Shown in pieces: positions 1 to 64,000 of a stretch of 64,000 bases of DNA. The stretch lies in assembly GCA_030147845.1 (NCBI GenBank), contig JASBUN010000051.1, forward strand, positions 33,146-97,145, in the 5' to 3' direction. Numbering within the stretch: position 1 is the first letter of the stretch; each line of letters starts with the position of its first letter. The DNA is from Gammaproteobacteria bacterium. Lineage in GTDB: Bacteria; Pseudomonadota; Gammaproteobacteria; JASBUN01. The translations under genes were made by a program, and so were the position numbers. Under the pieces are notes generated by a model. That model worked only from the letters and a program-made list of their open reading frames with translations. It searched no databases and had not been told where the DNA came from.

Positions 1-378
1 CTCAGGGGTGCACAACGCTCGGAGTGTTTCGCCCACAGGAAGGTCGATCGACCGTGGGGTAGCTACGATGCCATCGATCGCGGCGAACGGTTTCAAGTCA
101 AGCGCATCGTCGTCAATCCGGGCGCAGCGCTGTCTTTGCAGATGCATCATCACCGCGCCGAGCATTGGATCGTGGTGCAAGGCACGGCGCGCGTGGTGCG
201 CGGCGACGAGACGCTGTTGTTGACCGAGAATCAATCAACCTATATTCCACTTGGCGTCAAACATCGGTTGGAAAATCCGGGCCGCGTACCCTTGGAGTTA
301 ATCGAAGTGCAGTCGGGTTCCTATCTCGGCGAGGATGACATCGTACGCTTCGATGATACCTACGGGCGCCACCGATAA
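1..378 (+). CDS. C-terminal cupin domain of a bifunctional mannose-6-phosphate isomerase / GDP-mannose pyrophosphorylase (ManC/AlgA/XanB-like). The 5' end lies outside the window.
   Basis: Frame 1 is open from nt 1 to the TAA at 376-378. The translation ...[35 protein letters not shown]...[14 protein letters not shown] matches the conserved type II PMI cupin motif. The ORF track only shows fragments (8..223, 136..378). Confidence 0.7.
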
Positions 379-1021
379 CGCTCGGACATAACAACAAGAC
401 GTTTGAGATTGCGCGTGGCGCGCGCGCGGAGTGGCCGACTCGGCCCGATAGGGCGGGCGTGCCGCCGGTCTGGGTTATACGTGTTCGAGTCAGAATGTGC
501 GGTCGCTATGGCCGGCTTACACTTTGTCTATATCGCGTGATCATGTTATTAGTCGTGCCCCGGTTGTGATGTCATTTGCTGCGCGCACCTGTATGCGCAG
601 CCGCGGCCACCGTCGATGTCGTTGCCTGACGACAAAAATCCTAGCATTCTGTGATCATCGTTGCGCTCGTCCTGCGCGGCTATGTGCTGCGCCAAACCAG
701 GTCACATGCGTTGAACCGACGCGCCCGTCCAGCTCATGTGATGTTTGCGCCTGCAACGGTTGAGGCGCCGGCCACCGGGTCGATCGCTCCTCGGCCTGCG
801 CGCGTCGATCTATCCTCAAGGGACGCTGATACTGACCGCTATTACTACCAGGGACGCTTACGTTGGGCGACGCACGTTCGTCGAAGCAACGACGAGTTGT
901 ATGCGGGTGTGGCAAAAACATGGGCCGTGAGCGATTCGACACTGGTCAATTGATAGTCCCGCCAATCGGCCGAATTGCCGCTGCCGGATTCCGGTTTTGC
1001 GAATGATTTTGGAGTGCAGCG

Positions 1022-1564
1022 ATGAATGTAAGGTGGGTAGTTGCTCTATTTTTCTTGGGGTTCGCGCAAGTGAGTTGGAGCGCCGGTTCCGAAACTACGG
1101 TACCGATGGCGAAGCAAGGCGCGGCCACCTTCTATGTGGGTGGAAACGTAGCCGGCTTGGGCGCGACCCACTTCATGGTCGATACCGGCTCAGGTTACAC
1201 GGTCATCAATAAAAAGGTGTTGGAAGAAATTGTTGCAGGCGGCCATGCAACCTATTTGCGTAAGCTGCAAGGCATAATGGCGGACGGTTCGAGCCTCGTA
1301 GTTTCGGTTTACCGCGTCGATGAGATCAATATCGGTGGTAATTGCGTCATACGCGATGTCGAAGTGGCCGTGTTACCGCGCGCGCGTCATCCGATATTGG
1401 GTTTAAGCGCGCTGCAAAAGGTCGCGCCATTTGTGTTTTCCGTTGATCCACCGAATCTCCATCTGAGTAATTGCCAGGCTGTCCGCAGCGCGAGTAAAAA
1501 CCCGAGCGCCTCGACCACCATTGCGCGCGCCGAAGATTCCGATTCGGCACGCGTCGAACCTTAG
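1022..1564 (+). CDS. Secreted retropepsin-like (clan AA) aspartic protease.
   Basis: ATG at 1022 preceded by GGAGTG. N-terminal signal peptide. The active-site motif FMVDTGSG (D-T/S-G) is present. Size and composition are typical of the bacterial retropepsin-like family. Confidence 0.7.
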   Translation: MNVRWVVALFFLGFAQVSWSAGSETTVPMAKQGAATFYVGGNVAGLGATHFMVDTGSGYTVINKKVLEEIVAGGHATYLRKLQGIMADGSSLVVSVYRVDEINIGGNCVIRDVEVAVLPRARHPILGLSALQKVAPFVFSVDPPNLHLSNCQAVRSASKNPSASTTIARAEDSDSARVEP

Positions 1565-1745
1565 CGCTGAATCGGAAGCCGCTCTCCCGTCGTTCCATAA
1601 CGACACGAAGATTATCTATTAAATCCGGAACGTACGGAATCTGCCGGTATTCGCGTAGCCATCGGACAACGCTTTCTCCGGCGTGTTAACCGGCGCTATG
1701 CGATAACCTCCTGATCGTAACCAATTAAATAAATTATCCGGTGAT

Positions 1746-1761
1746 TGGCACGACGGTTGCA
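1746..1761 (+). promoter_or_regulatory. Sigma-54 (RpoN) -24/-12 promoter, TGGCAC-N5-TTGCA, upstream of the EF-hand protein gene.
   Basis: tggcacgacggttgca at 1746-1761 matches the sigma-54 consensus TGGCAC-N5-TTGCA. An AT-rich stretch ccaattaaataaattatcc lies just upstream and could be an IHF site. The predicted transcription start is ~1771, giving a ~80-nt 5'UTR before the ATG at 1853. A sigma-54 activator (GlrR-like) is encoded 2 kb downstream. Confidence 0.5.
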
Positions 1762-1852
1762 CTATCTTTTAGTGTCCAGGCCTTATGCATCTGCCGGGCT
1801 TGTTAAGGGTAGTTCAACGCTTTTAGACATATGGATATCACAGGAGAATATT

Positions 1853-2215
1853 ATGAAAACCAAACTGGCAATCGCAGCCTTCGCTTCCATCGTTTCTGTA
1901 GCGGCTTGGGCAAGCGGTCCGACCGGCTCGACCAGCGGCGCCGCCGAAAGCGGATCCAGCGCATCGAGCGCGAGCGAAAATGCTCAGTTCCAGAAATTGG
2001 ATAAAAATCACGACGGCTATATCAGCAAGAGCGAGGCCAAGGCCAATCGAAATCTTTACAAGGAATGGAAAGAGGCTGATCGCAATCGTGACGGCAAACT
2101 GGACCAATCCGAATTCGCGCAATTCGAGATGGGTGGTGGTGCGAAGGGTAGCACCTCCGACCATATGGGTAACGGCATGAAGGGCAATACGCCGGATCAC
2201 GACCGTACCCGATAG
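1853..2215 (+). CDS. Periplasmic EF-hand calcium-binding protein (two EF-hand loops).
   Basis: ATG at 1853 with AGGAG at 1842-1846. Signal peptide MKTKLAIAAFASIVSVAAWA. Two canonical EF-hand loops, DKNHDGYISKSE and DRNRDGKLDQSE. Confidence 0.75.
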   Translation: MKTKLAIAAFASIVSVAAWASGPTGSTSGAAESGSSASSASENAQFQKLDKNHDGYISKSEAKANRNLYKEWKEADRNRDGKLDQSEFAQFEMGGGAKGSTSDHMGNGMKGNTPDHDRTR

Positions 2216-2253
2216 CACTCCTCCTGCCGACGCTATGTCGGCACCCCCGTTGC

Positions 2254-2291
2254 CCCCTCTGCGTATATGCGTCGAGGGGGCTGTTTTTTTG
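2254..2291 (+). terminator. Rho-independent terminator after the EF-hand gene.
   Basis: Stem ccccctc(2254-2260) / gaggggg(2274-2280) followed by ctgttttttt. An additional small hairpin gccgac..gtcggc lies at 2226-2242. Confidence 0.6.
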
Positions 2292-2513
2292 TGAATAACG
2301 GTTTCTGCCGGCTGCCTGTGCGATGCTCATGCGATGAAATTTGGCCGAGCCGCCTATTGTCGATGACCGGCAAGGCGAAGCAATGCGCCTCACAGGTTGA
2401 AATCATACTCGTATCCGCTAGCCAAGTGATGTGCGGCAGGTTGCCGCGGTGGCAGGCGCTGGTTGGGGAATATCGCGACGGCCGCAAGTTCGACGGCCGC
2501 CGCGATGTTTTCC

Positions 2514-3773
2514 TTAGAACTGCACTCGCACGGTGCCGGAAATCATGTTGTAGTCGTAACTGGCGGTGTTTACGTTAGAATCGCGGATACCGCGTTCATA
2601 AGCGACTTCGAGGCGTGTATTACGCCACGGCATGTAACCGGCGCTCACTGTCGCGGCGCGCACATGATCACGCCGGAGGCTCGTGCCCGCAACCGACAAC
2701 CCGGGGTCGCCGAGGAATTTCCAACGCTCGTCGGTCAAGTTGAGTTGCAGTACGGTACGATAAGTTACCGCCCATGAAGCACCGGCGCTGACGCCGTCGG
2801 TCAATATATAGTTGGCGGCGACATAGGTGTAGGAACGTATTTCGCGGTAGCCGGACAAATGAAAGATAGTGCTCGCCAGCGGCGTCCATTTGTATTCTAA
2901 GTTATAGGTGCCGCCGCCGAAGTCACGCGCCGACACGTCATTGTGGACGCGACGGGTATAGCCTGCACGCCCTTCCACCAAGGACGCGGCCGTGACCGCC
3001 CAATGCACGGTACCGCTGACTTCATATTCGCGATAGCGGTTGTCGATCAATAGGCTGCGTACGACTTCCCGATTGGGGTAACTACCGTCGCTGACCTTCG
3101 CTTCGATACCCGCGGTATTATCCGCCGGTGTCACATACAGCAAGTCGGCGGTCCCAGTCGCGACACGATTGTCCAAAGTCGAACGTGAATCGGCGCTGTG
3201 AGTGTAGTGGTAGTAGTCGACCGCCCCTTGAACCTTCCAACGCGGATGGATCATACGCGCCGCGCTGGCGAAGGCGTGGTTCTCATCGATCAAGTCTTGT
3301 ACGCGGTCTTGCAGAGTGGCAAAACTGGATAGGTAGCGCCGATTTTGGTAGCCGACTTTGCCATTCCAGAGATTGCCTGCTTGCCAGTTCCAGGTTAGCG
3401 TGGCGTCGTGGCCGACGTAGTCGAGAAAGCCGAAACGCTGGAATTTGTGTTGAATGGCAGTGACATCGACGATCACATGTTGGCGACTGATCGGGATGTC
3501 GCCGCGCACGCGGGCGCCGGCACTGTATATGGTATCGGATCGTTCGGACGTACCCAGCACTGAGCGCGTGTCGGTGCTATCCGACAGGCGGAACAGATTG
3601 CTGTCATGAGTCACGTCGCCGATCGCATAAATATGCCACAAGTGGCCGTCCGGCGGCTCGGCCGGATAGGCCGGGAAACTGCCGTCGGCCGGCCATCGCA
3701 ATGGCTCGGCGGCGTGGGCTGAAAATGCAAGCGGTGCAAAAGCCGCTAGCAGGGGAAGTAGCATTTTGCGCAT
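2514..3773 (-). CDS. Outer-membrane beta-barrel protein of unassigned family.
   Basis: Signal peptide MRKMLLPLLAAFAPLAFSAHA. Alternating amphipathic beta-strand pattern throughout. C-terminal ...TVRVQF with terminal Phe, as in outer-membrane barrels. About 419 aa. Confidence 0.6.
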   Translation of the reverse strand: MRKMLLPLLAAFAPLAFSAHAAEPLRWPADGSFPAYPAEPPDGHLWHIYAIGDVTHDSNLFRLSDSTDTRSVLGTSERSDTIYSAGARVRGDIPISRQHVIVDVTAIQHKFQRFGFLDYVGHDATLTWNWQAGNLWNGKVGYQNRRYLSSFATLQDRVQDLIDENHAFASAARMIHPRWKVQGAVDYYHYTHSADSRSTLDNRVATGTADLLYVTPADNTAGIEAKVSDGSYPNREVVRSLLIDNRYREYEVSGTVHWAVTAASLVEGRAGYTRRVHNDVSARDFGGGTYNLEYKWTPLASTIFHLSGYREIRSYTYVAANYILTDGVSAGASWAVTYRTVLQLNLTDERWKFLGDPGLSVAGTSLRRDHVRAATVSAGYMPWRNTRLEVAYERGIRDSNVNTASYDYNMISGTVRVQF

Positions 3774-4069
3774 GTGATGTTCCTTCTTTTTCTGTTAATT
3801 GAATCGGCCACACGCAGCTCACTGAAGCGCGCCGATTTTGCCGACGCTGCGTTGCCATTTACACACTAAAAAAAGGCGTTTGCGGAGCGCAATTACCTCA
3901 ACATAAAAATATAGTCTCATTCATTCAAAATATTAGAGCCTATCGCATGGTCATAGCTGGAGGTGTCTGGCGCCCGCCGCGCGCTGAGATTGCGCGCGGC
4001 GCGAAATCGCGCGTCACGCGGGGGACGTCCTGTGCGCCATGCGCCTTTACATTGTCTTCCAGCGTTGTC

Positions 4070-5437
4070 TTAAGTGCCGCTGTTACCCCGGAATAGTTCT
4101 GGATCGAGATGGTGGCGGTTGAGTAATTTATAAAATTCCGTCCGATTCCGCTGCGCCAAGCGCGCCGCTTGGGTGACATTGCCTTCCGTCATTTGCAGTA
4201 GACGCACCAGGTAGTCGCGCTCAAACCGATCGCGGGCCTCCGCGAACGACAGCAGATCGCCAGGCTTGTCGCGCAACGCCTTTTGCACTTGGGCTGCGGG
4301 AATTAACGAGCCGGTGGCGAGAATGAAGGTTTGTTCGACGACATTCAGCAACTGCCGGACATTTCCCGGCCACGGGGCGGCGACCAATTGTTCCATCGCT
4401 TCGGGAGCAAAAGCTTTTTGGCTTTGCTTATTGCGTGCCGCCAGTTCACGTAAGAAATGCGCTGCCAATAGCGGTATATCTTCCCGCCGCTCGCGCAACG
4501 GCGGGAGTTCAAGCAATACCACATTGAGGCGATAGTATAGATCTTCGCGAAATGCGCCTTCGGTAATGGCGTGCTCGAGATCGCGGTGAGTGGCGGAGAT
4601 TACGCGCACGTTTACCGCTTCTGTATGCGTCGCGCCTACCGGGCGGACCTCCTTTTCCTGCAGCGAACGTAGCAGCTTGGCTTGAAACGCCAGCGGCATG
4701 TCGCCTATTTCGTCAAGAAACAATGTGCCGCCGTCAGCAGCGACGAAAAGCCCTTTATGGTTGCCGGTTGCGCCGGTGAATGAGCCTTTGACGTGGCCAA
4801 ACAACTCCGACTCGAGCAGTTGCTCGGGAATGGCGCTACAATTCACCGCGATGAAAGGCTCGTCGCTGCGTTGACTGGCGCGATGTATGGCTCTCGCCAA
4901 CAGTTCTTTGCCGGTGCCGCTCTCGCTTTGGATCAATATGCTGGTGTCGCTTTCCGCTACCCGGCGGGCGCGGCCGAGAAGCTCTTCCATTGCCGCACTT
5001 CGGCTTACGATGCCTTGGCGCCACTCCGTGCCATCCCCGGTATTGCCATTGTTCGCTCCCGACGCGTGAATCTGCAGGGCGCGCTGAATGCTGTTGAGCA
5101 GTTCCTTGCTATCGAATGGTTTGGTCAGATAGCCGAACACACCGCGCTGAGTGGCCGCTACGGCATCAGGTATGGTGCCATGTGCGGTAAGGATGATTAC
5201 CGGGATCATCGGATTGCGCTCGTGGATCGCTTCGAACAGCGCGAGGCCGTCCATGCCGTCCATGCGCAGGTCGCTGACCACCACGTCCGGTTGTAAACCC
5301 GCGAACTTACCGAGTGCGGCTTCGCCGCTCGATGCGGTGCTGACTTGATAGCCGGCCGCCGTCAATCGCATAGACAACAGTCGTAACAGGCCGGCATCGT
5401 CATCCACCAATAGGATATTCTCTTTTGTTTCGCTCAT
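4070..5437 (-). CDS. glrR: Sigma-54-dependent two-component response regulator, GlrR/QseF-like.
   Basis: REC domain with LLVDDD...D. AAA+ sigma-54 activator core with the GAFTGA-type loop (GSFTGA) and ESELFGH. C-terminal HTH ...GNVTQAARLAQRNRTEFYKLLNRHHL is close to E. coli GlrR. ATG confirmed at 5437. Confidence 0.85.
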   Translation of the reverse strand: MSETKENILLVDDDAGLLRLLSMRLTAAGYQVSTASSGEAALGKFAGLQPDVVVSDLRMDGMDGLALFEAIHERNPMIPVIILTAHGTIPDAVAATQRGVFGYLTKPFDSKELLNSIQRALQIHASGANNGNTGDGTEWRQGIVSRSAAMEELLGRARRVAESDTSILIQSESGTGKELLARAIHRASQRSDEPFIAVNCSAIPEQLLESELFGHVKGSFTGATGNHKGLFVAADGGTLFLDEIGDMPLAFQAKLLRSLQEKEVRPVGATHTEAVNVRVISATHRDLEHAITEGAFREDLYYRLNVVLLELPPLRERREDIPLLAAHFLRELAARNKQSQKAFAPEAMEQLVAAPWPGNVRQLLNVVEQTFILATGSLIPAAQVQKALRDKPGDLLSFAEARDRFERDYLVRLLQMTEGNVTQAARLAQRNRTEFYKLLNRHHLDPELFRGNSGT

Positions 5438-5449
5438 AAGTCTATACCG

Positions 5450-6109
5450 CTAATGCTTGAGGTCACGTCGATCCAGTTGTTCTTCGATCGCCTTTAGCTC
5501 ATTGAGTTTGTGCTGAAGCAGCGCGCGCTGAGCGCGTTCACCGTCCAGCGCTTTTTCGCATGCGCCGCGCGCCCAGCTTCTGTCGTTTAAATTCCAGAGC
5601 AAAAAACGCGCATAAGTTTGCAGAGAATCGCCAAGCTTGTTGTCGGATTGAAGCAAGCCCGTCAATAGGGTGCGTGCCCGTGATTCGTCGCGAAATGGAG
5701 CATTGGGCACGCTTAACAGTATGGCCAAATGCAGTTGGTCGAGTGGTGAGCCGCTGTCTTGCGACAGGCGATCCACCGATGGCTGCATCGATTTCAGGGC
5801 TTCTGCCGACTGGCTCCACAACCATGCGGAATACCGTACCAAGCTGGGTAGGTCATGCCGCACCGCCGGCGCCTTGATCGCCGCCGGGGCAGTCCTTGGT
5901 GCCGCCGCGGCGCCGGAAGTAGCCGTCGGCGTCTTTGTTTGCGGCGGTGGCTCGGACGGCCGCGGCTGTACGACCTCACAGGCACTGAGCGCGGCCAAGG
6001 TTACGCCTATCAATAACCGAACCAGCAGCCTATGACGCTGTATCCGTTTGTTCGTTATCTGCGGGAAGCGAAACCTGCAGCATCGCACCTTGGTCGCGGG
6101 CAAAGACAC
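5450..6109 (-). CDS. QseG/GlrP (YfhG)-like lipoprotein between the kinase and regulator genes.
   Basis: Lipobox LAALSAC. Pro/Ala-rich linker, then a helical and coiled-coil C-terminus, as in QseG. Position between glrK and glrR matches E. coli glrK-yfhG-glrR. The start is uncertain: GTG at 6109 has GGGGAG 6 nt upstream, while the ORF track starts at 6160. The gene overlaps the kinase 3' end. Confidence 0.55.
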   Translation of the reverse strand: MSLPATKVRCCRFRFPQITNKRIQRHRLLVRLLIGVTLAALSACEVVQPRPSEPPPQTKTPTATSGAAAAPRTAPAAIKAPAVRHDLPSLVRYSAWLWSQSAEALKSMQPSVDRLSQDSGSPLDQLHLAILLSVPNAPFRDESRARTLLTGLLQSDNKLGDSLQTYARFLLWNLNDRSWARGACEKALDGERAQRALLQHKLNELKAIEEQLDRRDLKH

Positions 6110-7484
6110 GAATGTCTCCCCGGTGCGATCTGACGTATTCACGTGCGATTGAGAGTCCAAGTCCTGTTCCTTTCACGTGACCCCGCGCCTTGACGCGGCC
6201 TTGGAAGAAGGCCTCGAATACACGATCCCGGTCCTCGGGCGGGATGCCGGGACCTTCGTCCTGAACTTCCAGAATCACCATGTCGCCTTCGCGCCGCAAA
6301 CGCACCCATAGTTGTCCACTAAGAGGCGAAAATTTTACCGCGTTGGAGACGAGGTTATCCGTGACCGTACGTAATTTCTCCCGATCGCCGAGCACGGAGT
6401 TAGGTTCGATTTCTGTAATCAGTTGCAGCCGCTTGCTGCGCATGCCCAACTTGTGGTCGGCCAAAACGCTGCGGATGATCACTTCCATTTGCACCGAGCG
6501 CCGGCGCTCGATGCGTGGGCTCGTTGACTGCGTGACATTGAAGTTTAGCAGATCCTCGATGAGACTCTGCAGCTGCAGGCTATTGGTGCGCAGTAATCCG
6601 ACCACTTCCGCCTGCTCTTCATTTAGGGGTCCGACCAAGCGTTCGTTGAGTAGCTCAGCGCCTTCACGGATGGTGGTCAAGGGTGTTTTGAGTTCATGCG
6701 ATAAATGCCGCAAGAACATAATTTTTTGGTTTTCCAGTTCGAGCAGGCGGGTCCGCATCCAGTCCAGGCGCCTACCCAACTCTTCCAGGTCGCGTGGACC
6801 CTCGACGACTACCGGAGTGGTGAATTCGCCCGAGCCCAGTCGCCGAATCGATTGGTCGATTTGCCGCACCGGACGCGCGATCAAATAGATAAACAGTGCG
6901 CTGAGCGCAAGCGCCGCCGGAACCAGCGCCAGTGTTTGCCACGCCATCAACTGCTGCGCTTGGTTGGCGGCTTGCTGTAAGGTTTCGACGCCCGTGGTAA
7001 CCAGCTCGCCGCTTTCGCGCTGGATCATATGCGCATCCTCCGCCAGGGCGGAGAACTGTTTCATGGTATCGTCAAGCTGCGGATCGGTCGGTTTGGCGGC
7101 CTTGGTGATGCTGTTGTAAATGCGCTGCTCGCCGGCCACCAAGCGTGTCAAGCGTGCGCGTTGGTCGGCGCTAAGCTTCAGGCTCTGTAGCTGTTGAACG
7201 GTGCGTAGAAGTTCCTGGCGGCGGCTAACGTATACCTTAAACAGACTCGCGTCGCCTAGTACGTGATACTGGCGCGCATTGCGTTCCATGGCGGTTAGCT
7301 CTTCGCCCAGCATCTGACTGGCGCGCACGTTACGGGCTGCGTCGTAGACCGTGCGTTGACCCTGCTGAGTGACTCTATCGACATAAAATGCGGCCGTGAT
7401 CAGGGCCACGATAAGCGGCAACGTCGCTAGCGCAAAGCCAAGCAGGATCAGTCGGAGGATGGAGCGGGGCCGGTAGCGCTTCAT
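6030..7484 (-). CDS. glrK: Sensor histidine kinase GlrK/QseE-like.
   Basis: Two transmembrane segments flank a periplasmic domain. HAMP domain. H-box HELKTPLTTI. HATPase with N/G boxes. Probable start is the ATG at 7484 (MKRYRPRSILRLILL...). The track ORF extends to 7700. Confidence 0.8.
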   Translation of the reverse strand: MKRYRPRSILRLILLGFALATLPLIVALITAAFYVDRVTQQGQRTVYDAARNVRASQMLGEELTAMERNARQYHVLGDASLFKVYVSRRQELLRTVQQLQSLKLSADQRARLTRLVAGEQRIYNSITKAAKPTDPQLDDTMKQFSALAEDAHMIQRESGELVTTGVETLQQAANQAQQLMAWQTLALVPAALALSALFIYLIARPVRQIDQSIRRLGSGEFTTPVVVEGPRDLEELGRRLDWMRTRLLELENQKIMFLRHLSHELKTPLTTIREGAELLNERLVGPLNEEQAEVVGLLRTNSLQLQSLIEDLLNFNVTQSTSPRIERRRSVQMEVIIRSVLADHKLGMRSKRLQLITEIEPNSVLGDREKLRTVTDNLVSNAVKFSPLSGQLWVRLRREGDMVILEVQDEGPGIPPEDRDRVFEAFFQGRVKARGHVKGTGLGLSIAREYVRSHRGDIRVFARDQGAMLQVSLPADNEQTDTAS

Positions 7485-7761
7485 ATCGAATAGTGCAATT
7501 CGCGGCCGCCAATGTAATTTAGCGGCGCTTCGACTTACCCATGTTTCATTGGCCGAACGAGTGTGCATGTTAGCATACGCTACGCTGCCATCCGCGGCTG
7601 CCGTCTTGTTGCGGTTGAACCTCTCCGATTCGGCCCACCAGCCTATGCGCATGAAAGCCTGTCGGAGGGGGCAGCGAGTTGGCGTCGCAGTATCGGGCAT
7701 CGGTCATGATTCCGCCCTGCATACCCGCCGAAAGGCGGGCGGCAGGGCTGGCGCCGGTCGG

Positions 7762-7968
7762 TTAGCTGCCCGAGCCATTGTGCGGCTGGCCGGCTGGTGG
7801 TGGCGTGGTGCTGCCACCGGGCGCCATGGGTGCACCACCAGGTGCGGCCGGCGGCGCCTGTTCCTGGGTCGCGCCGCTGCCGTTGGTCGATGGCGCCGGA
7901 TGGTCGTTACAGGCGGTAAGACCGGCGGCAGCCAGGGCGATGGTGAGCGCTATCAGTGGTGTTTTCAT
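7762..7968 (-). CDS. Small Pro/Gly-rich lipoprotein (68 aa).
   Basis: ATG at 7968 with GGAG 8 nt upstream. Sequence MKTPLIALTIALAAAGLTAC contains a lipobox and is followed by a low-complexity P/G/A-rich tail. Confidence 0.55.
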   Translation of the reverse strand: MKTPLIALTIALAAAGLTACNDHPAPSTNGSGATQEQAPPAAPGGAPMAPGGSTTPPPAGQPHNGSGS

Positions 7969-8353
7969 AACGATTTCTCCTCGGTCGGCGTTACTGCTGT
8001 GGCGTGTGGTGAGTGGCTGTTTACTCCCAGCCGGTGAGCGATGAGCAGTGCGTTGCTCGTCCATGTCCTTTCGCTGATTCCCGGCTCCTACGGCCCTTAA
8101 CAAAACGGTTACTCGGGCGCTGTTGGATTGAATATGCTCGCTCCTGCGTTCCTGGTTGTTACCGTGCAGGCTTTGTGCCATAAAATAAAAAGGTATATAT
8201 TTCAGTGGATTAAGCTAGATCGACGGGAAAGGCATTACCCCCGGGCCGAACAAACGTAGCCGATGTTGTCGCTGTCAGGTGACTACGGTCATGGGCGCGT
8301 GGCCTAATCCCATGAATTTGCGTGGCTTTAAATGTGTCGCTGTTGTGCGACGC

Positions 8354-9334
8354 TTATTTGCGCACGGTGTTGTGCGCCAGGCAAGAACGATCTCGGCCCA
8401 GCCGTTTGGCGCGATAGAGGGCCGAGTCGGCGCGTGCGATCAGCGTGTCCGCGGTTTCATCGGCACACCATTCGGCTACGCCGATGGACGCGGTAACGCC
8501 GGGCAGCGGTTCGCCGTGGCGGCCATTGATGCTTTGCTGCCTGATCGCGGTCAAAACACGCTCGGCCACCTGGGTGGCTTCGATTAGGGTTGCGTCAGGC
8601 AGCAGTACAGCGATTTCCTCGCCGCCGTAACGCGCGGCGTGGTCGCCTGGACGCATATGCGCGCGCACTGTTTGCGAGAATGTGCTCAACGCCAAGTCAC
8701 CGGCCAGATGGCCATGGGTATCGTTGTATTGCTTGAAATAGTCGATGTCGATCATCAATAGCGACAAGTGTGCCTCACGGTGCTGACAATGTTGAATCAA
8801 CACGCGTAAGGATTGATCGAACCAGTGCCGGTTGTAGAGACCGGTTAGCGCGTCGACCCATGCTTGTGTCTCCAGTTCATCGCGTTCAACCAGACTGCGA
8901 CCGAGTAGCAAGTTGTCCTTGCGCAGACGTCGGCAGACCATGCGCAGCAGGTTTAGCGTCACGCAACGCGAATGCGACAACACCGTACGTAGCGTCGCGC
9001 CATCGACCAGCAGCAGGCGGCTGCGCACCACGGTAGTGACGTAGGCGGACGGCGGCAGTGCTTCAATGACGGACATCTCGCCGACGCAGTGACCACGCCC
9101 TAGGCGCGCGATAACGCGTTCGCCTTTAGCGTCGAGTTGCACTTGCACTTCGCCGTCTAATACGACATACATTTGGTCTTCGAAACGTTCCGGCGCGAGC
9201 AGTAGTTGGCCGGCTGGGAACTCTTCGATGCGGCAAAGAGGTGGTAACCAGGACAGTTCAGGGGGGGCTTCGCCCTGAAACAGCGGCAATTCAATCAATT
9301 CTTCAGCGGTGATACTGGCATCGACTTTGGTCAT
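8354..9334 (-). CDS. Cyclic-nucleotide-binding (cNMP) domain fused to a GGDEF diguanylate cyclase; the signature reads GGEEI.
   Basis: N-terminal cNMP-binding fold (FQGEAPPELSWL...GEMSVIE). C-terminal GGDEF domain (LTGLYNRHWFD...RYGGEEIAVLL). Start at ATG 9334; the track ORF starts at 9382. Confidence 0.8.
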   Translation of the reverse strand: MTKVDASITAEELIELPLFQGEAPPELSWLPPLCRIEEFPAGQLLLAPERFEDQMYVVLDGEVQVQLDAKGERVIARLGRGHCVGEMSVIEALPPSAYVTTVVRSRLLLVDGATLRTVLSHSRCVTLNLLRMVCRRLRKDNLLLGRSLVERDELETQAWVDALTGLYNRHWFDQSLRVLIQHCQHREAHLSLLMIDIDYFKQYNDTHGHLAGDLALSTFSQTVRAHMRPGDHAARYGGEEIAVLLPDATLIEATQVAERVLTAIRQQSINGRHGEPLPGVTASIGVAEWCADETADTLIARADSALYRAKRLGRDRSCLAHNTVRK

Positions 9335-9757
9335 TGTAAGTATTCGCTTGGCCTGCCGTATCGGCACACAGGCACGAAGCAAAGACCGTACCAGCGCTTA
9401 TGTGAAGCGATGCTGAAATGACGCAAGTGTTGATGCGATGGTTATTTTTTTACGGAAATTAGGCCGATTGAGGCAGCAAATCAGCAGTACGTGAGACGCT
9501 GCTATGTGGATTTCGTGTCGCGTGATGACGACGCTGGAGGGAATACGCGGTAAACATGGATGCCGGACCTATCCACCATCAAGCGGCCCTCGATGCCGGC
9601 CCGAAATCGCCAAACATGATTCTTGTTGCCGCGGTAATGACGATGCCGAAAATCGGTTTGAGGCTTGTCCACGCTGTTTGATCCGGGCGTCAACCGGACA
9701 AGCGCGACCGTCGAAACCGGCGGATTGCCGGTTTACGTGCACTATTTCAACTGCTTT

Positions 9758-10369
9758 TTAGTTGTCGTTAATAAGCTGTTTGAGATCGTGCGTGTACGAC
9801 TTGGCCGGATCGGTGCCGCGACCGAGTAGACGTACATCGCCTTTGCGGTCGAACACGAACACCGCGCTGCTATGCGAGACTTCGTAGTTGCCGTGCGCGT
9901 CCGCCTTACCCAGCCCATAGGTCACGCGATAACGCTTGGTCAGATAGCGCAGTTCCTTTTGATCGCCGCGCAAGCCGATGAACTGTGGGCCGAATGCTTG
10001 CACATAACTTTTCAGTACCGCTGTGGTATCCCGCGCCGGGTCGACGCTGACGAACAAAATGCGCACTGCGTTGGCTTCGGCCCCTAATTTACGCAGCGCT
10101 TGCGCCAGTGTGGCCAATGTCGTTGGGCAGATGTCAGGACAGTTCGTGTAGCCAAAATACAGGACCGGAATTTTGCCGCGTAAATCGGACGCCTGCAGTG
10201 TTTTACCGTCTTGATCGGTCAGTGTAAATTTGAGCTGTGGCATGATGCCGGTGATATTGGTCAAATCCCACTTCTGCGGACTACTGCAACCACTCACTGC
10301 CGTCAGTAACACCAGTACTAGGCCGGCGATGCGTGCTACCCGAGGTGCTCTCGTCTTAGGATGTGTCAT
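9758..10369 (-). CDS. SCO1/SenC-family copper chaperone (thioredoxin fold, lipoprotein).
   Basis: Lipobox VSGC. CxxxC copper-binding motif YFGYTNCPDICPTT plus a conserved downstream His. Overlaps the upstream PCuAC gene stop. Confidence 0.85.
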   Translation of the reverse strand: MTHPKTRAPRVARIAGLVLVLLTAVSGCSSPQKWDLTNITGIMPQLKFTLTDQDGKTLQASDLRGKIPVLYFGYTNCPDICPTTLATLAQALRKLGAEANAVRILFVSVDPARDTTAVLKSYVQAFGPQFIGLRGDQKELRYLTKRYRVTYGLGKADAHGNYEVSHSSAVFVFDRKGDVRLLGRGTDPAKSYTHDLKQLINDN

Positions 10370-10848
10370 CACTGTGCCCCCACCGGCACGACCTTGAATT
10401 CGACCGTGAGTGCGCCGGAGTTTTTGAACTGCAGTTGAATCGGAACCGTATCGCCGACCGATAGTGATTGTTGGCGACCCATGAGCATGAGATGGTAGCT
10501 GCCTGGGCGAAAGTGCACCGATTTTCGCGGTTGTATGGTCAGCTTGGCCACCGGCGCCATTTTACTCATGCCGTCCGATTCGAAACTACGATGCATCATG
10601 ATTTGCTTGAATGAGCCGCTGATGGCGCCGGTTAATGTCACCGGCGCGGAGCCGTCATTGGTGAGCGTGAAGTAGCCAGCCAAAGGCAGGTTGCCCGGCA
10701 GCAGCCGCACCCGCGCCTGCGTGATGACTACGGAGGGTACCGGCGCAGCATTGGCGACAGCGCATGACAGCAGCAACGCCAACATCATACTACCGCGTCC
10801 GTGCGTACCGGAAATACTGACGTGCTTTTGCCAATGTATGCGCTGCAT
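10369..10848 (-). CDS. PCu(A)C periplasmic copper chaperone (DUF461).
   Basis: ATG at 10848 with GAGGAGA upstream. Signal peptide. Met/His-rich copper site (MMH...M...H.M), characteristic of PCuAC proteins that partner with SCO1. Confidence 0.8.
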   Translation of the reverse strand: MQRIHWQKHVSISGTHGRGSMMLALLLSCAVANAAPVPSVVITQARVRLLPGNLPLAGYFTLTNDGSAPVTLTGAISGSFKQIMMHRSFESDGMSKMAPVAKLTIQPRKSVHFRPGSYHLMLMGRQQSLSVGDTVPIQLQFKNSGALTVEFKVVPVGAQ

Positions 10849-10872
10849 GCGTTTGTCTCCTCGTTGTCGGTA

Positions 10873-11730
10873 TCAAGCCAGTTCGGATTTAACCAAAGCG
10901 GCGCCGGGCGAACGCCGTCGTGCGCTGTCGCGCAACCACATACGTAGCACCACCACGGCGGCGATGACGCTCATCATACTGGTTGGGATCCAGGTGATCA
11001 GGCCGCCGATTTCCTGATCGACCAATGGGCTGATCGGCCACGCGCGTCCGCAAACGTTGTAGACGTCGTAGACGATCGAGTGATGCAGCGCAATATAGGC
11101 GCCGAGCACGATTTGCGGCATCGTGATAGCCCACAACAGTAAAATACGCCAACCGAAACCCAGGCCACCGCGCTCACGCGCATTGGGATTTACGATCAGC
11201 CACCAGAACAGCAGACCGTCGAGTAGCATGCTCCAATTCATGACCTGATAACGCGTCAGGCTCAGCATCGCTTTGAAGTGAATTTCGGGCATCAACCAGA
11301 AATAGATTAAGCCGACGAACAGGCCGGCGGCGACGATCGGGTGTTGCAGGAAACGGTAGGCGGCCTGTACCACGCGGCTGCGCCATACGGGAACCAGCAG
11401 GCGATGCGCGAAGTGCGGCAAACCGCGCGCCATGGCCGCTTGTGGTGCAGCCAACATGAGCAGGAACGGCCCGGTATGGTGTAACACCAGATGCTGGGCG
11501 CGGTGAACCCAAAACATATGCTGTGAGTAGTAATCGATACGAGTCTGCATGACTACGTATATGGCAATCAAACCGACGAAGAACGACAACCATCGCCAAA
11601 TGCCGGGGCGCGCCTCGTCCGGCCCCATCGCCAGTGAGCCGCGCACGAATAACACCGCCGACAGTAGGCAAACCGCCAATACTGTCGGCGAGAAATCGTA
11701 CGGCGTCATAAACGCAATGAATGTGGACAT
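10873..11730 (-). CDS. Cytochrome c oxidase assembly factor CtaG (caa3-type CtaG, PF09678), a polytopic membrane protein.
   Basis: About 7 transmembrane helices with multiple conserved His and Trp residues. Lies directly upstream of PCuAC-SCO1 on the same strand, forming a copper-delivery operon. Alternative start at 11760. Confidence 0.65.
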   Translation of the reverse strand: MSTFIAFMTPYDFSPTVLAVCLLSAVLFVRGSLAMGPDEARPGIWRWLSFFVGLIAIYVVMQTRIDYYSQHMFWVHRAQHLVLHHTGPFLLMLAAPQAAMARGLPHFAHRLLVPVWRSRVVQAAYRFLQHPIVAAGLFVGLIYFWLMPEIHFKAMLSLTRYQVMNWSMLLDGLLFWWLIVNPNARERGGLGFGWRILLLWAITMPQIVLGAYIALHHSIVYDVYNVCGRAWPISPLVDQEIGGLITWIPTSMMSVIAAVVVLRMWLRDSARRRSPGAALVKSELA

Positions 11731-11953
11731 CGGTGGTCCGAAACGGTGCGCGAGTCGCAACCGGCGTCAAGCAGCGCGCCGGGTGCTTTCCGGCGCAGAT
11801 GGTAGCAGAGCGTAGCGACCGCGTACACCCGGAGTCCGTCTCGCAACCCGCAAAAAAGCGTGCAAACGGCGTTCTTGAGTATGTATGCAGCCATGCTGGG
11901 TGCGCCGTTTCCGCGTCCGTGGCAGAATCTCCGCTCGACGCCGAAGGCGGTCC

Positions 11954-14900
11954 ATGAATGTGGTGCCCATGTCTAATCATTTTATCCATATAAAAGGTGC
12001 CAGGCAGAACAACCTCAAAGGCTTTGATTTACGGCTGCCGCTGCACGAGCTGATTGTCATCACCGGCGTCAGCGGTTCGGGGAAATCCTCGCTGGCTTTC
12101 GATACCGTATATGCGGAGGGACAGCGCCGCTACGTCGAGACCTTCTCGCCATATGCGCGTCAATTTCTCGATCGCATGGATAAGCCGAAAGTCGAGCGCG
12201 TCGACGGCATACCGCCGTCCATTGCGATTGATCAGACTAACCCGGTGCGTACCTCGCGCTCCACGGTCGGCACCATGACCGAGCTCAACGATCATCTGAA
12301 ATTGCTGTTTGCACGCGCCGCGCGATTGTATTGTCGCGACTGCGCGCAGCCGGTGACGCGCGACGATGCCAATAGTATTTTCGAACAGTTGCTTGGGCTT
12401 GCCGCAAACGCCGACGCCGCAATGGTGATGGTGACGTTTCCAATCACGGTACCGGAAAATTTTTCTGAACGAGAGGTGCGCGAGCTATTGGCGCGTCAGG
12501 GTTACGGGCGCGTACATCGCCGGCACGGAAGTCGACTGGATGTCGTACAGGATCGGGTGCGCGCTTCGGCAGCGCAGCGTGATCGCCTGGTCGAGGCGTT
12601 AGAAGCTGCGCTCAAATATGGCCAGGGCTACGTCAGTGTCTATCCCCTCGACGCCGATCGCAAAGCGGGGAAGCCGTGGCATTTTTCCGCTGCTCTACAC
12701 TGCGCCGAATGCGATATCGATTATGCCGAACCGACGCCGAATTTGTTTTCGTTCAACTCGCCGGTCGGCGCCTGCCCGACTTGCCGCGGATTCGGGCGCA
12801 CCATGGGCATCGATTACGACTTGGTCGTACCCGATGGTTCCAGGACTTTGGCCGGCGGCGCCATCAAGCCGTGGCAGACCGACAGCTATATCGAGTGTCA
12901 GCGTGATCTAACGCGCTTTGCGCGCCTACGTGGTGTTCCGCTCGAGGTGCCGTGGAACAAGCTCTCCAAAGCGCATCAACAATGGGTTTTGGAAGGCGAG
13001 GGCGAGTGGGACGATGGTAAATGGTACGGCGTGCGACGTTTCTTCGCTTGGCTTGAAACCAAAAGCTACAAAATGCACATTCGCGTGTTGCTGTCCAAGT
13101 ACCGCGCGTACGATGCCTGCCCTGATTGCGGCGGCGCGCGCTTGAAGACCGCTGCGCTGTTGTGGCGCGTTGGCGACGAGCACAATGCCGCGCGAGTTTT
13201 ACCCGTGGAACAGCGCTTTTCGCCGGCCGGTATCGGTTGTGCGAGCGCGCGCTTTCGCGCGCTTCCAGGGTTGACTCTGCATGATGTAATGCAACTTCCC
13301 ATCGAGCGCTGTCGCGAATTCTTTGAACATATCCATCTGCCGACACCCATGGACCAGGCGGCCGACGTATTACTCGGTGAAATTCGCGCACGACTTCGTT
13401 ATCTCGGCCAGGTAGGGCTGGACTATCTAAGTTTGGATCGGCAATCGCGTACGTTGAGCGGTGGCGAAGTGCAGCGCATCAATTTGACTACCGCGCTGGG
13501 AACTTCGCTGGTCAATACGCTGTTTGTGCTCGATGAGCCGAGCGTCGGCTTGCATCCGCGCGATATGCAGCGGGTGGTGAGCATATTGCATCAACTGCGC
13601 GATGCCGGAAATTCGCTGTTGGTGGTAGAGCACGACCCGCAAGTCATGTTGGCCGCCGACCGCGTGTTGGACTTGGGACCCGGGCCGGGCGAGCAAGGCG
13701 GTGAAGTGGTTTTTTTCGGCACGCCAAAACAGCTGCTGCGCTCTCGCCGATCGTTGACAGCCGATTACTTGGCAGGCCGCACGACGGTCGGCGGCGATGC
13801 TGGAAGGCGCGCTGAGCTACCGTCTTCGGCGCACGATTCAATACAAATTGTTGGGGCGGCTGAAAATAATCTCAAAGTCATCGACGTGTCGATTCCTTTG
13901 CATCAGTTGGTGTGCATTACCGGCGTTAGCGGTTCGGGCAAGTCGACCCTGATCCAGGACGTGTTGTATAAGGCGCTGCGCAAACTCAAGGGCCGGCCGG
14001 TGGAGCCCGCCGGCGCGCATCGCGCCATCCGCGGCCATGAGAGAATCGACGACGTAGTGCTGGTGGACCAGTCGCCAATAGGCAAAACGACGCGCTCCAA
14101 CCCGGCTAGCTACGTCGGTGCGCTCGACGCTATTCGCAAACTATTTGCCGCGCAACCGTTGGCGCGTGCGCGCGGCTATAGCGCCGGTACATTCAGCTTT
14201 AATTCCGGTACCGGGCGTTGTCCGACCTGCGGTGGGAACGGATTCGAACACGTTGAAATGCAGTTCTTGAGCGATGTCTATATTCGCTGCCCGGACTGCG
14301 ACGGCACGCGCTATCGTCCTGAAGTACTTGAGGTCAAACTACTGCCGTCCGCGGGCGGGATGGCGGCGCCGGTTTCGATTGCCGGCGTCCTAGAGATGAC
14401 TGTATCGGAGGCGGTGACGTGGTTCGCCGATCATGCCGAGATAATACGCGTTCTGGGACCGCTGCAGGCCGTAGGGCTGAGCTACCTGCGCTTGGGTCAG
14501 CCGGTGCCGACGCTGAGCGGTGGTGAGGCGCAACGGCTGAAGCTGGCGGGTCATCTCGCGCGCGCGCGCGGCGCCAAGTCCGACGGCACCACGTTGTTCA
14601 TTTTTGATGAGCCCACTACCGGCTTGCATTTCGACGATATTGCCCGTTTGTTGCGAGCCTTTGATGCATTGCTCGAACAGGGGCATTCGTTGGTGGTCAT
14701 CGAGCATAATCTGGACGTAATCGGGGCCGCCGATTGGATCGTTGATCTGGGGCCAGAGGGCGGCGATGCCGGCGGCAGCGTGGTATATGTTGGTACGCCC
14801 GCGGCGTTGACGCGCACTGGCGTTAGTCATACCGGCGTCGCGTTACGCCAATATCAGCGCGCACGCGGGCTTGCGGCATCGGCGGCTCAGGTGGTCGATG

Positions 14901-17575
14901 ACGGTAAGCCGGCATCGACATCGAGCACGCCCAGAGCCGGCACTGCAATCCGCATACGCAATGCTCGTGAGCATAATCTGCGCGGCATCGATGTTGATAT
15001 CCCACTGGACAAATTTACGGTTATTACCGGTGTCAGCGGCAGCGGCAAGAGTACGCTGGCGTTCGATATTCTGTTCGGTGAGGGGCAGCGGCGTTATCTG
15101 GAATCGCTCAACGCCTACGCGCGTCAGTTCGTACAGCCTTCGGCGCGTCCCGATGTCGACGCGATCACGGGAATACCGCCGACGGTGGCTATCGAGCAGC
15201 GTACCAGCCGCGGCGGCCGCAAGAGTACCGTGGCGACCTTGACCGAGATTTACCACTTTTTGCGGCTCCTGTTCGTCAAGCTCGGAACCCAATACTGTCC
15301 GGACTGCGATATACCGATCGAGGCACAGAGTGCGGAGACCATCCTAGCGCGCATCCTGCAGCAGTTTCGTGGCCGACAGGTCACGTTGTTTGCGCCTCTG
15401 GTGGTGGCGCGTAAGGGCTACTACACCGAGCTCGCGCAGTGGGCGGCCGGCAAAGGCTATGCGCAACTACGCGTCGATGGGGTGATGACGCCGACCGGGC
15501 AGTGGCCACGCCTGGAGCGTTTTCGTGAGCACAGTATCGATTTGCCGGTTGCCAGCATGGTGATATCGGCCAAGACCGAAGCGGAGTTGCGCGCTGTGCT
15601 CGCGCATGCCTTGGAGTTAGGTAAAGGCGTAGTTGAGGTACAGGCCTTGCAAAAGCGTCCGCGCGCCGCCGCTGCAAGCAACGCCGGTTGCGCCGTATTC
15701 TCGGTTCATCGCGCCTGCCCCGGTTGTGGACGCAGCTTCAAGGAGCTTGATCCGCGTCTGTTCTCATACAACTCCAAGCACGGTTGGTGCGAGCACTGCT
15801 ACGGCACCGGACTGCTGTTGACTGGATTCGATGCCGAGCAAAGCGGTGAGGAGATTCAATGGAACCAGTGGTGGGAAGGTGAAGCACGCACTTGTCCGAG
15901 CTGTGACGGTCATCGTCTGCGTGCCGAGGCATTGGCGGTGCGCGTTGACGGTCACTCCATCGGCGAGTATACGCGCTTGACGGTGCAACAGGCCGGAAGC
16001 GCGTTCGGTGCGTTGCGGCTACGCGGGCGCGCGGGTGAAATAGGGCGCGATATCATTCCTGAACTGCGTTCACGATTGTCCTTCTTGGTCGAAGTAGGGT
16101 TGGGGTATTTGTCGCTGGATCGTTCCGCGCCTACCTTGAGCGGTGGTGAGGCGCAGCGCATCCGTTTGGCCGCGCAACTGGGTTCCAATCTACGCGGCGT
16201 GTGTTACGTCCTTGATGAACCCACCATCGGTCTGCATCCGCGTGACAATCGCATGTTGCTGGCGACGCTCGGCAAACTAGCCGCTAAAGGCAACACCATT
16301 GTCGTTGTCGAGCACGACGAAGATACAATCCGCCGAGCCGAGCATGTCATCGACTTGGGACCCGGGGCCGGGGTCGATGGTGGTCGCCTGGTCGCTACCG
16401 GGACGCTCAAATCGATTATGGCGGCGCCGGATTCGGTAACCGGCCGGTTTTTGTCTATGCCGCTGGGTCATCCTCTGCAGCGGCAACGGCCAGTGGCCAC
16501 CAAGCAACCGGCCTTACGAATCGTCGGTGCTGATTTGCACAATTTACGGCGCCTAAGCGCACGCTTTCCGCTGCAACGATTGCTGTGCGTTACCGGGGTC
16601 AGTGGCAGCGGCAAGAGTACGCTGGTACGGCAGGTGTTGCGTGAAAATTTGCAGCGCTTATTGTCCCGCGGCAAACGTCGTAAGGCGGCGTCGGTACCGT
16701 TAGTCGGTTGCCGCGAATTACGTGGTTGGGAGATGATCGACCGCGTATTGGAGGTCGATCAGACGCCGATCGGCAAGACGCCGCGCTCGTGCCCGGCAAC
16801 CTATGTCGGTTTTTGGGACCAGGTGCGGCGTTTGTACGCCGACACCACTGAGGCGCGTATACGGGCTTTCGGTCCAAGCCGATTCTCGTTCAATGTCAAA
16901 GGCGGCCGTTGTCCGGCGTGCGACGGTCAAGGTGTAAAGCGCATTGAGATGAGTTTTCTTCCCGATGTGATCGTGCCTTGCGAGGTGTGTGCCGGCGCGC
17001 GTTTTACGCCGGACACCTTGTTGGTGAAGTACAAAGAGCGCTCCATCGCTGATGTCCTGGCAATGAGCGTAAATGAGGCGACCGATTTTTTTTCCGCGCA
17101 TGCCAAAATTCATCATGCCTTACAACTGCTGCAGGATGTCGGACTGGGCTACCTGCGCCTAGGTCAGCCAAGCCCGACCCTCAGTGGCGGCGAGGCACAG
17201 CGCATTAAACTGGTTACCGAATTGGCCAAGGCGCAACCGATACGCGGCGTCGGGCCGATTGGCAAGCATACCTTATATATATTGGACGAGCCGACCATCG
17301 GCTTGCATATGGCCGATGTCGAAAAGTTAGTGCGCGTTCTGCATCGCTTGGTGGATGCAGGCAATACCGTGCTGGTTATCGAGCATAATCTGGACGTCGT
17401 TGCCGAGGCCGATTGGTTAATCGACTTGGGACCTGAAGGCGGTGACGGCGGCGGCCGCATCGTCGTCCAGGGCGCGCCGCAATCGGTCGCACAGAAACGA
17501 CGCTCGGCGTCACATACGGCATCCGCGCTGGCTCAATTTCTGCGTCAACGCCGTTGCCCTAAAGGCGGTAAGTGA
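11954..17575 (+). CDS. Tandem-duplicated UvrA-like ABC ATPase (about 1870 aa). It consists of two complete UvrA units, giving four nucleotide-binding modules, and looks like a single-chain UvrA dimer.
   Basis: Unit 1 (aa ~30-980) contains ARQNNLKGF, Walker [15 protein letters not shown], Zn modules (CRDC...[18 protein letters not shown]), signature LSGGE twice, and Walker B/D-loops. Unit 2 (aa ~1000-1890) repeats the whole architecture ([48 protein letters not shown] twice, [14 protein letters not shown]). Both units retain a UvrB-binding-domain-like insert (QGYGRVH.../[10 protein letters not shown]...). Start is the ATG at 11954 (AAGGCGG upstream); alternative ATG at 11969. Confidence 0.85.
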
Positions 17576-17746
17576 TTTGAACGAACGCTGTCGTCGATGA
17601 ATTATTTTGCATCAAATGACGCAAATTTTTCTCTTTACATGCGATCGTTGTAATCGTAAATGTAGGCCGCATTTCGACTGGTGCTGGCGGTGGATTGAGA
17701 CCAGCCCGATGTCCGCGACGCTACAATTTTTTTTGGTGAGAAGAGC

Positions 17747-17971
17747 ATGACAGAACGCGACTTTTGCGCTATCGAATTCGACAACCTCGACAACGCTGCG
17801 GCGCGAGCGCAACGCGTCGGCGATTCGACCGGCACCTCGATGAGGAAGGCCGGCGCCCGCTCGATGGCGAACGACGAGCAACGGCAGCGCGTAGCGCGAC
17901 GTCAGTTGGAGCACTATCTCGATAGCAGGCGCCTGGATTCGGCGCTGCGTGACGTGTTCGATGAATCGTAA
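17747..17971 (+). CDS. Small hypothetical protein (74 aa), paralogous to the 60-aa ORF at 29795.
   Basis: ATG at 17747. C-terminal half DEQRQRVARRQLEHYLDSRRLDSALRDVFDES aligns with DQVRQAEARRRLEEYREQQMLRVNISDVFTDDQS of the ORF at 29795..29977. The ribosome-binding site is weak. Confidence 0.4.
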   Translation: MTERDFCAIEFDNLDNAAARAQRVGDSTGTSMRKAGARSMANDEQRQRVARRQLEHYLDSRRLDSALRDVFDES

Positions 17972-18072
17972 TCGCGTATTACGCTTAACGCCGCTTTACT
18001 GCGCGTAAATTGCGCTTGTTGGCCGCGTTCCACCTTGTTGTTATGTCCTAGGCCGAGTCAGTCAGCATTTCC

Positions 18073-18942
18073 CTACTTGGCGGGACTGCCGGCGGCGCCG
18101 CCGTCAGCGGTAAAATAACTGAGTACGCGCACAATTAAATCACATTTTCCGGGGTTGAGAGGATGTGCGGCATAGGCATAGCGCATAATCTCGGGCGCAT
18201 CTTGTACTAGGAACAGGCGTCCATCGGCGATCTCGCGAGTGACACTGGCGCGCGCCAAGTACGCCGCTCCGCCGCATGCCAGCAAGAACGAGCGCGCCAC
18301 TCGGCCGTGACTGACCCGTATCCGTGGCGACGGCGCGTCGGGGAAATGCCGCGCGTGCGCGACCGCGAAAGAGGTTCCCCAGTCCACCAGCACGTAGTCC
18401 GTGGAAATAGCTTGTTGTGCGGTTTGCCCTGGTTGCGTCGATACCATCGCCAACGGCACGGCGAAAACTTCCGTGACCGCTAACTGCGCCATCTGCGGCG
18501 ACTCGAACAGAAACGCGAGATCGATCGCGCCCTCCTGCAGCCGGCGCATGAGCAAGTCCTGATTCATGACTTCCACTTGCAGTGATGCGTCCGGCACGGC
18601 GCTATGCAGCCAATGCAGCCAGTCTTGCAGAGCGACGTCCCACAGACTGGGAACACCGCCCACCGTTAACGGCACCTGAGAGACATCTTCGACCACGATT
18701 TCCTGACGGGCGCGGTTCCAGCTGTTGAGAATGCGTTCGGCGTGGATGACCAACTTCTGGCCGGTTGCGGTCAGTTGTATATCGTTGCGCGTACGTGTGA
18801 ACAGCGGCACGCCGACCAAGTCCTCAAGCTGCCGGACGCGGGCACTAACGGCCGACTGGCTTACGTAAAGATTGTCCGCGGCGTGCCCGAAGTGGCGCGT
18901 CCGGTTGACTTCGAGAAATGTTTTCAGCAGCTCCGTATCCAT
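18073..18942 (-). CDS. hdfR: LysR-family transcriptional regulator, HdfR-like.
   Basis: N-terminus MDTELLKTFLEVNRTRHFGHAADNLYVSQSAVSARVRQLEDLVGVPLFTR closely matches E. coli HdfR. LysR substrate-binding domain follows. Start at ATG 18942. Confidence 0.8.
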   Translation of the reverse strand: MDTELLKTFLEVNRTRHFGHAADNLYVSQSAVSARVRQLEDLVGVPLFTRTRNDIQLTATGQKLVIHAERILNSWNRARQEIVVEDVSQVPLTVGGVPSLWDVALQDWLHWLHSAVPDASLQVEVMNQDLLMRRLQEGAIDLAFLFESPQMAQLAVTEVFAVPLAMVSTQPGQTAQQAISTDYVLVDWGTSFAVAHARHFPDAPSPRIRVSHGRVARSFLLACGGAAYLARASVTREIADGRLFLVQDAPEIMRYAYAAHPLNPGKCDLIVRVLSYFTADGGAAGSPAK

Positions 18943-19466
18943 GTTGGCTCGGCGGTTCGTGAATCGGCGGTGCAGATGGTTACGGGAGCTATGTACATGG
19001 ATTCGGCATAGGGCGCAAGAGGAAACGACAAAAACCAATCAGTGTCACGCCTATGCGTCCCGGTGTCGAATCGATTTTCCTATCAAACCGCGGCGGGATG
19101 CCGCGCCATTGATGCAACGCCGGTACGGCCTCCGTCCACCTGCTGCCGGCTCACGGTTATGCCGGCATGGTTGCCGACGCCGGCGCCAGGGCGGTGCAGC
19201 GCACGGCTAAAACCGCTCGCCGCAGGCCATGGCTCAATCCCGGGCGATGCGCCCGACCGTGATTCCGGCTACCGCTTCCGGTTTGCCCGACCGACCGGCG
19301 CCGCGCTGACTGAGCGGAGATTTGACCCGTCGTTTAAGTGGGGATCGAGCGATACTTCGCCAACCGTATTATGCGGTGCCGCCGTGATGCATCGGTTACA
19401 ATGCCTCAACGCACGTGGGCCCTGTGCATCGCCGGCGCCTGCACTTTCTAGCAAAAGAGTGACGAT

Positions 19467-19769
19467 ATGAAAACGGATAAGCGCTATGTGGGGATAGATG
19501 ACGACGTTGACGGCGCGATGACCCACATCGGCACCATCATTCGCGACGCTTGGGTGTTCGGCCTTATCCCCGAGACCGAAACATGCAAGGACTGGGACCT
19601 GGCACGTATTCAGGCGTTATACGATCAGGTCGACGCGGCATGGGAACCGTACGGGCATTTAGTCAGCCTACTACCGGCCGAACTGCGTGAGCGCCATGCG
19701 CGGATATATGATGCGGCGGTGGCGCGCGCCCGAGGACTGGGCTGGTCGCCGAATATGGAGGAAGGCTAG
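19467..19769 (+). CDS. Hypothetical protein (100 aa).
   Basis: ATG at 19467 with AAGAG upstream. Composition is protein-like. No recognisable domain. Confidence 0.45.
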   Translation: MKTDKRYVGIDDDVDGAMTHIGTIIRDAWVFGLIPETETCKDWDLARIQALYDQVDAAWEPYGHLVSLLPAELRERHARIYDAAVARARGLGWSPNMEEG

Positions 19770-20109
19770 GCGCGCGCGGTATCGTGGTTAGTGGTTTCCG
19801 GCGCGCCATGGCTAAACCTTACGGCAGTCGAGGGCAGTCTGGTCCAGTGATCAGCTTGCCGGCGGCATAAGGTGCCGGACCTGCTTCGATGCGGCTGGTT
19901 GGAAGCCGGGTCCGAGTGTACGGATTCGATACCACGACCGCGGTTACATTCATCTCGATCGGTTGTTCCTGCTTGGCGTCTTCCGGGTGCGATACGATAG
20001 ACCGCGCACGCCGAAGCGCGCGCCACGGTTACGACGGTTGGCGCGGCGCTCATGTTTGTCGGTATGCCGCCGCTGTATGAGCCAAGTCGCACGTTGTTAG
20101 GGATGCGTT

Positions 20110-20261
20110 GATTAACAGGTTGTTGAAAAACCCTCGGGCGGCGCCATGCGGCGTTGGAAAACGGCTCAAAATGCTCATTTACTGATGTGTAAACTGCGCT
20201 TTCTCGCCGTGTTCCGCCTTGTCCGGCATCCACCGGAGACTTTTTCAACAACCTGTTAATC
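20110..20261. repeat. Perfect 21-bp inverted repeat (GATTAACAGGTTGTTGAAAAA) flanking a 110-bp spacer. It sits inside a ~120-bp imperfect direct repeat (about 20148-20236 and 20268-20360).
   Basis: Left arm 20110-20130 and right arm 20241-20261 are exact reverse complements. The direct-repeat copies share gcggcgttgg...tggaaa...tgtg(t/c)aaactgcgctt(t/c)ct(c/t)gccg...ttccgccttg. Confidence 0.6.
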
Positions 20262-20426
20262 CGCGGAGCGGCGTTGGCTATATTGGAAAGCGCGCGGAAT
20301 GCATATTTTCTGTGTGCAAACTGCGCTTCCTTGCCGCTTTGCGCCTTGCCTACGTCCGCATGATCGAATCAATCAGAGCTGCTTTAGCTTGTCGTTATTG
20401 TTGTGGGTTGTTACTGAGAGTTGAAA

Positions 20427-21704
20427 ATGCTTCGGACGCTTCATTCCATTTCGTCGCTGCTGCTCGGTATTGGCGTGCTGTTGGTAGGCGTTGGCTTGCT
20501 TGGTACGTTACTGGGTGTGCGCGCCGGGCTGGCGGGCTTCGGCGATGCCGTCACCGGCGCAGTCATGTCGGCATATTTCGTCGGTTACATCATCGGTACA
20601 TTGGCGTGCCCGGCATTGATCCGTCGTGTCGGCCATATTCGTGCATTTGCCGCTATGGCTGCGGTCGCATCCGCAGCCGCCATTGCCCATGCCATCTGGG
20701 TGGATGCGTTGGCGTGGGCGGCGTTGCGCGTTGTCACCGGCGCCAGCCTGGTCGGATTGTATATGGTCGTGGAAAGCTGGCTCAACGTGCTGGCGCCGAA
20801 AGAGCGACGGGGGCAGGTATTCGCCATCTACATGATGGTCTCGCTGATCGCGCTGGCCGCTGGTCAGTTTTTACTGCTGGTCGGCAATGCCGCCGATTTT
20901 GTACCGTTTGCGCTGGTTTCCATATTGCTGTCCTTCGGGCTGGTACCGGTGGCGCTCACGCGTGTCAGCGAACCCCATCCGGTGGAAACACCGCGCCTGG
21001 GATTGCGCCGCCTGTATGCGATTTCGCCCTTGGCTATGGTCGGTGCTCTTGCGTCCGGATTGGTACTGGGTGCGTTTTGGGGTATGGGCGCGGTATTTGC
21101 CCACGGTGTAAATGTCTCGCCGGCCGGCATCGCCACCTTCATGGGCGCGACGATATTGGGCGGTGCGTTACTGCAGTGGCCAATGGGGCGTTGGTCCGAT
21201 CGTCACGACCGCCGCACGGTGTTGGCGGCGGTGAGTTTTGCCGCTGCGGTGCTCGCCGTGGGACTCTATCTGTCTGTCACTTGGTGGCCGACGGCACTGT
21301 ATGTTTGCGCGTTCGTATTCGGCGGCTTCGCATTTACCGTTTACGGTTTGAGCGTGGCGCATTTGCATGACCATCTCGGCGCCGCGGAAGCGTTAGAGGC
21401 CACTAGTGGATTGTTGTTGGTGTACGGTACCGGCGCCGCATTCGGCCCGCTATTATCGGGAGCGCTTATGTCCGCGTTCGGCGCGGCGATCTTGCCGGCC
21501 TATTTTGCCGTGGTGTTGGGCGGCTTAGGCGCCTATGCGCTGCGGCGTATGGACGCCGGGGCGCCTATGTCGACCGCGCAACAGGGCGAGTTCGTGGCCG
21601 TCATGCGTACCTCCCAGGCGGCTTTGGAACTGGATCCGCGCGTCGAGCCCGGCGCTGACGTGGTTGGCTCGGCGGCGACCTGTCAGGCTTCCACGCGCGC
21701 GTAG
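20427..21704 (+). CDS. MFS transporter, YcaD-like.
   Basis: Twelve predicted transmembrane segments. Conserved VVESWL...[10 protein letters not shown] region resembles E. coli YcaD. ATG at 20427; the track ORF starts at TTG 20421. Confidence 0.8.
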
Positions 21705-22771
21705 AACCGGCGCGTATCGAGCCCCTGCGAAAAATCGATCATACGCTGCGTGGAACGCAATGCCTTGCGTCGGATCGCCTCATCAACATGAATCTCATTG
21801 TCGCCGGACTCCAGCGCCGCGGCCAGATTCTCCAATGCATTCATTTCCATCCACGGGCAATGCGCGCAACTGTGGCAGGTCGCGCCGGCGCCGGCGGTTG
21901 GCGCCTCGAGAAAGGTCTTATGCGGCGCCGACTGCTTCATTTTGTAGAAAATGCCGTTGTCGGTGGCGACGATGAAGGTCGAATTTGGTAGATCGTGCGC
22001 GGCTTGTATCAGTTGCGTCGTGGAGCCGACCACATCGGCCATGTCGATCACGCTTTGCGGCGATTCCGGGTGTACCAATATGGCGGCATCGGCGTGAAGG
22101 GCCTTGAGCGCGGCCAACTCTTTGGCTTTGAAGGTTTCATGCACCACGCAGCTACCTTGCCAAAGCAACATGTCGGCGCCCGTGACTTGTTGCACGTAAC
22201 TACCCAGATACTTATCCGGCGCCCACAGAATCGATTCACCCTGATCCAGCAGATGGCTGACTACACGTACAGCAATACTGGAGGTGACCACCCAATCGGC
22301 GCGCGCCTTCACTGCGGCACTGGTGTTGGCGTAGACCACTACGGTGCGATCCGGGTGGGCATCACAGAACGGCACGAACTGGTCTGCGGGACAGCCCAGA
22401 TCAAGTGAGCATTCGGCTTCCAGCGTCGGCATGAGTACGCGTTTTTCCGGATTGAGGATCTTGGCGGTTTCGCCCATGAAACGCACGCCGGCGACTACCA
22501 GGGTGGTGGCCGGGTGACGGTTGCCAAAGCGCGCCATCTCGAGCGAGTCGGCCACCATGCCGCCGGTTTCGTCGGCAATTTTTTGTATGTCGGCGTCGGT
22601 GTAGTAGTGGGCTACCAGCACGGCATCCTTTTCGCGCAGCAAGTTCTTGATCCGTTCGATCAATTCACGCCGGCGCTCGGTCCCGAGCGGCGCTATCTCA
22701 ACAGCGCCGCCGGGTAGATCGCGCGGATTTTGCACCGGGATGATGGGGATATCGATTTGCGTCATGGTCAT
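21683..22771 (-). CDS. nadA: Quinolinate synthase NadA.
   Basis: Near-colinear match to E. coli NadA ([63 protein letters not shown], [17 protein letters not shown]). GAGGAG upstream of the ATG at 22771. The 3' end overlaps the convergent MFS gene by 22 nt. Confidence 0.9.
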
Positions 22772-22895
22772 AAAACTCCTCGGCGTCGATTATACCCGAG
22801 AGCGCCTTGGGGAAATACGCGCGGAAATCGGCTGCTTCTGTGCCTGGAAATGGGCGCGCCGAGCGTCGTTTTCAAGCGTCTTGGTCGGGTGATTG

Positions 22896-24200
22896 TCATA
22901 AGCCGGGCCGGCTTTCCGCCGGCAGATCACGAATGTGGACATCGCGCTGCGGAAACGGAATGGTGATGTGGTTTTCTTTGAAGGCCCGCCAGACGCCCAG
23001 GTTGACCTCTGAACGTACGTTGTTCACGCCTTGCTCGGGATCGTTGATCCACACGCGCAGTTCCAGGTGTATACCGCTGTCACCGAATTCGAGCAATCGG
23101 CACACCGGCGTCGGGTCAACGAGTACCCGTTTACTAGTGCGCGCCGCCTCCAACATCAGGGCCATAGCGATTTCGGGATCGTCGCCATAACTTATCTGAA
23201 CGGGAATTTTTACCCGTACATTGCGATCGCCGTAGCTCCAGTTGATGACTTGGCTGGTTATCAGATTCTCGTTTGGGATGAGTGTGTCGACGCCGTCGCG
23301 ATCGCGCACCACGACGTAGCGGGCACGCAACTCCTGGACCCAACCGAAACTGTTACCGATGCTGATGACGTCGCCTGGGCCGATGGAACGATCGAACAGC
23401 AGGATAAATCCGCTGACGAAGTTGCTGGTGATACGCTGCAGGCCGAAACCGATGCCGACGCCCAGCGCTCCGCCAAATACGGTAAGCGCAGTGAGATCAA
23501 AGCCGATTGCGTCCAGCGCCACCAGAAACCCGACGGAGACGATGACCACGCGCGCGGTTTTGGCCAAGCCAATGCGCAGACCGGCCGCCAGATTACGCGC
23601 CGCCATCAGGCGTCGCTCCATCAGCGCCGACAACCATAAGGACAGCAAGAGGAAAAAGCCGACCGAAACGATCAATTTGATCGCCCAGAGCAATGATACA
23701 TGGGTGCTGCCGACGTTGAAGGCGACGCTATCGAGCGCCTTGCTGATGCCCGGTAGCCAACCTAGTAGATGCAGCGCCAGCAGTAACCAGATAAACGTTC
23801 CAATTGCCGTTTCACTGGCGCGTAGTGCGCGGCTGGGGGTGAAGGCCTTACGCAGGATATAGATGGCAAAGCGCACCGCGGCCAGCGACAGCAGCAACGG
23901 CACGGCCGCGTCGAGTATCTCGTTGGGCTGGTCTAGGCGTTCCAGTCCGGCGCGTGCCACCAGCACCAACAACAGCATGGTAAACGGGAACAGCAGGCGC
24001 ATGCCGCCGCCGAGAGTCAGACGTTTAAGGTTGGATTTTTCGCGCCGGGCGGCGGCGATTTGAGCGCCGAGATAGTGATGGATCAACCAGGCCACGACCG
24101 CGGTCGCGACTAAGATGGCAAACTGCTCCCATATACCGGGATCCTGGAGCGTCGTCCAGGCGTTGTGCCAGAGCTTAGCAAAATCGATGTTGGAACTCAT
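22896..24200 (-). CDS. Mechanosensitive ion channel, MscS family (YbdG/MscM-like).
   Basis: N-terminal transmembrane helices, then the MscS pore helix and beta domain (VFGGALGVGIGFGLQ...GDVISIGNSFGWVQEL). 434 aa. Confidence 0.85.
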   Translation of the reverse strand: MSSNIDFAKLWHNAWTTLQDPGIWEQFAILVATAVVAWLIHHYLGAQIAAARREKSNLKRLTLGGGMRLLFPFTMLLLVLVARAGLERLDQPNEILDAAVPLLLSLAAVRFAIYILRKAFTPSRALRASETAIGTFIWLLLALHLLGWLPGISKALDSVAFNVGSTHVSLLWAIKLIVSVGFFLLLSLWLSALMERRLMAARNLAAGLRIGLAKTARVVIVSVGFLVALDAIGFDLTALTVFGGALGVGIGFGLQRITSNFVSGFILLFDRSIGPGDVISIGNSFGWVQELRARYVVVRDRDGVDTLIPNENLITSQVINWSYGDRNVRVKIPVQISYGDDPEIAMALMLEAARTSKRVLVDPTPVCRLLEFGDSGIHLELRVWINDPEQGVNNVRSEVNLGVWRAFKENHITIPFPQRDVHIRDLPAESRPGL

Positions 24201-24354
24201 GAGCGTGGTTTCCGCGGACCGACGTTATGGAGTTGTAGACGGCCATCAAGCGTGGCCTTGCTGATCCCGCGCCTCCACCTGTAGTCTACTTGAGCGGCGT
24301 GTAGCGACCAAGTCGCATGTTTTTCGGTCTTGGGTCAGCCATGAGGAGTTCGTC

Positions 24355-24882
24355 GTGCCGATTGATCAGCAAAGCATTTATCGCGGTCACATCATCGAGG
24401 TTACGGTCGATACGGTCGATCTTCCCAACGGTGAACGTGCCGAACTCGAGATCGTGCATCATCCGGGTGGCGCTGCGGTCGCTGCGCTCGATGAGCAACA
24501 ACGCGTCTGCCTGCTGCGGCAGTATCGCTATGCCGCCGGCGGTTGGATATGGGAGTTGCCGGCGGGCAAGATCGACAACCGCGAGGCGCCGTTGCACACG
24601 GCGCAACGAGAACTTGCCGAGGAAGCCGGAGTGGAAGCTACCGAGTGGAGCGCATTGGGTTCGATGGTGAGTTCGCCGGGTGTGTTCACCGAAATCGTTC
24701 ACTTATATCTGGCGCGCGGGCTGCGGCATGGCGCGGTAAATCCCGAGCATCATGAAGTGATCGAAGTGCATTGGAAGCCGTTGGCCGAGGCGGTGCAGTG
24801 GGCGCTGGACGGGACGTTGACTGACGCCAAGTCGGTCATCGCGTTGTTGCGGATACCTGCCGCACTAAACGGATTGATCTGA
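24355..24882 (+). CDS. NUDIX hydrolase (ADP-ribose pyrophosphatase-like).
   Basis: Nudix box GKIDNREAPLHTAQRELAEEAGV. GTG start at 24355 with GAGGAG 7 nt upstream. Confidence 0.8.
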   Translation: MPIDQQSIYRGHIIEVTVDTVDLPNGERAELEIVHHPGGAAVAALDEQQRVCLLRQYRYAAGGWIWELPAGKIDNREAPLHTAQRELAEEAGVEATEWSALGSMVSSPGVFTEIVHLYLARGLRHGAVNPEHHEVIEVHWKPLAEAVQWALDGTLTDAKSVIALLRIPAALNGLI

Positions 24883-24898
24883 TTCCTGACGCGGCTGG

Positions 24899-25375
24899 CT
24901 AAAATCGTCCAGCGCCAACCAGATGCCGGCGCCAATAGATATCTTTCAGGCTGGCATAGGAAACGTGTTGGCCGCTCGATGGCGCGTGTATAAATCGATC
25001 GTGACCGACATAAATGCCGACGTGCGATATTTTCGGCGGCGATAGGCGGAAGAACAAAATATCGCCTGGACGCAGTCGGGATAGCGGCACATGTCGGGCG
25101 TGGCGTCGTTGTTCGTACGTGGTGCGCGGGATTTTGATGCCGGCATGCCAATAGGCATATTGCACCAGACCGCTGCAATCGAAGCCGCGCGGATCGTCGC
25201 CGCCGTAGTGGTACGGTGCGCCCACCTGTTGGCGCGCGGTTTCAACCACGATCCGGCCGGGGTCGGTGGCGCGCGTCGGCAACTCCGGTCGCACCGGAGC
25301 CCCGCCGCACCCTACTAATTGCAAGGCGGTACCGAGCACGAAGCTCACCGCGAGGGCTCGTATCGGATGTCGCAT
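24899..25375 (-). CDS. NlpC/P60 (C40) family peptidoglycan endopeptidase lipoprotein (Spr/MepS-like).
   Basis: Lipobox LVGC. Catalytic Cys in DCSGLVQYAY. Downstream His (SHVGIYVGHDRFIHA). ATG at 25375. Confidence 0.8.
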   Translation of the reverse strand: MRHPIRALAVSFVLGTALQLVGCGGAPVRPELPTRATDPGRIVVETARQQVGAPYHYGGDDPRGFDCSGLVQYAYWHAGIKIPRTTYEQRRHARHVPLSRLRPGDILFFRLSPPKISHVGIYVGHDRFIHAPSSGQHVSYASLKDIYWRRHLVGAGRF

Positions 25376-25641
25376 GTAAAACAGCACAGTATAGTTATAG
25401 TAAATACATTAGTACCACGTCCAGCATTGCTGGTTGCGAACCCGTTCACAGAATTGCCGGCGCCGATGTCGACGGCGTCACAACCGCATCAAGATCGTGT
25501 TCATCGAACACATTATTTGATCGTCATCATTTATTAAATTTTCTTTACAGTCAGTCGGTCGCACCGCAATCTGCGCGTCGAACGCGATGGTAGCAGCCGT
25601 CGCGACATCTCGTCAGTTATCGCTCAGCTAGGGAGATCCAC

Positions 25642-25869
25642 ATGATTACGCAGTTCAAAAAGGCGGTGTTGACCGCGGTGGTTTTGGGTGCTGCAGTCTC
25701 CATGGCCTCGCCGGCATTTGCGGCCGAAGGCGCCAAGAAGCACGTCAGCTGCACGACGGAAGCCAAGCATGCCGGTATGAAGGGCTCCAAGGAGATTCAC
25801 AAGTACGTCAAGGAATGCAAGCACAAGCGCGCTATGGCCAAAAAGCACGCCAAGGAAATGAAGAAGTAA
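25642..25869 (+). CDS. Small secreted Lys/His-rich protein with a single PsiF-type repeat.
   Basis: ATG at 25642 with GGGAG upstream. Signal peptide ...SPAFAAEG. The segment SCTTEAKHAGMKGSKEIHKYVKECKHK fits the PsiF repeat pattern (SC..A....KG..R/K..M..C). Confidence 0.6.
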   Translation: MITQFKKAVLTAVVLGAAVSMASPAFAAEGAKKHVSCTTEAKHAGMKGSKEIHKYVKECKHKRAMAKKHAKEMKK

Positions 25870-25984
25870 GCCCGGAAAGCGCGGTCGTGCGCTCCGCCAC
25901 GCGGACCGCCGACTGAAAAGTCCGCAATGGGGTCGCCGTTACCGGCGGCCCCATTTGCGTATATCGCGAGTGATTGCACGACGT

Positions 25985-26821
25985 ATGCCTATTCGCTCGA
26001 TGACTTGCTACACTCGTATGCGGTTACTCTCGTTCGATATTTTGCGCACGTTGCACCTCCCCGGAGTTCATTCGCTGAAGCCGGACGACTGGTTGCGTCG
26101 CAAGGAAGATATCCGCGCCGCCGACTGGTTGTTGTTTCCCCCTGCGTGGCAGGTCAACATATTCGCCTACGGTTGGCGCAAGCGCTTGTTTCCGAGTTTG
26201 TCGACCTATCATCTGGGCTACGATAAGGTGCAGATGACCCGCGCCTTCATGGCGGTTTGTCCCGACCATGTCCCGCAGACGCTTATTCTTTCCTCGACCC
26301 CGGCTGGCATTGATCAAGTGCTGGAGGAAATGACCTTTCCATTCGTGGTCAAGGCTCCGCGCAGCTCCATGGGCCGCGGTGTGCAGTTACTGGAGCAGCG
26401 TAGCGAATTTCTACGTTACGCGGCGGCCACAGATATCCTTTATGTACAGGAGTATCTACCAATCAAGCGGGACTTGCGCGTGGTCTACGTTGGCGACTCG
26501 GTGAGCACGGCGTATTGGCGTACCGCGCCACCCGGCCAGTTCCATAACAACGTTGCACGTGGTGCGACGATTTCGTTTGAAGATATTCCGTCGGCGGCGC
26601 TCGAGTTGGTCTCGACTGTCGCGGCTGCGCTTGGGATCGACCACGCAGGCTTTGACGTTGCCGAGGTAGACGGTCGTTTTTACTTGCTCGAATTCAATTT
26701 ATTGTTCGGCACCGAGGCGCTCAGCATGCAATCGATCCGAATCGAAGCGATGATTCATGAATACCTGCACCGCCTATGGTCGCGGGATCCGGGCAACACG
26801 TTCGCGTGCCCGTCCGCCTGA
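25985..26821 (+). CDS. RimK-like ATP-grasp ligase.
   Basis: ATP-grasp core aligns with RimK: FPFVVKAPRSSMGRGV, LYVQEYLPIKRDLRVVYVGD, HNNVARGATIS, AGFDVAEVDGRFYLLEFNLLFG. Start is uncertain (ATG at 25985, 26000 or 26018; the track ORF begins at TTG 25955). Confidence 0.7.
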   Translation: MPIRSMTCYTRMRLLSFDILRTLHLPGVHSLKPDDWLRRKEDIRAADWLLFPPAWQVNIFAYGWRKRLFPSLSTYHLGYDKVQMTRAFMAVCPDHVPQTLILSSTPAGIDQVLEEMTFPFVVKAPRSSMGRGVQLLEQRSEFLRYAAATDILYVQEYLPIKRDLRVVYVGDSVSTAYWRTAPPGQFHNNVARGATISFEDIPSAALELVSTVAAALGIDHAGFDVAEVDGRFYLLEFNLLFGTEALSMQSIRIEAMIHEYLHRLWSRDPGNTFACPSA

Positions 26822-26836
26822 GCGGCCGGGGCCGGA

Positions 26837-27316
26837 TCAATACGGTCGCTTACGCAAATGAAGCCTGAATAGCAAACGCGAAAGCGATAGCTCGAGGAGG
26901 ATAAATACGACGACCAGGAGGCCGACATCGAACCAAGTCAAAGCCAATGGGCCGCGCAGAACCAGCAGTGGCAGCAGCGCTTCGGGAATTTGATCCAGCC
27001 CTGCCGCCATGCCGCTGGTATCGACGCCGGCACGGCGTTTGATGAAGCTCGACAGCAGATCGCCGGCCATGGCGCTCGCCGCGACGAGTGCACCAAGTAC
27101 GATATCGAGTCCGACCAGCGGCGCCACCAGCGTGCAGGCAACCGCCGACGCCAGCAGTCCGCGAAACGTTTTACCCGCGCCTAGCAGCGGACGGCCGTCG
27201 CCCAGGCGCAGTCCGCCATCGACGGGCCATTGGCAGCAGGTCCCGAACAGCTTCCATGCCAACACCGGCGCGCCATTGGCGACGAGTAGAAGCAGCAAGC
27301 TTTGGAGCAGATTCAC
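26837..27316 (-). CDS. CarS-like (CDP-archaeol-synthase-like, PF01864/DUF46) small membrane protein.
   Basis: About 159 aa with 4-5 transmembrane segments. Conserved FGTCC.PVDGG...DGRPLLG..KT.RG block typical of bacterial CarS-like proteins. GTG start at 27316. Convergent with the ATP-grasp gene, with a 15-bp gap. Confidence 0.55.
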   Translation of the reverse strand: MNLLQSLLLLLVANGAPVLAWKLFGTCCQWPVDGGLRLGDGRPLLGAGKTFRGLLASAVACTLVAPLVGLDIVLGALVAASAMAGDLLSSFIKRRAGVDTSGMAAGLDQIPEALLPLLVLRGPLALTWFDVGLLVVVFILLELSLSRLLFRLHLRKRPY

Positions 27317-27319
27317 GTG

Positions 27320-27646
27320 CTAGTCGGCTCGCCGCTGGATTTGCGCAAGGCGGTTTCGACCGATGCGGTGTTGATCAGACTTTGGCCGATGACGCGTGGC
27401 TACCGGCGGTATAGCGTATCTAAGGTCATCGGTTGTCGGCTGGCGGCTTTTTCCCAACCGGTGCCCTGGCGGCCCATGGCGGCGCGTACGCAATCGCGCG
27501 CTCCAGTCCGCGGCGAGATCCTCGAATCCCGGACCAACGGCTTCGTACAAGCATTCGAGTTCGTCCATGTTGTAGCCGAGTTCAGCGCTATGATGCAGAT
27601 CGTTGATGCGCGCAGTTACGTGCTCAACATATTGGTATGGTTCCAT
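27320..27646 (-). CDS. Possible small ORF (108 aa) upstream of the CarS-like gene; doubtful.
   Basis: ATG at 27646. The first half (MEPYQYVEHVTARINDLHHSAELGYNMDELECLYEAVGPGFEDL) is protein-like but has lower GC3 than its neighbours. The second half is Arg/Pro-rich, as expected from a noncoding GC-rich frame. Confidence 0.25.
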   Translation of the reverse strand: MEPYQYVEHVTARINDLHHSAELGYNMDELECLYEAVGPGFEDLAADWSARLRTRRHGPPGHRLGKSRQPTTDDLRYAIPPVATRHRPKSDQHRIGRNRLAQIQRRAD

Positions 27647-27828
27647 CAACGAATCCCAGTGTTGCCACGCAACGCTGCTCCATGTGCGAGCGATCAATGT
27701 CTTTAATATCGAACACGCCCCGAGTTCGTCAAGGTGCCGCGATGCTGCTGATATTCGCACTGCAGTGGCTGGCTTTGCGACCGCGCCATGCTATGGTTTC
27801 GCTGGGGAAGACACGAATAGGTGAGCGA

Positions 27829-28389
27829 GTGAGTTTGCGCATCGCATGCATGCTTTTTCTAGGGTTGTCGCTATTCGGCTGTGCTAGCGATCTACCGCGA
27901 GATATTGCTTCTCCGCCACCGCACGGCAATCCGCCGCTGGCTGCGGTGCGTGCCGATCCTGGCCGCTTTTCAGGCACTCCGGTGCGCTGGGGCGGCACGA
28001 TCGCCGCGGTCGAAAATCGTAAAAACGACACCTGGATCGATGTGGTTGGACGCCAGTTGGAGCGGGATGGTCGACCGATCGTGGGCGATCGAAGCGAAGG
28101 TCGTTTCATGGCGAAATTGCATGGTTTCGTCGATCCGGCGGTGTATGCCAAGGGCCGCGAGCTGACCGTTGCCGGAACCATCGCGGGTGAGCTGACGAAG
28201 CGTATTGGGCAGTTTCCGTACCGTTTCGTGGTCGTCGATGTGCACACGCTTCATCTGTGGCAGCCGTTACCCAAATACCCACGTGGACCACCGCCGTTCT
28301 GGTACGATGACCCGTGGTCTCCATTCGGATTTCCCTATGGCTACCCGTACGGTTACCCCTATGGGCCGATGTTCGGGCCGCCGTACTAG
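27829..28389 (+). CDS. Slp-family outer-membrane lipoprotein, paralog 1, with a Pro/Tyr/Gly-rich C-terminal tail.
   Basis: GTG at 27829 with AGGTGAG upstream. Lipobox LFGCAS. Conserved Slp core (VRWGGTIAAVEN...GRF...). Unusual tail PLPKYPRGPPPFWYDDPWSPFGFPYGYPYGYPYGPMFGPPY. Confidence 0.7.
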   Translation: MSLRIACMLFLGLSLFGCASDLPRDIASPPPHGNPPLAAVRADPGRFSGTPVRWGGTIAAVENRKNDTWIDVVGRQLERDGRPIVGDRSEGRFMAKLHGFVDPAVYAKGRELTVAGTIAGELTKRIGQFPYRFVVVDVHTLHLWQPLPKYPRGPPPFWYDDPWSPFGFPYGYPYGYPYGPMFGPPY

Positions 28390-28405
28390 AAAACGGAGAA
28401 CACCG

Positions 28406-28918
28406 ATGAATCGAGGCAGGTTGTTGCGCCGTGCCGCGTGCGGGTTGGTTCTCGCGCTGTTGGTGGGATGCGCGGCCGGTCCGCGTTTCAAGACCGCGCA
28501 GGTCGATACGGCGCTTACCCCGCAGCAGGCCGCGGCTGCCGATAAATCGGTTTGGGGGCGACGCGTTCTTTGGGGTGGCGTCATCGTCAATACCGAGAAT
28601 TTGCCACAGCTAAGCCGCATTGAAGTGCTCGCTTACCCGCTCACGTCGGATCAAGAACCCGATACCAAAGCCACTGCGCTCGGCCGATTTCTCATCAGCC
28701 GGCGCGGATATCTGGAATCCGCCGACTACGCCCCCGGCCGCCTGGTGACAGTGACCGGTGAGATCATCGGCACGCGTTTTGGCAAGGTCGGCGAGGCCGA
28801 TTACACCTACGCGGTGGTACAGCCGTCGGGGCTGTACCTCTGGCCGAAAGAAAGCGAGCGCGGCTATTACGACAATCGACCACAGATTCATTTCGGGATC
28901 GGTGTGATTCTGCATTGA
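28406..28918 (+). CDS. Slp-family outer-membrane lipoprotein, paralog 2.
   Basis: ATG at 28406 with GGAG upstream. Lipobox LVGCAAG. Slp core (VLWGGVIVNTEN...). Lies 17 bp after paralog 1. Confidence 0.75.
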   Translation: MNRGRLLRRAACGLVLALLVGCAAGPRFKTAQVDTALTPQQAAAADKSVWGRRVLWGGVIVNTENLPQLSRIEVLAYPLTSDQEPDTKATALGRFLISRRGYLESADYAPGRLVTVTGEIIGTRFGKVGEADYTYAVVQPSGLYLWPKESERGYYDNRPQIHFGIGVILH

Positions 28919-29057
28919 CCGCGTATGGGCGCGATCGACTCACGAGCGCGAATGATCACCGGCCATCGGCTGCGGATTGCCCGGATTAGTAGTGAAATCC
29001 GAGCCTGGCTGCTCTACTTCGATAGAAGGAGGACAGGTCGCCTCTTGCCGTGACTTC

Positions 29058-29157
29058 CGAGTGATGCACGGATGAATCCGTGCCTACAAAAACATTGCCG
29101 TAATCGCCGCCTACCGCATGCTGTTGTAGCCCCGGCTTTGACCGTGCGCGGACTGCG
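29058..29157. repeat. 100-bp repeat unit, copy 1, containing the hairpin gcacgga-tgaa-tccgtgc.
   Basis: Identical over 100 bp to 29314-29413. Internal 7-bp-stem hairpin at 29066-29083. Contains the ctacaa...ttgtag inverted segment. Confidence 0.7.
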
Positions 29158-29313
29158 CCCAACGGGCACGGGCCCGCTGGAAATACGCAAAGCTTGTTTT
29201 TCTTAGCGTACTTAGCGTCTTTGCGAGAGACTAAGGTTCGGCTAGCTGGAATGAAACTTTCGCGGAGCCACAAAGCATGCCAAGGTGAATTGATCGTCTC
29301 ATGTCGGGACTTG

Positions 29314-29413
29314 CGAGTGATGCACGGATGAATCCGTGCCTACAAAAACATTGCCGTAATCGCCGCCTACCGCATGCTGTTGTAGCCCCGGCTTTGACCG
29401 TGCGCGGACTGCG
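29314..29413. repeat. 100-bp repeat unit, copy 2, followed by an inverted partial copy with the hairpin gcacggc-ttca-gccgtgc at 29455-29480.
   Basis: Perfect 100-bp identity with copy 1. ttttgtaggcac at 29455-29466 is the reverse complement of gtgcctacaaaa from the unit 5' end. Confidence 0.7.
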
Positions 29414-29794
29414 ATATTCCGACGCATCTGCCGTCTTCGAATGTTTCCATCGATTTTGTAGGCACGGCTTCAGCCGTGCACATATCCGCTTCACACCCAT
29501 CGGCACGGATCAATCCCAATAGCCCGCCGCTCACCATCGCCAGAGACAAACTGGCGCAGCCAATCACCGAAACGTGGCTAGCGAAACAAAATTGTAAATC
29601 AGGCGGTTAGCATAGTATCTCGCGTTTCCCTGGCGATCTAGACTGGTTCATGGCGACGATTTGCGGCGAATGCCTAAACCCGTTGGCGTCGCGCGCCGAT
29701 AACCCACTTAGACGTGCAGTGCAGTCGGCCGAGATGAGGTGATTACTCTCATCGCACCTGCGCCGCACCGGTCGCAACGACTAGGAGGTGGCTC

Positions 29795-29977
29795 ATGAAC
29801 CGTGAAATGTATTCCAACACGCTAGCCGCAATTGCCTTACGCGGTCAGCCGCGGCGTGCCGAACGGCGCGAAGATCAGGTACGTCAAGCCGAAGCGCGTC
29901 GCCGCTTGGAAGAATACCGCGAACAGCAGATGCTACGGGTAAACATCAGCGACGTGTTCACCGACGATCAATCCTGA
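29795..29977 (+). CDS. Small hypothetical protein (60 aa) with a strong ribosome-binding site, paralogous to the ORF at 17747.
   Basis: ATG at 29795 with AGGAGG at 29783-29788. Arg/Glu-rich helix followed by a ...LRVNISDVFTDDQS tail that is shared with the 17747 ORF. Confidence 0.5.
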   Translation: MNREMYSNTLAAIALRGQPRRAERREDQVRQAEARRRLEEYREQQMLRVNISDVFTDDQS

Positions 29978-30122
29978 ACGCGGTGGCGCCGCCATCGCCT
30001 CCACTGCGCGCCGGTCGTGTTGCCGGGGTTCGCTGGTTGCGTACGTAGTTTCTGGTTCCCGGCGACGCAACACCCTCCTATAATGCGCGCATCTGTCATC
30101 TTTTCGTGCGGAATTTGAACCA

Positions 30123-30689
30123 ATGCCTAAAGCCAGTGAATTGAAACGTGGCGCCGTGGTTGAACTCAACGGCCAGCCTCACATTGTCCGTAATGTCGAA
30201 TCGCGCAGCCCGTCGTCGCGTGGCGCGTCGACCTTATACAAGGTGCGGTTCAGTAATATGCAAACCGGCCAGAAGCTTGATCAAAGTCTCAAGGGCGATG
30301 ATTTTCTCAAGGAGGCCGACTGCGTCAAACGCTCGGTGCAGTTCCTGTTCCGTGATGGCGATGTTTTCACGTTCATGGATACTGAAGATTACAATCAATA
30401 TACCCTTAGCGCCGATGATCTCGACGATCAGACCGGCTACTTGGCGGATGGCCTGCAGGGCATTGTCGCCCTACTCAACGACGGCCGTATTCTCGCGCTC
30501 GAACTGCCGCAGGCCGTGGAGCTGGAAATCGTTGATACGGCGCCTGCGCTTAAAGGCGCGACCGCCAGTGGCCGTACAAAAACGGCGCGGCTGTCGACCG
30601 GAGTTGAGGTTCAGGTGCCGGAATACCTGGCCACCGGCGAAGTCGTGCGCATCAACACCGCGAACGGGAAATTCATGTCGCGTAGTTGA
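30123..30689 (+). CDS. yeiP: Elongation factor P-like protein YeiP (EfpL).
   Basis: Colinear with E. coli YeiP: MPKASELKRG...TLYKVRFSNMQTG...KGDDF...FMDTEDY...LALELPQAVELEIVDTAP..KGA.ASGR.K.A.LSTG..VQVPEYL. Confidence 0.9.
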   Translation: MPKASELKRGAVVELNGQPHIVRNVESRSPSSRGASTLYKVRFSNMQTGQKLDQSLKGDDFLKEADCVKRSVQFLFRDGDVFTFMDTEDYNQYTLSADDLDDQTGYLADGLQGIVALLNDGRILALELPQAVELEIVDTAPALKGATASGRTKTARLSTGVEVQVPEYLATGEVVRINTANGKFMSRS

Positions 30690-30840
30690 ACCCGCGCGAT
30701 TGGTGGTAACCAATTGATCTCACAGCGATGCCGCGTCGTGACCGCATCCCCTCATACTAAAAAAATGTCTTAAATCAATAAAATATAATTGCTCTTGGCA
30801 GTAACGATATTTATATGTCAATATTTCGTCGCTATTCGGG

Positions 30841-30868
30841 TTGATATATTAGAAAATGCTAATATAAT
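30841..30868 (+). promoter_or_regulatory. Near-consensus sigma-70 promoter (TTGATA-N16-TATAAT) in a locally AT-rich island upstream of the DUF2892 gene.
   Basis: ttgata at 30841-30846, a 16-nt spacer, and tataat at 30863-30868. The surrounding 30.70-30.93 kb is unusually AT-rich for this window. Confidence 0.5.
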
Positions 30869-30930
30869 AGCATAAAGACTTAGGCGAGCTGTGGCTCGTT
30901 ACGTTTCTGTTTTCCGAGGAGGTAATCGAC

Positions 30931-31134
30931 ATGAGCGTTGATCGTATAGTTCTCGCCTTTGCGGGCACGGTTATCCTGTTGAGTTTGATTTTGTCGCAAG
31001 TGCATTCCGTCTATTGGTTGTGGGTGACGGCGTTCGTGGGCGCCAATCTATTGCAGAGCGCCATCACCGGATTTTGTCCGCTGGCCAAAATTCTCAAGGC
31101 GGTCGGCGTCAAGCCGGGCGTCGCATTCAATTAA
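30931..31134 (+). CDS. DUF2892 (YgaP-C-terminal-like) small inner-membrane protein.
   Basis: ATG at 30931 with GAGGAGG upstream. 67 aa with two transmembrane helices and the conserved GFCPL motif. Confidence 0.65.
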
Positions 31135-31299
31135 TTAGACCGGCCTAGCTCGGCCGTAAAGCCGCCCGCCGACGCCGGCGGCGGCGCGCCAAATCACCCT
31201 CGTTGTCGTGCGTAAGCCTCGTGCCGGTATTTCTCGGCACGATAGTTGCTCCGTGCATGGGTGACGCAAAATAATTGACGCCGCGTGGCGGGGAAAAGC

Positions 31300-31767
31300 A
31301 TGACTGAGACGGTAAAAATTCCGGTGTATAGCCTGCAAGGCGGCGTGCATCGTATCGAAATCTACCAGGAGTTGTCCGACGGCACGTTCCGGCGTACCGG
31401 TGAAGAGCCGCTGCGGGCGGTACGCGATATGATTTCCGGTTTGAGCGCGAGCATCGGCGAGTTGGTTTCCATCCAGTTTGATCGCAGTGCGCGCGTCTGG
31501 CGCGCGCCGACCATATTAGCTCGTGGTGAGCGGCCGCAGAGTGTGTATGAATTTCTACGCGGGCGGCTGCGGCGCCGGCGCCTGTTTGTGTTTAGCAAAC
31601 CATCTTTATCCGGGCGGCTGGTGCGCTTCGATGTTCAGGAGCTACAGTTGAAGTCAACCATCGCCACACAGATACTGACCACTATATCGCGGCGTTATTG
31701 TGAGGCCATCGATCTGTGGTTGGAGCATGGCGCCGACAGCGTGCCGGCGAAACGCGCGGCCGGCTGA
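31300..31767 (+). CDS. Hypothetical protein (155 aa).
   Basis: ATG at 31300 with GGGGAAAAG upstream. Coding-like codon usage. No recognisable domain. Confidence 0.45.
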   Translation: MTETVKIPVYSLQGGVHRIEIYQELSDGTFRRTGEEPLRAVRDMISGLSASIGELVSIQFDRSARVWRAPTILARGERPQSVYEFLRGRLRRRRLFVFSKPSLSGRLVRFDVQELQLKSTIATQILTTISRRYCEAIDLWLEHGADSVPAKRAAG

Positions 31768-32182
31768 GCATCGCCGCGATTCGGCTCGCCGAGCCGCTGG
31801 CTGCCGAGGCGGGCGCCCGAACCTATGTGGCGTAGCACGATGACGGTTATTTCGGTCCTAATACCAGACGGTGCCGGCTATCTGTGACGATACGCAGTGG
31901 CGTGATACTGTGCGCAAAGCGGTGCAGTATGCGCTGCGCTTCGTCATGTATAGCCTCGGCGTCGCCGGTCAATACAACGCCGTCTTGCGTGTATTCGATA
32001 CTGCATTCGGGGCTTGGGTTGTTTGCCATGGTGATGGACCTCGTGCGTCCGCGACGGATGCCTCAAAGAGATCGTGACGCATCATCGCTAATGCCGGGAA
32101 GATTGTGCCGTTACCATAAAGTGTATGGCCGGTGAGACCTATTTCGACCTCCCAACTGGGATAGTTGCTCGTAGTTACCCTT

Positions 32183-34354
32183 CTACTTCGGGGTATCGGC
32201 CCCCGCCGCGGCGGGCGGCGCCAGCGGCGCACGGGGCGTGAGATGTAGCGGCGCCAGCGGCGCGTTGCCGTGCGCCAACCGTACTATCAGTGGCGAGTTG
32301 ACCACCGTCCACTGGCCTTTGAGGAAATTGGTTGGCGCATCATCACTAAAGGCCAGATAGCTATATTTTCCGTAGTGCGGCAATTTGCGCGCCAGTCCCG
32401 GTAGCGCGGCCGGATTATCGCATCCGAGCCAAGCCAGTCCGGCCTCGGGGTTGCGCGGCTGTCGGCCGACTAGCACTACGCTGGTGGTCTCGCGCGGCAA
32501 GGTTTGACCGACCGCATGTACCTGCTGATCATCCAGACTGACGCCTCGCGCGGCCAGCACGGCCGCAACGTCGGCGCGAAAGCGGTTACGCCAGCCGAGC
32601 ACCCATACGGGGCGATCAGTCGGTAAAACTTTCAAGTCGGTATCCCATACCACCTGGTCGGCGCGATCGGCCCATTGATCGGCCAAACTGCGATAGCCGG
32701 CGCGCAGATCGGGGGATGCCGCTGCCGGTAGTACGTACAGCGCATTGGTGGCGCCGAACAACTGACCAACCGACGGCGGTAGCTCGTCGCGATCGAGGAG
32801 CCGAAACACATCGAACCCTGGGTCGATCGCCAACCGCAACGGGCGGATCGGTACGTGTAGATCCAGTGTAGCGCGTCGGCCGCTCAAATTAACGCTCGTC
32901 ACCACCGCTGACTCGGCGCCTTCGATCTGCACCGCTACCGGCACACGCAGCGTGTAGTTAGGGCCGCTTTGGCTCTGTTCCAATATGCCGCGCACGCGGT
33001 AACCCGCGCCGTCGGATTGCACGCTTATATCGCGCACGCGTAGTTGCGGCGCTCCGGTGCGTTGCACCCATTGCTGGAAAAAACCGCCCAAGTGCTCGCC
33101 GCTGGCGCGCTCGAAGGCCGCTTGCAACTGGCGAAAGCCGGCGCGGCGGAACTTGTTGTCGCGATAAAAAAGGCGCAGGCCGGCGATAAACTTAGCGTCG
33201 CCGAGGCGACGACGCAGCATGTGGAAGAACATCGCGCCTTTGGCGTAGCCCACCGCCTGGCTGGCGTCGCCATGTCGACCGCGAAAACGCGCCAGCGGAA
33301 AGTCGCGGCCGTCGGCGACATAGTCGGCATACTGTTGCAGCGCGCCGCGCCGGTATTCGGCGCCCTGTCCGCGGCGTTCGGCCATGAGGTAGTCGGCTAA
33401 ATAAGTGGTCAGTCCTTCTGACCAGTTGCCATCGGCAAACTCGACGTAGACGCCGTTGCCCCACCAGTTGTGTAGAATTTCGTGCGGATAGGAGGAATCA
33501 ATGATGAAGGGCATCCGTATCACGCGCGAGCCGAGCAGCGTGAACGACGGCAGTCCGCTGCCGCTCTCCCAGAAATTTTCTACCAGCGCGAATTTCGCGT
33601 ACGGATAAGGGCCGATTAGACGACTGTAGAAATCCAGATATTGCGCCGTGGCGTCGAGGTAGCGTTGCGCCAAACCGGAGTCGGGCTTACGTAGTAGCAC
33701 CATGGCCGTACCCCACGGCGTTGATTGTTGGTACGAGTTGAGTACCGCCGCGCTTAGAACGATATCTTCCTGCGGCTGCGATTCGTGCCAGTGCGCGACG
33801 TTGTTGCCCGCTACGGCGTTGCCGGCGTCGCCGCCACCTTGGCTGACGGCACGCCAGGTGTCGGGCATTTGTACTTGCAGACGGAAGGTGCGCAGATCGT
33901 CGCCGAACCATGGATACCAGTAGCTGGCGCCATCCAAATACACGCCTGTCGTACTGATCCGGCCGTTGCCGGCCGCACTACCATCGGCGTTCCCATCGGT
34001 GTTATCGGCCGAACTGGTGATGCGCCCGCTGTACTCCAGGTCGACACTGTCGGCGCCAGCCGGTAGAGCGAGGCGGTATCGGCGTACCGGAACGCCGCCG
34101 TCCTGGTAGCTGTCGAGAGCGGTCAGGTGGACGTCGTTACCGACGACGTTGACGCGCAAGTGGGCGTGCAGCGCAAAGATCCAGCCGCGCGCCGGCGTTG
34201 GTGTCGGTAAGGTGATGTGATCGCGTACACTCAATTCGCCGCGCGCGGGCTGCAACGAAACGTGCAGATCGTGATTGATGACGGACGCTGCGGAGCTGGC
34301 CGTATACCATGACAAAAGCGCTGCAAGGAGCAACGTTCGGACCGGATTACACAC
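32183..34354 (-). CDS. Secreted M1-family zinc metallopeptidase (aminopeptidase-N-like).
   Basis: Signal peptide. HEXXH-E zinc site (HEILHNWWGN ... NWSEGLTTY). GTG start at 34354. 723 aa. Confidence 0.8.
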   Translation of the reverse strand: MCNPVRTLLLAALLSWYTASSAASVINHDLHVSLQPARGELSVRDHITLPTPTPARGWIFALHAHLRVNVVGNDVHLTALDSYQDGGVPVRRYRLALPAGADSVDLEYSGRITSSADNTDGNADGSAAGNGRISTTGVYLDGASYWYPWFGDDLRTFRLQVQMPDTWRAVSQGGGDAGNAVAGNNVAHWHESQPQEDIVLSAAVLNSYQQSTPWGTAMVLLRKPDSGLAQRYLDATAQYLDFYSRLIGPYPYAKFALVENFWESGSGLPSFTLLGSRVIRMPFIIDSSYPHEILHNWWGNGVYVEFADGNWSEGLTTYLADYLMAERRGQGAEYRRGALQQYADYVADGRDFPLARFRGRHGDASQAVGYAKGAMFFHMLRRRLGDAKFIAGLRLFYRDNKFRRAGFRQLQAAFERASGEHLGGFFQQWVQRTGAPQLRVRDISVQSDGAGYRVRGILEQSQSGPNYTLRVPVAVQIEGAESAVVTSVNLSGRRATLDLHVPIRPLRLAIDPGFDVFRLLDRDELPPSVGQLFGATNALYVLPAAASPDLRAGYRSLADQWADRADQVVWDTDLKVLPTDRPVWVLGWRNRFRADVAAVLAARGVSLDDQQVHAVGQTLPRETTSVVLVGRQPRNPEAGLAWLGCDNPAALPGLARKLPHYGKYSYLAFSDDAPTNFLKGQWTVVNSPLIVRLAHGNAPLAPLHLTPRAPLAPPAAAGADTPK

Positions 34355-34437
34355 AGAAGGCAGTTTTCCTGTAGTCGGGTGTTGGACGCATAGGTAAACG
34401 CGCTGGTGACTATGGAGCGGCCGGCATTTCGTCTACC

Positions 34438-35592
34438 ATGGCCGCTATGATACTGCAAATTGCCCGACTACTAGCGCCGTTTCTGCTGTTTTCTTTGGCG
34501 GCATGCCAAGCCATCGTGAAACCTGCGCCGGACTCCTCGCCGGTCGCTGGCGAGGTGCGCGTGGTGAACCTCGCGCAGCTTCAAACGCTGGCGGAAATTA
34601 TGCCGGCGCTGTCGCAGAAGCGCGTGGTATTCGTCGCCGAAGTGCACGTACAACTTGCACACCACCAAAACCAGCTGCGGGTCATTCGGCGGCTATATGC
34701 CCGGCATCCGGATATGGCGATTGGGCTGGAGTGGTTTCAACAGCCATTTCAGCCGGCGCTGGACGATTTTGTCGCCGGCCGCATCGATGAATCCACTATG
34801 TTGAGGCGTACCCAGTATTTCCGGCGCTGGGGCTACGATTACCGCTTATATGCGCCGATACTCCGTTTCGCGCGCCGACACCGTATCCCCTTGGTCGCGT
34901 TGAACCTGCCCAGCGAAATTACCCGCCAAGTCGGAGCCGCCGGCTTGGGTAGTTTGAGTGCGCAGCAGCGTGCGCAAATTCCGACGCATATCGACCGCTC
35001 CGACGTGGCTTATCGGCAGCGCCTGCGCGACGTGTTCGCGCATCACCCACATGCCGGGAAGGCCGATTTCGAACGTTTTTACGAGGTGCAGCTGCTGTGG
35101 GATGAGGGTATGGCGGCACGCGCCGCGCACTATCTAAAACAACATCCGGCGCGCCGTATGGTGATTCTTGCCGGTGACGGCCATGTGCGCTGTGGCTCGG
35201 GTATTCCCGCGCGCTTGGCGCGCCGCCTGCCGCTGACGCAGGCCATCGTGCTCAATGGCGCGGGCGGTGGGATCGCGCCCGCGGCCGGCGATTATCTGCT
35301 GTTGTCGTCGCCGCAACAGTTGCCGCCGCCCGGTCGACTCGGTGTGGTGCTCACGCGCGACGCGGGCGGCGTGCGTTTGACCCAGATCGAACCCGGCGGT
35401 GCGGCACAGGCCTCCGGACTGCGTGTCGGCGATGACCTGATTCGGCTCAATGGGCGCGCCGTGCGCACACCATCGGACGTGCGCATTGTCCTATGGAACA
35501 AGCGCCCCGGTGACGCGATGGAGGTCGTTGTGCGGCGTGGCGATAGCATCCACGCGAGCGCAACCGTGACCGCGCAGATACGTTTGCGCTGA
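34438..35592 (+). CDS. ChaN-family (haem/iron-binding, PF04187) lipoprotein with a C-terminal PDZ domain.
   Basis: Lipobox SLAAC. ChaN-like core. C-terminal PDZ (GLRVGDDLIRLNGRAVRTPSDV). Confidence 0.7.
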   Translation: MAAMILQIARLLAPFLLFSLAACQAIVKPAPDSSPVAGEVRVVNLAQLQTLAEIMPALSQKRVVFVAEVHVQLAHHQNQLRVIRRLYARHPDMAIGLEWFQQPFQPALDDFVAGRIDESTMLRRTQYFRRWGYDYRLYAPILRFARRHRIPLVALNLPSEITRQVGAAGLGSLSAQQRAQIPTHIDRSDVAYRQRLRDVFAHHPHAGKADFERFYEVQLLWDEGMAARAAHYLKQHPARRMVILAGDGHVRCGSGIPARLARRLPLTQAIVLNGAGGGIAPAAGDYLLLSSPQQLPPPGRLGVVLTRDAGGVRLTQIEPGGAAQASGLRVGDDLIRLNGRAVRTPSDVRIVLWNKRPGDAMEVVVRRGDSIHASATVTAQIRLR

Positions 35593-35728
35593 GCCGCACG
35601 CCACCGCTAAAGACCTGTGAGATATAGGGATAATAGCCGGCGGCATTGGTCGACGGTGGGGCTTCCATGCTAAGCTTGCGCTCCCCCGAAGACGGCATCG
35701 CATGCCCGTGGCGCGGTAGAGGAAACCA

Positions 35729-36043
35729 ATGGCAGACCAGTTCGTAAAGGTGGCGGAGATTGACGCTATTCCGCCCGGCAAAATGTTATGTGTGGCGCTG
35801 CCGACCGGCCGGATGCTGTTGGCCAACGTCGATGGCCGGATTGTCGCCGCCGACGACATGTGCACCCACGAAGACGCGTCGCTGACGACCGGCTCGCTGA
35901 AGAGTCACTATGTCAAATGCCCGCTGCACGGCAGCCGCTTCGATTTATTCACCGGTGAGGCCATGGATGAACCGGCCGAACAGGCGCTGCGTATCTATGA
36001 CGTCAAGATCGACGGCGTAGATATTCTGGTGAAAATCGACTAA
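35729..36043 (+). CDS. Small Rieske [2Fe-2S] ferredoxin-like protein.
   Basis: Both Rieske boxes are present: CTHEDAS (Cys-x-His) and CPLHGS (Cys-x-x-His). 104 aa. Confidence 0.8.
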   Translation: MADQFVKVAEIDAIPPGKMLCVALPTGRMLLANVDGRIVAADDMCTHEDASLTTGSLKSHYVKCPLHGSRFDLFTGEAMDEPAEQALRIYDVKIDGVDILVKID

Positions 36044-36066
36044 CGCACATCGATACAGGAGTTAAC

Positions 36067-37194
36067 ATGAGCACCTCAGCAGAGAACATATCAGCCGATC
36101 CGCGTGCGTTGATGCGTTCGATTATTCAACGCATCGCCACTGGACCGGAGCTGAGTAAGGACATCTCGCGTGAAGAGGCGTACGCCGGCATGCGGCTGAT
36201 CCTCGATGGTGAGGCCGATCCGGTACAGGCCGCGATCTTCCTGATTGCCTTGCGTATGAAACGTGAAACCGATGACGAGAATCTCGGCGTACTGGAGGCG
36301 ATCCGCGACGCGACCGAAACCGTAACCGCGGCGGTCGACGAGGTGGTGATCATTTCCGATCCGTACGACGGTTACAATCGTACTTTGCCGGCATCACCCT
36401 TTTTGCCTTTGGTGCTCGCCGAACTGGGTGTGCCGACGCTGAGCGAGGGCGTCGAGACGGTGGGTCCCAAATACGGTCTGACGCATCGGCAGGTATTGCG
36501 CGCAGCCGGTGTGGCGGTCGACCTGACGCCGACCGAGGCGGCCGCGCGTCTCGCTGACGAGCGCATCGGTTGGGCCTATGTCGATCAGAGTCGATTCTGC
36601 CCGAAGCTGCACGCGTTACTGGATTTGCGCAGCAAAATCGTCAAACGCCCGGCTATTACCACCGTGGAAGTGCTTACCGGTCCCGTGCGGGGCCGCCAGA
36701 AGACTCATCTGATTAGTGGCTACGTGCACAAGCCCTACCCGCGCCTGTACTCCCTATTGGCCCGTCACATGGACTTCGATTCGCTGCTGCTGGTGCGCGG
36801 GGTGGAGGGCGGTGTTATCCCGTCTTTGCGCCAAGCAGGCCGCTGCGTCTATTACCACGATAAAGGTGAAGAGCAGGGTTTGGATATGAACCCGGTAGAT
36901 TTGGGCATCGTGCAAAACGTACGCGCCGCGCCGCTACCGGAAGACTTGCCGAAGGCGGAGCAGAAGGGTGATGAAATCGCCATCGGCGTCGATATGCGCG
37001 CGTTGGCGACCGTCGCCGCTGATGCCGGCCGCGATGCGCTCCAGGGCAAAGCCGGGCCTATATATGATGGTTTGGTCTATAGCGGGGCGCTGATTTTGCA
37101 ACATCTGCATCGCTACGATTCGCTACCGAGCGCCGCTGCTGCGGTACGTCGAGTGCTCGATTCGGGCACCGCGCTGTCGCGCTTGCGCAACTGA
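36067..37194 (+). CDS. TrpD-like (glycosyltransferase family 3 fold) protein with a degenerate PRPP/Gly-rich loop.
   Basis: ATG at 36067 with AGGAG upstream. N-terminal Glycos_trans_3N-like helix bundle (EEAYAGMRLILDGEADPVQAAIFLIALRMK). Core resembles anthranilate phosphoribosyltransferase, but the GTGGD motif is replaced by DPYDGYNRT. Confidence 0.65.
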   Translation: MSTSAENISADPRALMRSIIQRIATGPELSKDISREEAYAGMRLILDGEADPVQAAIFLIALRMKRETDDENLGVLEAIRDATETVTAAVDEVVIISDPYDGYNRTLPASPFLPLVLAELGVPTLSEGVETVGPKYGLTHRQVLRAAGVAVDLTPTEAAARLADERIGWAYVDQSRFCPKLHALLDLRSKIVKRPAITTVEVLTGPVRGRQKTHLISGYVHKPYPRLYSLLARHMDFDSLLLVRGVEGGVIPSLRQAGRCVYYHDKGEEQGLDMNPVDLGIVQNVRAAPLPEDLPKAEQKGDEIAIGVDMRALATVAADAGRDALQGKAGPIYDGLVYSGALILQHLHRYDSLPSAAAAVRRVLDSGTALSRLRN

Positions 37195-37361
37195 TTGTGC
37201 CGGGCGGATCGCTGCGCGGGTGGTGGTTTAGGAGAGTATGATCCGGGCTGTTCGCGTTACTCGATCCAGGCGATGATGGCGCGGCGAGAAGCGGCGAAAA
37301 AGCGCAGTTTACGCGCGTAAATGGACATTCGGCGCCGCCGTGCGGATTAATCAGTGCTTTC

Positions 37362-38117
37362 CTAGGCTTTGGAGGGTGCCGCCGCCTGTTGCTCGACGGC
37401 ATGCTGCGCCGCGCGCACCTGTTCGTCATCGGCTAAATAATAGTGCGTCATCACCCCCAGGCTGTCGTCGAATTCGTACACCAGCGGGATGCCGGTGGGG
37501 ATGTTCAGTTCCATGATGTCGCTGTCAGATATGTCGTCGAGCTTCTTCACCAACGCCCGTAACGAGTTGCCGTGAGCGACCACCAATAGGCGCTTACCTT
37601 CGCGCAAGCGCGGAAGAATGCACTGATCCCAGCATTCGAGCGCGCGTTTCATGGTGTCCTGTAGCGACTCCGTGTAGGGCAGCCGGGTTGGATCGATATG
37701 GGCGTAGCGCACATCATGATGTGGTATGCGCGCGTCGGTTGCGCTCATGGCTGGCGGTCGAACCGCGAAGCCGCGTCGCCACTGGTGTACTTGTTCCTCG
37801 CCGTAGTGTTCGGCGGTCTCGATTTTGTTCAGTCCTTGCAGCGCGCCGTAGTGGCGTTCGTTCAGACGCCAGTCCTTGTCTATCGGGATCCACATCAAGT
37901 CCATGACATCTTGCACGATCCATGACGTACGGATGGATCGTTTCAGCACGGACGTAACGGCGTGATCAAATTGATAGCCATCGCGTTTCAGCGCAGCCCC
38001 GGCGGCGCGCGCTTCCTTTACGCCGCGTGGCGACAGATCGACATCGGTCCAACCCGTGAATCGCTTCTCGCGGTTCCAGGTACTCTCGCCGTGACGAATA
38101 AAAACAACCTTGATCAT
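37362..38117 (-). CDS. gpmA: 2,3-bisphosphoglycerate-dependent phosphoglycerate mutase GpmA.
   Basis: RHGESxWN catalytic His motif. Colinear with dPGM proteins. ATG at 38117 with GGAG upstream. Confidence 0.9.
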   Translation of the reverse strand: MIKVVFIRHGESTWNREKRFTGWTDVDLSPRGVKEARAAGAALKRDGYQFDHAVTSVLKRSIRTSWIVQDVMDLMWIPIDKDWRLNERHYGALQGLNKIETAEHYGEEQVHQWRRGFAVRPPAMSATDARIPHHDVRYAHIDPTRLPYTESLQDTMKRALECWDQCILPRLREGKRLLVVAHGNSLRALVKKLDDISDSDIMELNIPTGIPLVYEFDDSLGVMTHYYLADDEQVRAAQHAVEQQAAAPSKA

Positions 38118-38458
38118 GGAGTTCTCCAGATTACTTAACGATTGCACATACGGCCGCCCGCCGCGGTCTTGGCGCTACCCATATGGTTAAACCATTAGCA
38201 TTAACTGTGCCATGAGTAAGTGGCGCGGCGGCGGCGCGAAAGCGCGGTAATCAGCGCAAGTCCGGCGCATAATACGCCGAATTGATGCGCCGGGGGAGGG
38301 CGCTTGCGACGTGGGCGCGTCCCATTATGTGCATGTCCGGGCTCGAGCTGGAACGATCGGCTACTAGTATAGTGCTTTTTGAATACACAATGTAGGCGGG
38401 GTTTCGGTGGCTGGGAGCTTACACGGTACTGGCGGCGCGTTAACGGAGTAATGGCGCT

Positions 38459-39028
38459 CTACAATGAATCAATCCATTGTTGTATGCGATCGGCTTCCCG
38501 TTGCAAGAATTGCGCATCTTTGTAGGTGTTGGCGATCAGCGCCGCACCTTGTGTGGCAGCGAGCAAATGCAAGGTCAAATCGGCCGCGTCGTCCCGTGTG
38601 TAGCGAAGTTGCTCGAAGTGGCGTTCCAGCCAGTCGCGGTACAGATCAAACATGCGTGTGGCATGCGCGTGCAACTCCGGTTGGGTTTTGCATAGTTCGA
38701 GATTGAGCGAGCCCATTGGACAGCCGTAGCGCACAATGACCGCGTGTTCACGATGGAGCATATCGACAAAACGCCGCAGGCAGTCACGTGCATCGCTTAG
38801 TTCGTCATCCCAAAGTTGTAACTGTGCCTGAATCGCTTGCAGGCGATGCTCCACGACAGCGGCGAGAATGTCGTTTTTACACTTGAAATAGTAATAGAAA
38901 TTACCCTTCGGCACATTGGCGGCAGCGGCAATATCGCTGAACGAGGTTTGATTGAAGCCCCGGCGATAGAACAGTTGATGCGCGGTGCCGACGATGTGCT
39001 TGCGAACGGTTTCGCCCTTACTTTTCAT
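38459..39028 (-). CDS. TetR/AcrR-family transcriptional regulator.
   Basis: N-terminal TetR HTH (FYRRGFNQTSFSDIAAAANVPKGNFYYYF). ATG at 39028. Divergent from rlmM. Confidence 0.85.
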   Translation of the reverse strand: MKSKGETVRKHIVGTAHQLFYRRGFNQTSFSDIAAAANVPKGNFYYYFKCKNDILAAVVEHRLQAIQAQLQLWDDELSDARDCLRRFVDMLHREHAVIVRYGCPMGSLNLELCKTQPELHAHATRMFDLYRDWLERHFEQLRYTRDDAADLTLHLLAATQGAALIANTYKDAQFLQREADRIQQWIDSL

Positions 39029-39152
39029 TGCATCGCTACAGGTAGTGAGATTCGCTGCATGGCTAGCGTACCAAAATACACGACGGCAATCGCCGCGGCC
39101 AATACGGGTACAGTATACCCCGTGATGATCGCTTCGGAGGGGTTCAATTCAC

Positions 39153-40223
39153 ATGAGCGGCATTTTTATCCACTGTCGCGCCGGATTCGAAAAAGAATGC
39201 GTCGCGGAAATTCAACAACATGCCGCATCGTTGGGTATTGCCGGCTATTGCAAAGCAAAGCCCGACTCTGCCTATGTGTTGTTCGAGAGCTACGAGCCGG
39301 GCGCCGCCGATGAACTGTGTCGGCGGGTGCGTTTCGATCAGTTGATTTTCGTGCGCCAGTGGTTTGTGCTCTTGGGTCTGGTGCGCGATCTGCCGGTGGG
39401 CGATCGAGTCGCGGCGATGATGTCCACGCTTGCCGGTTTGCCGGGGCCGGTTGACGACGTTTATTTGGAGACCCCCGATACCAACGCCGGTAAGCAGTTG
39501 TCAAAGCTATGTCGTAGTCTGAAGACGCCGCTGCTGCGCGCATTGACCGATGTCGCCCGTTACGGCAGTGATGTCAGCGGGCGGCGGCTGCATGTCTGTC
39601 TGTTGAGCGGTAGTGCGGCCTACATTGGCTACGCGCCCACGCATAACAGCGCGGCGCAGCCGATGGGCATCGTCCGGTTACGCTTTCCGGGAGGTGCGCC
39701 AAGCCGATCGACTTTGAAACTGGACGAGGCTTTGCTGATCTTGCTGGATGTCGGTGAACGAGAACGTTATCTGCGACCGGGCATGCAGGCCGTTGATCTG
39801 GGCGCGGCACCGGGCGGTTGGACCTGGCAGTTGGTGCAGCGGCATTTTCACGTCACTGCTGTCGACAACGGCGCCATGGACGATAAACTGCTGGCGTCCG
39901 GACTGGTGCATCATCTGCGCGCGGACGGATTTCGTTTTCAACCGAGTCAGGCGGTTGATTGGATGGTTTGTGATATGGTCGAGCAACCGGCTCGAATTGC
40001 CGATCTTGCCTGCCGGTGGATCGAGCAGGGCTGGTGTCGGCACACCATATTCAATCTGAAATTGCCGATGAATAAGCGCTACGCTGAGGTCCAGCGTTGT
40101 CTACACTTGATCAGCGGGCGTATGCAGCAGCGAGGGTTCGGTTTTCGCTTGGCGTGTAAACAGCTCTATCACGACCGTGAGGAAGTCACGGCGTATCTCG
40201 CGCGCCTCGATGCCGAATATTGA
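39153..40223 (+). CDS. rlmM: 23S rRNA (cytidine2498-2'-O)-methyltransferase RlmM.
   Basis: Colinear with E. coli RlmM/YgdE: PSRSTLKLDEA, AVDLGAAPGGWT, WMVCDMVE.PA, IFNLKLPM.KRY, QLYHDREEVT. Confidence 0.9.
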   Translation: MSGIFIHCRAGFEKECVAEIQQHAASLGIAGYCKAKPDSAYVLFESYEPGAADELCRRVRFDQLIFVRQWFVLLGLVRDLPVGDRVAAMMSTLAGLPGPVDDVYLETPDTNAGKQLSKLCRSLKTPLLRALTDVARYGSDVSGRRLHVCLLSGSAAYIGYAPTHNSAAQPMGIVRLRFPGGAPSRSTLKLDEALLILLDVGERERYLRPGMQAVDLGAAPGGWTWQLVQRHFHVTAVDNGAMDDKLLASGLVHHLRADGFRFQPSQAVDWMVCDMVEQPARIADLACRWIEQGWCRHTIFNLKLPMNKRYAEVQRCLHLISGRMQQRGFGFRLACKQLYHDREEVTAYLARLDAEY

Positions 40224-40288
40224 GTGCGTTGACGTCGCAGCGGTACAATGCCGACACGTTGTGCTCACTACCATTTTTCGGGGGCATC

Positions 40289-40849
40289 ATGACCACTCTA
40301 TCCATTTGCGCCGATGACGGCAGTGGTGGCCGTCGCATGTACACGGATTTCGAGGCCATCGCCGAGCATCTGCGGGAGATCGGCGTTGAGTTTGAACGCT
40401 GGGACACCGACCGTCCATTGGCGGCCGACGCCGGTCAGGATGAAGTTTTGGCGGCCTATCAGGCTTCCATCGATCGGCTCAACAAACGCTACGGCTTCGA
40501 ATCGGTGGATGTGGTGGCGCTGCGCCCGGATCATCCGGGCAAGGCCGATTTCCGACAGAAGTTCTTGGCCGAACACACTCATGCCGATTTCGAGGTACGC
40601 TTCTTTGTCGACGGCAGCGGACTGTTTTATTTGCATGTCGGCGCCAAGGTGTACATGTTGCTATGTGAAAAAGGAGATCTGATCAGCGTGCCTGCAGATA
40701 CCACCCACTGGTTTGATATGGGCGCTGACCCTGATTTCAAATGCATTCGCTTGTTCACTCGTGCGGAAGGGTGGGTTGGTAATTTTACCGGTAGCGACAT
40801 CGCTAACCGCTTCCCCGATTTCGATCAATTCGTCGCATTGAACGTATGA
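40289..40849 (+). CDS. mtnD: Acireductone dioxygenase MtnD (methionine salvage).
   Basis: ARD cupin motifs (HTHADFEVRFFVDGSGLFYLH...IRLF). ATG at 40289. Confidence 0.85.
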   Translation: MTTLSICADDGSGGRRMYTDFEAIAEHLREIGVEFERWDTDRPLAADAGQDEVLAAYQASIDRLNKRYGFESVDVVALRPDHPGKADFRQKFLAEHTHADFEVRFFVDGSGLFYLHVGAKVYMLLCEKGDLISVPADTTHWFDMGADPDFKCIRLFTRAEGWVGNFTGSDIANRFPDFDQFVALNV

Positions 40850-41526
40850 TTCGGGCGGTATTGACCGATATCGAGGGTACTACCTCGTCGTTATCGTTCG
40901 TAAAGGACGTATTGTTCCCTTACGCGCGCGAACGCATGTCGAAGTTCGTGCGTGAACACGCCGGTGAGGCCGCAGTCGGCGAGCAACTCGATGCAGTGCG
41001 CGCGGAGCAGGGGCGGCCTATGACCGACATAGACGTGGTGCAGTGTTTAGTGCACTGGATCGATGAAGATAAGAAGGTCACTGCGCTGAAGGTGTTACAA
41101 GGCATGATCTGGGAAGCTGGTTACCGCGGCGGCGATTTTACCGGGCATGTATACGAAGATGCCGTACGGAACCTGCGTCAGTGGCACCGGCAGGGTATAA
41201 AGCTGTACGTATTCTCGTCCGGCTCAGTGTATGCACAGCAGCTATTGTTCGCCCATTCGGATGCGGGCGATTTGACGCCACTGTTTTCGAGCTATTACGA
41301 CACCCGCGTCGGTGCCAAACGACAATCCGACGCGTATGTGGCAATCGCGCATGACATCGGTCTACCGCCCAGCGAAATATTGTTTTTGTCCGACATCGAG
41401 GAAGAGTTGGACGCCGCGCAGGTCGCGATGATGCGCACGGTATGGGTGCGCCGCGATGGCCGGCGACGGAGCGATACTGCTCATATTCAGGTATCGGATT
41501 TCGACGCGGTTCAATTGGCCGATTGA
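40846..41526 (+). CDS. mtnC: Enolase-phosphatase E1 MtnC (HAD superfamily).
   Basis: HAD motif I LTDIEGTT. Conserved MtnC blocks. ATGA overlap with mtnD. Confidence 0.85.
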   Translation: MIRAVLTDIEGTTSSLSFVKDVLFPYARERMSKFVREHAGEAAVGEQLDAVRAEQGRPMTDIDVVQCLVHWIDEDKKVTALKVLQGMIWEAGYRGGDFTGHVYEDAVRNLRQWHRQGIKLYVFSSGSVYAQQLLFAHSDAGDLTPLFSSYYDTRVGAKRQSDAYVAIAHDIGLPPSEILFLSDIEEELDAAQVAMMRTVWVRRDGRRRSDTAHIQVSDFDAVQLAD

Positions 41527-41610
41527 GTTGCGCATGCGGTCGCGTCGCCGCTACGTCACAGCAAGTTCTGTCGAAACGATCTCGCCAACCCGCCAGCGCC
41601 GTTCGAGGGT

Positions 41611-43710
41611 TTACCGATGCAGGCCGCCGGTGGCCGGCAGCAGTGCGTCCAATTCCGTTGACGGTAGCAACTGACCGCGATGGGGCCGCGCGCGACCGCC
41701 GCGCTGCACTAACTCGCTACGCAGCGCGAGCAGGGTGACATTGTCGGGGTCGATGTGCAGCCCGCGTTCGAGGTAGCGCGCCGCGCGTGACAGGTGTCCA
41801 CGGTCCGCGGCTTGTCGCGCCAAAACCGCATACAGACGCAAGATTTCGTGTATACCGCGGGTGGCTTCGGGGTTGTTCGGAGCGAGTGCCAGCGAGCGCC
41901 GATAGTAGCTGTAGGCGCTGTCTTGCGCGGGTACGGTGAAGTGGTAATTCGTCATTGCCATACGCGCGCGCGCCAGCAACGTGGGTACCTGTGCTGCCGG
42001 ATTGTCGGCGCTGCCAGTGTCGGCGGTAGGCGGTGCTGCGGGCCGGCCGTCTGCAGTGGAAGGAGAGTTTGCGCTGTCGGCGCTGGGATCGACATGCGCC
42101 GCCGGCGGCGGCGCCTGCGGGCCAGGCTGCGGTTGCGGAACTGGTGTCTGGGGCGACTGTGCCTGGGACGACGGCAAGGGGGTTATGGCAACGCTCTTGG
42201 ACGCCGGTTTCGGCGCCATCGACGCGGATGCTACGGCGTTGTTGACGTCGTTGTTGACGGTCGCGCCGTTTGGTTGCGGCGACGATACGCCTTGCGCCGC
42301 CGGCCCGGACGGTACGACCACGCGCATGGGTGAAGCTTGCGGTGTGCGGCCTGCTAGCTGCTCGACGGCAATGTGCTTAGCTGTGGCAGCCGACGTCGAC
42401 GGCCGCAATTGCGGCAGCCACCATTGATAGCCGGCGGTTAGCAGCGCCGCCGCCGCGGCGGTTCCAAGCACGGCCAGGAAGCCTTGCCGAAAGCGCCGGT
42501 TGCGTAAATCGCCATCACGTACCGCGGCGTGCAGTTCGCTTAGCGCCGGTTTGTCTTCGTCCCTGAGCGCACTTTCGTCCTGTTTCAATGATGCCGGTCT
42601 AAGATGAAACAGCGCATCGGTGTCTCGATCCGCCGGTGTGTCGGACGGTTCTACGTCCGACACACCGGTAGCAGCGGGTGGAGGGCTGCTTGTTACGTCG
42701 GCATGCGCATCGCCCGGCGCACCAGGTTGAACTGCGTCAAAAATCGCGCTAGCGGATGACCGGGATAACTCGTCGCCGATTTCGGCCGCCCGGACATCGG
42801 ACGGTTGTCGGTGTAGCTCGTCGGCCTCCGCCTGCGCGTCGCGCGCGGTACCCGGCTGCAATGCGCCGTCGTCGTTAAATTCGGTAGGCCAAGTATCCAG
42901 GCGTTCCTGGCGTAACTCTTCGACCACCGAACGGACGTCGGTGCTGGTGAGATGGTGGCGTTGCTCGGCCCAACCATGCACGAGCAGACGTCCACACAAC
43001 ACGTTGATACGCCGCGGTACGCCTTCGCTGAACCGATACAGGTCACGCATGACGGAGTCATCGAGTTGCGGATCGTCCCGCCAGCCGACGCGCTGTAGTC
43101 GATGCAAAATATAGTCACGCGTTTCATCGGCGCTCAGCGCGGTGAGTTCGCACACGGTGGAGCAGCGGGCACGCAATTCGGCCGCGGACTCACTTGCCAG
43201 TAGATCGGAGAGCGATTCCTGGCCGACCAATAGCACCTGCAGTAGTAGGCGTCGGTGATTTCGCAGTGACGTCAGCCGCTCCAACTCCTGCACACCACTG
43301 GCGGTAAGATTCTGCGCTTCATCAACGATCAATAGTGGCCGGCGGCCGGCGCCCAGGTGCCGGCCGAGATACTCGCTCAGGTGCTGTAGCAGACTATCCT
43401 CGTTGTTATCGCTAAAGCGTAAGCCAAACGCATGTGCGCTCATGCGGCGCAGGTCGATGGCGTCCAGTTGCGAACTGACCAGGCGCGCGCACATAAACCC
43501 GCCGGGCTGCAGCTCATTGACCAGCGATTGGATCAGCGTGGTCTTGCCGCTACCCGCGCGGCCGGTGACCACGACAAGGCTTTCGGCATCGGCGAGTGCA
43601 TTGCGTAGTTGCTCGCGTACGCGGGTGTAACCGCGATGGCTGAAACTGAAACGGGCATCTGGCGCCAACCGGAACGGATCGGCGCTGAGGTGATAAAAAT
43701 CTTCGTACAT
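41611..43710 (-). CDS. ExeA/GspA/MshM-like AAA ATPase (COG3267) with a long low-complexity linker, a transmembrane segment and a C-terminal TPR domain.
   Basis: N-terminus FYHLSADPF...F..S..H...REQL......ESLVVVTGRAGSGKTTL with Walker A. Walker B LLIVDEAQNL. Hydrophobic segment LAVLGTAAAAALLTAGY. TPR-like C-terminus (AYSYYRRSLALAPNNPEA...). Confidence 0.7.
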   Translation of the reverse strand: MYEDFYHLSADPFRLAPDARFSFSHRGYTRVREQLRNALADAESLVVVTGRAGSGKTTLIQSLVNELQPGGFMCARLVSSQLDAIDLRRMSAHAFGLRFSDNNEDSLLQHLSEYLGRHLGAGRRPLLIVDEAQNLTASGVQELERLTSLRNHRRLLLQVLLVGQESLSDLLASESAAELRARCSTVCELTALSADETRDYILHRLQRVGWRDDPQLDDSVMRDLYRFSEGVPRRINVLCGRLLVHGWAEQRHHLTSTDVRSVVEELRQERLDTWPTEFNDDGALQPGTARDAQAEADELHRQPSDVRAAEIGDELSRSSASAIFDAVQPGAPGDAHADVTSSPPPAATGVSDVEPSDTPADRDTDALFHLRPASLKQDESALRDEDKPALSELHAAVRDGDLRNRRFRQGFLAVLGTAAAAALLTAGYQWWLPQLRPSTSAATAKHIAVEQLAGRTPQASPMRVVVPSGPAAQGVSSPQPNGATVNNDVNNAVASASMAPKPASKSVAITPLPSSQAQSPQTPVPQPQPGPQAPPPAAHVDPSADSANSPSTADGRPAAPPTADTGSADNPAAQVPTLLARARMAMTNYHFTVPAQDSAYSYYRRSLALAPNNPEATRGIHEILRLYAVLARQAADRGHLSRAARYLERGLHIDPDNVTLLALRSELVQRGGRARPHRGQLLPSTELDALLPATGGLHR

Positions 43711-43867
43711 CTCGCAGCACGTCCTTAGGTCAAAGATTAGGCGGACAACGCAGACGGTCGAACGCCATCTTCGTGCGGGGCGCTATAAGTATAGTCTTAG
43801 TCGGACGACCACTAAAGGCCGAATTCGCTTGCTTAGCAGAACGGTCATGGCCTGTGGCGGAGGTGAC

Positions 43868-45247
43868 TTACGGCTTGCCCTGATTTGGGTTTTGCATGGC
43901 CGTCAGCGGTGCTTGGTTAGTGCTTAATATTTGCTTGCTTAGGATGAGCGCGCTTGCCGACCAGATTTGGTTAAGATTCGCGCGCTGTCCGACCTCGCCG
44001 CCACGGCGGCCGTCGTAGTATTCCGGCCACTGATCGGCGACTAACCGTTTGGCTGCCAGATCAAAGGCGCGTTCGGCGGCTTCACGCCGTCCGATTTTGA
44101 CTGCAGCGCCGGTAAAAGCCCATAAAAGTGCCGGCCAGGAGCCGCCGTTGTGGTAGGACCAGGGCGGATTTTTTGGGTCGCAACCCGTTAATAAACGCCA
44201 ATGTTCGCCTTCCAACGGCGGATGGCAGATTTTCAATGGGGTTTCCCCGATTAGCTCGTTCCAGTGCTCGGCATAAAGATCAAACAAGCATTGTGCTTGC
44301 TTGTCGGTCGCCAGTCCGAACAATACCGCCAGCAGATTACCCAGTGAAAAAAAGCGGAAGTCCATGCGGCCGGGTCCTAAATTGCCGACAAAGTAACCGC
44401 CTTGTTCGGGGAGCCAGTCATCGACCCAGTCGGGTATCGATTCCGGATAAATATTGAGAATATTTTGGCTATCGGCGCCGAACTCCTCGGTATGAAATTG
44501 ACGTATGGCGTTCAACGTCGCCCGGTCGAGCCAATAGTATTTACGTACGTAGGCTTCAAGGGCTTGTTTGCGCTTGGTGACCGTCTCAATCAATCGCTTC
44601 GAGCGATCGTCCGCGGCCAGCAGTTGTTCAGCGGCGCATAAGGTGCCGTAAAACAGCGCCTGAATTTCGAGCGGGTGGCCATATACCCCGAGGCGACGGT
44701 CGATCATAAAGGAGCCGTCGGGGACCAGCAGCGTCGGGAAGACTTCGAACGTATCGCGCACGCAGAGATGCAATATTTGTTCGATGGTGCATTGTATCGA
44801 CTCGCGCTGGGCAAACTCGGTGTCGCCGGTTGCCCGCACATAGGCGCCGAGCAGAATGACCCACCACTTCATGGAGTCGACCGGTGCTACACGACCGATG
44901 GCAAGTTCGCCGAAGTCGGGGACCAAACGATCCTCCTCACCATCGGCGCGCATGACCCGAAAACTGGCCGGCATGACGCCGGGATGCCGTTCGTAGCCCG
45001 GTAACGGTGGTCCGGCGCCGCGTATATCGTGCACGACGTCGAGAAAATTGCGTACGATGTCCGCTTTGCCGTCATTGAGATACACCAGCGCGGCAGGGAC
45101 GAAATCGCGCACGAAGCAATCAAGATAGTTTTCCGCCGCCAAGTCTTTTTGGTCGAGCGCGGCGACGGTACCAACCGGTTGGCCGCGGTAATGTACCACG
45201 GCCCTTTCGAGTAACGCGTAAGCGGATTCGACGGCGCTGTCTGTCAT
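43868..45247 (-). CDS. Glycoside hydrolase family 100 alkaline/neutral invertase.
   Basis: Strong match to plant and cyanobacterial alkaline/neutral invertase blocks (DCFVRDFVPAAL, GVMPASFRV, DRRLGVYGHPLEIQALFY, NPPWSYHNGGSWP). ATG at 45247. Confidence 0.75.
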   Translation of the reverse strand: MTDSAVESAYALLERAVVHYRGQPVGTVAALDQKDLAAENYLDCFVRDFVPAALVYLNDGKADIVRNFLDVVHDIRGAGPPLPGYERHPGVMPASFRVMRADGEEDRLVPDFGELAIGRVAPVDSMKWWVILLGAYVRATGDTEFAQRESIQCTIEQILHLCVRDTFEVFPTLLVPDGSFMIDRRLGVYGHPLEIQALFYGTLCAAEQLLAADDRSKRLIETVTKRKQALEAYVRKYYWLDRATLNAIRQFHTEEFGADSQNILNIYPESIPDWVDDWLPEQGGYFVGNLGPGRMDFRFFSLGNLLAVLFGLATDKQAQCLFDLYAEHWNELIGETPLKICHPPLEGEHWRLLTGCDPKNPPWSYHNGGSWPALLWAFTGAAVKIGRREAAERAFDLAAKRLVADQWPEYYDGRRGGEVGQRANLNQIWSASALILSKQILSTNQAPLTAMQNPNQGKP

Positions 45248-45302
45248 TGATCGGCGATAGTTCTGGTCATTTGGTTCATTGTGCGTCTTAATTGTTAGGC
45301 TG

Positions 45303-45947
45303 TCAGGGGAACAACGGTTCACTTCGCGCGCGCCTACCGGACGGCGCCCGCGTCGTCAGTGCCGACGATTCGGGCATCCACCGTGGTGGTGGCCGTTGAC
45401 GGTAAAAACGCTGCGGCACCTGATAGAGATCCGGTGGTTTTTGATTGCTCGCTGGTCGGCTTAGCAGCTTGTCGGCGTCACGTTGTCGGTGGTGGTCTCG
45501 TCTGCGGTCTCGTTCATGACGCTCGCCATCATCGCGCCGCGCGTGGCGCGCCCTCGGTGGGCGTAATACCACGTACGGCGTTGTTTGCGTTTCATCGAGC
45601 CACGGCGCGGTTTCGTCGTCGACCGTGCCACCAGCGTCCGTTTGCGTCTGTTGCAGCGCCGATTTTTGATCGGCCAATTTGTGCTCGAGCGCGTCTATAC
45701 GCGCCCGCAGACGCGCGTCTGTGGAGCCGATGGCCGGCTGCACCGGCGGCGTGTACGCCGGCGCCGGCACCTTTAGCGTGAACTGTCGCACGCCTGTCGG
45801 GCGTTGCGCCGGTGGTATTTGACTGAACTGGGTAACGCCGTCGCTATCGACCCAAGTATACACGGACACCGATGCGGCGTGCGTCGCCAAGCTGGGCGTT
45901 AGCGCCAGCGTTAGCGCGAAAACAAGCAGATGCGGATATCGAGCCAT
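45303..45947 (-). CDS. DUF4124 domain-containing secreted protein.
   Basis: Signal peptide. N-terminal VYTWVDSDGVTQFSQ motif (DUF4124). Coiled-coil. Basic low-complexity tail. Upstream of the invertase gene on the same strand. Confidence 0.6.
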   Translation of the reverse strand: MARYPHLLVFALTLALTPSLATHAASVSVYTWVDSDGVTQFSQIPPAQRPTGVRQFTLKVPAPAYTPPVQPAIGSTDARLRARIDALEHKLADQKSALQQTQTDAGGTVDDETAPWLDETQTTPYVVLRPPRARHARRDDGERHERDRRRDHHRQRDADKLLSRPASNQKPPDLYQVPQRFYRQRPPPRWMPESSALTTRAPSGRRARSEPLFP

Positions 45948-46198
45948 CTTTGCATGTGCGCCGAACGGTTGCGGTTTGGAACCGAATGAGAGTTATTCTA
46001 GCGCAATCGCGACACTGCTGCCGATCAGCGGACCAGAATTGGTCAATCTCCACTTTCCTGGATCGGGCAAGTTGGGCCGCGGCGGGCCTGGGCTTGGTTT
46101 GCGCGCGATAATGTGCCTTGTTGTGCTGACAGGTTGGACGTCCGACTATTAGACTAGACTAACAATAAACCCTATTTTTCGACCATGCGGCAGGTGAA

Positions 46199-47950
46199 AT
46201 GACCGTTTTAGCCGAGCAGATTGCGCGCACCATTTTGGCCGGATTCGAGAAGCACTTTGCCTTTCATCAAGAAGTCACGAGCGGTGCTCGCGAACGTTTC
46301 GAGCGCATGGATTGGGCCGGAATACAGCGTACCTCAGCCGAACGCATTCATCTTTATGATCGTCGCGTCACCGAGACCATCGATAAAGTCCGCGGTGTAT
46401 TCGAGCTTTCCGCGCTTGACGAATATTTGTGGCGCGACGTAAAGGCCGATTACGTGGCTCGTTTGCGTCACCACTGCCGACCGGAGTTGGCCGAAACATT
46501 TTACAATTCCGTTTTCTGTCGCTTGTTTGATCGGCGATATTTCAACAACAAGAACATTTTCGTCGAATCGGTGGCCGATCGCGACAAGCTAGTCGATCGG
46601 TACCGGGTTTTTATGTCCTTTCATCCCGGCGACGCTGGTTTGCGGGACAGCATTCGGGATATGCTGTCGTCGTTTTATTTTTCCATCCCGTTCGAAGATA
46701 TCGATCGGGATGTCGGTTATATCGAGCGGCATTTCCTGAAAAATTCGCCGCTGCGCAATGCGCCCTTGGATGAAATGCGTATCGATGTGCTGGAAACGCC
46801 GTTTTTTCGCAACAAGGGCGCTTATTTGATCGGTCGTGTGACACGCGGTGAACACTGCTATCCGTTCGTCGTACCGCTAATGAATGACGGCGCCGGCCTA
46901 TACGCCGACGCTTTATTGACCACGCGTGACCAGATCGGGTTGGTGTTTAGTTTTTCGCGCGCATATTTCATGGCGCAGATGCCTGTCCCGGTCGCCACTA
47001 TCGCGTTTCTTCAGACGCTGCTGCCGGGCAAGCCGTTGGCGGAGTTATATATGAGCGTCGGTTTCCATAAACAAGCCAAAAACGAGTTTTATCGCGATTT
47101 TTTACATCATCTGGCGCGTACCAAGGACAAGTTCGTCATCGCGCCCGGCGCGCGTGGCATGGTTATGTGTGTGTTTACCTTGCCGTCCTATCCATACGTA
47201 TTCAAGATTATGAAGGATCGCTTCGATCCGCCGAAGGATGTTACGCACGAACAGGTGGCGAACCGCTATCTTCTGGTCAAACAGCACGACCGTGTCGGCC
47301 GCATGGCCGATACACTGGAGTTTTCTGATGCGGCATTTCCACTGCAGCGTTTCTCGCAAGAATTGTTGGCCGAGTTGCGCGCGGTTGCCGCGGCCTCACT
47401 AGAGGTCGATGGCGAGATGCTATTCATTCGTCACCTGTACATCGAGCGTCGCATGCGACCGCTGGACCTTTTCCTTGAACATGCGTCGCCCGGCGAGGCG
47501 CGTAGCGCGATTGCGGACTGGGGTCTGGCGGTAAAGGAATTGATGGCGGTCAATATCTTTCCGGGCGATCTGCTGTTCAAGAATTTCGGTGTCACGCGCC
47601 AGGGTCGGGTGGTGTTCTACGACTACGACGAAATATCATACCTGACCGACTGCAGTTTCCGCAGGATTCCGCCGCCGCGTTATCCAGAAGACGAACTGGC
47701 TGCTGAGCCGGCTTTCAATGTGGGTCCTCACGATGTGTTCCCGGAAGAATTTTTGACCTTCATTGCGACCAATGCGCAGCGGCGTCAAACGCTGCTCGAC
47801 ACCCATCCCGAGTTGCTGGACTATCGCTATTGGCAACAACGGCAGAAAGACGTTGTTGCCGGCGTATATGCCAATATCTTCCCCTATCCGCGAGAGGCCC
47901 GCTTTCCGCATCGCCGGTCGCCTTCGAGCGCAAAACCAACGCCGCCTTAG
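46199..47950 (+). CDS. aceK: Isocitrate dehydrogenase kinase/phosphatase AceK.
   Basis: Colinear with E. coli AceK: MVMCVFTLPS, FKIMKDRF.P.K, HDRVGRMADT.EF, RHLYIERRM.PL, IFPGD.LFKNFGVTR.GRVVFYDYDEI.Y, PPPRYPEDELA.EP. ATG at 46199 with AGGTGA upstream. Confidence 0.9.
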   Translation: MTVLAEQIARTILAGFEKHFAFHQEVTSGARERFERMDWAGIQRTSAERIHLYDRRVTETIDKVRGVFELSALDEYLWRDVKADYVARLRHHCRPELAETFYNSVFCRLFDRRYFNNKNIFVESVADRDKLVDRYRVFMSFHPGDAGLRDSIRDMLSSFYFSIPFEDIDRDVGYIERHFLKNSPLRNAPLDEMRIDVLETPFFRNKGAYLIGRVTRGEHCYPFVVPLMNDGAGLYADALLTTRDQIGLVFSFSRAYFMAQMPVPVATIAFLQTLLPGKPLAELYMSVGFHKQAKNEFYRDFLHHLARTKDKFVIAPGARGMVMCVFTLPSYPYVFKIMKDRFDPPKDVTHEQVANRYLLVKQHDRVGRMADTLEFSDAAFPLQRFSQELLAELRAVAAASLEVDGEMLFIRHLYIERRMRPLDLFLEHASPGEARSAIADWGLAVKELMAVNIFPGDLLFKNFGVTRQGRVVFYDYDEISYLTDCSFRRIPPPRYPEDELAAEPAFNVGPHDVFPEEFLTFIATNAQRRQTLLDTHPELLDYRYWQQRQKDVVAGVYANIFPYPREARFPHRRSPSSAKPTPP

Positions 47951-47986
47951 TCGCGCTTGGTTCGTCGCGGCGGTTAAGATGGCGGG

Positions 47987-49351
47987 CTAGCGCGTCAACC
48001 AGGATTTGGCTCGTGCCGTCACCAGCGCATAGGGAAAAATCCAAAACAGCGTGAAAAACGAATAGTAGGCGTAGAACACGCCGTAGACGACATCCCAGGA
48101 ACGTTCGCTACGCAGGTAATAGAGCATGGTCAGCATCGACATGGCGCCGATGACGAACAGCAGACGTACGATGGTGAGCGGGTCGTGCATCGACGCATAC
48201 AAAAGCAACGCCATGGCAGCGTAGGCGGCCGGGTAGCGTAGGTTGGTGACGACGGTGTCGATGACCGCGATCAGTCGTGGCACCGCCGGTCGTTTCCAGA
48301 CGATTCCGGCAAAGCGAATTTCTTCGCGCACGTAGCTGCGGTCCCAACGCAGGTACATTTTACACAGCTTTTTATAGGTATTTGGCACGATCGTGTGCAC
48401 TACTGCGGTGCGTTGGTAAACGGTGTCATAGCCACGCGCGAGAATGAAGTTGGTCATCGAGCGATCTTCGCCATAGGTGCAGGCTGCGCCCAAAAAGGTC
48501 TGATTTATCCATGGCTCCAACACTTCCCGAACGACGCTGGTGCGATAAGCGGCCAGTGCGCCGGGACAGCAATAGACCGTACCATAGGTAGACTGTACCG
48601 CGCGTAGGAAGTCGAAGGCGAGGGTGAAGCGTACCCGCAGCATACGCGGTATAAGACCTTGGTGGCAGTTGTAGACTGCCACGCGACCGGCTACGGCGCC
48701 AATACGCGGATTGCGAAATGGCCCGACCACGGCCAACAGAGTGCCGTGATCGATGATGCTATCGGAGTCGATTGTGACTACCACGTCACCACGCGCGCGA
48801 CGGAAACCCGCTGCGAGTGCCGCGCGCTTGCCGCGATTGCGCTCGAAGCGAACCGCCGTAACCAAGTCAGGGTGGCGCCGTGCCGCGCGGTCGATGTAGG
48901 TCCAGGTGTCGTCCATGCTGCCGTCGTCGACCACCAATATTTCAAGGCGCCCGCGCGGATAGTGCGCCGCGGCGACAGAGTCGATCGACTTCTCGACCAT
49001 GAAGCCTTCATTAAAGGCCGGGATGATCACCGTTAACATGGGGGCATCATCGTCTTCGGCCGCTGCGAACGGGTGATAACGGAACCAAAGCGCGGTGCGC
49101 AAGGTCAACATCAGCGTCCCCATGACCGCCCATATGATGCTCGGGCGCGCCAATGTTTGCGTCCACGGTTGGGTGTCAAAGTGGCGATATAGTGGCTGAA
49201 ACACATGCCCTGCGACGGTCAGGTAGATCAGCAGCAATAGCGCCACGGTGATAGCTGCACGCAGTAGGTGTTCCCAGACGTCCGCTCGTAGCGGCGTCAG
49301 AGAACCGCCGCCCGCGCTGTGTGGACGCATATCGGGATTTTGCGAAGACAT
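47987..49351 (-). CDS. Membrane-embedded family 2 glycosyltransferase (processive synthase-like, NodC/HAS/PgaC-type).
   Basis: N-terminal transmembrane helices. GT-A core with VVDDGS, TIDSDS, GEDRSMT and YLRWDRS (a variant of the QxxRW motif). C-terminal transmembrane helices. ATG at 49351. Confidence 0.8.
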   Translation of the reverse strand: MSSQNPDMRPHSAGGGSLTPLRADVWEHLLRAAITVALLLLIYLTVAGHVFQPLYRHFDTQPWTQTLARPSIIWAVMGTLMLTLRTALWFRYHPFAAAEDDDAPMLTVIIPAFNEGFMVEKSIDSVAAAHYPRGRLEILVVDDGSMDDTWTYIDRAARRHPDLVTAVRFERNRGKRAALAAGFRRARGDVVVTIDSDSIIDHGTLLAVVGPFRNPRIGAVAGRVAVYNCHQGLIPRMLRVRFTLAFDFLRAVQSTYGTVYCCPGALAAYRTSVVREVLEPWINQTFLGAACTYGEDRSMTNFILARGYDTVYQRTAVVHTIVPNTYKKLCKMYLRWDRSYVREEIRFAGIVWKRPAVPRLIAVIDTVVTNLRYPAAYAAMALLLYASMHDPLTIVRLLFVIGAMSMLTMLYYLRSERSWDVVYGVFYAYYSFFTLFWIFPYALVTARAKSWLTR

Positions 49352-49636
49352 TAGGACGGTACCGGGATGAGGGAGGGTGGCGCAAATCCGCGCGAGGCTG
49401 AATGTCACCGCAGCGACTGCTACCTAGCCGATCACCGCGTAAGTAATCGTGGCCTACTCGCGGCGTTGGCGAGAGCAAGCATACCGTGTTCGCCCGTCAC
49501 AGTATATCGGCGTTGGTACAGACGAGAAAGTGAGTTATTGGGGTGACTATACCCGTAAATTTAAACTAGTATTGAAGAGCGGTCACTACGAACTAAACGA
49601 TATCCGCGACCGTCTCAAGTCACACTGGAGCTGCCT

Positions 49637-52303
49637 GTGTCGCGCCCTACTTTTCGCTTTCCGCCGTACGTTCCCTCGTTATTGACCAGCGGCGCCATAG
49701 CTCTGCTTGTGCTGTTGTTCGACCACATATTGCAGGAACGTTACCGGACACAGGAACGTGCCGATGTACTGCATCGGTTGAGCGTCGTGCGTGCTCGATT
49801 GGAGGGCGAGATAAACTCGCGCCTGTACATTGCTCGCGGACTGAAAAGCTATGTGGTCACGCACCCCAACCTGACGTCGTCTGAGTTCCGGCGCTTCGCA
49901 CGCAATCTCATCGCCGGTCAGACCGCCATCCGTGGCGTCCGGTTACTGCCCGAGTCACGCGGCGATAGTGCGTCTCCGGCGGCTCAAGAGCAGTGGATCT
50001 TAGGACAGCGAAATTCGGTAGTACCGCTGCATCACTCGGCGGCGCAGCGTGCGCCGGACAACCATGAGCTGGTGGTATCGGCACCGGCCGGTCTAGGCGC
50101 AGATGGCGATGTGTTCGTCGCACGTGTGCCGATCTATCTGCGCGCGGCCGGCGCCGCCTCCGCAGTGCGCTCGTATTGGGGTACGGCCATAATTCTGCTC
50201 GACGCCCGCGTGATTTTGGCCGAAGCCGGATTGAATCATGTGCCGCCCCGCGATTTGCGCGTGGCGCTGCGCCGCATCTCAGGGACGGCTGATCCTGGAA
50301 CGGTCTTTTATGGCGACCCGACGTTATTCGTTGCCGACCCCGTGGTGCTGCCAGTCACGTTTGCCAGCGGCACATGGGAGTTGGCGGCGGAGCCCGCCGA
50401 CGGCTGGGCTGCGCTGGTGCCGAATCGAGAGTTATGGCGCGCGGGGGGCGTCTTGTTAGCATTGTTGGCTGGCGCGCTGACTTGGCTGTGGGCGCGCTAT
50501 CCGGTGCGTTTACGAAACGAGGTGGAGCGTGCCACCGGTGAGTTGCGCGCCGCACAGGACCAACTGGAGTCCAAAGTCGCCGAGCGTACTTCGGAGTTGG
50601 TATCCGCCAACGCCGCATTGCGTGAAAGCGAAACGCGTTTGGCCGAGGCGCAACAGATAGCGCGCATCGGCAACTGGGAATGGAACGTGCGCTCCAACGA
50701 CCTTTACTGGTCGGATGAGGTATTTGCCATTTTCGGTCTTGATCGTAGCACTTTTGATGGCAGCTACGATGGTTATCGTTCGCGGATTCACCCGGAGGAC
50801 CGCGAGCGCGTGGAACAGGCGGTGATGAACGCGCTGCGTACTGGCCGATTTTATGAGATAGAGCATCGGATAGTGCTCCCCGATGGCGGCGTACGCACCA
50901 TTCATCAGCGCGCGCGCGTCGATGCCGACGAGAACGGAGACGCGGCGCGGATGGCGGGTACCATGCAGGACATTACTGAACGCAAACACACCGAGATTCA
51001 ACTCGAACGTATGGCCTATCACGATTCGCTCACGGGGCTGCCTAACCGCCACCTGCTACGCGATCGGCTACGGCACGCCATGGACAACTCCCGCCGTGGT
51101 CGTCACCGAGTAGCGCTGTTATTCCTGGATCTGGATCGGTTTAAAAACGTCAACGACAGCCTTGGACATGACGCCGGCGATCGCTTATTGGTGCAGGTCG
51201 CGCAACGCTTGTCCAAGCATAAGCGCGAAGAAGATACCCTGGCGCGATTGGGCGGCGACGAGTTCACCATGGTCATCGAGGCTCTGGATGACCCCGATCA
51301 TGCGCGCTTGGTGGCGATCAAGCTGCGCGATGCGCTGGCCGAACGGTTTTTGGTCGATGGGCTGGAGGTGTTTGTGTCGGCGAGCATAGGTATCAGCATG
51401 TATCCCGGCGACGGTGAGGATGTCGATTCGTTGATGAAACACGCTGATACGGCCATGTATCGCGCTAAGGAGCTGGGGCGCGACGGACATCAGTTTTTTT
51501 CCGCCGAGATGAGCGAACGCGCCGACGAGCGCCTGCGGATGGAAACATCATTGTTCCGTGCGCAGCAACGCGAGGAACTCGATCTCTACTATCAACCCGT
51601 GATTGATCTTGCCAGCGGACACATTGTCGCGTTTGAAGCATTGGCGCGCTGGCGTCATCCTGCATATGGCATGCTCGGCCCGCGTGACTTCATTCCGTTG
51701 GCCGAGGAAACGGGTCTGGCCGTCGCGATCGGCCATCACATCCTGCGTATGGCGTGCGGCCAGAGTCGGCGCTGGCGGCTGGAATCGTGCCCACCGGTGC
51801 GGCTGCTGGTGAACGTGTCGCCGCGCCAATTGGCCGGTGACACGTTTGCCGCCGATGTCGAGTTATTACTACGCGAGTCCGGACTCGGTCCCGAGTCGTT
51901 GGGTCTGGAGATCACCGAGCACTTGCTGTTGGAAGACGATCAACGAGTGAATGCCGCGCTGCAAAAGTTGCATGACATGCGGGTTTCTGTGGCGATCGAC
52001 GATTTTGGAACCGGCCATTCCGCATTTTCTTATCTCAAGCGACTTGCGATCAGCACGTTGAAGATCGACCGCAGTTTTATCACCGATGTCGCCATCGATG
52101 CGAGCGACGCAGCCATTGTTGAGGCAATCATCATCATGGGGCACAAGCTTGGCTTGAACATCATTGCCGAGGGGGTGGAAACCGCATCACAGGCCGAATT
52201 TCTGCGCGCTGCCGGTTGCGACGCGGCGCAGGGTTGGTTGTACAGCCGCGCGGTTCCGGCCGCTCAGGTGCCGGCGCTACTGCAACGCTACGGGGTTTTG
52301 TAA
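49637..52303 (+). CDS. Membrane-anchored sensor protein: periplasmic sensor domain, PAS, GGDEF and EAL (c-di-GMP cyclase/phosphodiesterase).
   Basis: Two transmembrane segments flank a ~250-aa periplasmic region. PAS (IGNWEWNVRSNDLYWSDEVFAIFGL). GGDEF (RLGGDEFTMVI). EAL (EALARWRH...). GTG at 49637. Confidence 0.85.
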   Translation: MSRPTFRFPPYVPSLLTSGAIALLVLLFDHILQERYRTQERADVLHRLSVVRARLEGEINSRLYIARGLKSYVVTHPNLTSSEFRRFARNLIAGQTAIRGVRLLPESRGDSASPAAQEQWILGQRNSVVPLHHSAAQRAPDNHELVVSAPAGLGADGDVFVARVPIYLRAAGAASAVRSYWGTAIILLDARVILAEAGLNHVPPRDLRVALRRISGTADPGTVFYGDPTLFVADPVVLPVTFASGTWELAAEPADGWAALVPNRELWRAGGVLLALLAGALTWLWARYPVRLRNEVERATGELRAAQDQLESKVAERTSELVSANAALRESETRLAEAQQIARIGNWEWNVRSNDLYWSDEVFAIFGLDRSTFDGSYDGYRSRIHPEDRERVEQAVMNALRTGRFYEIEHRIVLPDGGVRTIHQRARVDADENGDAARMAGTMQDITERKHTEIQLERMAYHDSLTGLPNRHLLRDRLRHAMDNSRRGRHRVALLFLDLDRFKNVNDSLGHDAGDRLLVQVAQRLSKHKREEDTLARLGGDEFTMVIEALDDPDHARLVAIKLRDALAERFLVDGLEVFVSASIGISMYPGDGEDVDSLMKHADTAMYRAKELGRDGHQFFSAEMSERADERLRMETSLFRAQQREELDLYYQPVIDLASGHIVAFEALARWRHPAYGMLGPRDFIPLAEETGLAVAIGHHILRMACGQSRRWRLESCPPVRLLVNVSPRQLAGDTFAADVELLLRESGLGPESLGLEITEHLLLEDDQRVNAALQKLHDMRVSVAIDDFGTGHSAFSYLKRLAISTLKIDRSFITDVAIDASDAAIVEAIIIMGHKLGLNIIAEGVETASQAEFLRAAGCDAAQGWLYSRAVPAAQVPALLQRYGVL

Positions 52304-52506
52304 GCGCCGCGAACCCGGCGCGCTTGGTGGACGGTGAGTTGGCGCTGCCGGGGCGCGTTTCATATCCACAAACAAAACGCGGATTGGGAATAGCGTGGAC
52401 CGGTCAAGCGTCTATTCTATTCTCAGTGTGGACGGCGTAGATTTGTCAGCTTTAGGCTCAGTAGGCCCCGATGTAAACCCATAACTAGATGAGGAGAACT
52501 AAACCC

Positions 52507-52953
52507 ATGTTTCGAGTCATGCATTCTTTTTTCCTGGCTACCGTGCTTTTGGGTATAACCGTTGCGTCGCCCGTGCGTGCGGACGAATCGCATCCGTTCG
52601 CCACGGCACACTATGTGCTACAGGTCAGCCAGGATGATCCGGCGCGTTGGAAGTTGGCCATGAACAACGCCGTCAACTTGCAGCAGCATTATGGTCCAGA
52701 CAAGGTCGACGTGGTTATCGTCGCTTATGGCCCCGGACTGAAAATGTTACTCAAGAACGCCAAGACCTCGAAGCGGGTCGAGAGTCTGTCGGCTGCCGGT
52801 ATCGAGTTCGATGCTTGCCACAACACCATGAAGGCAATGGCCAAGAAGCTTGGTCATATGCCCAAGCTTACGCCGGCGGCAAAGGTGGTGCCTGGCGGCG
52901 TGATCCGGATTGGTGAACTCGAACAGAAGGGCTATTCCTACATCAAGCCCTAA
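52507..52953 (+). CDS. Secreted DsrE/DsrF-like (YchN fold) family protein.
   Basis: ATG at 52507 with GAGGAG 9 nt upstream. Signal peptide ...SPVRA. DsrE-like core with a conserved Cys in a DACHNT-like context. Confidence 0.55.
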   Translation: MFRVMHSFFLATVLLGITVASPVRADESHPFATAHYVLQVSQDDPARWKLAMNNAVNLQQHYGPDKVDVVIVAYGPGLKMLLKNAKTSKRVESLSAAGIEFDACHNTMKAMAKKLGHMPKLTPAAKVVPGGVIRIGELEQKGYSYIKP

Positions 52954-53391
52954 CGCGGATGCGTTGCAGCGGTGGTCCCATGGCGCCCGGTCGTAGGTGT
53001 TGGCGCGCTCGTGGGACACCGCATTTTCGGGTAATTTCTACCACTCCGCGCCGCCTTCGCCTATCGCCAGCCGCGCGCCCGCGCCGGCTGTAATCGGCGC
53101 ACTTCGATTTCACCGGGCAATTGATGCTCTCCTAGTTACACAACGAACCGCATGCCGGCTTCGCCGCCGAGCGCACGCTGCGCCTGCGCCGGTATGCGCC
53201 CGACATGGCGGCACGCGACCGTTACCCCCATCCGCCACAGCGGTGGTACTGCCGAGCGTTTGCCGGTACCGTAGCCACATGATGAGCGAGGAGGCCGTGC
53301 GCGGTTATCATCCGCAAAACAATATTTTTTAAATATATTATTATGTACGCATATCGTTCAACCGAATGCGGCCACGGAATAGACGTTTCCC

Positions 53392-55737
53392 ATGCAAAGT
53401 CAGCAAACCCCAATTTTGAAGGACATTGTTTTGATCGGCGGCGGACACAGTCATGTCGCCGTGCTCAAACGCTTCGGTATGCGGCCGCTGCCGGGTGTAC
53501 GTCTGACGCTGATTTCTCGCGACATCCTCACACCGTACTCGGGCATGCTGCCGGGTTATATTGCGGGTCATTATGGATTCGATGACAGCCACGTGGATCT
53601 TCGTCCACTGGCCCAGTTCGCCGGCGCTCGCCTCATTCACGACGCAATGACCGGCCTCGATCTCGAACGGCGCTCGGTCATGTGTGAGAATCGTCCGCCG
53701 ATTGCTTACGACGTGCTTTCTATCGACATTGGTTCGACGCCGCGAACCATCGAGGCGCAAGGCGCGGCCGAGTACGCGCTTCCAGTCAAGCCGGTGGCCG
53801 GCTTCCTTGCCGGTTGGAAAGACATCGAACGCCGCGCGCGGGCGGCGGGTTCGGGATTTCGCATTGCCATCGTCGGTGCTGGTGCGGGCGGCGTCGAATT
53901 GACGCTGTCGCTGCAAAATCGACTCGCACAGCACGGTAGTGCGGATAATGGCTCGTTGGCGCGCTTCGTATTGGTAACCAGTTCCGCTGAAATCCTACCG
54001 ACCCACAATGCTCGCGTACGTAAAAAATTTACCCGTATCCTTCGGCAGCGGCAGGTCGACGTTTACACCGGCCACTCGGTGGTGGCGGTCGAGCCCCATC
54101 AGTTGCGCTGCGCCAATGGCGAGCAGGTTGCTTGTGACGCAGTGATATGGGTGACGCAGGCGTCGGCACTCGAATGGCTGTCGCGTAGCGGCTTGGACGT
54201 CAATGAGGATGGTTTCATACTGGTTAACGATTTTCTCCAGTCGTCGTCACATGCTGACGTGTTCGCCGCCGGCGATGTCGCCACCATGATCAATCACCCG
54301 CGCCCCAAATCCGGCGTCATGGCGGTACGTCAGGGTCCGCCGTTGGCCGAAAATTTGCGTCGCGCCGTGGTTGGTCGGCGGTTGAAGCGCCTGCGCCCAC
54401 AACGTCACTTTTTGAGTTTGATCAGCACCGGCGACCGCTATGCGGTGGCGTCGCGCACCGGACTTGCGGTCGAAGGCGCCTGGGTGTGGCGCTGGAAGGA
54501 CCATATCGACCGCAAATGGATGGCCAAGTATCGCGAGTTGCCCGAAATGGGTGTGGCCCGCGGTCCCGCTATCGATCAACGCCTGGGCGATGGCGAGACG
54601 CTGACGGCAATCTCAGCGCTGGCCATGCGTTGCGGCGGTTGTGGCTCCAAGGTCGGCAGCACGCTTCTCAGTCGCGTACTGCACCAAGTGCATCCGGTCG
54701 AGCGCGATGACGTGCTGGTGGGGCTGAAGGATCCGGATGATGCCGCCGTGGTTGAAGTGCCGCCCGGAAAGGTGATCATTCATACCGTTGATTTTTTCCG
54801 TTCCTTTATTGACGACGCTTATATCTTCGGTCGCATCGCCGCCAATCATGCCTTGAGCGATATCTACGCCATGGGCGCCGAGCCGCAGAGCGCGTTGGCG
54901 CTTGCGACTTTACCGTTTGGTCTCGAGCGCAAAATGGAGCAGACCTTGTTCGAAGTCATCAGCGGCGCCATGGAAGCCTTGTCCGAGTCCGGCGCGGCCT
55001 TGGTCGGTGGTCATACCAATGAAGGCCAGGAGCTGGTGTTCGGTCTATCGGTCAACGGTTTGGCCGACCGTAACGACATGCTGCGCAAAGTCGGCATGCG
55101 ACCGGGCGACGTATTGGTGTTGACCAAGGCGGTGGGTACCGGCACTATTTTCGCAGCCGATATGCGCGCCAAGGCCAAGGGGCGATGGGTAGAGGCGGCT
55201 TTGCAAAGTATGTTGCAGTCGAACAAGGCAGCGGCCGAGTGCGTGCACCGCTACGGCGCGCGCGCTTGCACAGACGTTACCGGTTTTGGGCTGCTGGGTC
55301 ATCTGGTCGAAATGACCAAGCCATCGGCGGTGGATGCCGAGTTGTTCTTGGAGTCGTTGCCGATATTGGATGGCGCGACCGAAACCATTGCGCAAGGCAT
55401 ATTCAGTTCCCTGCAACCGGAGAACATTCGTTTGCGGCGCGCCATCGCTAATCTTTCCGAGGCAGCCGATCACGCCCTATACCCATTACTGTTTGATCCG
55501 CAGACCGCCGGTGGACTGCTGGCGTGTATCCCAGCCGCGAACGTGTCGGCTTGCATCGACGAGTTGCACGCGCTTGGCTATACGCAGGCGGGCGTGATTG
55601 GTATCGTTCGCGCCATGGGCGCCGGGCTTGAGCCGATTACGCTGCGGTTGCGACCGGCGCCAACGGAATTTGAGGAGCAGGATGACTTGGCGCCGCTTGG
55701 CAACAATCGACCTGCCAAGGCGCGCGCTAAGTCTTGA
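53392..55737 (+). CDS. selD: Bifunctional FAD-dependent pyridine-nucleotide-disulfide oxidoreductase (NADH-dehydrogenase-like) fused to selenide, water dikinase SelD (Cys-type). Candidate SenC of a selenoneine locus.
   Basis: N-terminal ~390 aa carry Rossmann motifs (VLIGGGHSH, IAIVGAGAGG, FAAGDVA). The SelD domain starts ~aa 400 with LAMRCGGCGSKVG (the catalytic Cys of a non-Sec SelD) and has the PurM-like fold (VGG HTNEG..., GFGLLGHL). Confidence 0.85.
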   Translation: MQSQQTPILKDIVLIGGGHSHVAVLKRFGMRPLPGVRLTLISRDILTPYSGMLPGYIAGHYGFDDSHVDLRPLAQFAGARLIHDAMTGLDLERRSVMCENRPPIAYDVLSIDIGSTPRTIEAQGAAEYALPVKPVAGFLAGWKDIERRARAAGSGFRIAIVGAGAGGVELTLSLQNRLAQHGSADNGSLARFVLVTSSAEILPTHNARVRKKFTRILRQRQVDVYTGHSVVAVEPHQLRCANGEQVACDAVIWVTQASALEWLSRSGLDVNEDGFILVNDFLQSSSHADVFAAGDVATMINHPRPKSGVMAVRQGPPLAENLRRAVVGRRLKRLRPQRHFLSLISTGDRYAVASRTGLAVEGAWVWRWKDHIDRKWMAKYRELPEMGVARGPAIDQRLGDGETLTAISALAMRCGGCGSKVGSTLLSRVLHQVHPVERDDVLVGLKDPDDAAVVEVPPGKVIIHTVDFFRSFIDDAYIFGRIAANHALSDIYAMGAEPQSALALATLPFGLERKMEQTLFEVISGAMEALSESGAALVGGHTNEGQELVFGLSVNGLADRNDMLRKVGMRPGDVLVLTKAVGTGTIFAADMRAKAKGRWVEAALQSMLQSNKAAAECVHRYGARACTDVTGFGLLGHLVEMTKPSAVDAELFLESLPILDGATETIAQGIFSSLQPENIRLRRAIANLSEAADHALYPLLFDPQTAGGLLACIPAANVSACIDELHALGYTQAGVIGIVRAMGAGLEPITLRLRPAPTEFEEQDDLAPLGNNRPAKARAKS

Positions 55738-56686
55738 TTAGTTCATCGACGACACCAAGCACGGCGCCGGCTTCGCTCGCAGGCGTGAATCGGGGTGCTT
55801 TATCGGCGCATTGTTGCTGTAGGCGGGTGTAGAACGCAGCATCCTGTTCGGCGCGCCGTAGTAGTTCAGCCAAGGCGCGTTCGTCCTCGAGCGCGTAATA
55901 GCCGGCATAGTCCTCGCCCAGCAGTCCCACCGAGCCGTCTATGCGTGATGCGATGACCGGCAACCCCGCCACCACCGCTTCTGAGATTACATTGGCGCCG
56001 CCCTCCATGCGTGATGACAGTACCATCAGATGACAACGCCCCATCAATCGGCGCACCTGCCAATGCGGAATCTCGCCGAGCCACTGATAACGTGGATTAT
56101 CGGCGACTTCCGCCCGCACGGCTTTGGACCAGTCTTGGTCGTGGGCTTTGCCGGCGTGCAAGACGCGGATGCGCGAACTGTCCGGAAGATGGCGCGCAGC
56201 GAGCGCCGTACGCAGCGGATCTTTTTCTTCACGCAAATGACCGACCACGCAGACATCGAAACCGTGTCCGCGCCGCAGGTAACTGCTAGGCAGCGGCGCT
56301 GCGGACTGGTGGATGACCCGTACTTTGCTCCGAAACTGTGTCGGTAACGCCTCATGCGCCTTGTCATGTAATACCATTAATCGTTGTGCGCGCTCGATCG
56401 AGCCCAAAGTGACGGCGGCATCTGTGTGCATGAAACGGTAAAGATCGGTGCCGGTGAGTGCTACAATCAACGGGCGTTGCGGGTAACGTTCGTGAAATGC
56501 GCGTATGGCCGCTGCGCTACGCCAAGCGTGCAAGGCAATCATGGCGTCGGCATTGCCGCCATCGTAATCGGTGGCAATTGCGACGCGATGGCCGCCTTGG
56601 CGCAGGAAACGCGCCCAACGTACCGCCGTGGCGCGATTGCCGGCGCGAGCGCTCGGCCGCGCCGGTGTGATTAACGCAATACGCAT
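55727..56686 (-). CDS. GT-B fold glycosyltransferase, candidate selenosugar synthase SenB.
   Basis: N-terminus MRIALITPA. C-terminal GT1/GT4-type EX7E-like region (...GGANVISEAVVAGLPVIAS...). Sandwiched between the selD fusion and the EgtB-family gene. ATG at 56686; the stop overlaps the selD 3' end by 11 nt. Confidence 0.65.
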   Translation of the reverse strand: MRIALITPARPSARAGNRATAVRWARFLRQGGHRVAIATDYDGGNADAMIALHAWRSAAAIRAFHERYPQRPLIVALTGTDLYRFMHTDAAVTLGSIERAQRLMVLHDKAHEALPTQFRSKVRVIHQSAAPLPSSYLRRGHGFDVCVVGHLREEKDPLRTALAARHLPDSSRIRVLHAGKAHDQDWSKAVRAEVADNPRYQWLGEIPHWQVRRLMGRCHLMVLSSRMEGGANVISEAVVAGLPVIASRIDGSVGLLGEDYAGYYALEDERALAELLRRAEQDAAFYTRLQQQCADKAPRFTPASEAGAVLGVVDELIKT

Positions 56687-56703
56687 GTTTGAAATTTCAT
56701 TTC

Positions 56704-57993
56704 ATGGCCATTGATCGACAAATTTTACTCGACAATCTAAATGACGCGCGACTGCGTACTTTGGAACTCGTTCGCGGCCTCGATGCCGAGCAGCTGATGG
56801 GGCCGAAGTTGCCGACGGTGAATCCGTTACTGTGGGAAATCGGCCATTTGGCTTGGTTTCACGAGCACTGGATATTACGTCGCCTCGATGGGCGGTCGCC
56901 GCTACTGGCAAATGCGGATGCGCTCTACGACTCGACCCATGTCGCCCACGATACGCGCTGGAGCCTTGCGCTGCCGACGCTCGACGGCACGTTGGCCTAT
57001 ATGAACGCGGTGCATCAATCGCTCATCGATCGGCTCGATCATGAGCCGAGCGCGGACGAACAGTATTTTTACCAGCTTACCGCCTTCCACGAAGATATGC
57101 ACACCGAAGCATTTATCTACACGCGCCAGGCGCTGGCTTACCCGGCGCCATCATTCGCGGCTAGTCATGCCGATGCCGAAGCCGCAGGTGCGCTGCACGG
57201 CGATGTTGCGATCGCCGGCGGTGAACTGCAACTCGGTGCGGACAAGGCGCAGGAGTTTGTATTTGACAACGAAAAGTGGGCGCATCCGGTTGTTGTGGCG
57301 CCGTTTCACATGGCCAGAGCGGCGCTGACCAATGCTGAATACGCCGCCTTTGTCGAGGCAGGCGGCTACCGGCAGCAAGCTTTATGGACTAGTGACGGTT
57401 GGGCTTGGCGCGAAAAAGCGGGTTTGCAGTGTCCAGTATATTGGCGCTCGACGGCTGATGGTTGGCAGGTGCGGTATTTCGACGGCTGGCGAACGTTGGC
57501 GCCGCACCAACCGGTGATACACGTCAGTTGGTACGAGGCCGATGCCTATTGCCGTTGGGCAGGGCGGCGTTTGCCGACGGAGGCGGAGTGGGAGCTTGCG
57601 GCCGCGACAGAGCCGCACGGAGACGGTATTGCGGGAAACAAACGACGTTATCCGTGGGATAACGCACCGCCGACCGCGCGGCATGCCAATCTCGACGGTC
57701 GTCAGCTCGGTTGTGTCGATGTCGCTGCTTGTGCCGACGGCGACAGCGCCTATGGCTGCCGGCAAATGCTCGGCAACGTATGGGAGTGGACCGCCAGCGA
57801 CTTTCAGCCCTTTCCAGGCTTTTCGCCCGACCCGTATCGCGAGTATTCCGAACCCTGGTTCGGCACTCGCAAGGTGCTTCGCGGCGGTTCTTGGGCGACG
57901 CGTTCAAGAATGCTTTGGAATACGTGGCGTAACTTCTTCCCGCCCGATCGCAACGATATTTTTGCCGGTTTTCGTACCTGCGCATTGACCTGA
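56704..57993 (+). CDS. EgtB-family (DinB_2 plus FGE-sulfatase domains) C-S/C-Se bond-forming enzyme, candidate selenoneine synthase SenA.
   Basis: N-terminus aligns with EgtB (LLDNLNDARLRTLELV...LLWEIGHLAWFHEHW). Iron ligands HEDMH are present. C-terminal FGE-sulfatase-like fold (GNVWEWT...RGGSWAT). ATG at 56704, only 17 bp from the divergent SenB-like start. Confidence 0.8.
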   Translation: MAIDRQILLDNLNDARLRTLELVRGLDAEQLMGPKLPTVNPLLWEIGHLAWFHEHWILRRLDGRSPLLANADALYDSTHVAHDTRWSLALPTLDGTLAYMNAVHQSLIDRLDHEPSADEQYFYQLTAFHEDMHTEAFIYTRQALAYPAPSFAASHADAEAAGALHGDVAIAGGELQLGADKAQEFVFDNEKWAHPVVVAPFHMARAALTNAEYAAFVEAGGYRQQALWTSDGWAWREKAGLQCPVYWRSTADGWQVRYFDGWRTLAPHQPVIHVSWYEADAYCRWAGRRLPTEAEWELAAATEPHGDGIAGNKRRYPWDNAPPTARHANLDGRQLGCVDVAACADGDSAYGCRQMLGNVWEWTASDFQPFPGFSPDPYREYSEPWFGTRKVLRGGSWATRSRMLWNTWRNFFPPDRNDIFAGFRTCALT

Positions 57994-58028
57994 CGTGATC
58001 TAGGTGGGTCGCCCCTGATCCTGGTCGT

Positions 58029-58766
58029 TTAAAGTATTTTCCATAGCCCCATGACGCTCACTACCATCAGGCCGGCACCGATCCAGCGGGTAAACACGCT
58101 ATGGTTTTTGAGTATGTAGTCGTGCGTCTTCAGTCCCAGGAAGTGGCCGATGGCGGCGACCGGCAGCAGAATCAAGGCGGCCGCCATATGCAGCGGCACG
58201 TCGAATACAATAAATGTCGCCATCTTGATGGTGACCAAAATGAACCAAAGCACGAACAGCGTATTGCGCAGTTGCGGCAGCGCCACGTTACGCATGAACA
58301 CGGCAATCATGACCGGCGCGCCACTGAGCGAGGTTCCGGTAATGTAGCCGCCGAGCACCAACAGCAGTTTGTCGACCCAGGCGCGGTGGCTGTGGATGGT
58401 CCAGTTCATCAGCCAGAGCACCGAGTAAAACAACGTCACTGAGTAGATGAACAACAGTAGCCACAGCGTCGGCAGTTTGATCAGGCCGAGCACGCCGACT
58501 ACGGCCGCCGGGACGACGTACGGCGAGCTACGGCGGAGAAATCCCCAGTCGACGTTGTGCAGGCGTGTGCGCAGCGTCAGTGTTGAGAAAAATAAAAGAT
58601 GGAGACCGATAATCGGCAGCCATAGCAGCGGTTCATCATTGATCAGGAGTAACAACGGCAAGCCCAAGGCAGCGCCGCCAAAGCCCAAGCCGCTGCGTAT
58701 AAAGCCGCTCCATACGAACAGCAGGGCAACGAGGCCGATTTGAAACGTGCTTAGGTCGTGCAACAT
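58029..58766 (-). CDS. TauE/SafE (TSUP, DUF81) family anion/sulfite-type exporter.
   Basis: Eight predicted transmembrane segments. Two TSUP repeats with the G-rich motifs SGLGFGGAAL and GGYITGTSLSGAPV. ATG at 58766; the track ORF starts at TTG 58823. Confidence 0.8.
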   Translation of the reverse strand: MLHDLSTFQIGLVALLFVWSGFIRSGLGFGGAALGLPLLLLINDEPLLWLPIIGLHLLFFSTLTLRTRLHNVDWGFLRRSSPYVVPAAVVGVLGLIKLPTLWLLLFIYSVTLFYSVLWLMNWTIHSHRAWVDKLLLVLGGYITGTSLSGAPVMIAVFMRNVALPQLRNTLFVLWFILVTIKMATFIVFDVPLHMAAALILLPVAAIGHFLGLKTHDYILKNHSVFTRWIGAGLMVVSVMGLWKIL

Positions 58767-59063
58767 GACATCAAGTAACGGTCGGTGATGTTGTAGTGCC
58801 ACAAGATGGAGCACAGTGCGCAAAAATGGAGCACATATTTATCCGCTGTGGTTGCACACGCGCGCCCCCCGAGTTGCCGCCAAGTCGAAGCGCGAATCGT
58901 ATCGGCTTGGGTGCGCTCAAGCATCTGTTTTTACGGATTTACCGTGACCTGCGAATGTAGAGCGTAGGAATGTTCGGGCAAACGCATCTTGCATTTTCAT
59001 AGCGAACAGCTTACATACGTAACTGAGATATATGAGATAACAAATCAGCGGGGGAATCCTATC

Positions 59064-60065
59064 ATGAATGTAACGCACCTTACACGGCGCACGCTGTTTA
59101 CACTTACGGGCGGCGTGTGCCTGTCTTTGCTGTTGAGCTTAACGCCTTACGCGAATGCTGGAGAAGTGATCAATTACGGTGTTCAGCCGGCGACCCAGCC
59201 GATTTATATCGCCAAGGCTCTCGGTCTTCTGAAACCGATCGAGAAACAATTCAAGGTCAAGATCGTACTGCGAAATTTCTCCTACGGTGCGCCCGAAAAT
59301 CAGGCCATGGCCGCCGGTGAATTGCAGATCGCCTCGGCGGGAATGGGGCCGGCAGTAGTCGCCTCCGCCCGGTTGCCGGCTAAGTTGTTGGCCATATCGA
59401 TCTTGGAACAGACCGCGCTCATGGTGCCTAAGGATTCGCCGATACATTCGGTGAAAGAACTGAAAGGCAAGACGATTGCGTTTCCCGGTGTTGGCTCGCA
59501 GCAATATCCGCTCTTGCTCAAGGCGCTCGCCGATGCCGGGCTGAAGGAAAGCGACGTCAAGCTGTTCAAGACCAAGGGCTCTGAAATAGGTCCGCTGCTT
59601 AAAAGTCATTCGGTCGACGCGGGTATCACGTGGGATCCACACGTATCCTACGCGTTGGCAAACGGCTGGGCGCGCGTGTTATTGAAAGCCGAAAAGATTT
59701 TGCCGATTTTGCAAGGCCACTATATCGGCAATGGTGAGTATGCCCGCATTGATTTTATCGAGAAGCATCCGAAGCTGGTGCAGGCATTGATGGACGCCAA
59801 CGTCAAGGCTATCGACTTCATTATCAAGCACCCGAAAAAAGCGGCGGCGATGTGGGCCAAGGAAGTCGGCATTCCAGAAAAGGTCGCTCTCTACTCGTTA
59901 AAGGAAAACATATCGGTGTATAGCTTGGACGTTGTGCCGCGCGCATCGGCCATGGATGCCTACACCGGGTTTTTGAAAAAGGCCGGTATTTTGCGTCCTA
60001 CCGACAACCCGAAGATCGCACCTTCATTTGCGGAAAAGGCGCTCGATGAGCTCAAAGCCAAGTAG
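59064..60065 (+). CDS. ABC transporter periplasmic substrate-binding protein, NMT1/SsuA/TauA (NitT/TauT) family.
   Basis: ATG at 59064. Signal peptide ...PYANAGE. SsuA/THI5-like fold. Confidence 0.8.
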   Translation: MNVTHLTRRTLFTLTGGVCLSLLLSLTPYANAGEVINYGVQPATQPIYIAKALGLLKPIEKQFKVKIVLRNFSYGAPENQAMAAGELQIASAGMGPAVVASARLPAKLLAISILEQTALMVPKDSPIHSVKELKGKTIAFPGVGSQQYPLLLKALADAGLKESDVKLFKTKGSEIGPLLKSHSVDAGITWDPHVSYALANGWARVLLKAEKILPILQGHYIGNGEYARIDFIEKHPKLVQALMDANVKAIDFIIKHPKKAAAMWAKEVGIPEKVALYSLKENISVYSLDVVPRASAMDAYTGFLKKAGILRPTDNPKIAPSFAEKALDELKAK

Positions 60066-60882
60066 TAGTACGCCGCCGCCGTCGGTCGCGATGGGTCGCC
60101 GTGCGGCCGGCGTCTCCGGCGCCGTGCTGCGCGGGGGTGGCAAGCGGCTGCTGCCGTTCGTCTATGCCGCCGTGACCATTGCGGTAATTTGGGAGCTGGT
60201 GGTTGTGATCACCAAGCCGGACGCGGCCATACTGCCGTCGCCGTGGCAGTCGGCGCAGACGTTCGCGCATTTGGTGGCCAACGGTGAGCTTGCGCGCGAT
60301 GTTTATGCCAGTCTGCGGCGGGTACTGTCGGCTTGGGCGGGTGCTGCGGTTATTGGTATTCCCTTGGGTTTGGTCATGGGGTATTCGCATCGATTCGAGA
60401 AGATCGCCGATCCGTTCATCGAACTGTTGCGTCCGATCTCGCCGTTGGCGTGGATCCCGCTGGCGATTTTGTGGTTTGGTATCGGCGAGATCGGCAAGGT
60501 GTTCGTGGTATTTATCGGCACGTTCTTCCCGATCGTGCTGACCACGGTAGCCGGCGTCAAGAGTATCGACCCGACCTTAATCAACGCCGGTCGTGTATAC
60601 GGCTGCACAAGTGGCATTTCGCTATTCCGTAAAGTAATCCTGCCGGCATCGCTACCCAGCATTGTGGTGGGACTGCGCATTTCCTTCGGTATGGGGTGGG
60701 CCGCTATCATCGCGGCCGAATTGGTCGCTGCACAATCCGGTTTGGGCTTTCTGATCGCCAACGGGATGGAAATACTACGCGCCGACGAAGTGCTGGTGGG
60801 CATGGTGGTGATTGGCGTGCTTGGCGTCATGTTTGATTCGGTTTTTCGCTACGCACACCGGCGTCTCGTCTGGACGGAGTAA
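60046..60882 (+). CDS. ABC transporter permease (SsuC/TauC-like).
   Basis: Six transmembrane segments. EAA-like loop (...LLRPISPLAWIPLAILWFG...). The start overlaps the substrate-binding protein gene 3' end. Confidence 0.8.
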   Translation: MSSKPSSSTPPPSVAMGRRAAGVSGAVLRGGGKRLLPFVYAAVTIAVIWELVVVITKPDAAILPSPWQSAQTFAHLVANGELARDVYASLRRVLSAWAGAAVIGIPLGLVMGYSHRFEKIADPFIELLRPISPLAWIPLAILWFGIGEIGKVFVVFIGTFFPIVLTTVAGVKSIDPTLINAGRVYGCTSGISLFRKVILPASLPSIVVGLRISFGMGWAAIIAAELVAAQSGLGFLIANGMEILRADEVLVGMVVIGVLGVMFDSVFRYAHRRLVWTE

Positions 60883-60885
60883 ATA

Positions 60886-61683
60886 ATGCTGGAATCCATT
60901 GGTAAGGCCCTGCGTATTCGCGGGCTGTCGAAAACATATTTTACGCGTTCGGGCGAAGCAGTGGAGGCGTTGTGTCCGGTGAATATGGATATTCGCGCCG
61001 GCGAATTCGTTGCCGTCGTCGGCCCATCGGGCTGCGGCAAGAGCACCTTGTTGCAGATTTTGGCCGGTATCACCGAGCCGAGCGCAGGCGAAGCCTACGC
61101 CGACGATACACGTATTCATGGCCCGAGCATCGACCGCAGTATGGTGTTCCAGAACTACGCCTTGTTTCCGTGGCTGTCTGTGCGCCGTAATGTCGAGTTT
61201 GGCCTGGAGCATAAGGGCGTACCGAAAGCCGAGCGCCGTGAAATTGCCGAGCGCTATCTGAAAATGGTCGGCTTATCGGCATTCGCTGACAAGCAGACCA
61301 ATGAGCTATCGGGTGGCATGAAACAGCGCGTCGCCATTGCGCGGGCGTTCGCCGTCGATCCGTCGGTCATTCTCATGGACGAGCCGTTTGGTGCCCTGGA
61401 CGCACTGAGCCGGCGCTTACTGCAACGCGAGCTGCTGCGCATCTGGCAGGAGCATCGCAAGACCGTGCTGTTCATTACCCACTCGGTGGTCGAAGCGATT
61501 TACCTGGCCGATCGTATTGTCGTCATGACCGCGCGCCCAGGACGTATTCGTTCCGAGATCGAAGTCGACCTGGAACATCCACGTGACAACACCTCGCCGC
61601 AGTTTGCCGAGTTGGAGCGTGATATTTATGCGCAATTGGATGAGGAATTGACGCGCAGTTTCGGTTTGGATCAGGACGCTTGA
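60886..61683 (+). CDS. ABC transporter ATP-binding protein (SsuB/TauB-like).
   Basis: Walker A GPSGCGKST. Signature LSGGMKQR. Walker B ILMDEPFGALD. H-loop. GGAG upstream of the ATG at 60886. Confidence 0.85.
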   Translation: MLESIGKALRIRGLSKTYFTRSGEAVEALCPVNMDIRAGEFVAVVGPSGCGKSTLLQILAGITEPSAGEAYADDTRIHGPSIDRSMVFQNYALFPWLSVRRNVEFGLEHKGVPKAERREIAERYLKMVGLSAFADKQTNELSGGMKQRVAIARAFAVDPSVILMDEPFGALDALSRRLLQRELLRIWQEHRKTVLFITHSVVEAIYLADRIVVMTARPGRIRSEIEVDLEHPRDNTSPQFAELERDIYAQLDEELTRSFGLDQDA

Positions 61684-61685
61684 GC

Positions 61686-62993
61686 ATGTTGCCGCGAGCG
61701 CAAATCGAGGTATCGTCCGTCGTACAGCAGGCACGCAGTGGCGCCGAGCCGGTCGTGGCTGAAACGCTGCAGCGCATTGGCACGCACGATCCCGAGGTGC
61801 GTGCATTCGTCCAAGTCGACGAGCGCGCGTTGGATGCTGCGCGGTATTGCGATCGCGCTGCAAGCGAACTCGGCCCGCTGCATGGTGTTCCTGTGGCGGT
61901 CAAGGAAGTTGTCGATGTCGGGGGTTTGCGCTGCGAGTGGGGCACTTCGATCCATGCCGGGCGCGTCCCGACGCGCGATGCGAGCGCGGTGGCGGCGTTG
62001 CGTGATGCCGGCGCCGTAATTGTAGGCACCACCGCATCAACTGAATATGCCATCGCCGATGCGCCTCCGACGCGCAATCCGCATGACGCCGCGCGTTCGC
62101 CGGGCGGTTCATCCAGCGGCTCGGCGGCGGCGGTGGCGGCCGGATTGGTGCCTGTTGCGATTGGAACGCAAAGCATTGGTTCGATCATTCGGCCGGCAAC
62201 TTATTGCGGAATATTTGGGCTGAAACCGACGTTTGGTGCAGTAAGCACCCGCGGTGGAATGCCACTGTCGCCGTGGTTGGATCACGTCGGTTTGCTGGCA
62301 TTGCACCTGGAGGATTTGCGCTTAGCCTGTGCCGCGCTGTTTCGCCTCGACCGCGACGATCCACACAGTATCGCCGTTCCACCTCCGCAGCCATATGCGC
62401 TGGCGCTACGCCCGGCGGTGGCTACAGTACTCGGGCCGTTCGATAATCGTGTGCAGGAGCCCAGTGCTACCGCTGTGCGTCGCGCGCAGGCTGCATTTCG
62501 CGACGCCGGCGTCATGACCGCGGACGTTACTTTGCCGCAGCAGGCGGAAGCGGCCATGAACGCCGTCGAAGTGCTGTTGTGCCATGATATGGCGCGCTTC
62601 CATGGCGACGATTACGACCGCCATGCCAACGCGATGAGTGTACGCGTGCAAGGCTTGATCCAAACCGGCCGTGATATAAAACCGTCGCAATACGATACCG
62701 CAGTGCTACAACGTACAACGCTTCGCGAGGCGCTGCTGACCAGTCTTGCCGAACAGGTGTGGTTGGCGCCGGCCACCGACAGCGTCGCGCCGCCGCGGCA
62801 GGAAGGCACCGGCTCGCCGATCTTGCAGGGCATCTGGACCCTGTGCGGCTTTCCCGTTCTTGCGGTTCCGTGCGGCCAAGTCGACGGTTTACCCGTGGGT
62901 GTGCAACTGATCGCCGCTCCGGGGCGCGAGGAGTTACTATTCGGCGCCGCCGCGTGCTTGACCGCAGCCATGCGAGCGTCCGCGTCCAGTTGA
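61686..62993 (+). CDS. Amidase-signature (AS) family amidase.
   Basis: Catalytic K(V)KE context. AS signature GGSSSGSAAAVAAG. The Ser-cisSer-Lys triad region is present. ATG at 61686. Confidence 0.8.
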   Translation: MLPRAQIEVSSVVQQARSGAEPVVAETLQRIGTHDPEVRAFVQVDERALDAARYCDRAASELGPLHGVPVAVKEVVDVGGLRCEWGTSIHAGRVPTRDASAVAALRDAGAVIVGTTASTEYAIADAPPTRNPHDAARSPGGSSSGSAAAVAAGLVPVAIGTQSIGSIIRPATYCGIFGLKPTFGAVSTRGGMPLSPWLDHVGLLALHLEDLRLACAALFRLDRDDPHSIAVPPPQPYALALRPAVATVLGPFDNRVQEPSATAVRRAQAAFRDAGVMTADVTLPQQAEAAMNAVEVLLCHDMARFHGDDYDRHANAMSVRVQGLIQTGRDIKPSQYDTAVLQRTTLREALLTSLAEQVWLAPATDSVAPPRQEGTGSPILQGIWTLCGFPVLAVPCGQVDGLPVGVQLIAAPGREELLFGAAACLTAAMRASASS

Positions 62994-63100
62994 GCTTCTG
63001 ACTTGCGGTTACCGATCGCGGCTTTCCTTGAACACCTCGAATCCGCTACCATGCGCGGGCGGTATAGGCAGCGGGGCTAAGTTGAGCGGCGGGTGATTCG

Positions 63101-63721
63101 GTGTTTGAGAAACTGATCGGACTGATCGCGGGATTCGTCACCGCAACGATTTTACAGCTCGGTTATGGCGGCATCGTGCTGCTAATGGGCATCGAGAGCG
63201 CCTGCATTCCGTTGCCCTCCGAGATCATCATGCCATTTTCCGGCTACCTGGTAAGCACGGGCCAAATGCAACTGTGGGCGGTGGCGGTAGCCGGCGCCGT
63301 TGGCAGCGTCGTGGGTTCGCTGCTTGCCTATGTGCTGGGTGCCTGGGGCGGCCGGCCGTTGGTGGAAAAATACGGCAAGTACGTGCTGATCTCGGCGCAC
63401 GATCTGGATCTCGCCGACCGCTGGTTCCAACGTTACGGCGACATCACGATCTTTCTGGGCCGATTGCTGCCAATCGTGCGCACCTTCATCGCTTTACCGG
63501 CAGGTATCGCCCGCATGCCGTTGTGGCGCTTTAATCTGTACACCTTTTTGGGTTCGTTGATCTGGTGTTGGGCTTTGGCCTGGATCGGTATGAAGCTGGG
63601 CGAACATTGGGATACGCTGGGCGCCTATTTCCATCGCTTTAACGCCGTCATCGGCATAGTCCTGGTGGCGGCACTGGTGTGGTATGTGCGCCGGCATGTG
63701 AAACACCGCTCACCGAGTTAG
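63101..63721 (+). CDS. DedA/SNARE-associated (TVP38-like) family membrane protein.
   Basis: GTG at 63101. DedA-domain transmembrane topology with the conserved G..G...G and re-entrant-loop motifs (GIESACIPLPSE, RLLPIVRTFIALPAG). Confidence 0.8.
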   Translation: MFEKLIGLIAGFVTATILQLGYGGIVLLMGIESACIPLPSEIIMPFSGYLVSTGQMQLWAVAVAGAVGSVVGSLLAYVLGAWGGRPLVEKYGKYVLISAHDLDLADRWFQRYGDITIFLGRLLPIVRTFIALPAGIARMPLWRFNLYTFLGSLIWCWALAWIGMKLGEHWDTLGAYFHRFNAVIGIVLVAALVWYVRRHVKHRSPS

Positions 63722-63738
63722 ACGCCGGCTCCGACCAC

Positions 63739-64000
63739 TCAGTCGCCTGCCACTTCGTCGGCGCGCCGCGGGCGACACGGTTCGATAACCCGGTCAGCGT
63801 CGCCACCGCCGGTTTCGGCTCGAAAGATATCGATAAAGTGTCGGGCGAATTTACGCAAATACTTGCTGCGCACATAGGCTACCTTGGTGATCTCCCACGG
63901 GAACAAATGACTCAGATCGCGCATGCCCAAGTCGTCATCGCGACCAGGCTGATAGGCGAGTCGGGCGATGATGCCAATGCCGAGCCCCTCGCGTACATAA
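63739..64000 (-). CDS. CysB/Cbl-family LysR-type regulator, C-terminal part only. The 5' end lies beyond the window edge.
   Basis: The minus-strand frame is open to nt 64000. The translation ...YVREGLGIGIIARLAYQPGRDDDLGMRDLSHLFPWEITKVAYVRSKYLRKFARHFIDIF parallels the E. coli CysB C-terminus (YVRLGLGVGVIASMA...[37 protein letters not shown]). Confidence 0.7.
   Translation of the reverse strand, partial: YVREGLGIGIIARLAYQPGRDDDLGMRDLSHLFPWEITKVAYVRSKYLRKFARHFIDIFRAETGGGDADRVIEPCRPRRADEVAGD

Follow-up and report, generated by a model that had tools for sequence, protein, structure and literature searches.

Diverged units in a double-length UvrA gene from an uncultured gammaproteobacterium

Introduction

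Canonical UvrA is a chain of approximately 940 aa that works as a homodimer. In a window of 64 kb (the whole stretch of DNA that was analysed) from an uncultured gammaproteobacterium, one gene appeared to encode two UvrA units on a single polypeptide. The question raised by this locus was whether such a gene was real, whether its two halves were equivalent, and what role the product might have in relation to an ordinary UvrA. The original prediction described two complete UvrA units forming a covalently fused dimer and regarded such giant paralogues as rarely characterised.

Gene structure and integrity

The main features of the gene were the following.

11954..17575, + strand: entire coding sequence of the tandem UvrA (1873 aa and a stop codon)
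11954..14845, + strand: unit 1, a UvrA unit with both accessory domains (from alignment and AF2 model)
14846..14947, + strand: inter-unit linker (aa 965-998, approximately 34 residues), a poorly conserved tether
14948..17572, + strand: unit 2 (aa 999-1873), comprising both NBDs, the zinc modules Zn1-3 and a UvrB-binding-like domain of full length, without the insertion domain
12065..12091, + strand: Walker A of ATPase site 1 (GVSGSGKSS; aa 38)
13922..13948, 15029..15055 and 16595..16621, + strand: Walker A of the other three sites (aa 657, 1026 and 1548)
13454..13468, 14513..14527, 16136..16150 and 17180..17194, + strand: four LSGGE signatures (aa 501, 854, 1395 and 1743)

The plus strand carried a continuous ORF from 11885 to 17575 with no stop inside it, in agreement with the uninterrupted in-frame gene that had been predicted. 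The likely start was the ATG at 11954, which had a Shine-Dalgarno-like GAAGG motif 7 nt upstream, and a second in-frame ATG at 11969 corresponded to the start point in most homologues. The whole protein scored above the cutoffs of both UvrA equivalog models (2033 bits against 1147 for NF001503, and 1986 bits against 729.8 for TIGR00630). Scored separately, the halves reached 949 and 1066 bits on NF001503, short of its cutoff, and 943 and 1032 bits on TIGR00630, above its cutoff.

Walker B and the H-loop were present at 4/4 ATPase sites, and twelve CxxC pairs were found at the expected positions, corresponding to three zinc modules per half and six in total. Moreover, Walker A, Walker B, the signature, the H-loop and the zinc cysteines were invariant in both halves among 42 aligned homologues. 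The protein thus had four intact ABC ATPase sites and six intact zinc modules. The motif content predicted for each half (Walker A/B, two LSGGE signatures and three zinc modules) was therefore recovered, and the concern that one half might lack ATPase motifs was answered by four complete sites on alignment.

It was also conceivable that two neighbouring uvrA genes separated by a stop had been fused by an assembly or sequencing error. Beyond a prior suspicion towards very long ORFs, nothing pointed in this direction. We rejected such an artefact because hundreds of assemblies made independently of each other, finished chromosomes and megaplasmids among them, showed the identical continuous architecture, which was common to the homologue set, the scan of species-representative genomes, and the plasmid and chromid records. 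In addition, the unit-specific features were conserved, and the linker was variable yet in frame every time. The likelihood of an artefact was thus negligible.

Distribution and annotation of the family

We found at least 120 full-length homologues (1823-2021 aa) with 66-95% identity and 99-100% coverage, and all those with a source name were named UvrA. A motif-limited scan of species-representative genomes, which provides a lower bound, yielded at least 599 loci from Gammaproteobacteria, Burkholderiales, Nitrospirota, Thermodesulfobacteriota, Verrucomicrobiia and Spirochaetaceae. The same architecture was present in 224 further plasmid or chromid records, including Ralstonia megaplasmids and CHR2 of Cupriavidus metallidurans CH34. 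Existing labels were 'excinuclease ABC subunit UvrA', 'uvrA_2' and 'Excinuclease ABC subunit A, dimeric form'. By its sequence, the gene was a member of a widespread and already annotated double-length UvrA family, and it could not be called unusual. Within the window it was an ordinary finding, since double-length UvrA proteins were abundant, received routine annotation and already went by the name 'dimeric form'. Nevertheless, the description 'rarely characterised' was fair because our literature search found no functional study of the family. The only new detail about this gene was the differing specialisation of its two halves.

The closest relatives were the double-length UvrA proteins of Burkholderiales and Gammaproteobacteria, which were collinear with it over 99-100% of their length at 57-69% identity. 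The Cupriavidus, Ralstonia and Burkholderia proteins were 58-59% identical over 99-100% of the query. The unit order, the missing insertion domain of unit 2 and the variable linker recurred among the 120 closest homologues. The tandem protein differed from these relatives in sequence divergence only: the closest named ones were approximately 70% identical, and one Logan protein was 95% identical.

Non-equivalence of the two units

The two halves were compared using alignments to the E. coli and Bst UvrA proteins, Pfam scans of fragments, and a block-HMM survey. The comparison concerned the following features.

12323..12721, + strand: UvrB-binding domain of unit 1 with flanking Zn1 (C127/C130, C250/C253), from alignment and Pfam UvrA_inter
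12584..12604, + strand: stretch of unit 1 from R211 to E217, which correspond to R216 and E222 on the UvrB/Mfd contact surface of E. coli UvrA
12785..13117, + strand: insertion domain of unit 1 with flanking Zn2 (C274/C277, C389/C392), Pfam UvrA_DNA-bind (PF17755), 50.4 bits
13178..13276, + strand: family-specific insert (aa 409-441, approximately 30 aa) within signature domain I of unit 1, from alignment and model
15287..15736, + strand: UvrB-binding-like domain of unit 2 with Zn1 (C1115/C1118, C1255/C1258), Pfam UvrA_inter, 91.8 bits
15809..15889, + strand: conserved stub of approximately 25 aa (aa 1286-1312) lying between the Zn2 pairs C1279/C1282 and C1314/C1317 of unit 2, in place of the insertion domain

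Identity between the two units was only 42%, and they shared 44-50% identity with E. coli UvrA. AF2 models made for each half separately had pLDDT values of 84 and 82 and matched solved UvrA structures with TM scores of 0.82-0.84, the best matches being class I. Both halves were equally conserved (0.785 and 0.779). The linker had a mean top-residue frequency of 0.30 versus 0.78 for the units; it was rich in A, R, P, G and S and varied from 22 to 58 aa across homologues.

Both halves contained Zn1 and, between conserved blocks, an insert of 122-139 aa, which was the length of a UvrB-binding domain. The earlier claim that each half retained a region resembling this domain held for the insert length and the UvrA_inter matches; it did not extend to the contact residues, which were absent from unit 2. 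In E. coli UvrA, R216 and E222 were experimentally shown to contact UvrB (residue functions according to Manelyte et al. 2010; PMC3025350). The corresponding R211 and E217 of unit 1 showed conservation of at least 95% across the 121 family sequences and were located on model helix 206-222. In unit 2, the equivalents of E. coli D205, R206, R216 and E222 were A, S, E1211 and A1217, and they were not conserved. In the clade as a whole, these four residues were retained in 50/56, 53/56, 49/56 and 36/56 of the unit 1 sequences, and in 0/52, 7/52, 7/52 and 9/52 of the unit 2 sequences, respectively.

Unit 2 also lacked the insertion domain of approximately 110 aa (E. coli 290-400). On the other hand, the four arginines defined in E. 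coli as DNA-binding were all retained in unit 2, and one of them, R730, was replaced by T in unit 1. In the clade, R730 was lost from unit 1 and present in 33 of the 52 unit 2 sequences. The insert at aa 409-441 was found neither in E. coli UvrA nor in unit 2, and its model pLDDT was above 90. The asymmetric pattern was common to approximately 52 representative clusters. Taken together, the two halves were not equivalent: unit 1 had the insertion domain and the UvrB/Mfd-contact residues, and unit 2 lacked both and had the full set of DNA-binding arginines. The initial description of two complete UvrA units was therefore too generous, the more so since the UvrB-binding domain of unit 1 was shortened.

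The shortening amounted to approximately 13 aa relative to E. coli. The UvrA_inter score of unit 1 (30.6 bits) came from profile positions 66-107, and the profile was matched only by the C-terminal third of the domain. According to this profile, unit 2 (91.8 bits) was the more canonical-looking of the two. Thus, unit 2 might still bind UvrB by other contacts, or the shortened domain of unit 1 might fail to bind it.

A crude NJ tree of the units, which included one canonical reference sequence and no verified Chlamydia sequence, separated every unit 1 sequence of the clade from every unit 2 sequence. In the same tree, several other tandem families looked like independent younger duplications, while the halves of this clade were old and differentiated. 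This suggested that the fusion was ancient and that its halves had long been distinct.

Relation to other UvrA types

Canonical class I UvrA proteins (E. coli, B. stearothermophilus 2R6F and M. tuberculosis 3ZQJ) shared with each unit the UvrA fold, two ABC ATPase sites and three zinc modules, and they also resembled unit 1 in having both accessory domains and the R216/E222 residues. However, the tandem protein comprised two non-identical units on one chain of 1873 aa rather than a homodimer of identical short chains, and the insertion domain, present in every class I protomer, was confined to unit 1.

Class II UvrA proteins are defined by having neither the UvrB-binding domain nor the first zinc module (PMC9328131). 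Those considered here (Deinococcus UvrA2 2VF7, Ecm16 7SH1 and DrrC) were similar to the tandem protein as UvrA-fold paralogues able to coexist with a housekeeping uvrA. Unlike them, the tandem protein was not single-length and kept the UvrB-binding domain and Zn1 in both halves.

The fused UvrA of the Planctomycetes-Chlamydiae group (NF001885; Tuwongella immobilis) likewise had two uvrA units in one polypeptide of about twice the E. coli length. We rejected an assignment to the Chlamydia-type double UvrA, the 1809-aa equivalog, because the NF001885 score of 1122 bits was below the cutoff of 3054. Among representative clusters, the arrangement of a unit with the UvrB-binding and insertion domains followed by a unit with the UvrB-binding domain and no insertion domain was recurrent, and the tandem protein fitted it.

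Proposed function and alternatives

With a probability of approximately 0.6, we consider the double-length UvrA to be a single-chain asymmetric pseudo-dimer that would sense damage for nucleotide excision repair and offer one canonical dock for UvrB/Mfd, probably as an accessory paralogue. Two UvrA-fold units, a variable tether and the 'dimeric form' label agreed with the fused single-chain dimer that had been predicted; the protein was not a symmetric dimer, because the halves had diverged in complementary ways. The two units, joined by a flexible tether, would fold back on each other and form an intramolecular pseudo-heterodimer mimicking the head-to-head UvrA2 dimer. This pseudo-dimer would scan DNA and use ATP similarly to canonical UvrA2. 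With no more than one canonical docking surface, it would recruit one UvrB (or Mfd) through unit 1 and pass lesions into the ordinary UvrB-UvrC excision pathway.

It was rather unlikely that the tandem gene encoded the sole housekeeping UvrA, performing all global and transcription-coupled excision repair as in Planctomycetes and the Chlamydia type. The fused UvrA of Planctomycetes has been reported simply as the UvrA of the cell (PMC8567305), and an NCBIfam equivalog model exists for the 1809-aa protein. Additionally, approximately 68% identity across phyla indicated strong purifying selection, and no second uvrA was found within the window. However, this window spanned only 64 kb, the gene adjoined neither ssb nor another repair gene, and its NF001885 score set it apart from the Chlamydia-type protein. 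The Cupriavidus orthologue was explicitly a second copy on a secondary replicon. In C. metallidurans CH34, uvrA2 (Rmet_4549) on CHR2 is a paralogue of the CHR1 uvrA (PMC2864759), and the single UvrA-like locus that we found on CHR2 was a 5.8-kb gene of the double-length type. Similarly, Ralstonia copies were located on megaplasmids, one of them, from Ralstonia solanacearum, labelled uvrA_2. By analogy with these genera, the tandem gene was most likely distinct from the housekeeping uvrA, and its product would be an additional damage sensor rather than the sole UvrA of this gammaproteobacterium.

The suggestion of DrrC-like drug resistance corresponded to a UvrB-independent protection factor that displaces DNA-bound intercalators or adducts without excision, like the class II proteins DrrC, Ecm16 and Deinococcus UvrA2. 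Ecm16 provided a precedent, as it confers echinomycin resistance without UvrB, UvrC or UvrD and requires only its ATPase (PMC9328131). Tandem proteins of two class-II-like units did exist (19/150 representatives), and genes for a LysR regulator and an MFS transporter were located 0.5-3 kb downstream of the tandem gene. However, these neighbours were not conserved in 80 related loci, and no biosynthetic cluster was found nearby. The idea was not supported because the UvrB-binding domain that is missing from class II proteins was present, together with Zn1, in each half of the tandem protein. Since the UvrB-contact residues of unit 1 were also strongly conserved, we regard this function as improbable.

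The sequence did not forbid pairing of units between chains (1+1, 2+2 or swapped), which would produce assemblies of eight ATPase sites. Moreover, depending on how far apart the termini lie in the UvrA2 dimer, a linker of 22 aa, as in some homologues, might not be long enough to let the units of one chain pair. Against this, complementary loss of features would be expected when unit 1 and unit 2 always worked as a pair, and both units were on one chain in every sampled sequence; an apparent stand-alone unit-1-like protein (P0144) was a contig-end fragment. Pairing between chains therefore seemed very doubtful.

Implications

Within the preferred reading of an asymmetric pseudo-dimer, a stricter version, with an obligately asymmetric damage sensor, can be put forward tentatively. 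Unit 1 would be the sole UvrB/Mfd dock and carry the sole insertion domain, and unit 2 would provide the main DNA-binding surface, so that exactly one UvrB was loaded per molecule on a defined side of the lesion. If true, the protein would be a natural hard-wired UvrA2-UvrB1 intermediate and a tool for studying strand choice and hand-off in bacterial excision repair.

Canonical UvrA2 is a symmetric homodimer, and it is therefore difficult to mutate one protomer alone. A natural single-chain UvrA with complementary unit functions would offer a handle for site-specific dissection of the four ATPase sites. It would also help to find out what the insertion domain does and whether one or two UvrB molecules take part; according to recent structural work, it was unclear how the symmetric UvrA2UvrB2 turns into a pre-incision complex that is asymmetric and contains one UvrB (PMC11985968). 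A further question was why many Proteobacteria keep such a large paralogue beside the housekeeping uvrA.

Genomic context

No LexA box or other regulatory clue was found upstream of the tandem uvrA, and no gene was consistently linked to it across the 80 related loci. The gene was located in a chromosomal-looking region, and its uncultured host was related to Thioalkalivibrio and Ectothiorhodospiraceae.

Anatomy of the tandem UvrA

As originally predicted, the tandem uvrA gene was one uninterrupted ORF (11885-17575, forward strand), and UvrA models matched both of its halves. The start was likely either ATG 11954, which had a GAAGG motif 5' at suitable spacing and gave a product of 1873 aa (~205 kDa as a monomer), or ATG 11969, five residues further in, where the majority of homologues started. 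The frame extended for another 23 codons 5' of ATG 11954 (11885-11953, forward strand), overlapping a divergent ORF (11174-11989, reverse strand); this extension had no backing from homologues. The protein was divided as follows:

aa 1-964, unit 1 (first UvrA half)
aa 965-998, linker
aa 999-1873, unit 2 (second UvrA half)

The whole protein scored 2033 bits against the NCBIfam UvrA equivalog NF001503 (cutoff 1147), and single halves scored 943-1066 bits each on UvrA models. Both halves were aligned to E. coli UvrA (from NC_000913.3) and to solved UvrA chains. All four ATPase sites were complete in these alignments, with Walker A at aa 38, 657, 1026 and 1548 (lysines K44, K663, K1032 and K1554), LSGGE at aa 501, 854, 1395 and 1743, and Walker B and H-loop motifs at each site; thus, neither half lacked its ATPase motifs. 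The six zinc modules retained 12 of 12 CxxC pairs, which were invariant in 42 homologues. The ATPase and zinc motifs claimed for both halves were therefore all found.

The claim of two complete UvrA units held for these motifs but not for the accessory domains. Unit 2 lacked the insertion domain (E. coli residues ~290-400), which was replaced by a conserved ~25-aa stub between the Zn2 halves, and Pfam UvrA_DNA-bind matched in unit 1 only. The UvrB-binding domain of unit 1 fell ~13 aa short of its E. coli length and matched Pfam UvrA_inter with 30.6 bits at profile positions 66-107 only; that of unit 2 scored 91.8 bits over the whole profile (E. coli, 134.4 bits). Unit 1 also carried a ~30-aa family-specific insert following Zn2. 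The linker was the least conserved region of the protein (0.30 versus 0.78), varied from 22 to 58 residues in homologues and was rich in A, R, P, G and S, as a flexible tether would be.

Structure prediction was run on the halves, each within 1200 aa. The AF2 model of unit 1 (mean pLDDT 84.3, pTM 0.79) had B. stearothermophilus UvrA 2R6F as its best Foldseek match (TM 0.82/0.88). For unit 2 (mean pLDDT 82.4, pTM 0.77), the top TM-score was to M. tuberculosis UvrA 3ZQJ (TMq 0.84).

Distribution of double-length UvrA proteins

The rarity suggested for such proteins was not borne out. In the protein database, full-length homologues of 1823-2021 aa numbered at least 120, with 66-95% identity and 99-100% coverage. 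Their sources included Gammaproteobacteria, Nitrospirota/Manganitrophus and Desulfuromonas, and every one that had a name at source was called UvrA. Finished genomes with close homologues included those of Nitrosococcus wardiae, Desulfuromonas versatilis and Manganitrophaceae OY970371.1. An identical-protein look-up found no exact copy of the window protein on record. A motif-limited genome scan with one genome per species, whose count is a lower bound, found at least 599 tandem UvrA loci. The taxa included Bordetella, Achromobacter, Cupriavidus (chromosome 2), Rubrivivax, Aromatoleum, Steroidobacteraceae, Ectothiorhodospiraceae, Verrucomicrobiia and Spirochaetaceae. Among the best 80 of these at least 599 motif-matched loci, none was more than 69% identical to the window protein.

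PLSDB contained 224 records with at least 80% query coverage. Most were Ralstonia solanacearum megaplasmids, and other carriers were the second replicon of C. metallidurans CH34, Burkholderia and Mycetohabitans. Their labels included 'uvrA', 'uvrA_2' and 'Excinuclease ABC subunit A, dimeric form'. Together, the homologue, genome and plasmid searches ruled out an assembly or sequencing artefact. By its sequence, the window gene was shown to encode a genuine, conserved double-length UvrA with four intact ATPase sites.

Residue-level asymmetry of the two units

It has previously been reported for E. coli UvrA that the UvrB/Mfd-binding domain comprises residues 131-248, with R216 and E222 on the UvrB interaction surface, that deletion of the insertion domain (residues 290-400) impairs damage discrimination, and that R712, R722, R724 and R730 bind DNA (Manelyte et al. 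2010, PMC3025350). With the numbering used here, each of these residues was recovered in E. coli UvrA.

The original prediction of a UvrB-binding-like region in both halves was right about the domain but not about its contact residues in unit 2. Namely, R211 and E217 of unit 1 were the equivalents of R216 and E222, each at least 95% conserved in a 121-sequence family; in unit 2 these positions were occupied by E1211 and A1217, which were not conserved. Phmmer alignments to B. stearothermophilus UvrA gave the identical residue correspondence, and in the AF2 models the contact positions sat on corresponding helices of the two halves. All four DNA-binding arginines were kept in unit 2, and unit 1 had T at R730. 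Across the clade of the window protein, unit 1 had lost R730, which 33 of 52 second units still carried.

E. coli UvrA positions kept in the clade of the window protein
Position, unit 1, unit 2
D205, 50/56, 0/52
R206, 53/56, 7/52
R216, 49/56, 7/52
E222, 36/56, 9/52

Judged from these alignments, the asymmetry of the units is systematic across the clade, and the domain and residue content showed the units retaining complementary subsets of accessory functions.

Tandem architectures and phylogeny

Unit 1 was used as a query against 1.84 billion 50%-identity representatives and gave 9604 matches at E <= 1e-30; most of the best 150 were 1500-2340 aa long. A block-HMM survey, which replaced a patchy regex survey, scored the UvrB-binding domain (U) and the insertion domain (I; i, reduced) in each unit from the spacing between conserved blocks.

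Tandem architectures among the 150 representatives
UI/UI, two full class-I-like units: 39
UI/U- or UI/Ui, the type of the window protein: 42
-I/-I, two class-II-like units (~1600-1650 aa): 19
UI/-I, class I plus class II: 5

Rarer tandem architectures also occurred, as did a small number of forms 2166-2343 aa long. A neighbour-joining tree built from 233 units placed the window protein within a clade of 52 tandem representatives, in which all first units formed one group and all second units another. E. coli UvrA clustered with other tandem families, in which the two units were sister clades. This topology suggests one old fusion in the clade of the window protein and several younger independent fusions elsewhere, a history that is indicative only since the tree was crude and had a single canonical reference. 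P0144, the one stand-alone unit-1-like protein checked as a candidate pre-fusion ancestor, was truncated by a contig end.

Proposed function and relation to known UvrA classes

UvrA paralogues have reportedly been classified by Goosen & Moolenaar 2008 and Marszalkowska 2013. Among known proteins, the closest were the double-length proteobacterial ones labelled uvrA2 or 'dimeric form', to which group the window protein belongs; no functional work on uvrA2 (Rmet_4549 of C. metallidurans) or the 'dimeric form' was found in the literature searched, which also did not use 'class III' as a UvrA label. The fold and motifs were like those of canonical class I UvrA, but the quaternary design differed. 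We propose that the chain probably folds as a UvrA2-equivalent, intramolecular pseudo-heterodimer, which would sense lesions in UvrA2's ATP-dependent way, and that unit 1 would recruit a single UvrB (or Mfd). Since the structure predictions covered the halves singly, the intramolecular pairing is inferred. The main caveat to a single dock is that, on overall profile score, unit 2 has the more canonical domain.

A drug-resistance (DrrC-like) role had been considered in the original prediction. However, class II proteins by definition have no UvrB-binding domain (PMC9328131), a test that the window protein fails. Since it retained this domain with conserved contact residues, such a UvrB-independent role is less likely. 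A Chlamydia-type double UvrA was also rejected, since the protein scored 1122 bits on the 1809-aa NCBIfam model NF001885, whose cutoff is 3054; five other representatives with U and I followed by U without I were likewise below this cutoff, and no verified Chlamydia sequence was among those compared. The window gene is probably an accessory paralogue, as Cupriavidus and Ralstonia suggest by analogy; on CHR2 of CH34, the sole UvrA-like locus was the 5.8-kb tandem gene. It might instead be the sole UvrA of this organism: no second UvrA-like sequence was found elsewhere within the 64-kb window.

As far as the literature searched shows, the asymmetry of the halves has not been described. How an asymmetric pre-incision complex arises from a symmetric UvrA2UvrB2 complex is an open question (PMC11985968), and the asymmetric halves make this family a useful natural tool for addressing it.

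Flanking DNA and other genes in the window

No LexA box (CTGT-N8-ACAG, SOS regulation) was present 5' of the tandem uvrA, and promoter and terminator scans were at chance level. Its upstream neighbours encoded a weakly CtaG-like membrane protein, a GGDEF protein and a histidine kinase, and its downstream neighbours a LysR regulator and an MFS transporter. None of these genes was kept beside tandem uvrA in 80 related loci, which had no conserved neighbourhood (best cluster in 10/80). In a related MAG (GCA_049611545.1, contig JBMZAO010000189.1), a gene with a PycTM domain (Pycsar-type effector domain, PF18967; 694-1290, forward strand) lay directly 5' of a contig-truncated tandem uvrA, probably by coincidence.

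Several other genes of the window were identified:

2514-3773 (-), 4070-5437 (-) and 41611-43710 (-), scattered PEP-CTERM/exosortase exopolysaccharide components: EpsL (XrtB-associated outer-membrane protein), a GlrR/PEP-CTERM-box-like sigma-54 response regulator, and a protein of 699 aa that matched the XrtA/PEP-CTERM-associated ATPase at its N-terminus
8354-9382 (-) and 49637-52303 (+), two proteins of c-di-GMP signalling, the first with GGDEF fused to a cNMP-binding-like domain and the second a GGDEF-EAL protein of 888 aa
47987-49408 (-), NodC/PgaC-like glycosyltransferase
53392-55737 (+), 781-aa protein in which a pyridine nucleotide-disulfide oxidoreductase domain (TIGR03169, 509 bits) is fused to a SelD-like selenide, water dikinase (TIGR00476, 307 bits), below the TIGR04369 'oxidoreductase/SelD-related fusion' cutoff (483 versus 700)
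46199-47950 (+), AceK (isocitrate dehydrogenase kinase/phosphatase), 785 bits

AceK shared 97% identity with a Logan protein, 76% with a Gammaproteobacteria MAG and 63-65% with Thioalkalivibrio; its nearest named relatives placed the window in an uncultured gammaproteobacterial lineage near Thioalkalivibrio and Ectothiorhodospira (Ectothiorhodospiraceae).

Follow-up and report, generated by a model that had tools for sequence, protein, structure and literature searches.

Two nested copies of a small non-coding element, very probably moved by an IS5-family transposase, upstream of an MFS transporter gene

The intergenic region and its repeats

The window, by which we mean the whole stretch of DNA that was analysed (64 kb), contains an intergenic spacer of 657 bp between a conserved open reading frame (ORF) of 100 aa and the gene of an MFS transporter. 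A gene for a LysR-type regulator is located 1 kb upstream, and nadA is found downstream. From the letters alone, the original prediction described a 21-bp perfect inverted repeat in this spacer, nested in an imperfect direct repeat, and proposed a miniature inverted-repeat element (MITE), a looping operator pair or a structured leader RNA as possible explanations. The inverted repeat was confirmed: GATTAACAGGTTGTTGAAAAA (21 nt, 20110-20130) has its exact reverse complement at 20241-20261, and none of 100 dinucleotide-preserving shuffles of the window yielded a 21-nt match, even when up to three mismatches were allowed. The arms reach 32 nt at 88% complementarity. The direct repeat was recovered as well, with a core of 36 nt (20186-20221 and 20313-20348) at 83% identity, its two occurrences pointing the same way approximately 127 bp apart. 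The motif TGTGYAAACTGCGC has two exact occurrences, and a third one with two mismatches (37302-37315) belongs to another relic of the same element.

The ORFs in the spacer had been regarded as compositional artefacts. Consistent with this, the 161-aa ORF on the minus strand (19766-20251) runs through the repeat and has no Pfam match. No tRNA or tmRNA gene was found in the window, a promoter scan of the region gave no sigma-70-like site, and a terminator scan of the region gave a single weak 5-bp stem, no more than was seen in shuffled sequences. A BLAST search with 19770-20100 against all fetched sequences returned no match.

A profile was built from 14 copies with the same core in other genomes (Thiotrichales, Methylococcaceae, Desulfobacterales, Desulfuromusa, Pontibacterium, Deferrimicrobiaceae and unclassified Gammaproteobacteria), the window's own copy being excluded. 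The full length of this profile aligns with 20112-20259 (E=5e-36). Altogether, four copies or relics of the family are present in the 64 kb of the window. The features are as follows:

19467-19769: conserved ORF of 100 aa, left border of the intergenic region
20097-20100, plus strand: TTAG, left target-site duplication of the old copy, direct repeat of 20384-20387
20101-20383, plus strand: old copy, interrupted by the young copy and defined by global alignment to it
20101-20115, plus strand: decayed left terminal repeat of the old copy, GGATGCGTTGATTAA, ending in the TTAA that was the target of the young copy
20112-20115, plus strand: TTAA, left target-site duplication of the young copy, duplicated at 20256-20259
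20116-20255, plus strand: young, intact MITE of 140 bp, matched end to end by the profile, with an empty site in relatives
20256-20259, plus strand: TTAA, right target-site duplication of the young copy
20260-20383, plus strand: remainder of the old copy, core 20297-20352, profile E=5e-6
20365-20383, plus strand: decayed right terminal repeat of the old copy, reverse complement AGCAGCTCTGATTGATTCG
20384-20387, plus strand: TTAG, right target-site duplication of the old copy
20427: ATG of the MFS transporter gene, right border of the intergenic region
37232-37361 (outer limits approximate), minus strand: relic 37k, third copy, decayed, core 37277-37335, profile E=7e-7
17995-18039, plus strand: relic 18k, fourth copy, strongly decayed, profile E=8e-4

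The young copy is bounded by terminal inverted repeats (20116-20130 and 20241-20255) that match perfectly at 15 of 15 positions and read CAGGTTGTTGAAAAA. The 21-bp inverted repeat is therefore composite: it is this 15-bp terminal repeat plus the 4-bp palindromic duplication plus 2 bp of the target (GATTAATC), itself a palindrome, which supplies the GA...TC at the outer ends of the 21-mer. The copy has a conserved apical core (approximately 20163-20208) with a central hairpin (20176-20196), and it contains no transposase gene, 140 bp being too short to encode one. Measured from the duplication of the young copy, the transporter gene begins 168 bp further downstream; measured from that of the old copy, the distance is 40 bp.

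When folded, the young element forms a long hairpin on either strand (z=-5.9 on the plus strand, z=-10.9 on the minus strand), and A5 and T5 tracts flank this hairpin on both strands. The strong plus-strand fold is what one would expect if the region were a structured 5' leader RNA, i.e. a riboswitch or an attenuator, of the transporter mRNA. However, the minus strand folds better, and the fold is that of the palindrome of a mobile element. Moreover, nothing in the window reached the gathering score of an Rfam 15 model, and at E ≤ 10 the only match between 19700 and 20500 was noise outside the element.

The direct repeat is explained by the second, older copy. Without the young element and one TTAA, the old copy measures 139 bp. 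Aligned with the young copy over its full length, it agrees at 101 of 140 positions (72% identity), with an alignment score of 99.5 compared to 24 ± 6 for shuffled sequences. Its two ends still match each other at 12 of 19 positions when counted by eye (13 of 25 in a script count). Its TTAG flanks, each of them 8 nt outside a TGATT(A/G)AT(C/T)CG inverted motif, are kept in related strains. The young copy interrupts the old one within its left end, and both point the same way; it is because of this nesting that an inverted repeat and a direct repeat are both present. The arrangement thus differs from the one first described, in which the inverted repeat was nested in a separate direct repeat.

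Cores that lie 127 bp apart in the same orientation could also have arisen by local tandem duplication of approximately 127 bp. This has to be set against a second copy that possesses decayed terminal repeats and a TTAG/TTAG pair of its own, that has diverged from the first by 28%, and that stands alone in related strains. Of all the explanations weighed here, we consider tandem duplication the least credible.

Relic 37k sheds light on the site into which the young copy went. It shares TAGG.A.GC..TGATTAATCCGC with the old copy, and ..GC..TGATTAATC.GCGG is uninterrupted both in this relic and in four contigs from related strains. As relic 37k carries the uninterrupted string CTGATTAATCCGC, the TTAA target must have belonged to the mutated terminus of the old subfamily. 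The left flank of relic 37k, CTAG, overlaps the TAG stop codon of the ORF at 37362-38147 on the minus strand. Relic 18k was also found in one of the related strains (contig L149, 3717-3791) with E=9e-7. Both relics are located between convergent gene ends.

Empty and filled alleles in related strains

The original prediction had suggested a comparison with orthologous intergenic regions. Relatives were found through the 90% cluster of the transporter protein, which has three other members, all of them from Logan assemblies. Four contigs of a related lineage (L149-L152, from SRR24974063, SRR24974064, SRR24974073 and SRR24974076) follow the local gene order for as much of it as they cover, and L149 and L150 span the whole neighbourhood. 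The transporter gene of L149 is 93.3% identical to that of the window at the nucleotide level. All four contigs contain a single TTAA and the old copy (E=3.6e-10), and the young element is absent. The empty site in the four assemblies reads ...GGGAAGCGCTGA-TTAA-TCTGCGG..., the related-lineage contigs read ...GTTGTTAGGGAAGCGCTGA-TTAA-TCTGCGGAAGCGGCG..., and the sequence of the empty junction is TGCGTTGATTAATCCGCGGAGC. In the related lineage the spacer is 492 bp long compared to 657 bp in the window, a difference that consists of 144 bp (element and duplication) and a 21-nt indel inside the old copy. This indel (TGGCTATATTGGAAAGCGCGC-like; 20278-20298 in the window, approximately 5880 in L149) separates the lineage of the window from the related one.

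The filled allele was found in contigs from three further samples of the window's lineage (L001, L153 and L154). L001 encodes an identical transporter protein, and the transporter genes of L153 and L154 are 99.7% and 99.3% identical at the nucleotide level. The site therefore shows a presence/absence polymorphism at an orthologous position, with L149-L152 empty and L001, L153 and L154 filled. It should be noted that L153 and L154 start inside the right end of the young copy (approximately 20231-20232) and L001 starts at its last base (20255). Contig breaks at the young MITE in three independent Logan assemblies are expected of a multi-copy repeat, and equally of low coverage of the hairpin. 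The empty site was found only in the lineage that has diverged by 7%; a search of JGI metagenomes with the empty-site 22-mer derived from the window gave 0 matches.

The old copy and relic 18k are common to the related lineage and the young copy is absent from it, which places the events in the order old copies, lineage split, young insertion. The closest other species (L002; transporter 66% identical at the amino acid level) was also compared, and its 10-kb orthologous locus contained no match to the family. In this species, ORFs of 452 aa and 64 aa lie between the 100-aa gene and the transporter gene (1243-2818), where the window is non-coding throughout. The intergenic region of the window was considered as a remnant of a lost 452-aa gene; tblastn found no trace of this gene in the window, and the idea was dropped.

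These alleles bear directly on the regulatory explanations. Two identical arms, 131 bp apart and upstream of a transporter gene, with a LysR-type gene 1 kb further upstream, look like an operator pair for a regulator that loops the DNA. But the related strains possess the same transporter and LysR genes and lack both arms, no trace of them was seen in 10 kb of the closest other species, and in the window the arms are flanked by a target duplication. The empty site in the related strains excludes a conserved regulatory site, and we regard an operator pair as very improbable. The structured leader RNA fares no better: it was looked for upstream of the orthologous transporter gene in the related strains, where it is absent, and it deserves as little credence as the operator pair. 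The suggestion of a MITE, by contrast, proved right, supported both by the empty site and by the wide distribution of the core of the 21-mer as an element terminus, which is described below.

Termini, target sites and IS5-family partners

One genome per species (596 Gb) was scanned for exact matches to the 18-mer TTAACAGGTTGTTGAAAA. At least 120 stretches in species-representative genomes from many phyla were found, compared to approximately 17 that we estimate to be expected by chance for an 18-mer in 596 Gb. Among the matches listed are Gamma-, Beta- and Alphaproteobacteria, Desulfobacterota, Spirochaetota and Nitrospirota, further Bacteroidota, Planctomycetota and Acidobacteriota, and others. 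Several genomes contain multiple copies, e.g. at least nine in Thiotrichales bin10046. An oriented pile-up of the matches revealed no conservation outside the TTAA; inside, the sequence continues as one of several distinct cores. Most of the matches are units of 80-250 bp bounded by inverted repeats, the commonest length being 125-155 bp, and the modal length of the MITE family is 140 bp. Later profile matches added copies in Marinobacterium stanieri and Nitrosomonas sp. Nm84. In conserved coding genes of Enterobacteriaceae (L018, L090, L121) and gut Clostridia (L025, L035, L037, L111), the 18-mer is attributed to chance.

Among the matches listed, more than 100 small elements have the same termini at both ends. 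These lie beside unrelated genes in many phyla, which speaks against an operator tied to the transporter gene, and the copies of the family adjoin unrelated genes in both orientations, which speaks equally against a leader RNA of its mRNA. We found no description of this MITE family in the searchable literature, although this does not prove that it is undescribed.

The same 15-bp terminus also heads MITE cores that are unrelated to the one in the window. These include a 129-bp family in two metagenome-assembled genomes of Spirochaetota, a 151-bp family in Pseudomonadota CTOTU46466 with a compact AAAAAGGGCTCTCCTGCCCTTTTT hairpin just inside its end, a Desulfonatronovibrio family, and families with GTCATTCCCGCGAAAGCGGGAATCC-type cores. 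Four viral contigs (IMG/VR, L145-L148) contain the 18-mer. If they carry a MITE or an insertion sequence, they could point to the vehicle of spread across phyla.

As the 18-mer search pattern forced TTAA on one flank, the target-site rule was read from other copies. When the element is delimited as CAGG...CCTG, the 4-mers on its two flanks agree within a copy and vary from copy to copy. Secondary copies at the same loci have CTAA/CTAA, CTAG/CTAG, TTAG/TTAG and TTAT/TTAT flanks. A second set of copies was collected from JGI metagenomes with an internal pattern, so that their flanks are unbiased. In this set, 12 of 16 copies have identical 4-mers on both flanks, and YTAR is present on both sides in 14 of 16. 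Non-palindromic flank pairs are direct repeats, which identifies them as duplications and rules out an extension of the inverted repeat. Duplication of a 4-bp YTAR target is described for IS5 (PMC5009759).

Longer elements with the same termini and YTAR flanks were recovered at three loci (L100, L005 and L012). They are 1326-1352 bp long, and each encodes a transposase of 375 aa, which is interrupted in L012. The proteins of L100 and L005 contain DUF772 (PF05598) and DDE_Tnp_1 (PF01609) domains and match NCBIfam NF033581, 'IS5 family transposase', with E=1e-87. The ends of these candidate IS5-family partners read CAGGYTGTTGAAAAA. In annotated plasmids, the nearest relative that bears a name is ISAzs10 of Azospirillum (62% amino acid identity), with termini CAGGCCGCGGAAAAAGG and TTAG/TTAG flanks. 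The flanks of the full-length insertion sequences are all YTAR, but the two sides are unlike (TTAA/CTAG, TTAG/TTAA and TTAA/TTAG). There is no clean duplication here, which is a weak point of the argument, and the unlike flanks would fit later recombination between copies.

A different type of transposon has to be considered at this point. The termini start with TA-ACAGGTTG, which we take to resemble the end of Himar1, and TA is central in every flank, as it would be for a MITE of the IS630/Tc1-mariner type with a TA duplication. Yet whole 4-mers are repeated directly, including the non-palindromic TTAG, CTAA and TTAT, which a 2-bp duplication would not produce, and the full-length elements with these termini encode IS5-family transposases. 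An IS630/Tc1-mariner origin is consequently as hard to credit as the two regulatory explanations.

Taken together, the structure very probably consists of two nested copies of one non-coding MITE family of approximately 140 bp that is moved in trans by IS5-family enzymes. According to the mechanism that we propose, an IS5-family DDE transposase acting in trans would bind the 15-bp termini, CAGG(T/C)TGTTGAAAAA, cut the element out and paste it into a YTAR tetranucleotide, which would be duplicated when the staggered cut is repaired. The history itself is shown: the old copy inserted at a TTAG and then decayed, and mutation of its left terminus to ...GTTGATTAATCC created a TTAA. After the split from the lineage that is 7% diverged in the transporter gene, an intact second copy entered this TTAA in the same orientation and duplicated it. 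Since tblastn with the partner transposase detected no IS5-family transposase in the 64-kb window, we can only infer present-day mobility and the identity of the putative mobilising enzyme in this host.

The nested element is an ordinary kind of selfish DNA that happens to be unusually well documented at this locus, where filled and empty alleles, target duplication, nesting and older relics common to a sister lineage make it a textbook case. A candidate regulatory site or RNA is thereby removed. Being mobile DNA, the repeat should be masked ahead of any prediction of promoters, operators or small RNAs upstream of the transporter gene. The insertion can also be used as a marker dated to after approximately 7% nucleotide divergence. 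Beyond this locus, many MITE cores that are unrelated to each other share a single 15-bp terminus across many phyla, and one of these core families keeps a covarying hairpin with an invariant tip.

The conserved hairpin and comparison with known elements

In 15 copies from Gammaproteobacteria, Betaproteobacteria and Desulfobacterota, the apical 45 nt or so (GGCTCAAAATGCTCATTTAC...GTAAACTGCGCTTTTTCGCC) are nearly invariant, and the lower stem varies with compensatory changes. Across the 29 internal pairs, 87% of the cells are paired, compared to 34-47% when the partners are slid. Fifteen of the 29 pairs change on both sides, and none of 500 shuffles reached the observed score. For a MITE, the family is unusually conserved. 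Near-identical metagenome copies have a constant stem and a loop that differs in almost every copy; their stem is CATGTAC/GTACA, compared to CATTTAC/GTAAA in the window. Copies 75-90% identical to the young copy are carried by at least ten contigs of the JGI metagenome SR_TP_S13sol, and seven of the copies in this metagenome are 85-90% identical to it. Some metagenome copies (set L124-L144) have insertions of 15-25 nt at the tip of the hairpin.

With respect to their neighbours, approximately 12 of 33 full-length copies (loci L004-L144) end within a few bases of the end of an ORF, as judged from crude ORF calls. Where copies abut ORF ends, the duplicated YTAR overlaps the stop codon, as it does in relic 37k. 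No bias was seen in the orientation of the copies relative to neighbouring genes.

As an addition to the MITE explanation and not a replacement for it, the hairpin might be a selected, portable module, namely a bidirectional terminator, a stabiliser of RNA 3' ends or a site for a host factor, which insertion at stop codons would deliver to the ends of genes. The covariation across the 15 copies, with its near-invariant apical core above a covarying lower stem, the A5 and T5 tracts next to the hairpin on both strands, the copies adjoining ORF ends, and sister families that combine the same termini with a compact AAAAAGGGC...GCCCTTTTT hairpin all argue for such a module. On the other hand, the orientation of the copies is unbiased, G-U pairs favour neither strand clearly, and the terminator signal is weak, its 5-bp stem being no commoner than in shuffles. 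Furthermore, proximity to stop codons follows trivially from a YTAR target in a genome of 59% G+C, MITEs are commonly palindromic with halves that change in concert, for which no host function is required, and the copies in the window are decaying, which argues against selection acting on them. On balance, we consider a portable module rather unlikely.

A more far-reaching version, a 'cargo' MITE crossing phyla in which selection for the delivered function would preserve the invariant core and the covarying stem, appears somewhat less likely still, and we would place a selected function of the hairpin in general within the same doubtful range. Were there such a cargo, its most plausible function would be that of an orientation-independent terminator or 3'-end hairpin, put at stop codons by the YTAR target; alternatively, a conserved factor of the host or of transposition may bind it. 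The possibility that the core keeps the promoter of the transposase, with TGTGTAAACT as an extended -10 element, was rejected: the match at -35 is poor, and a similar sequence is found in only one of the three insertion sequences. If the conservation of the hairpin does reflect function, it would exemplify a mobile, orientation-independent structural module. A cargo MITE, if real, would be a mobile regulatory module common to Gammaproteobacteria, Betaproteobacteria and Desulfobacterota, and not junk.

Among known systems, the closest are insertion sequences of the IS5 group (ISAzs10-like, NF033581) and the MITEs that derive from such insertion sequences. They share with the MITE of the window the terminal repeat pattern CAGGnnGnnGAAAAA and the 4-bp YTAR duplication. 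Unlike the insertion sequences, the MITE is 140 bp long and has no coding capacity, and its palindromic core was sought inside the three full-length insertion sequences recovered (L100, L005 and L012) and is absent from them.

Correia elements (NEMIS/CREE) of Neisseria are approximately 100-150 bp long, have terminal inverted repeats, are abundant between genes, and duplicate a TA-containing target. When transcribed, they fold into long hairpins and can affect the expression of neighbouring genes. The MITE of the window resembles them in its small size, terminal inverted repeats and long hairpin. However, the sequences are unrelated, and the duplication of Correia elements is TA (2 bp). To our knowledge, Correia elements are restricted to one genus and have no known partner transposase, whereas for the MITE described here a partner family can be identified, and the family spans phyla.

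Like REP and BIME sequences, which are associated with RAYT (Y1) transposases, the MITE is a short palindromic repeat between genes, often at gene ends. REP units, however, measure 20-40 nt and have neither such terminal inverted repeats nor a target-site duplication. The unit described here is 140 bp long and has both, and its identity as a REP or BIME was rejected for this reason.

Follow-up and report, generated by a model that had tools for sequence, protein, structure and literature searches.

The noncoding gap between an slp gene and a 60-aa ORF in the 64-kb stretch of DNA analysed here (the window) is very probably a BIME-like cluster of GTAG-tagged repetitive extragenic palindromes (REPs), and the perfect 100-bp repeat inside the gap is a duplicated tail-to-tail (TT) REP dimer. 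REPs are short hairpin-forming repeats that a transposase of their own disseminates in bacterial genomes. The cluster is of an ordinary, known type, and its structure differs between near-identical strains. The gap comprises 876 nt, from the stop codon of slp (28918), which encodes a Slp-family lipoprotein, to the start of the 60-aa ORF (29795). No ORF of coding quality was found over these 876 nt, and the segment between the 100-nt repeats is noncoding as well.

The two copies of the repeat, 29058-29157 and 29314-29413, agree at each of their 100 nt (100% identity), and their starts are separated by 256 nt. Both contain the hairpin gcacgga-tgaa-tccgtgc followed by ctacaaaa, the unit starting 8 nt before the hairpin. 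A third, inverted element of 27 nt (29454-29480) is 93% complementary to the unit and carries a related hairpin with a compensatory stem pair C..G. In all these points, and in the lack of a coding-quality ORF over the gap, a previous reading made from the sequence only is confirmed. A repeat search showed in addition that the direct repeat extends beyond 100 nt: 29026-29157 and 29282-29413 form a repeat of 132 nt with 92% identity, in which the mismatches are confined to the first 32 nt. These first 32 nt are ~69% identical, and the step from ~69% to 100% identity is sharp and located at 29058/29314. Tandem Repeats Finder reported nothing at the repeat, because 1.5 copies of a 256-nt period fall below its threshold.

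Read from left to right the gap has the following order. An end remnant of a spacer termed L, 29026-29057 on the minus strand, is ~69% identical to 29282-29313; in strain L211 L-like sequence starts exactly after 29025. Then follows unit copy 1 (29058-29157), a TT dimer in which 38 nt of spacer separate REP1 from the decayed REP1'. REP1 (GTAGGCACGGATTCATCCGTGC, 29066-29087, minus strand) combines the GTAG tag with a G+C-rich stem of 7 bp and a loop of 4 nt and matches the REP pattern exactly. REP1' (GTAGCCCCGGCTTTGACCGTGC, 29126-29147, plus strand) has three mismatches at the 19 specified positions and aligns with an intact REP, REPc, of the metagenomic locus L061 described below. The spacer L itself (29148-29321, minus strand) separates REP1' from unit copy 2 (29314-29413), which was recognised by its sequence identity to copy 1 and contains REP2 (29322-29343, minus strand), identical to REP1 and again an exact pattern match, a 38-nt spacer and REP2' (29382-29403, plus strand), found in a mismatch scan and identical to REP1'. 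After 54 nt REP3 follows (GTAGGCACGGCTTCAGCCGTGC, 29458-29479, plus strand), a pattern match of the subfamily with the compensatory C-G stem pair, which is kept at the orthologous site in a ~92% identical relative. Another 22 nt downstream a half-REP remnant is situated at 29502-29516 on the minus strand; it reads GGCACGGATCAATCC on the plus strand and comprises the hairpin-side half of a REP, for which the GTAG tag would be expected on the minus strand. The junction between AATCC and CAATA is also present in strains L207 and L196. In total, three REPs of the gap are intact, two are decayed and one is a half-REP; tail-to-tail as well as head-to-head (HH) dimers are formed. REP1', L and REP2 together form a head-to-head module of ~218 nt. 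The cluster does not border on the 60-aa ORF, contrary to what had been noted before; 278 nt, mostly conserved among the relatives, intervene between the end of the half-REP (29516) and the ORF (29795). The decayed second REP of each unit, the half-REP and the GTAG tag on the minus strand had been missed in the first reading.

According to Di Nocera, De Gregorio & Rocco (2013, BMC Genomics 14:522; PMC3733652), GTAG REPs have stems of 6-13 bp and short loops, complementary stem changes define subfamilies, and the elements occur as HH and TT dimers 20-100 bp apart, with dimer clusters that are reiterated in tandem together with flanking DNA. The elements of the gap agree with this description in the following features. 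An unpaired GTAG directly adjoins the stem-loop: it is followed by GCACGGA-TTCA-TCCGTGC at 29066-87(-) and 29322-43(-), and by GCACGGC-TTCA-GCCGTGC at 29458-79(+). The 7-bp stem falls into the range of 6-13 bp and the loop has 4 nt; the folding energies, calculated as RNA, are -11.1 kcal/mol (the value for REP1) and -13.6 kcal/mol. The A-T and the C-G version of the stem are both found in the window, as in compensatory subfamilies. All copies are extragenic, being located in the 876-nt gap, and they are clustered as dimers with TT spacers of 38 nt and an HH spacer of 175 nt.

The hairpin type of the window REPs is GTAGGCACGG. The pattern GTAGGCACGGNTTCANCCGTGC has three matches in the 64-kb window, all of them in the gap, against 0.00 expected from 100 dinucleotide shuffles. 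Pattern search and mismatch scan together confine the REP to this one gap within the window. Classic REP-rich genomes have roughly one REP per 8 kb and are thus denser than the window. Over the whole window only two weak 6-bp candidates, 37848(+) and 33981(-), were obtained as other GTAG-headed hairpins, and GTAG heads are not enriched in it over other tetranucleotide heads. A match at 59943-59963(-) from a looser scan was rejected as a chance match inside a 358-aa ORF.

Both positions of the variable stem pair were left free in the search pattern. Over 85 copies of the family this pair is T-A in 68, C-G in 12, A-T in four and G-T in one. As the free positions form Watson-Crick pairs in 84 of the 85 copies, the complementarity of the stem shows direct selection for the hairpin.

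The family is widely dispersed. Exact matches to the 22-mer pattern were found at more than 74 loci in ~25 assemblies of 37-67% GC (one genome per species, among the matches listed). The MAG labels of these matches cover ~11 phyla, and single MAGs contain up to 12 loci among the matches listed. The labels comprise Methylomirabilota, Clostridia, Brocadiaceae, Deltaproteobacteria, Elusimicrobiota, Nitrospirota, Acidobacteriota, WOR-3, Beta- and Gammaproteobacteria and others; assemblies labelled Planctomycetota and Thermodesulfobacteriota contain the identical 22-mer GTAGGCACGGTTTCAACCGTGC or the associated transposase. Adjacent REP pairs across the family are arranged TT in 33 cases, HH in 11 and head-to-tail (HT) in five. 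Literature searches with the strings GTAGGCACG and CGTGCCTAC yielded unrelated primers or nothing. The short-read contigs L075 and L196, which stem from two samples, both begin just before REP3, and these breaks suggest that further REP copies exist in the genome. Altogether the starts of three independent contigs fall inside the cluster or shortly before it, as would be expected of a multi-copy sequence.

In other genomes REPs of the window type accompany genes of REP-associated tyrosine transposases (RAYTs). RAYT genes that are flanked by the same REPs are called REPtrons by Di Nocera et al. (PMC3733652). The locus L015, labelled Methylomirabilota, encodes a Y1_Tnp protein (PF01797, E = 6.8e-13), and window-type REPs are located on both sides of its gene and also interrupt it. 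The protein has 59 homologues, some of them in assemblies labelled Nitrospirota, Thermodesulfobacteriota, WOR-3 and Planctomycetota. At each of the five homologue loci that were fetched, GTAGGCAC-type REPs lie within ~100 bp of the gene; together with L015 this amounts to six of six RAYT loci. The REPs are found on both sides of the gene at L199, L200, L202 and L205, the gene of L205 being enclosed between single REPs in inverted orientation. At L204 they are situated upstream of and inside a disrupted gene, and here exactly the two REP variants of the window are present. On the NCBIfam model NF047646 'REP-associated tyrosine transposase' five homologues reached 120-145 bits (cutoff 80) and stayed below the IS200 cutoff; the scan comprised these five homologues, the L015 and L204 genes being left out. 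The HUH motif is invariant and the tyrosine motif YIHxNP is present in seven of the eight aligned sequences. Across assemblies labelled with many phyla the RAYTs of the clade are 50-79% identical. In several RAYT genes the ORF contains a dimer of the gene's own REPs, located at an identical position, and in two of them the dimer is in frame.

Since the REPs flank RAYT genes at six of six loci and the five homologues pass NF047646, the REP family of the window has a cognate RAYT clade in other genomes. In the 64-kb window itself no RAYT was detected by a motif regex, by phmmer with two Y1 queries or by a profile HMM of the clade at E<=1, and the clade-specific profile HMM likewise gave nothing at E<=1 in the contigs of the relatives.

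The arrangement of the cluster as a whole was found a second time. L061 (MAG BWSM_144) is the only gammaproteobacterial locus among the 22-mer matches listed and has the order REPa(-), REPb(+), a 177-nt spacer, REPc(-), REPd(+). Between 29343 and 29088 the minus strand of the window can be aligned to L061 350-610 with ~70% identity, through REP, L, REP, spacer and REP; for L alone, ~70% identity was found to L061 379-555. For the 865-aa protein encoded by the gene flanking the L061 cluster there is no homologue in the window, and because the neighbouring genes differ the two clusters are at different loci. In L061 the head-to-head module is predicted to form one long hairpin that is closed by its terminal REPs (z = -6.3). 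In the window the same module gave z = -1.9, a fold only marginally more stable than that of shuffled sequences, and in one of its arms decay has left 16 of the 19 specified positions intact. We considered whether L might hold a conserved ORF and rejected this, as the 45-aa frame of the window meets a stop in L061.

The spacer L holds two inverted arms, each of three CGCNAAG units. The first, CTCGCAAAGACGCTAAGTACGCTAAG, is located at 29202-29227 on the minus strand and matches the arm pattern; its imperfect inverted partner, CCTTGGCATGCTTTGTGGCTCCGCGAAAG on the minus strand, lies at 29257-29285 and is conserved in L061. The arm pattern CTCGCAAAGNCGCNAAGNACGCNAAG was found in more than 120 metagenome stretches, on contigs of 28-70% GC. 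No Rfam match was obtained for this CGCNAAG family, and literature strings of the CGCAAAG/CACAGAG type gave unrelated primers or nothing. L appears to carry a member of a second, separate and very widespread repeat family.

This raises the alternative that the CGCAAAG-type palindrome in L is the primary element and that the REPs accumulated beside it, so that the cluster would not be REPIN-like. The wide occurrence of the core pattern, with no GTAGGCACG REP beside the arm pattern among the 132 matches listed, agrees with this, as does the allele L211/L208, which has L with a half-REP only. However, L061 and the window share the REPs and L in conserved order and orientation, the bounding REPs pair to close the long hairpin of L061, and the perfect 100-nt repeat spans the REP dimer and not the palindrome. 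We therefore consider a palindrome-centred origin unlikely.

The reading as a REP cluster received further evidence from the relatives of the source strain. Contigs of such strains were found via homologues of the flanking proteins; they are k=31 short-read contigs that end inside repeats. If the structure of the window is designated allele A, strains whose flanks are 92-99.7% identical show at least three other gap structures, so that at least four alleles are present in total. Allele B is contained in L210 (SRR33270641), which is 99.7% identical to the window over 25490-28955. From ~28955 L210 jumps into the second half of a REP(-) via an imperfect 10-nt direct repeat, GCGCGAATGA / GCACGGATGA; it lacks ~50 nt of the TT spacer and then reaches REP3, and has one unit, one REP(-) and no L. 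Allele C is represented by L211 together with L208/L207 (SRR13206476/79), which are 95% identical upstream and 99.15% downstream. It agrees with the window as far as 29025; L-like sequence comes next and then the half-REP, to which the sequence from 29517 on is joined without a gap. This allele lacks REP3 and any intact REP. The contiguity of L211 and L208 was deduced from an overlap of ~30 nt with two mismatches. In allele D, L196/L197 (~92% identical), REP3 and the half-REP are kept and 134 extra nucleotides follow after 29526.

The number of units hence varies between strains: contigs of 95-99.7% identical strains have one unit or none, in line with the earlier proposal that the perfect identity reflects a recent duplication or gene conversion. 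The step from 69% to 100% identity, the diverged dimers in the TT-L-TT order of L061 and the single-unit allele B argue for recent homogenising or re-duplication. The perfect repeat would accordingly be a recent, strain-specific duplication or gene conversion, either of the two, and not an old conserved duplication. We also considered whether the 100-nt unit could be a freshly transposed REPIN and rejected this, as the perfect tract straddles the TT junction and does not coincide with the boundaries of the HH module.

A different account of the perfect repeat is that the assembly mis-resolved an A-B-A repeat and that the true locus has one unit or some other number. Short-read contigs of the same sample match the window with 100% identity but cover the outer junctions only: L209 equals window 25406-29078 and thus stops inside REP1, and L075 equals 29452-36615. 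The interior, 29079-29451, is a graph tangle, and the copy number of an (A-B)n-A structure is not fixable from k-mer graphs. Against an artefact stand the left 32-nt flanks of the two units, which are diverged (69%), and the right flanks, which are different; from these at least two real copies and the segment B, both ends of which adjoin the unit, follow. Moreover, the order REP-L-REP-spacer-REP occurs in the independent MAG L061 as well. An assembly artefact is in our opinion quite improbable.

Three interpretations had originally been offered for the repeat. The first, a REP- or MITE-like repetitive element with inverted copies, stands and can now be stated more precisely as GTAG-tagged REPs in TT/HH dimers, of a family that flanks RAYT genes elsewhere; the other two are not supported. 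According to the second, each 100-nt unit would give rise to one transcript, the two units being tandem small-RNA genes like PrrF1/PrrF2. There are indeed two identical intergenic units; the hairpin in each is stable (-11 kcal/mol), and for the whole 100-nt unit the folding energy is -29.5 kcal/mol on the plus strand and -37.0 kcal/mol on the minus strand. However, an Rfam scan of 28000-31000 gave no match at E<=1, no sigma-70-like promoter and no terminator-like site was detected at or near the units on either strand, and U-runs are absent after the hairpins. Furthermore, the units are missing or single in the strains with 95-99.7% identical flanks, and the hairpin recurs as a dispersed motif in multiple copies which, in other phyla, are found on the flanks of transposase genes. 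Taken together, a pair of small-RNA genes is highly improbable.

The third interpretation, att-like recombination scars, here widened to integron attC sites that an integrase-driven element would have left behind, has next to no probability, since although direct repeats flank a 156-nt segment with an inverted partial copy nearby, no integrase, recombinase or phage gene is present among the Pfam-assigned gene calls from ~3.5 kb upstream to 11 kb downstream (L209, L075, L207; several small ORFs of this region are without Pfam family), and the GTAG-plus-hairpin motif flanks HUH/Y1 transposases elsewhere and not tyrosine or serine recombinases. The families that are encoded there are RimK, CarS-like, Slp and Slp on the one side and EF-P-like, YgaP-like, peptidase M1, Rieske and others on the other side. 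As a separate observation, the EfpL of the source organism is 65-72% identical to its best other matches, which include Methylococcales, Methylobacter and Sedimenticola sequences.

For the REP cluster the following mechanism can be proposed. The REPs of the family would act as single-strand DNA hairpins that are recognised by the cognate RAYT, an HUH/Y1 tyrosine transposase. The RAYT would cut next to the GTAG tag, and REP doublets would thereby be copied around the genome. Seeding of the family REPs by a RAYT, shown in other genomes, would also have occurred in the source genome; we infer that the REPs are mobile there and that a RAYT acts on them. Once copies are juxtaposed, homologous recombination, replication slippage or gene conversion could expand, contract and homogenise the cluster, and the perfect 100-nt identity would be the product of a recent event of this recombination type in the source strain. 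The cluster could also have consequences for the neighbouring genes. By analogy with other REPs, a role in the stability of the 3' end of the slp mRNA is possible, and downstream expression may be affected.

For annotation this means that the gap should be recorded as a REP cluster and not as a small-RNA pair, an att site or a hidden gene, and that the perfect repeat reflects a recent rearrangement and not a conserved functional duplication. The locus is an example of how fast a REP cluster can change and could serve as a strain marker; at the same time the cluster is a predictable break point for short-read assembly. Three observations go beyond the textbook picture: the identical REP and the RAYT clade across phyla, the REP dimers inside RAYT ORFs and the CGCNAAG palindrome family. 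They are leads on how such elements spread, not findings, as they rest on MAG taxonomy labels and small samples. One could link them by assuming a horizontally spreading REPtron lineage, self-targeting or autoregulation of the RAYT, hinted at by the own-REP dimers that sit inside the RAYT ORFs and are in frame in two, and membership of L in an apparently undescribed, ubiquitous CGCNAAG family; we regard this linked set of readings as rather doubtful.

Comparing the gap with known systems, it shares with PrrF1/PrrF2 two near-identical units of ~100 nt in tandem at an intergenic position. In contrast to PrrF1/PrrF2, its units are without promoter, terminator and Rfam family and are not conserved in near-identical strains, and their core hairpin is the motif of a dispersed mobile element. 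The BIMEs (bacterial interspersed mosaic elements) of E. coli are likewise REP clusters of alternating orientation with conserved linkers and tandem expansion, and are bound by IHF, gyrase and Pol I; the gap has, however, no sequence similarity to the E. coli REPs or linkers.

With the REPIN-RAYT system (Bertels & Rainey 2011, PMC3116915; Bertels et al. 2017, PMC5581495) the family has in common that inverted REPs bound one long hairpin, as in L061, and that the associated transposase, in other genomes, is recognised by the RAYT equivalog model and is located between inverted REPs. The module of the window differs in having a decayed arm, and no RAYT lies within the 64 kb. Furthermore, Groups 2 and 3 of REPIN-RAYT are described as mainly inherited vertically within enterobacteria and pseudomonads (PMC5581495), whereas here an identical 22-mer and RAYTs with the identity given above are found in assemblies labelled with many phyla. 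This sharing across phyla would be at odds with a mainly vertical, lineage-specific inheritance of REPIN-RAYT systems; with MAG labels as its basis, it is to be taken as a lead and not as a finding.

A further comparison is with the GTAG super-family as published (PMC3733652). The stem GCACGG/CCGTGC is unmatched among the 24 published families in a comparison by text only, in which neither 'GCACG' nor 'CGTGC' occurs. The HH spacer of 175 nt is beyond the usual 20-100 bp and contains the arms of the second repeat family, and the density is low here with one cluster per 64 kb. Shared with the super-family are the unpaired GTAG, the 7-bp stem, the complementary stem changes, the TT and HH dimers, the conserved HH spacer and the tandem clusters, as well as the extragenic position between unidirectional ORFs, nearer to the 3' end of the upstream gene (PMC3733652).

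The REP hairpins and the tyrosine transposases associated with them (RAYTs) were followed beyond the window. Among the matches listed, the identical 22-mer GTAGGCACGGTTTCAACCGTGC was found in assemblies labelled as many different phyla and ranging from 37 to 67% GC (L001-L074), and RAYTs of 50-79% identity, homologues of the gene at locus L015, likewise occur under many phylum labels (P0121-P0179). These two observations together suggest either horizontal spread or deep conservation of the REP-RAYT pair. The closing stem pair of the REP follows the GC content of the host, being T-A in AT-rich and C-G in GC-rich hosts, and the partner REPs vary between lineages.

In three RAYT genes of the clade, the open reading frame contains a dimer of the gene's own REPs. 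In the RAYT alignment all three dimers share one position, which follows the ...EINR motif and has the HUH motif on one side and the Tyr motif on the other. The dimers at L015 689-757 and L199 3314-3380 (P0123) are in frame; after the dimer at L204 537-590 (P0150) the gene resumes in a different frame. The intragenic dimers could reflect self-targeting, autoregulation or a tolerated loop.

In the window, the cluster of GTAG-tagged REP hairpins is directly preceded by two tandem paralogous genes for Slp-family outer-membrane lipoproteins (27637-28389 and 28406-28918; PF03843, E = 7e-46 and 5e-38, respectively), the first of which ends in a C-terminal GYPYGYPYGYPYGP tail. Downstream of the cluster lies a 60-aa ORF (29795-29977) with a strong AGGAGG ribosome-binding site, for which no Pfam family was found. 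This ORF is kept in all relatives with a length of 60-61 aa, and in the window as in the relatives the next gene is always an EF-P-like (EfpL/YeiP) gene.

The relatives differ in the sequence around the cluster. In the short-read contig L196, from a relative of about 92% identity, an insertion of 134 nt (about 48-181), which holds no REP, is located just downstream of the half-REP, a remnant at 29502-29516 (insertion point 29526 of the window), and the remaining region upstream of the 60-aa ORF (29527-29794) is about 90% conserved. In samples SRR13206476/79 the identity to the window is 95.0% upstream of the gap (L211, 25406-29025) versus 99.15% downstream of it (L207, 29502-40689), a difference that points to a recombination boundary at the REP cluster or close to it or, alternatively, to two co-occurring strains.

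The 175-nt spacer L between the two REP dimers of the cluster contains inverted arms of three CGCNAAG units (CTCGCAAAGNCGCNAAGNACGCNAAG) at 29202-29227 and 29257-29285. Among the matches listed, this arm pattern occurs in more than 120 metagenome stretches (L076-L195) on contigs of 28-70% GC, arranged as arm-loop-arm palindromes, inside-out pairs or tandem arrays (e.g. L177), and the flanks hold variants with CGCAGAG or CACAGAG units. None of the 132 hits to the pattern among the listed metagenome matches adjoins GTAGGCACG REPs. Rfam gave no match to the arms (positions 28000-31000, E<=1), and a literature search with CGCAAAG/CACAGAG-type strings retrieved no match for the arm family.

Further repeats are present in the window. 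Inverted repeats of 32 nt (GATTAACAGGTTGTTGAAAAACCC...), 88% complementary and separated by 88 nt, form the two ends of a 152-bp element (20110-20261). An inverted copy of a 30-nt segment inside this element (20189-20218) lies 17 kb further on, at 37283-37312, adjoining a 29-nt palindrome; the element is possibly one more small dispersed repeat or a MITE. The direct-repeat families D1, D3 and D4 (about 12060-17465, spacing about 1-1.9 kb), in which TTACCGGTGTCAGCGGCAGCGGCAAGAGTACGCTGG, for example, encodes a Walker-A motif, resemble repeats within double ABC ATPases, of which there may be two adjacent paralogues.

Follow-up and report, generated by a model that had tools for sequence, protein, structure and literature searches.

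Does a locus that unites a selenophosphate synthetase fusion, a glycosyltransferase, and an EgtB-like enzyme make selenoneine, the selenium counterpart of ergothioneine (an antioxidant), or does it put the same cassette to another use? The initial annotation of the window, meaning here the whole 64,000-nucleotide stretch of gammaproteobacterial DNA that was analyzed, proposed a selenoneine (sen) locus made of three ORFs, and we found these ORFs exactly where it had put them, between positions 53392 and 57993 (Table 1). Family assignment relied on the NCBI curated models (NCBIfam) with their curated cut-offs, which senC, senB, and senA each exceeded widely, and the E-values of 1e-92 to 1e-158 exclude chance for the three assignments. 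Altogether, these scores and the active-site comparisons described below argue that the locus is very probably a senC-senB-senA selenoneine biosynthesis cluster of an uncultured gammaproteobacterium, its activity being predicted from the sequence.

Table 1. Coordinates of the sen genes and of the senB/senA spacer in the window
Feature	Position	Strand	Description	Family model
senC	53392-55737	+	781 aa; flavoprotein fused to SelD	TIGR03169 + TIGR00476
senB	55727-56686	-	319 aa; selenosugar synthase, GT-B Se-glycosyltransferase (predicted)	TIGR04348
senA	56704-57993	+	429 aa from ATG 56704; selenoneine synthase (predicted)	NF041186
senB/senA spacer	56687-56703	no strand	17 bp, between divergent start codons	

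The three genes are adjacent, as initially described, but they are not co-directional: senB is encoded on the opposite strand, so that senC, senB, and senA do not form one operon. The senB gene is convergent with senC, 11 bp being shared by the two 3' ends, and the starts of senB and senA are arranged head-to-head. The senA ORF opens at TTG 56689 (434 aa); the likely start is the ATG at 56704, backed by the family profile and by independent gene calls in Logan assemblies (429 aa), and with this start the initiation codons of senB and senA are separated by just 17 bp. This spacer, GTTTGAAATTTCATTTC, is A/T-rich and includes an 8-bp palindrome, GAAATTTC; neither senB nor senA has an obvious Shine-Dalgarno sequence in it. 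Moreover, a promoter scan of the spacer found no sigma-70-like site, and the promoters must sit inside the neighboring coding sequences. The corresponding spacers are estimated at 47 to 166 bp in 19 related loci versus 17 bp here. The closest relatives (52 to 60% identity) belong to uncultured Gammaproteobacteria and have the senC> <senB senA> layout in common, as conserved in loci L001 to L005; egtD adjoins the cluster in many of these relatives.

Neighboring genes were also considered as parts of the cluster, i.e., an upstream DsrE-like gene, orf111, a TauE permease gene, and a downstream ABC transporter with an amidase, and were rejected, since in 25 related loci none of them is a conserved neighbor of sen. 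The DsrE-like protein carries a signal peptide, and orf111 looks spurious and is not called by gene callers. The 438-bp gap upstream of senC gave no Rfam hit at an E-value of ≤1, and neither notable repeats nor remnants of EgtD were found in it.

The glycosyltransferase was compared with the SenB profile, as the initial annotation had proposed, and matched TIGR04348 at 430.4 bits (cut-off, 300), the next family reaching 121.8 against 400. SenB enzymes are recognized by the catalytic Lys158, the selenophosphate (SeP) pocket formed by N20, H58, R61, T83, T85, and R155, the sugar-selectivity residues N20/T23/E231, the EGGAxV motif, and E239. Compared with the Variovorax paradoxus SenB structures (8jjq and 8fbx; 203 bits), the window protein keeps N20, T23, H58, R61, T83, T85, D86, R155, K158, E231, and E239, i.e., all 11 residues defined by mutagenesis, and its EGGAxV motif is conserved. 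Two substitutions, V157E and H235N, are present in every gammaproteobacterial relative, Marinobacter loci included; V157E is therefore not distinctive, and its reading as a changed sugar specificity was dropped.

The senA product is composed of DinB_2 and FGE-sulfatase domains and is predicted to be a non-haem-iron selenoxide synthase, more precisely a selenoneine synthase. The proposed comparison of SenA and EgtB profiles came out in favor of SenA, with NF041186 at 526.4 bits (cut-off, 420), 166 bits above the EgtB model TIGR03440, which stands barely at its cut-off (360.1 versus 360). The accession initially cited for SenA, TIGR04344, is actually the OvoA model ovoA_Nterm and gave 138 bits against a cut-off of 400. 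In a multiple-sequence alignment with 8ryz, 8u42, and 4x8b, the active-site motif of the window SenA reads N-E-H-H-R-H-M-H-Y-Y-N-F-F-R, identical in all defined positions to that of the characterized SenA from V. paradoxus. It fits the published 17-position rule, xNEH--HRHxHYYN(F/Y)(F/Y)R, which covers the catalytic Tyr and the iron triad, the Y/N/F residues that bind hercynine, and the His and Phe/Tyr replacing Arg87 and Asp416 of EgtB. The gene is, in addition, linked to both senB and senC.

The borderline TIGR03440 score and the 39.8% identity to Mycolicibacterium thermoresistibile EgtB (compared with per-position identities of 45.3% to V. paradoxus SenA and 41.7% to OvsA) would suit a canonical ergothioneine EgtB, next to a SelD serving selenocysteine or selenouridine and an unrelated GT4 enzyme, and NADH-dehydrogenase-SelD fusions are indeed also known in selenoprotein-encoding genomes. 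We consider this explanation extremely improbable, given the lead of the SenA model, a glycosyltransferase that scores above the cut-off of the SenB equivalog model with its selenophosphate pocket intact, and the replacement of the thiol-binding residues of EgtB-I (R87->H and D416->F), with S/D changed to N/E as in all SenA. The window enzyme departs from the EgtB type I motif xSDH--RRHQHYYNWDR at five positions, including these two thiol-binding residues. Moreover, none of egtA/C/D/E, selA, selB, selU, and tRNA-Sec was found in the window, whose credible ORFs of at least 180 aa, except those at 1022-1564 and 9758-10372, were compared with Pfam or NCBIfam.

Among solved structures, the highest bit score was obtained with OvsA (320 to 330 bits versus 264 for V. 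paradoxus SenA), so that an ovoselenol (ovs) locus had to be tested as well; the initial annotation had not considered the ovs pathway, in which senB and senC likewise take part. OvsA tops these scores because V. paradoxus SenA is without a 38-residue segment that the window SenA, a "long" form, contains at about residues 319 to 356. In an ovs locus, the enzyme would be an OvsA that selenylates C5 of free histidine, and ovoselenol would be completed by an OvsM methyltransferase whose gene lies elsewhere. Such clusters carry the same senB/senC cassette, mostly in aquatic Gammaproteobacteria, their genes can lie apart on the chromosome, and most organisms with ovs are without egtD, which was not found in our window either. 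Nevertheless, the OvsA-defining residues M401, Q430, and A431 are Y, N, and F here, the exact triple that turns OvsA into a hercynine-using SenA, and the window protein scores higher on this OvsA-YNF mutant (330 bits) than on wild-type OvsA (320 bits). An OvsA identity was rejected on the motif xNEH--HRHxHYMQAYR, in which Met401, Gln430, and Ala431 are replaced in the window enzyme by Tyr, Asn, and Phe. In a neighbor-joining (NJ) tree, the window SenA groups with proteobacterial SenA homologues in a clade that leaves OvsA outside, and egtD adjoins nine of the SenA homologues of this clade (TIGR03438, 395 to 411 bits). Finally, RlmM was the only methyltransferase among the ORFs scanned as described above, in which nothing OvsM-like was seen. 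An ovoselenol locus is therefore highly improbable.

A selenoneine synthase needs hercynine, and egtD was sought by tblastn with the EgtD proteins of two relatives: none was found in the 64-kb window (best E-value, 0.49) or in the Logan extensions of ~9.7 and ~5.9 kb at its two ends (~15 kb), and the source of hercynine is hence unseen there. The absence of selA, selB, and selU holds within the window and that of egtD within the window plus these ~15 kb, but neither extends to the whole genome. No Rfam family was found in the window. With egtD not found in ~80 kb around the locus and yet colocalized in nine related loci, the cassette could deliver its selenosugar to a SenA homologue that acts on another imidazole or betaine acceptor, hercynine being absent, and that makes an undescribed selenometabolite. 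Related SenA homologues do vary at hercynine-contacting positions (N->T in L006 to L008 and F/Y->A in L010/L011). The window SenA is without such variation, its motif equaling that of the characterized SenA, and a linked egtD is missing from most known sen clusters; another acceptor thus appears very unlikely.

SenC combines an NDH-2-like FAD/NAD(P)H pyridine-nucleotide-disulfide oxidoreductase domain (residues ~10 to 380) with a selenophosphate synthetase, SelD (residues ~412 to 740), and contains the Pfam domains Pyr_redox_2, AIRS, and AIRS_C. It matched TIGR03169 (Nterm_to_SelD) at 508.6 bits (cut-off, 310) and TIGR00476 (selD) at 307.3 bits (cut-off, 125). A SelD is recognized by its active-site Cys (or Sec) and Lys, placed in a Gly-rich loop near the N terminus. 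The SelD here is of the Cys type, as initially stated, Cys417 and Lys420 aligning with Cys17 and Lys20 of Escherichia coli SelD (3u0o). The oxidoreductase/SelD-related paralogue family TIGR04369 ("fusion_not_SelD") was rejected, since its score of 483.2 bits stays below the curated cut-off of 700, and SenC is therefore a true SelD fusion. All the related sen/ovs loci examined carry the same fusion of the NDH-2-like flavoprotein with SelD, among them 15 relatives with a complete or nearly complete senC adjoining senB, a count that leaves out two further related loci cut by a contig end. In the literature consulted, no role is given for the N-terminal flavoprotein domain, and the published assays supplied Na2Se, bypassing this domain. 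We tentatively propose, as a possibility rather than a probability, that the domain is a dedicated selenium reductase dependent on NAD(P)H, which would make selenide from selenite, selenodiglutathione, or Se(0) and channel it straight into the SelD active site. If true, SenC would be a self-sufficient "selenium activation" enzyme. This reading is not specific to the window.

We propose the following model for the sen cluster. The flavoprotein domain of SenC would probably provide the SelD domain with selenium in reduced form (selenide), a speculative step, and the SelD half, judging from its family membership and the conserved Cys417/Lys420, would convert selenide and ATP to selenophosphate. 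As suggested by the conserved SeP pocket and Lys158, SenB would transfer the sugar of a UDP-sugar (most likely UDP-GlcNAc) onto selenophosphate, with hydrolysis of the Se-P bond yielding a 1-seleno-beta-sugar. SenA, whose active-site motif equals that of the characterized enzyme, would then use Fe(II) and O2 to join the selenosugar to C2 of hercynine, and the resulting selenoxide would eliminate the sugar to give selenoneine. For hercynine, the pathway would have to depend on an EgtD whose gene lies in another part of the genome. Transcription of senB runs against senC and away from senA; no single operon unites the three genes.

The locus is a genuine but ordinary copy of a known pathway. It adds one uncultured gammaproteobacterial lineage to >800 known sen clusters and 1,514 SenA sequences, and it advances no open question. 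Our study also illustrates that curated HMMs together with the published active-site motif tell SenA from its near neighbor OvsA, despite raw similarity scores to solved structures that favor OvsA.

Compared with the sen cluster of V. paradoxus DSM 30034 (Kayrouz et al. 2022, bioRxiv 10.1101/2022.04.13.486033; SenA, 8k5i/8ryz; SenB, 8jjq/8fbx), the window agrees in its three enzyme families, in the SenA motif (identical), in all catalytic and SeP-pocket residues of SenB, and in the Cys type of its SelD, although SenA identity is only about 45% and the SenB match 203 bits. The 38-residue segment of the window SenA, also present in EgtB-I and OvsA, is missing from V. paradoxus SenA. The head-to-head arrangement of senA and senB also occurs in betaproteobacterial relatives (L019 to L021), whereas senB and senC, convergent here, are co-directional in the betaproteobacterial loci. 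With the ovs genes of Halomonas utahensis and Marinobacter vinifirmus (OvsA, OvsM, SenB, and SenC; bioRxiv 10.1101/2024.04.10.588772; 8u41/8u42), the locus shares the selenosugar cassette with its flavoprotein-SelD fusion and the convergence of senB and senC (Marinobacter loci L012 to L016, L024, and L025), and the window NHISS is, like OvsA, a long form (41.7% identical). It differs by Y/N/F in place of the histidine-binding M/Q/A, by the lack of an OvsM-like methyltransferase among the scanned ORFs, and by the linkage of its relatives to egtD. EgtB type I (M. thermoresistibile, 4x8b) has in common with the window SenA the DinB_2 + FGE fold, the three-His iron triad, the catalytic Tyr, and the hercynine-binding Tyr and Asn; in contrast, the window enzyme shows R87->H, D416->F, S/D->N/E, and W415->F and is linked to SenB and SelD instead of egtA/C/D/E. 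Finally, NADH-dehydrogenase-like/SelD fusions (TIGR03169 + SelD), reported to be by far the commonest SelD fusions (Zhang et al. 2008; Mariotti et al. 2015, PMC4561486), have the same N-terminal flavoprotein and Cys-type SelD as SenC, without structural difference, but here the genomic context links the fusion to the sen pathway and not to selenoprotein synthesis.

The initial annotation had read three adjacent genes as a selenoneine (sen) biosynthesis locus, an interpretation that is supported here by predicted family membership, with the SenA, SenB, and SelD models all above their curated NCBIfam cut-offs. SenC matched both the oxidoreductase found N-terminal to SelD (TIGR03169, 508.6 bits; cut-off, 310) and SelD itself (TIGR00476, 307.3 bits; cut-off, 125), and failed the model for the oxidoreductase/SelD-related fusion that is "not SelD" (TIGR04369, 483 bits; cut-off, 700). 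SenB was assigned to the selenosugar synthases (TIGR04348, 430.4 bits; cut-off, 300), its second-best family lying far under its own cut-off. The third protein scored 526.4 bits with selenoneine synthase SenA (NF041186; cut-off, 420) versus 360.1 bits with EgtB (TIGR03440; cut-off, 360), in agreement with the proposed SenA identity, while TIGR04344, previously cited as the SenA model, actually describes the N terminus of OvoA (138 bits; cut-off, 400). Pfam domains were as expected, i.e., Pyr_redox_2, AIRS, and AIRS_C in SenC, Glycos_transf_1 in SenB, and DinB_2 with FGE-sulfatase in SenA.

Exactly three long open reading frames (ORFs) occupy 53392-57993; the first start and last stop originally reported both stand, with the correction that the middle gene lies on the opposite strand. 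The 3' ends of senB and senC overlap by 11 bp, and the senB start codon is head-to-head with senA. We place the senA start at the ATG rather than at the upstream TTG, since the SenA profile alignment begins at the fourth residue past this ATG and gene callers predict 429 aa on identical contigs of Logan metagenome assemblies; the senB and senA start codons are then separated by an A/T-rich spacer of 17 bp, the shortest when set beside the estimated 47 to 166 bp in relatives. No ribosome-binding site or sigma-70 promoter is recognizable at this spacer. Either both genes must have their promoter within the coding sequence of the facing gene, or their transcripts are processed or leaderless.

Coordinates of the sen genes and of other features (window positions unless a related locus or extension is named)
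Feature	Position	Strand	Length	Remarks
UvrA-like protein	11885-17575	+	1896 aa	UvrA interaction and DNA-binding domains, several ABC ATPase P-loops
DsrE/DsrF-like protein	52489-52953			clear N-terminal signal peptide
ORF	52997-53332		111 aa	Arg/Ala/Pro-rich, no family match, uncalled in Logan assemblies
senC	53392-55737	+	781 aa	
senB	55727-56686	-	319 aa	
senB/senA start-codon spacer	within 56684-56706		17 bp	GTTTGAAATTTCATTTC, palindrome GAAATTTC inside
senA from TTG	56689-57993	+	434 aa	
senA from ATG	56704-57993	+	429 aa	
TauE/SafE-family permease, then NitT/TauT-type ABC transporter (SsuA-like binding protein, permease, ATPase) and AtzE-like amidase	58029-62993			TauE/SafE permease convergent with senA
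senA of related loci L006-L008	~6580-7860			
TIGR04553 gene of related locus L006	9165-10046			
LysR, DsrC, PpoB2/DUF1326, and EamA genes; COX1/COX3/COX4_pro-type cytochrome-oxidase operon	10639-20621 of L028 (extension past the window 3' end)			

The ovoselenol (ovs) pathway shares senB and senC with sen and occurs mostly in aquatic Gammaproteobacteria, and it was therefore necessary to resolve whether the senA product could instead be OvsA, the histidine-using selenoxide synthase. A PDB sequence search indeed placed OvsA on top (8ux5, 330 bits; 8u41, 320 bits), ahead of EgtB-I (4x8b, 274 bits) and Variovorax paradoxus SenA (8k5i, 264 bits). However, 8ux5 is the OvsA-YNF mutant, wild-type OvsA scoring 10 bits lower, and the higher OvsA score is explained by a 38-residue segment (about residues 319 to 356) that the window SenA has in common with OvsA and EgtB-I and that is missing from V. 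paradoxus SenA. The published composite motifs are xNEH--HRHxHYYN(F/Y)(F/Y)R for SenA, xNEH--HRHxHYMQAYR for OvsA, and xSDH--RRHQHYYNWDR for EgtB-I, and the substitutions M401Y/Q430N/A431F turn OvsA into a SenA (bioRxiv 10.1101/2024.04.10.588772). In an alignment with OvsA, EgtB-I, V. paradoxus SenA, and 16 homologues of related loci, the window SenA reads N-E-H-H-R-H-M-H-Y-Y-N-F-F-R, identical to V. paradoxus SenA at all defined positions, and both carry Trp at the Gln405 equivalent. Per-position identity was 45.3% to SenA, 41.7% to OvsA, and 39.8% to EgtB-I, and a neighbor-joining tree placed the protein within a proteobacterial SenA clade, with OvsA outside. At the sequence level, an ovoselenol locus is thus excluded in favor of a selenoneine locus.

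Scanning one genome per species retrieved 25 SenB loci, the best being only 52 to 60% identical and coming from uncultured Gammaproteobacteria metagenome-assembled genomes (MAGs), with Marinobacter, Betaproteobacteria, and a myxobacterium next. The senC> <senB senA> layout recurs in L001-L005, senA and senB are head-to-head in 19 of the 20 loci having both, and the two-domain senC fusion is found in each of the 15 loci where the senC beside senB is complete or nearly so (two further loci are truncated by a contig end). One MAG (MFD03551.bin.2.100) has two sen loci, L002 (CAWEEB010000054.1) and L004 (CAWEEB010000010.1); in the latter, only two short pieces of the SelD half of senC persist (domain residues 2-48 and 265-377) beside an intact flavoprotein half, which may reflect an internal deletion or a pseudogene. 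Some homologues do not conform to the published SenA motif in its strict form: in L006-L008, Thr replaces the hercynine-contacting Asn (YY-T-Y-Y) despite an egtD between senC and senA, and L010 and L011, closest to the window SenA, read N-F-A, with senC not adjacent.

Aligned to V. paradoxus SenB (8jjq; mutagenesis data from PMC10891094), the window SenB keeps N20, T23, H58, R61, T83, T85, D86, R155, K158, E231, and E239. Glu replaces V157, and Asn replaces His235 in the EGGAHV motif, substitutions that are not distinctive since every gammaproteobacterial relative, Marinobacter loci included, carries them. In SenC, the essential Escherichia coli SelD residues Cys17 and Lys20 have Cys417 and Lys420 as their aligned counterparts, confirming a Cys-type SelD. 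Its N-terminal half resembles type-2 NADH dehydrogenases, SQR, and FSP1; the NADH-dehydrogenase-like/SelD fusion, known since 2008, is the commonest SelD fusion.

An EgtD-model gene adjoins the cluster in L001-L004, L006-L008, L020, and L021 (TIGR03438, 395 to 411 bits; cut-off, 291), which supports hercynine as the probable substrate of this SenA clade. No egtD occurs in the 64-kb window, nor in the further 9.7 kb at one end and 5.9 kb at the other that were recovered from Logan contigs of 100% or 99% identity, its absence near sen being normal. Beside senB, L006, L008, and the Marinobacter loci (L012-L016, L024, and L025) encode a putative binding protein of a selenate ABC transporter (TIGR04553, 381 bits; cut-off, 250); the window has none. 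Within the window, we found no selA, selB, selU, tRNA-Sec, or Rfam family, and to that extent the earlier remark that SelD lacks such a context holds.

The flanking genes (DsrE-like gene, 438-bp gap, TauE/SafE permease, and ABC transporter with amidase) were considered as cluster parts and rejected, none being conserved beside sen in relatives, where the transporter block is likewise absent. In the 52489-53391 region, the 438 bp between the DsrE/DsrF-like gene and senC contain no credible gene and no Rfam match. The best NCBIfam matches of the ABC permease and ATPase, both under cut-off, were SaoP and SaoA, components of a selenoprotein-associated ABC system. The DsrE of the window and the DsrC of the extension hint at sulfur-oxidation capacity in the host. 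Elsewhere, the 1896-aa protein, at roughly double UvrA length, resembles a UvrA paralogue that has undergone duplication or fusion.

The V. paradoxus selenoneine pathway has been reconstituted, and by homology, given the family assignments and the catalytic residues retained, SenC would convert selenide and ATP to selenophosphate, SenB would form a 1-seleno-beta-sugar from a UDP-sugar, and SenA would oxidatively couple the selenosugar to hercynine C2, the selenoxide then collapsing to selenoneine. Published assays supplied Na2Se directly, and a role of the fused flavoprotein in selenide production is plausible. The three proteins are also encoded in a 102-kb NCBI contig and in several Logan assemblies. 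With >800 sen clusters and 1,514 SenA sequences already catalogued, this locus represents a further instance of the known sen type.
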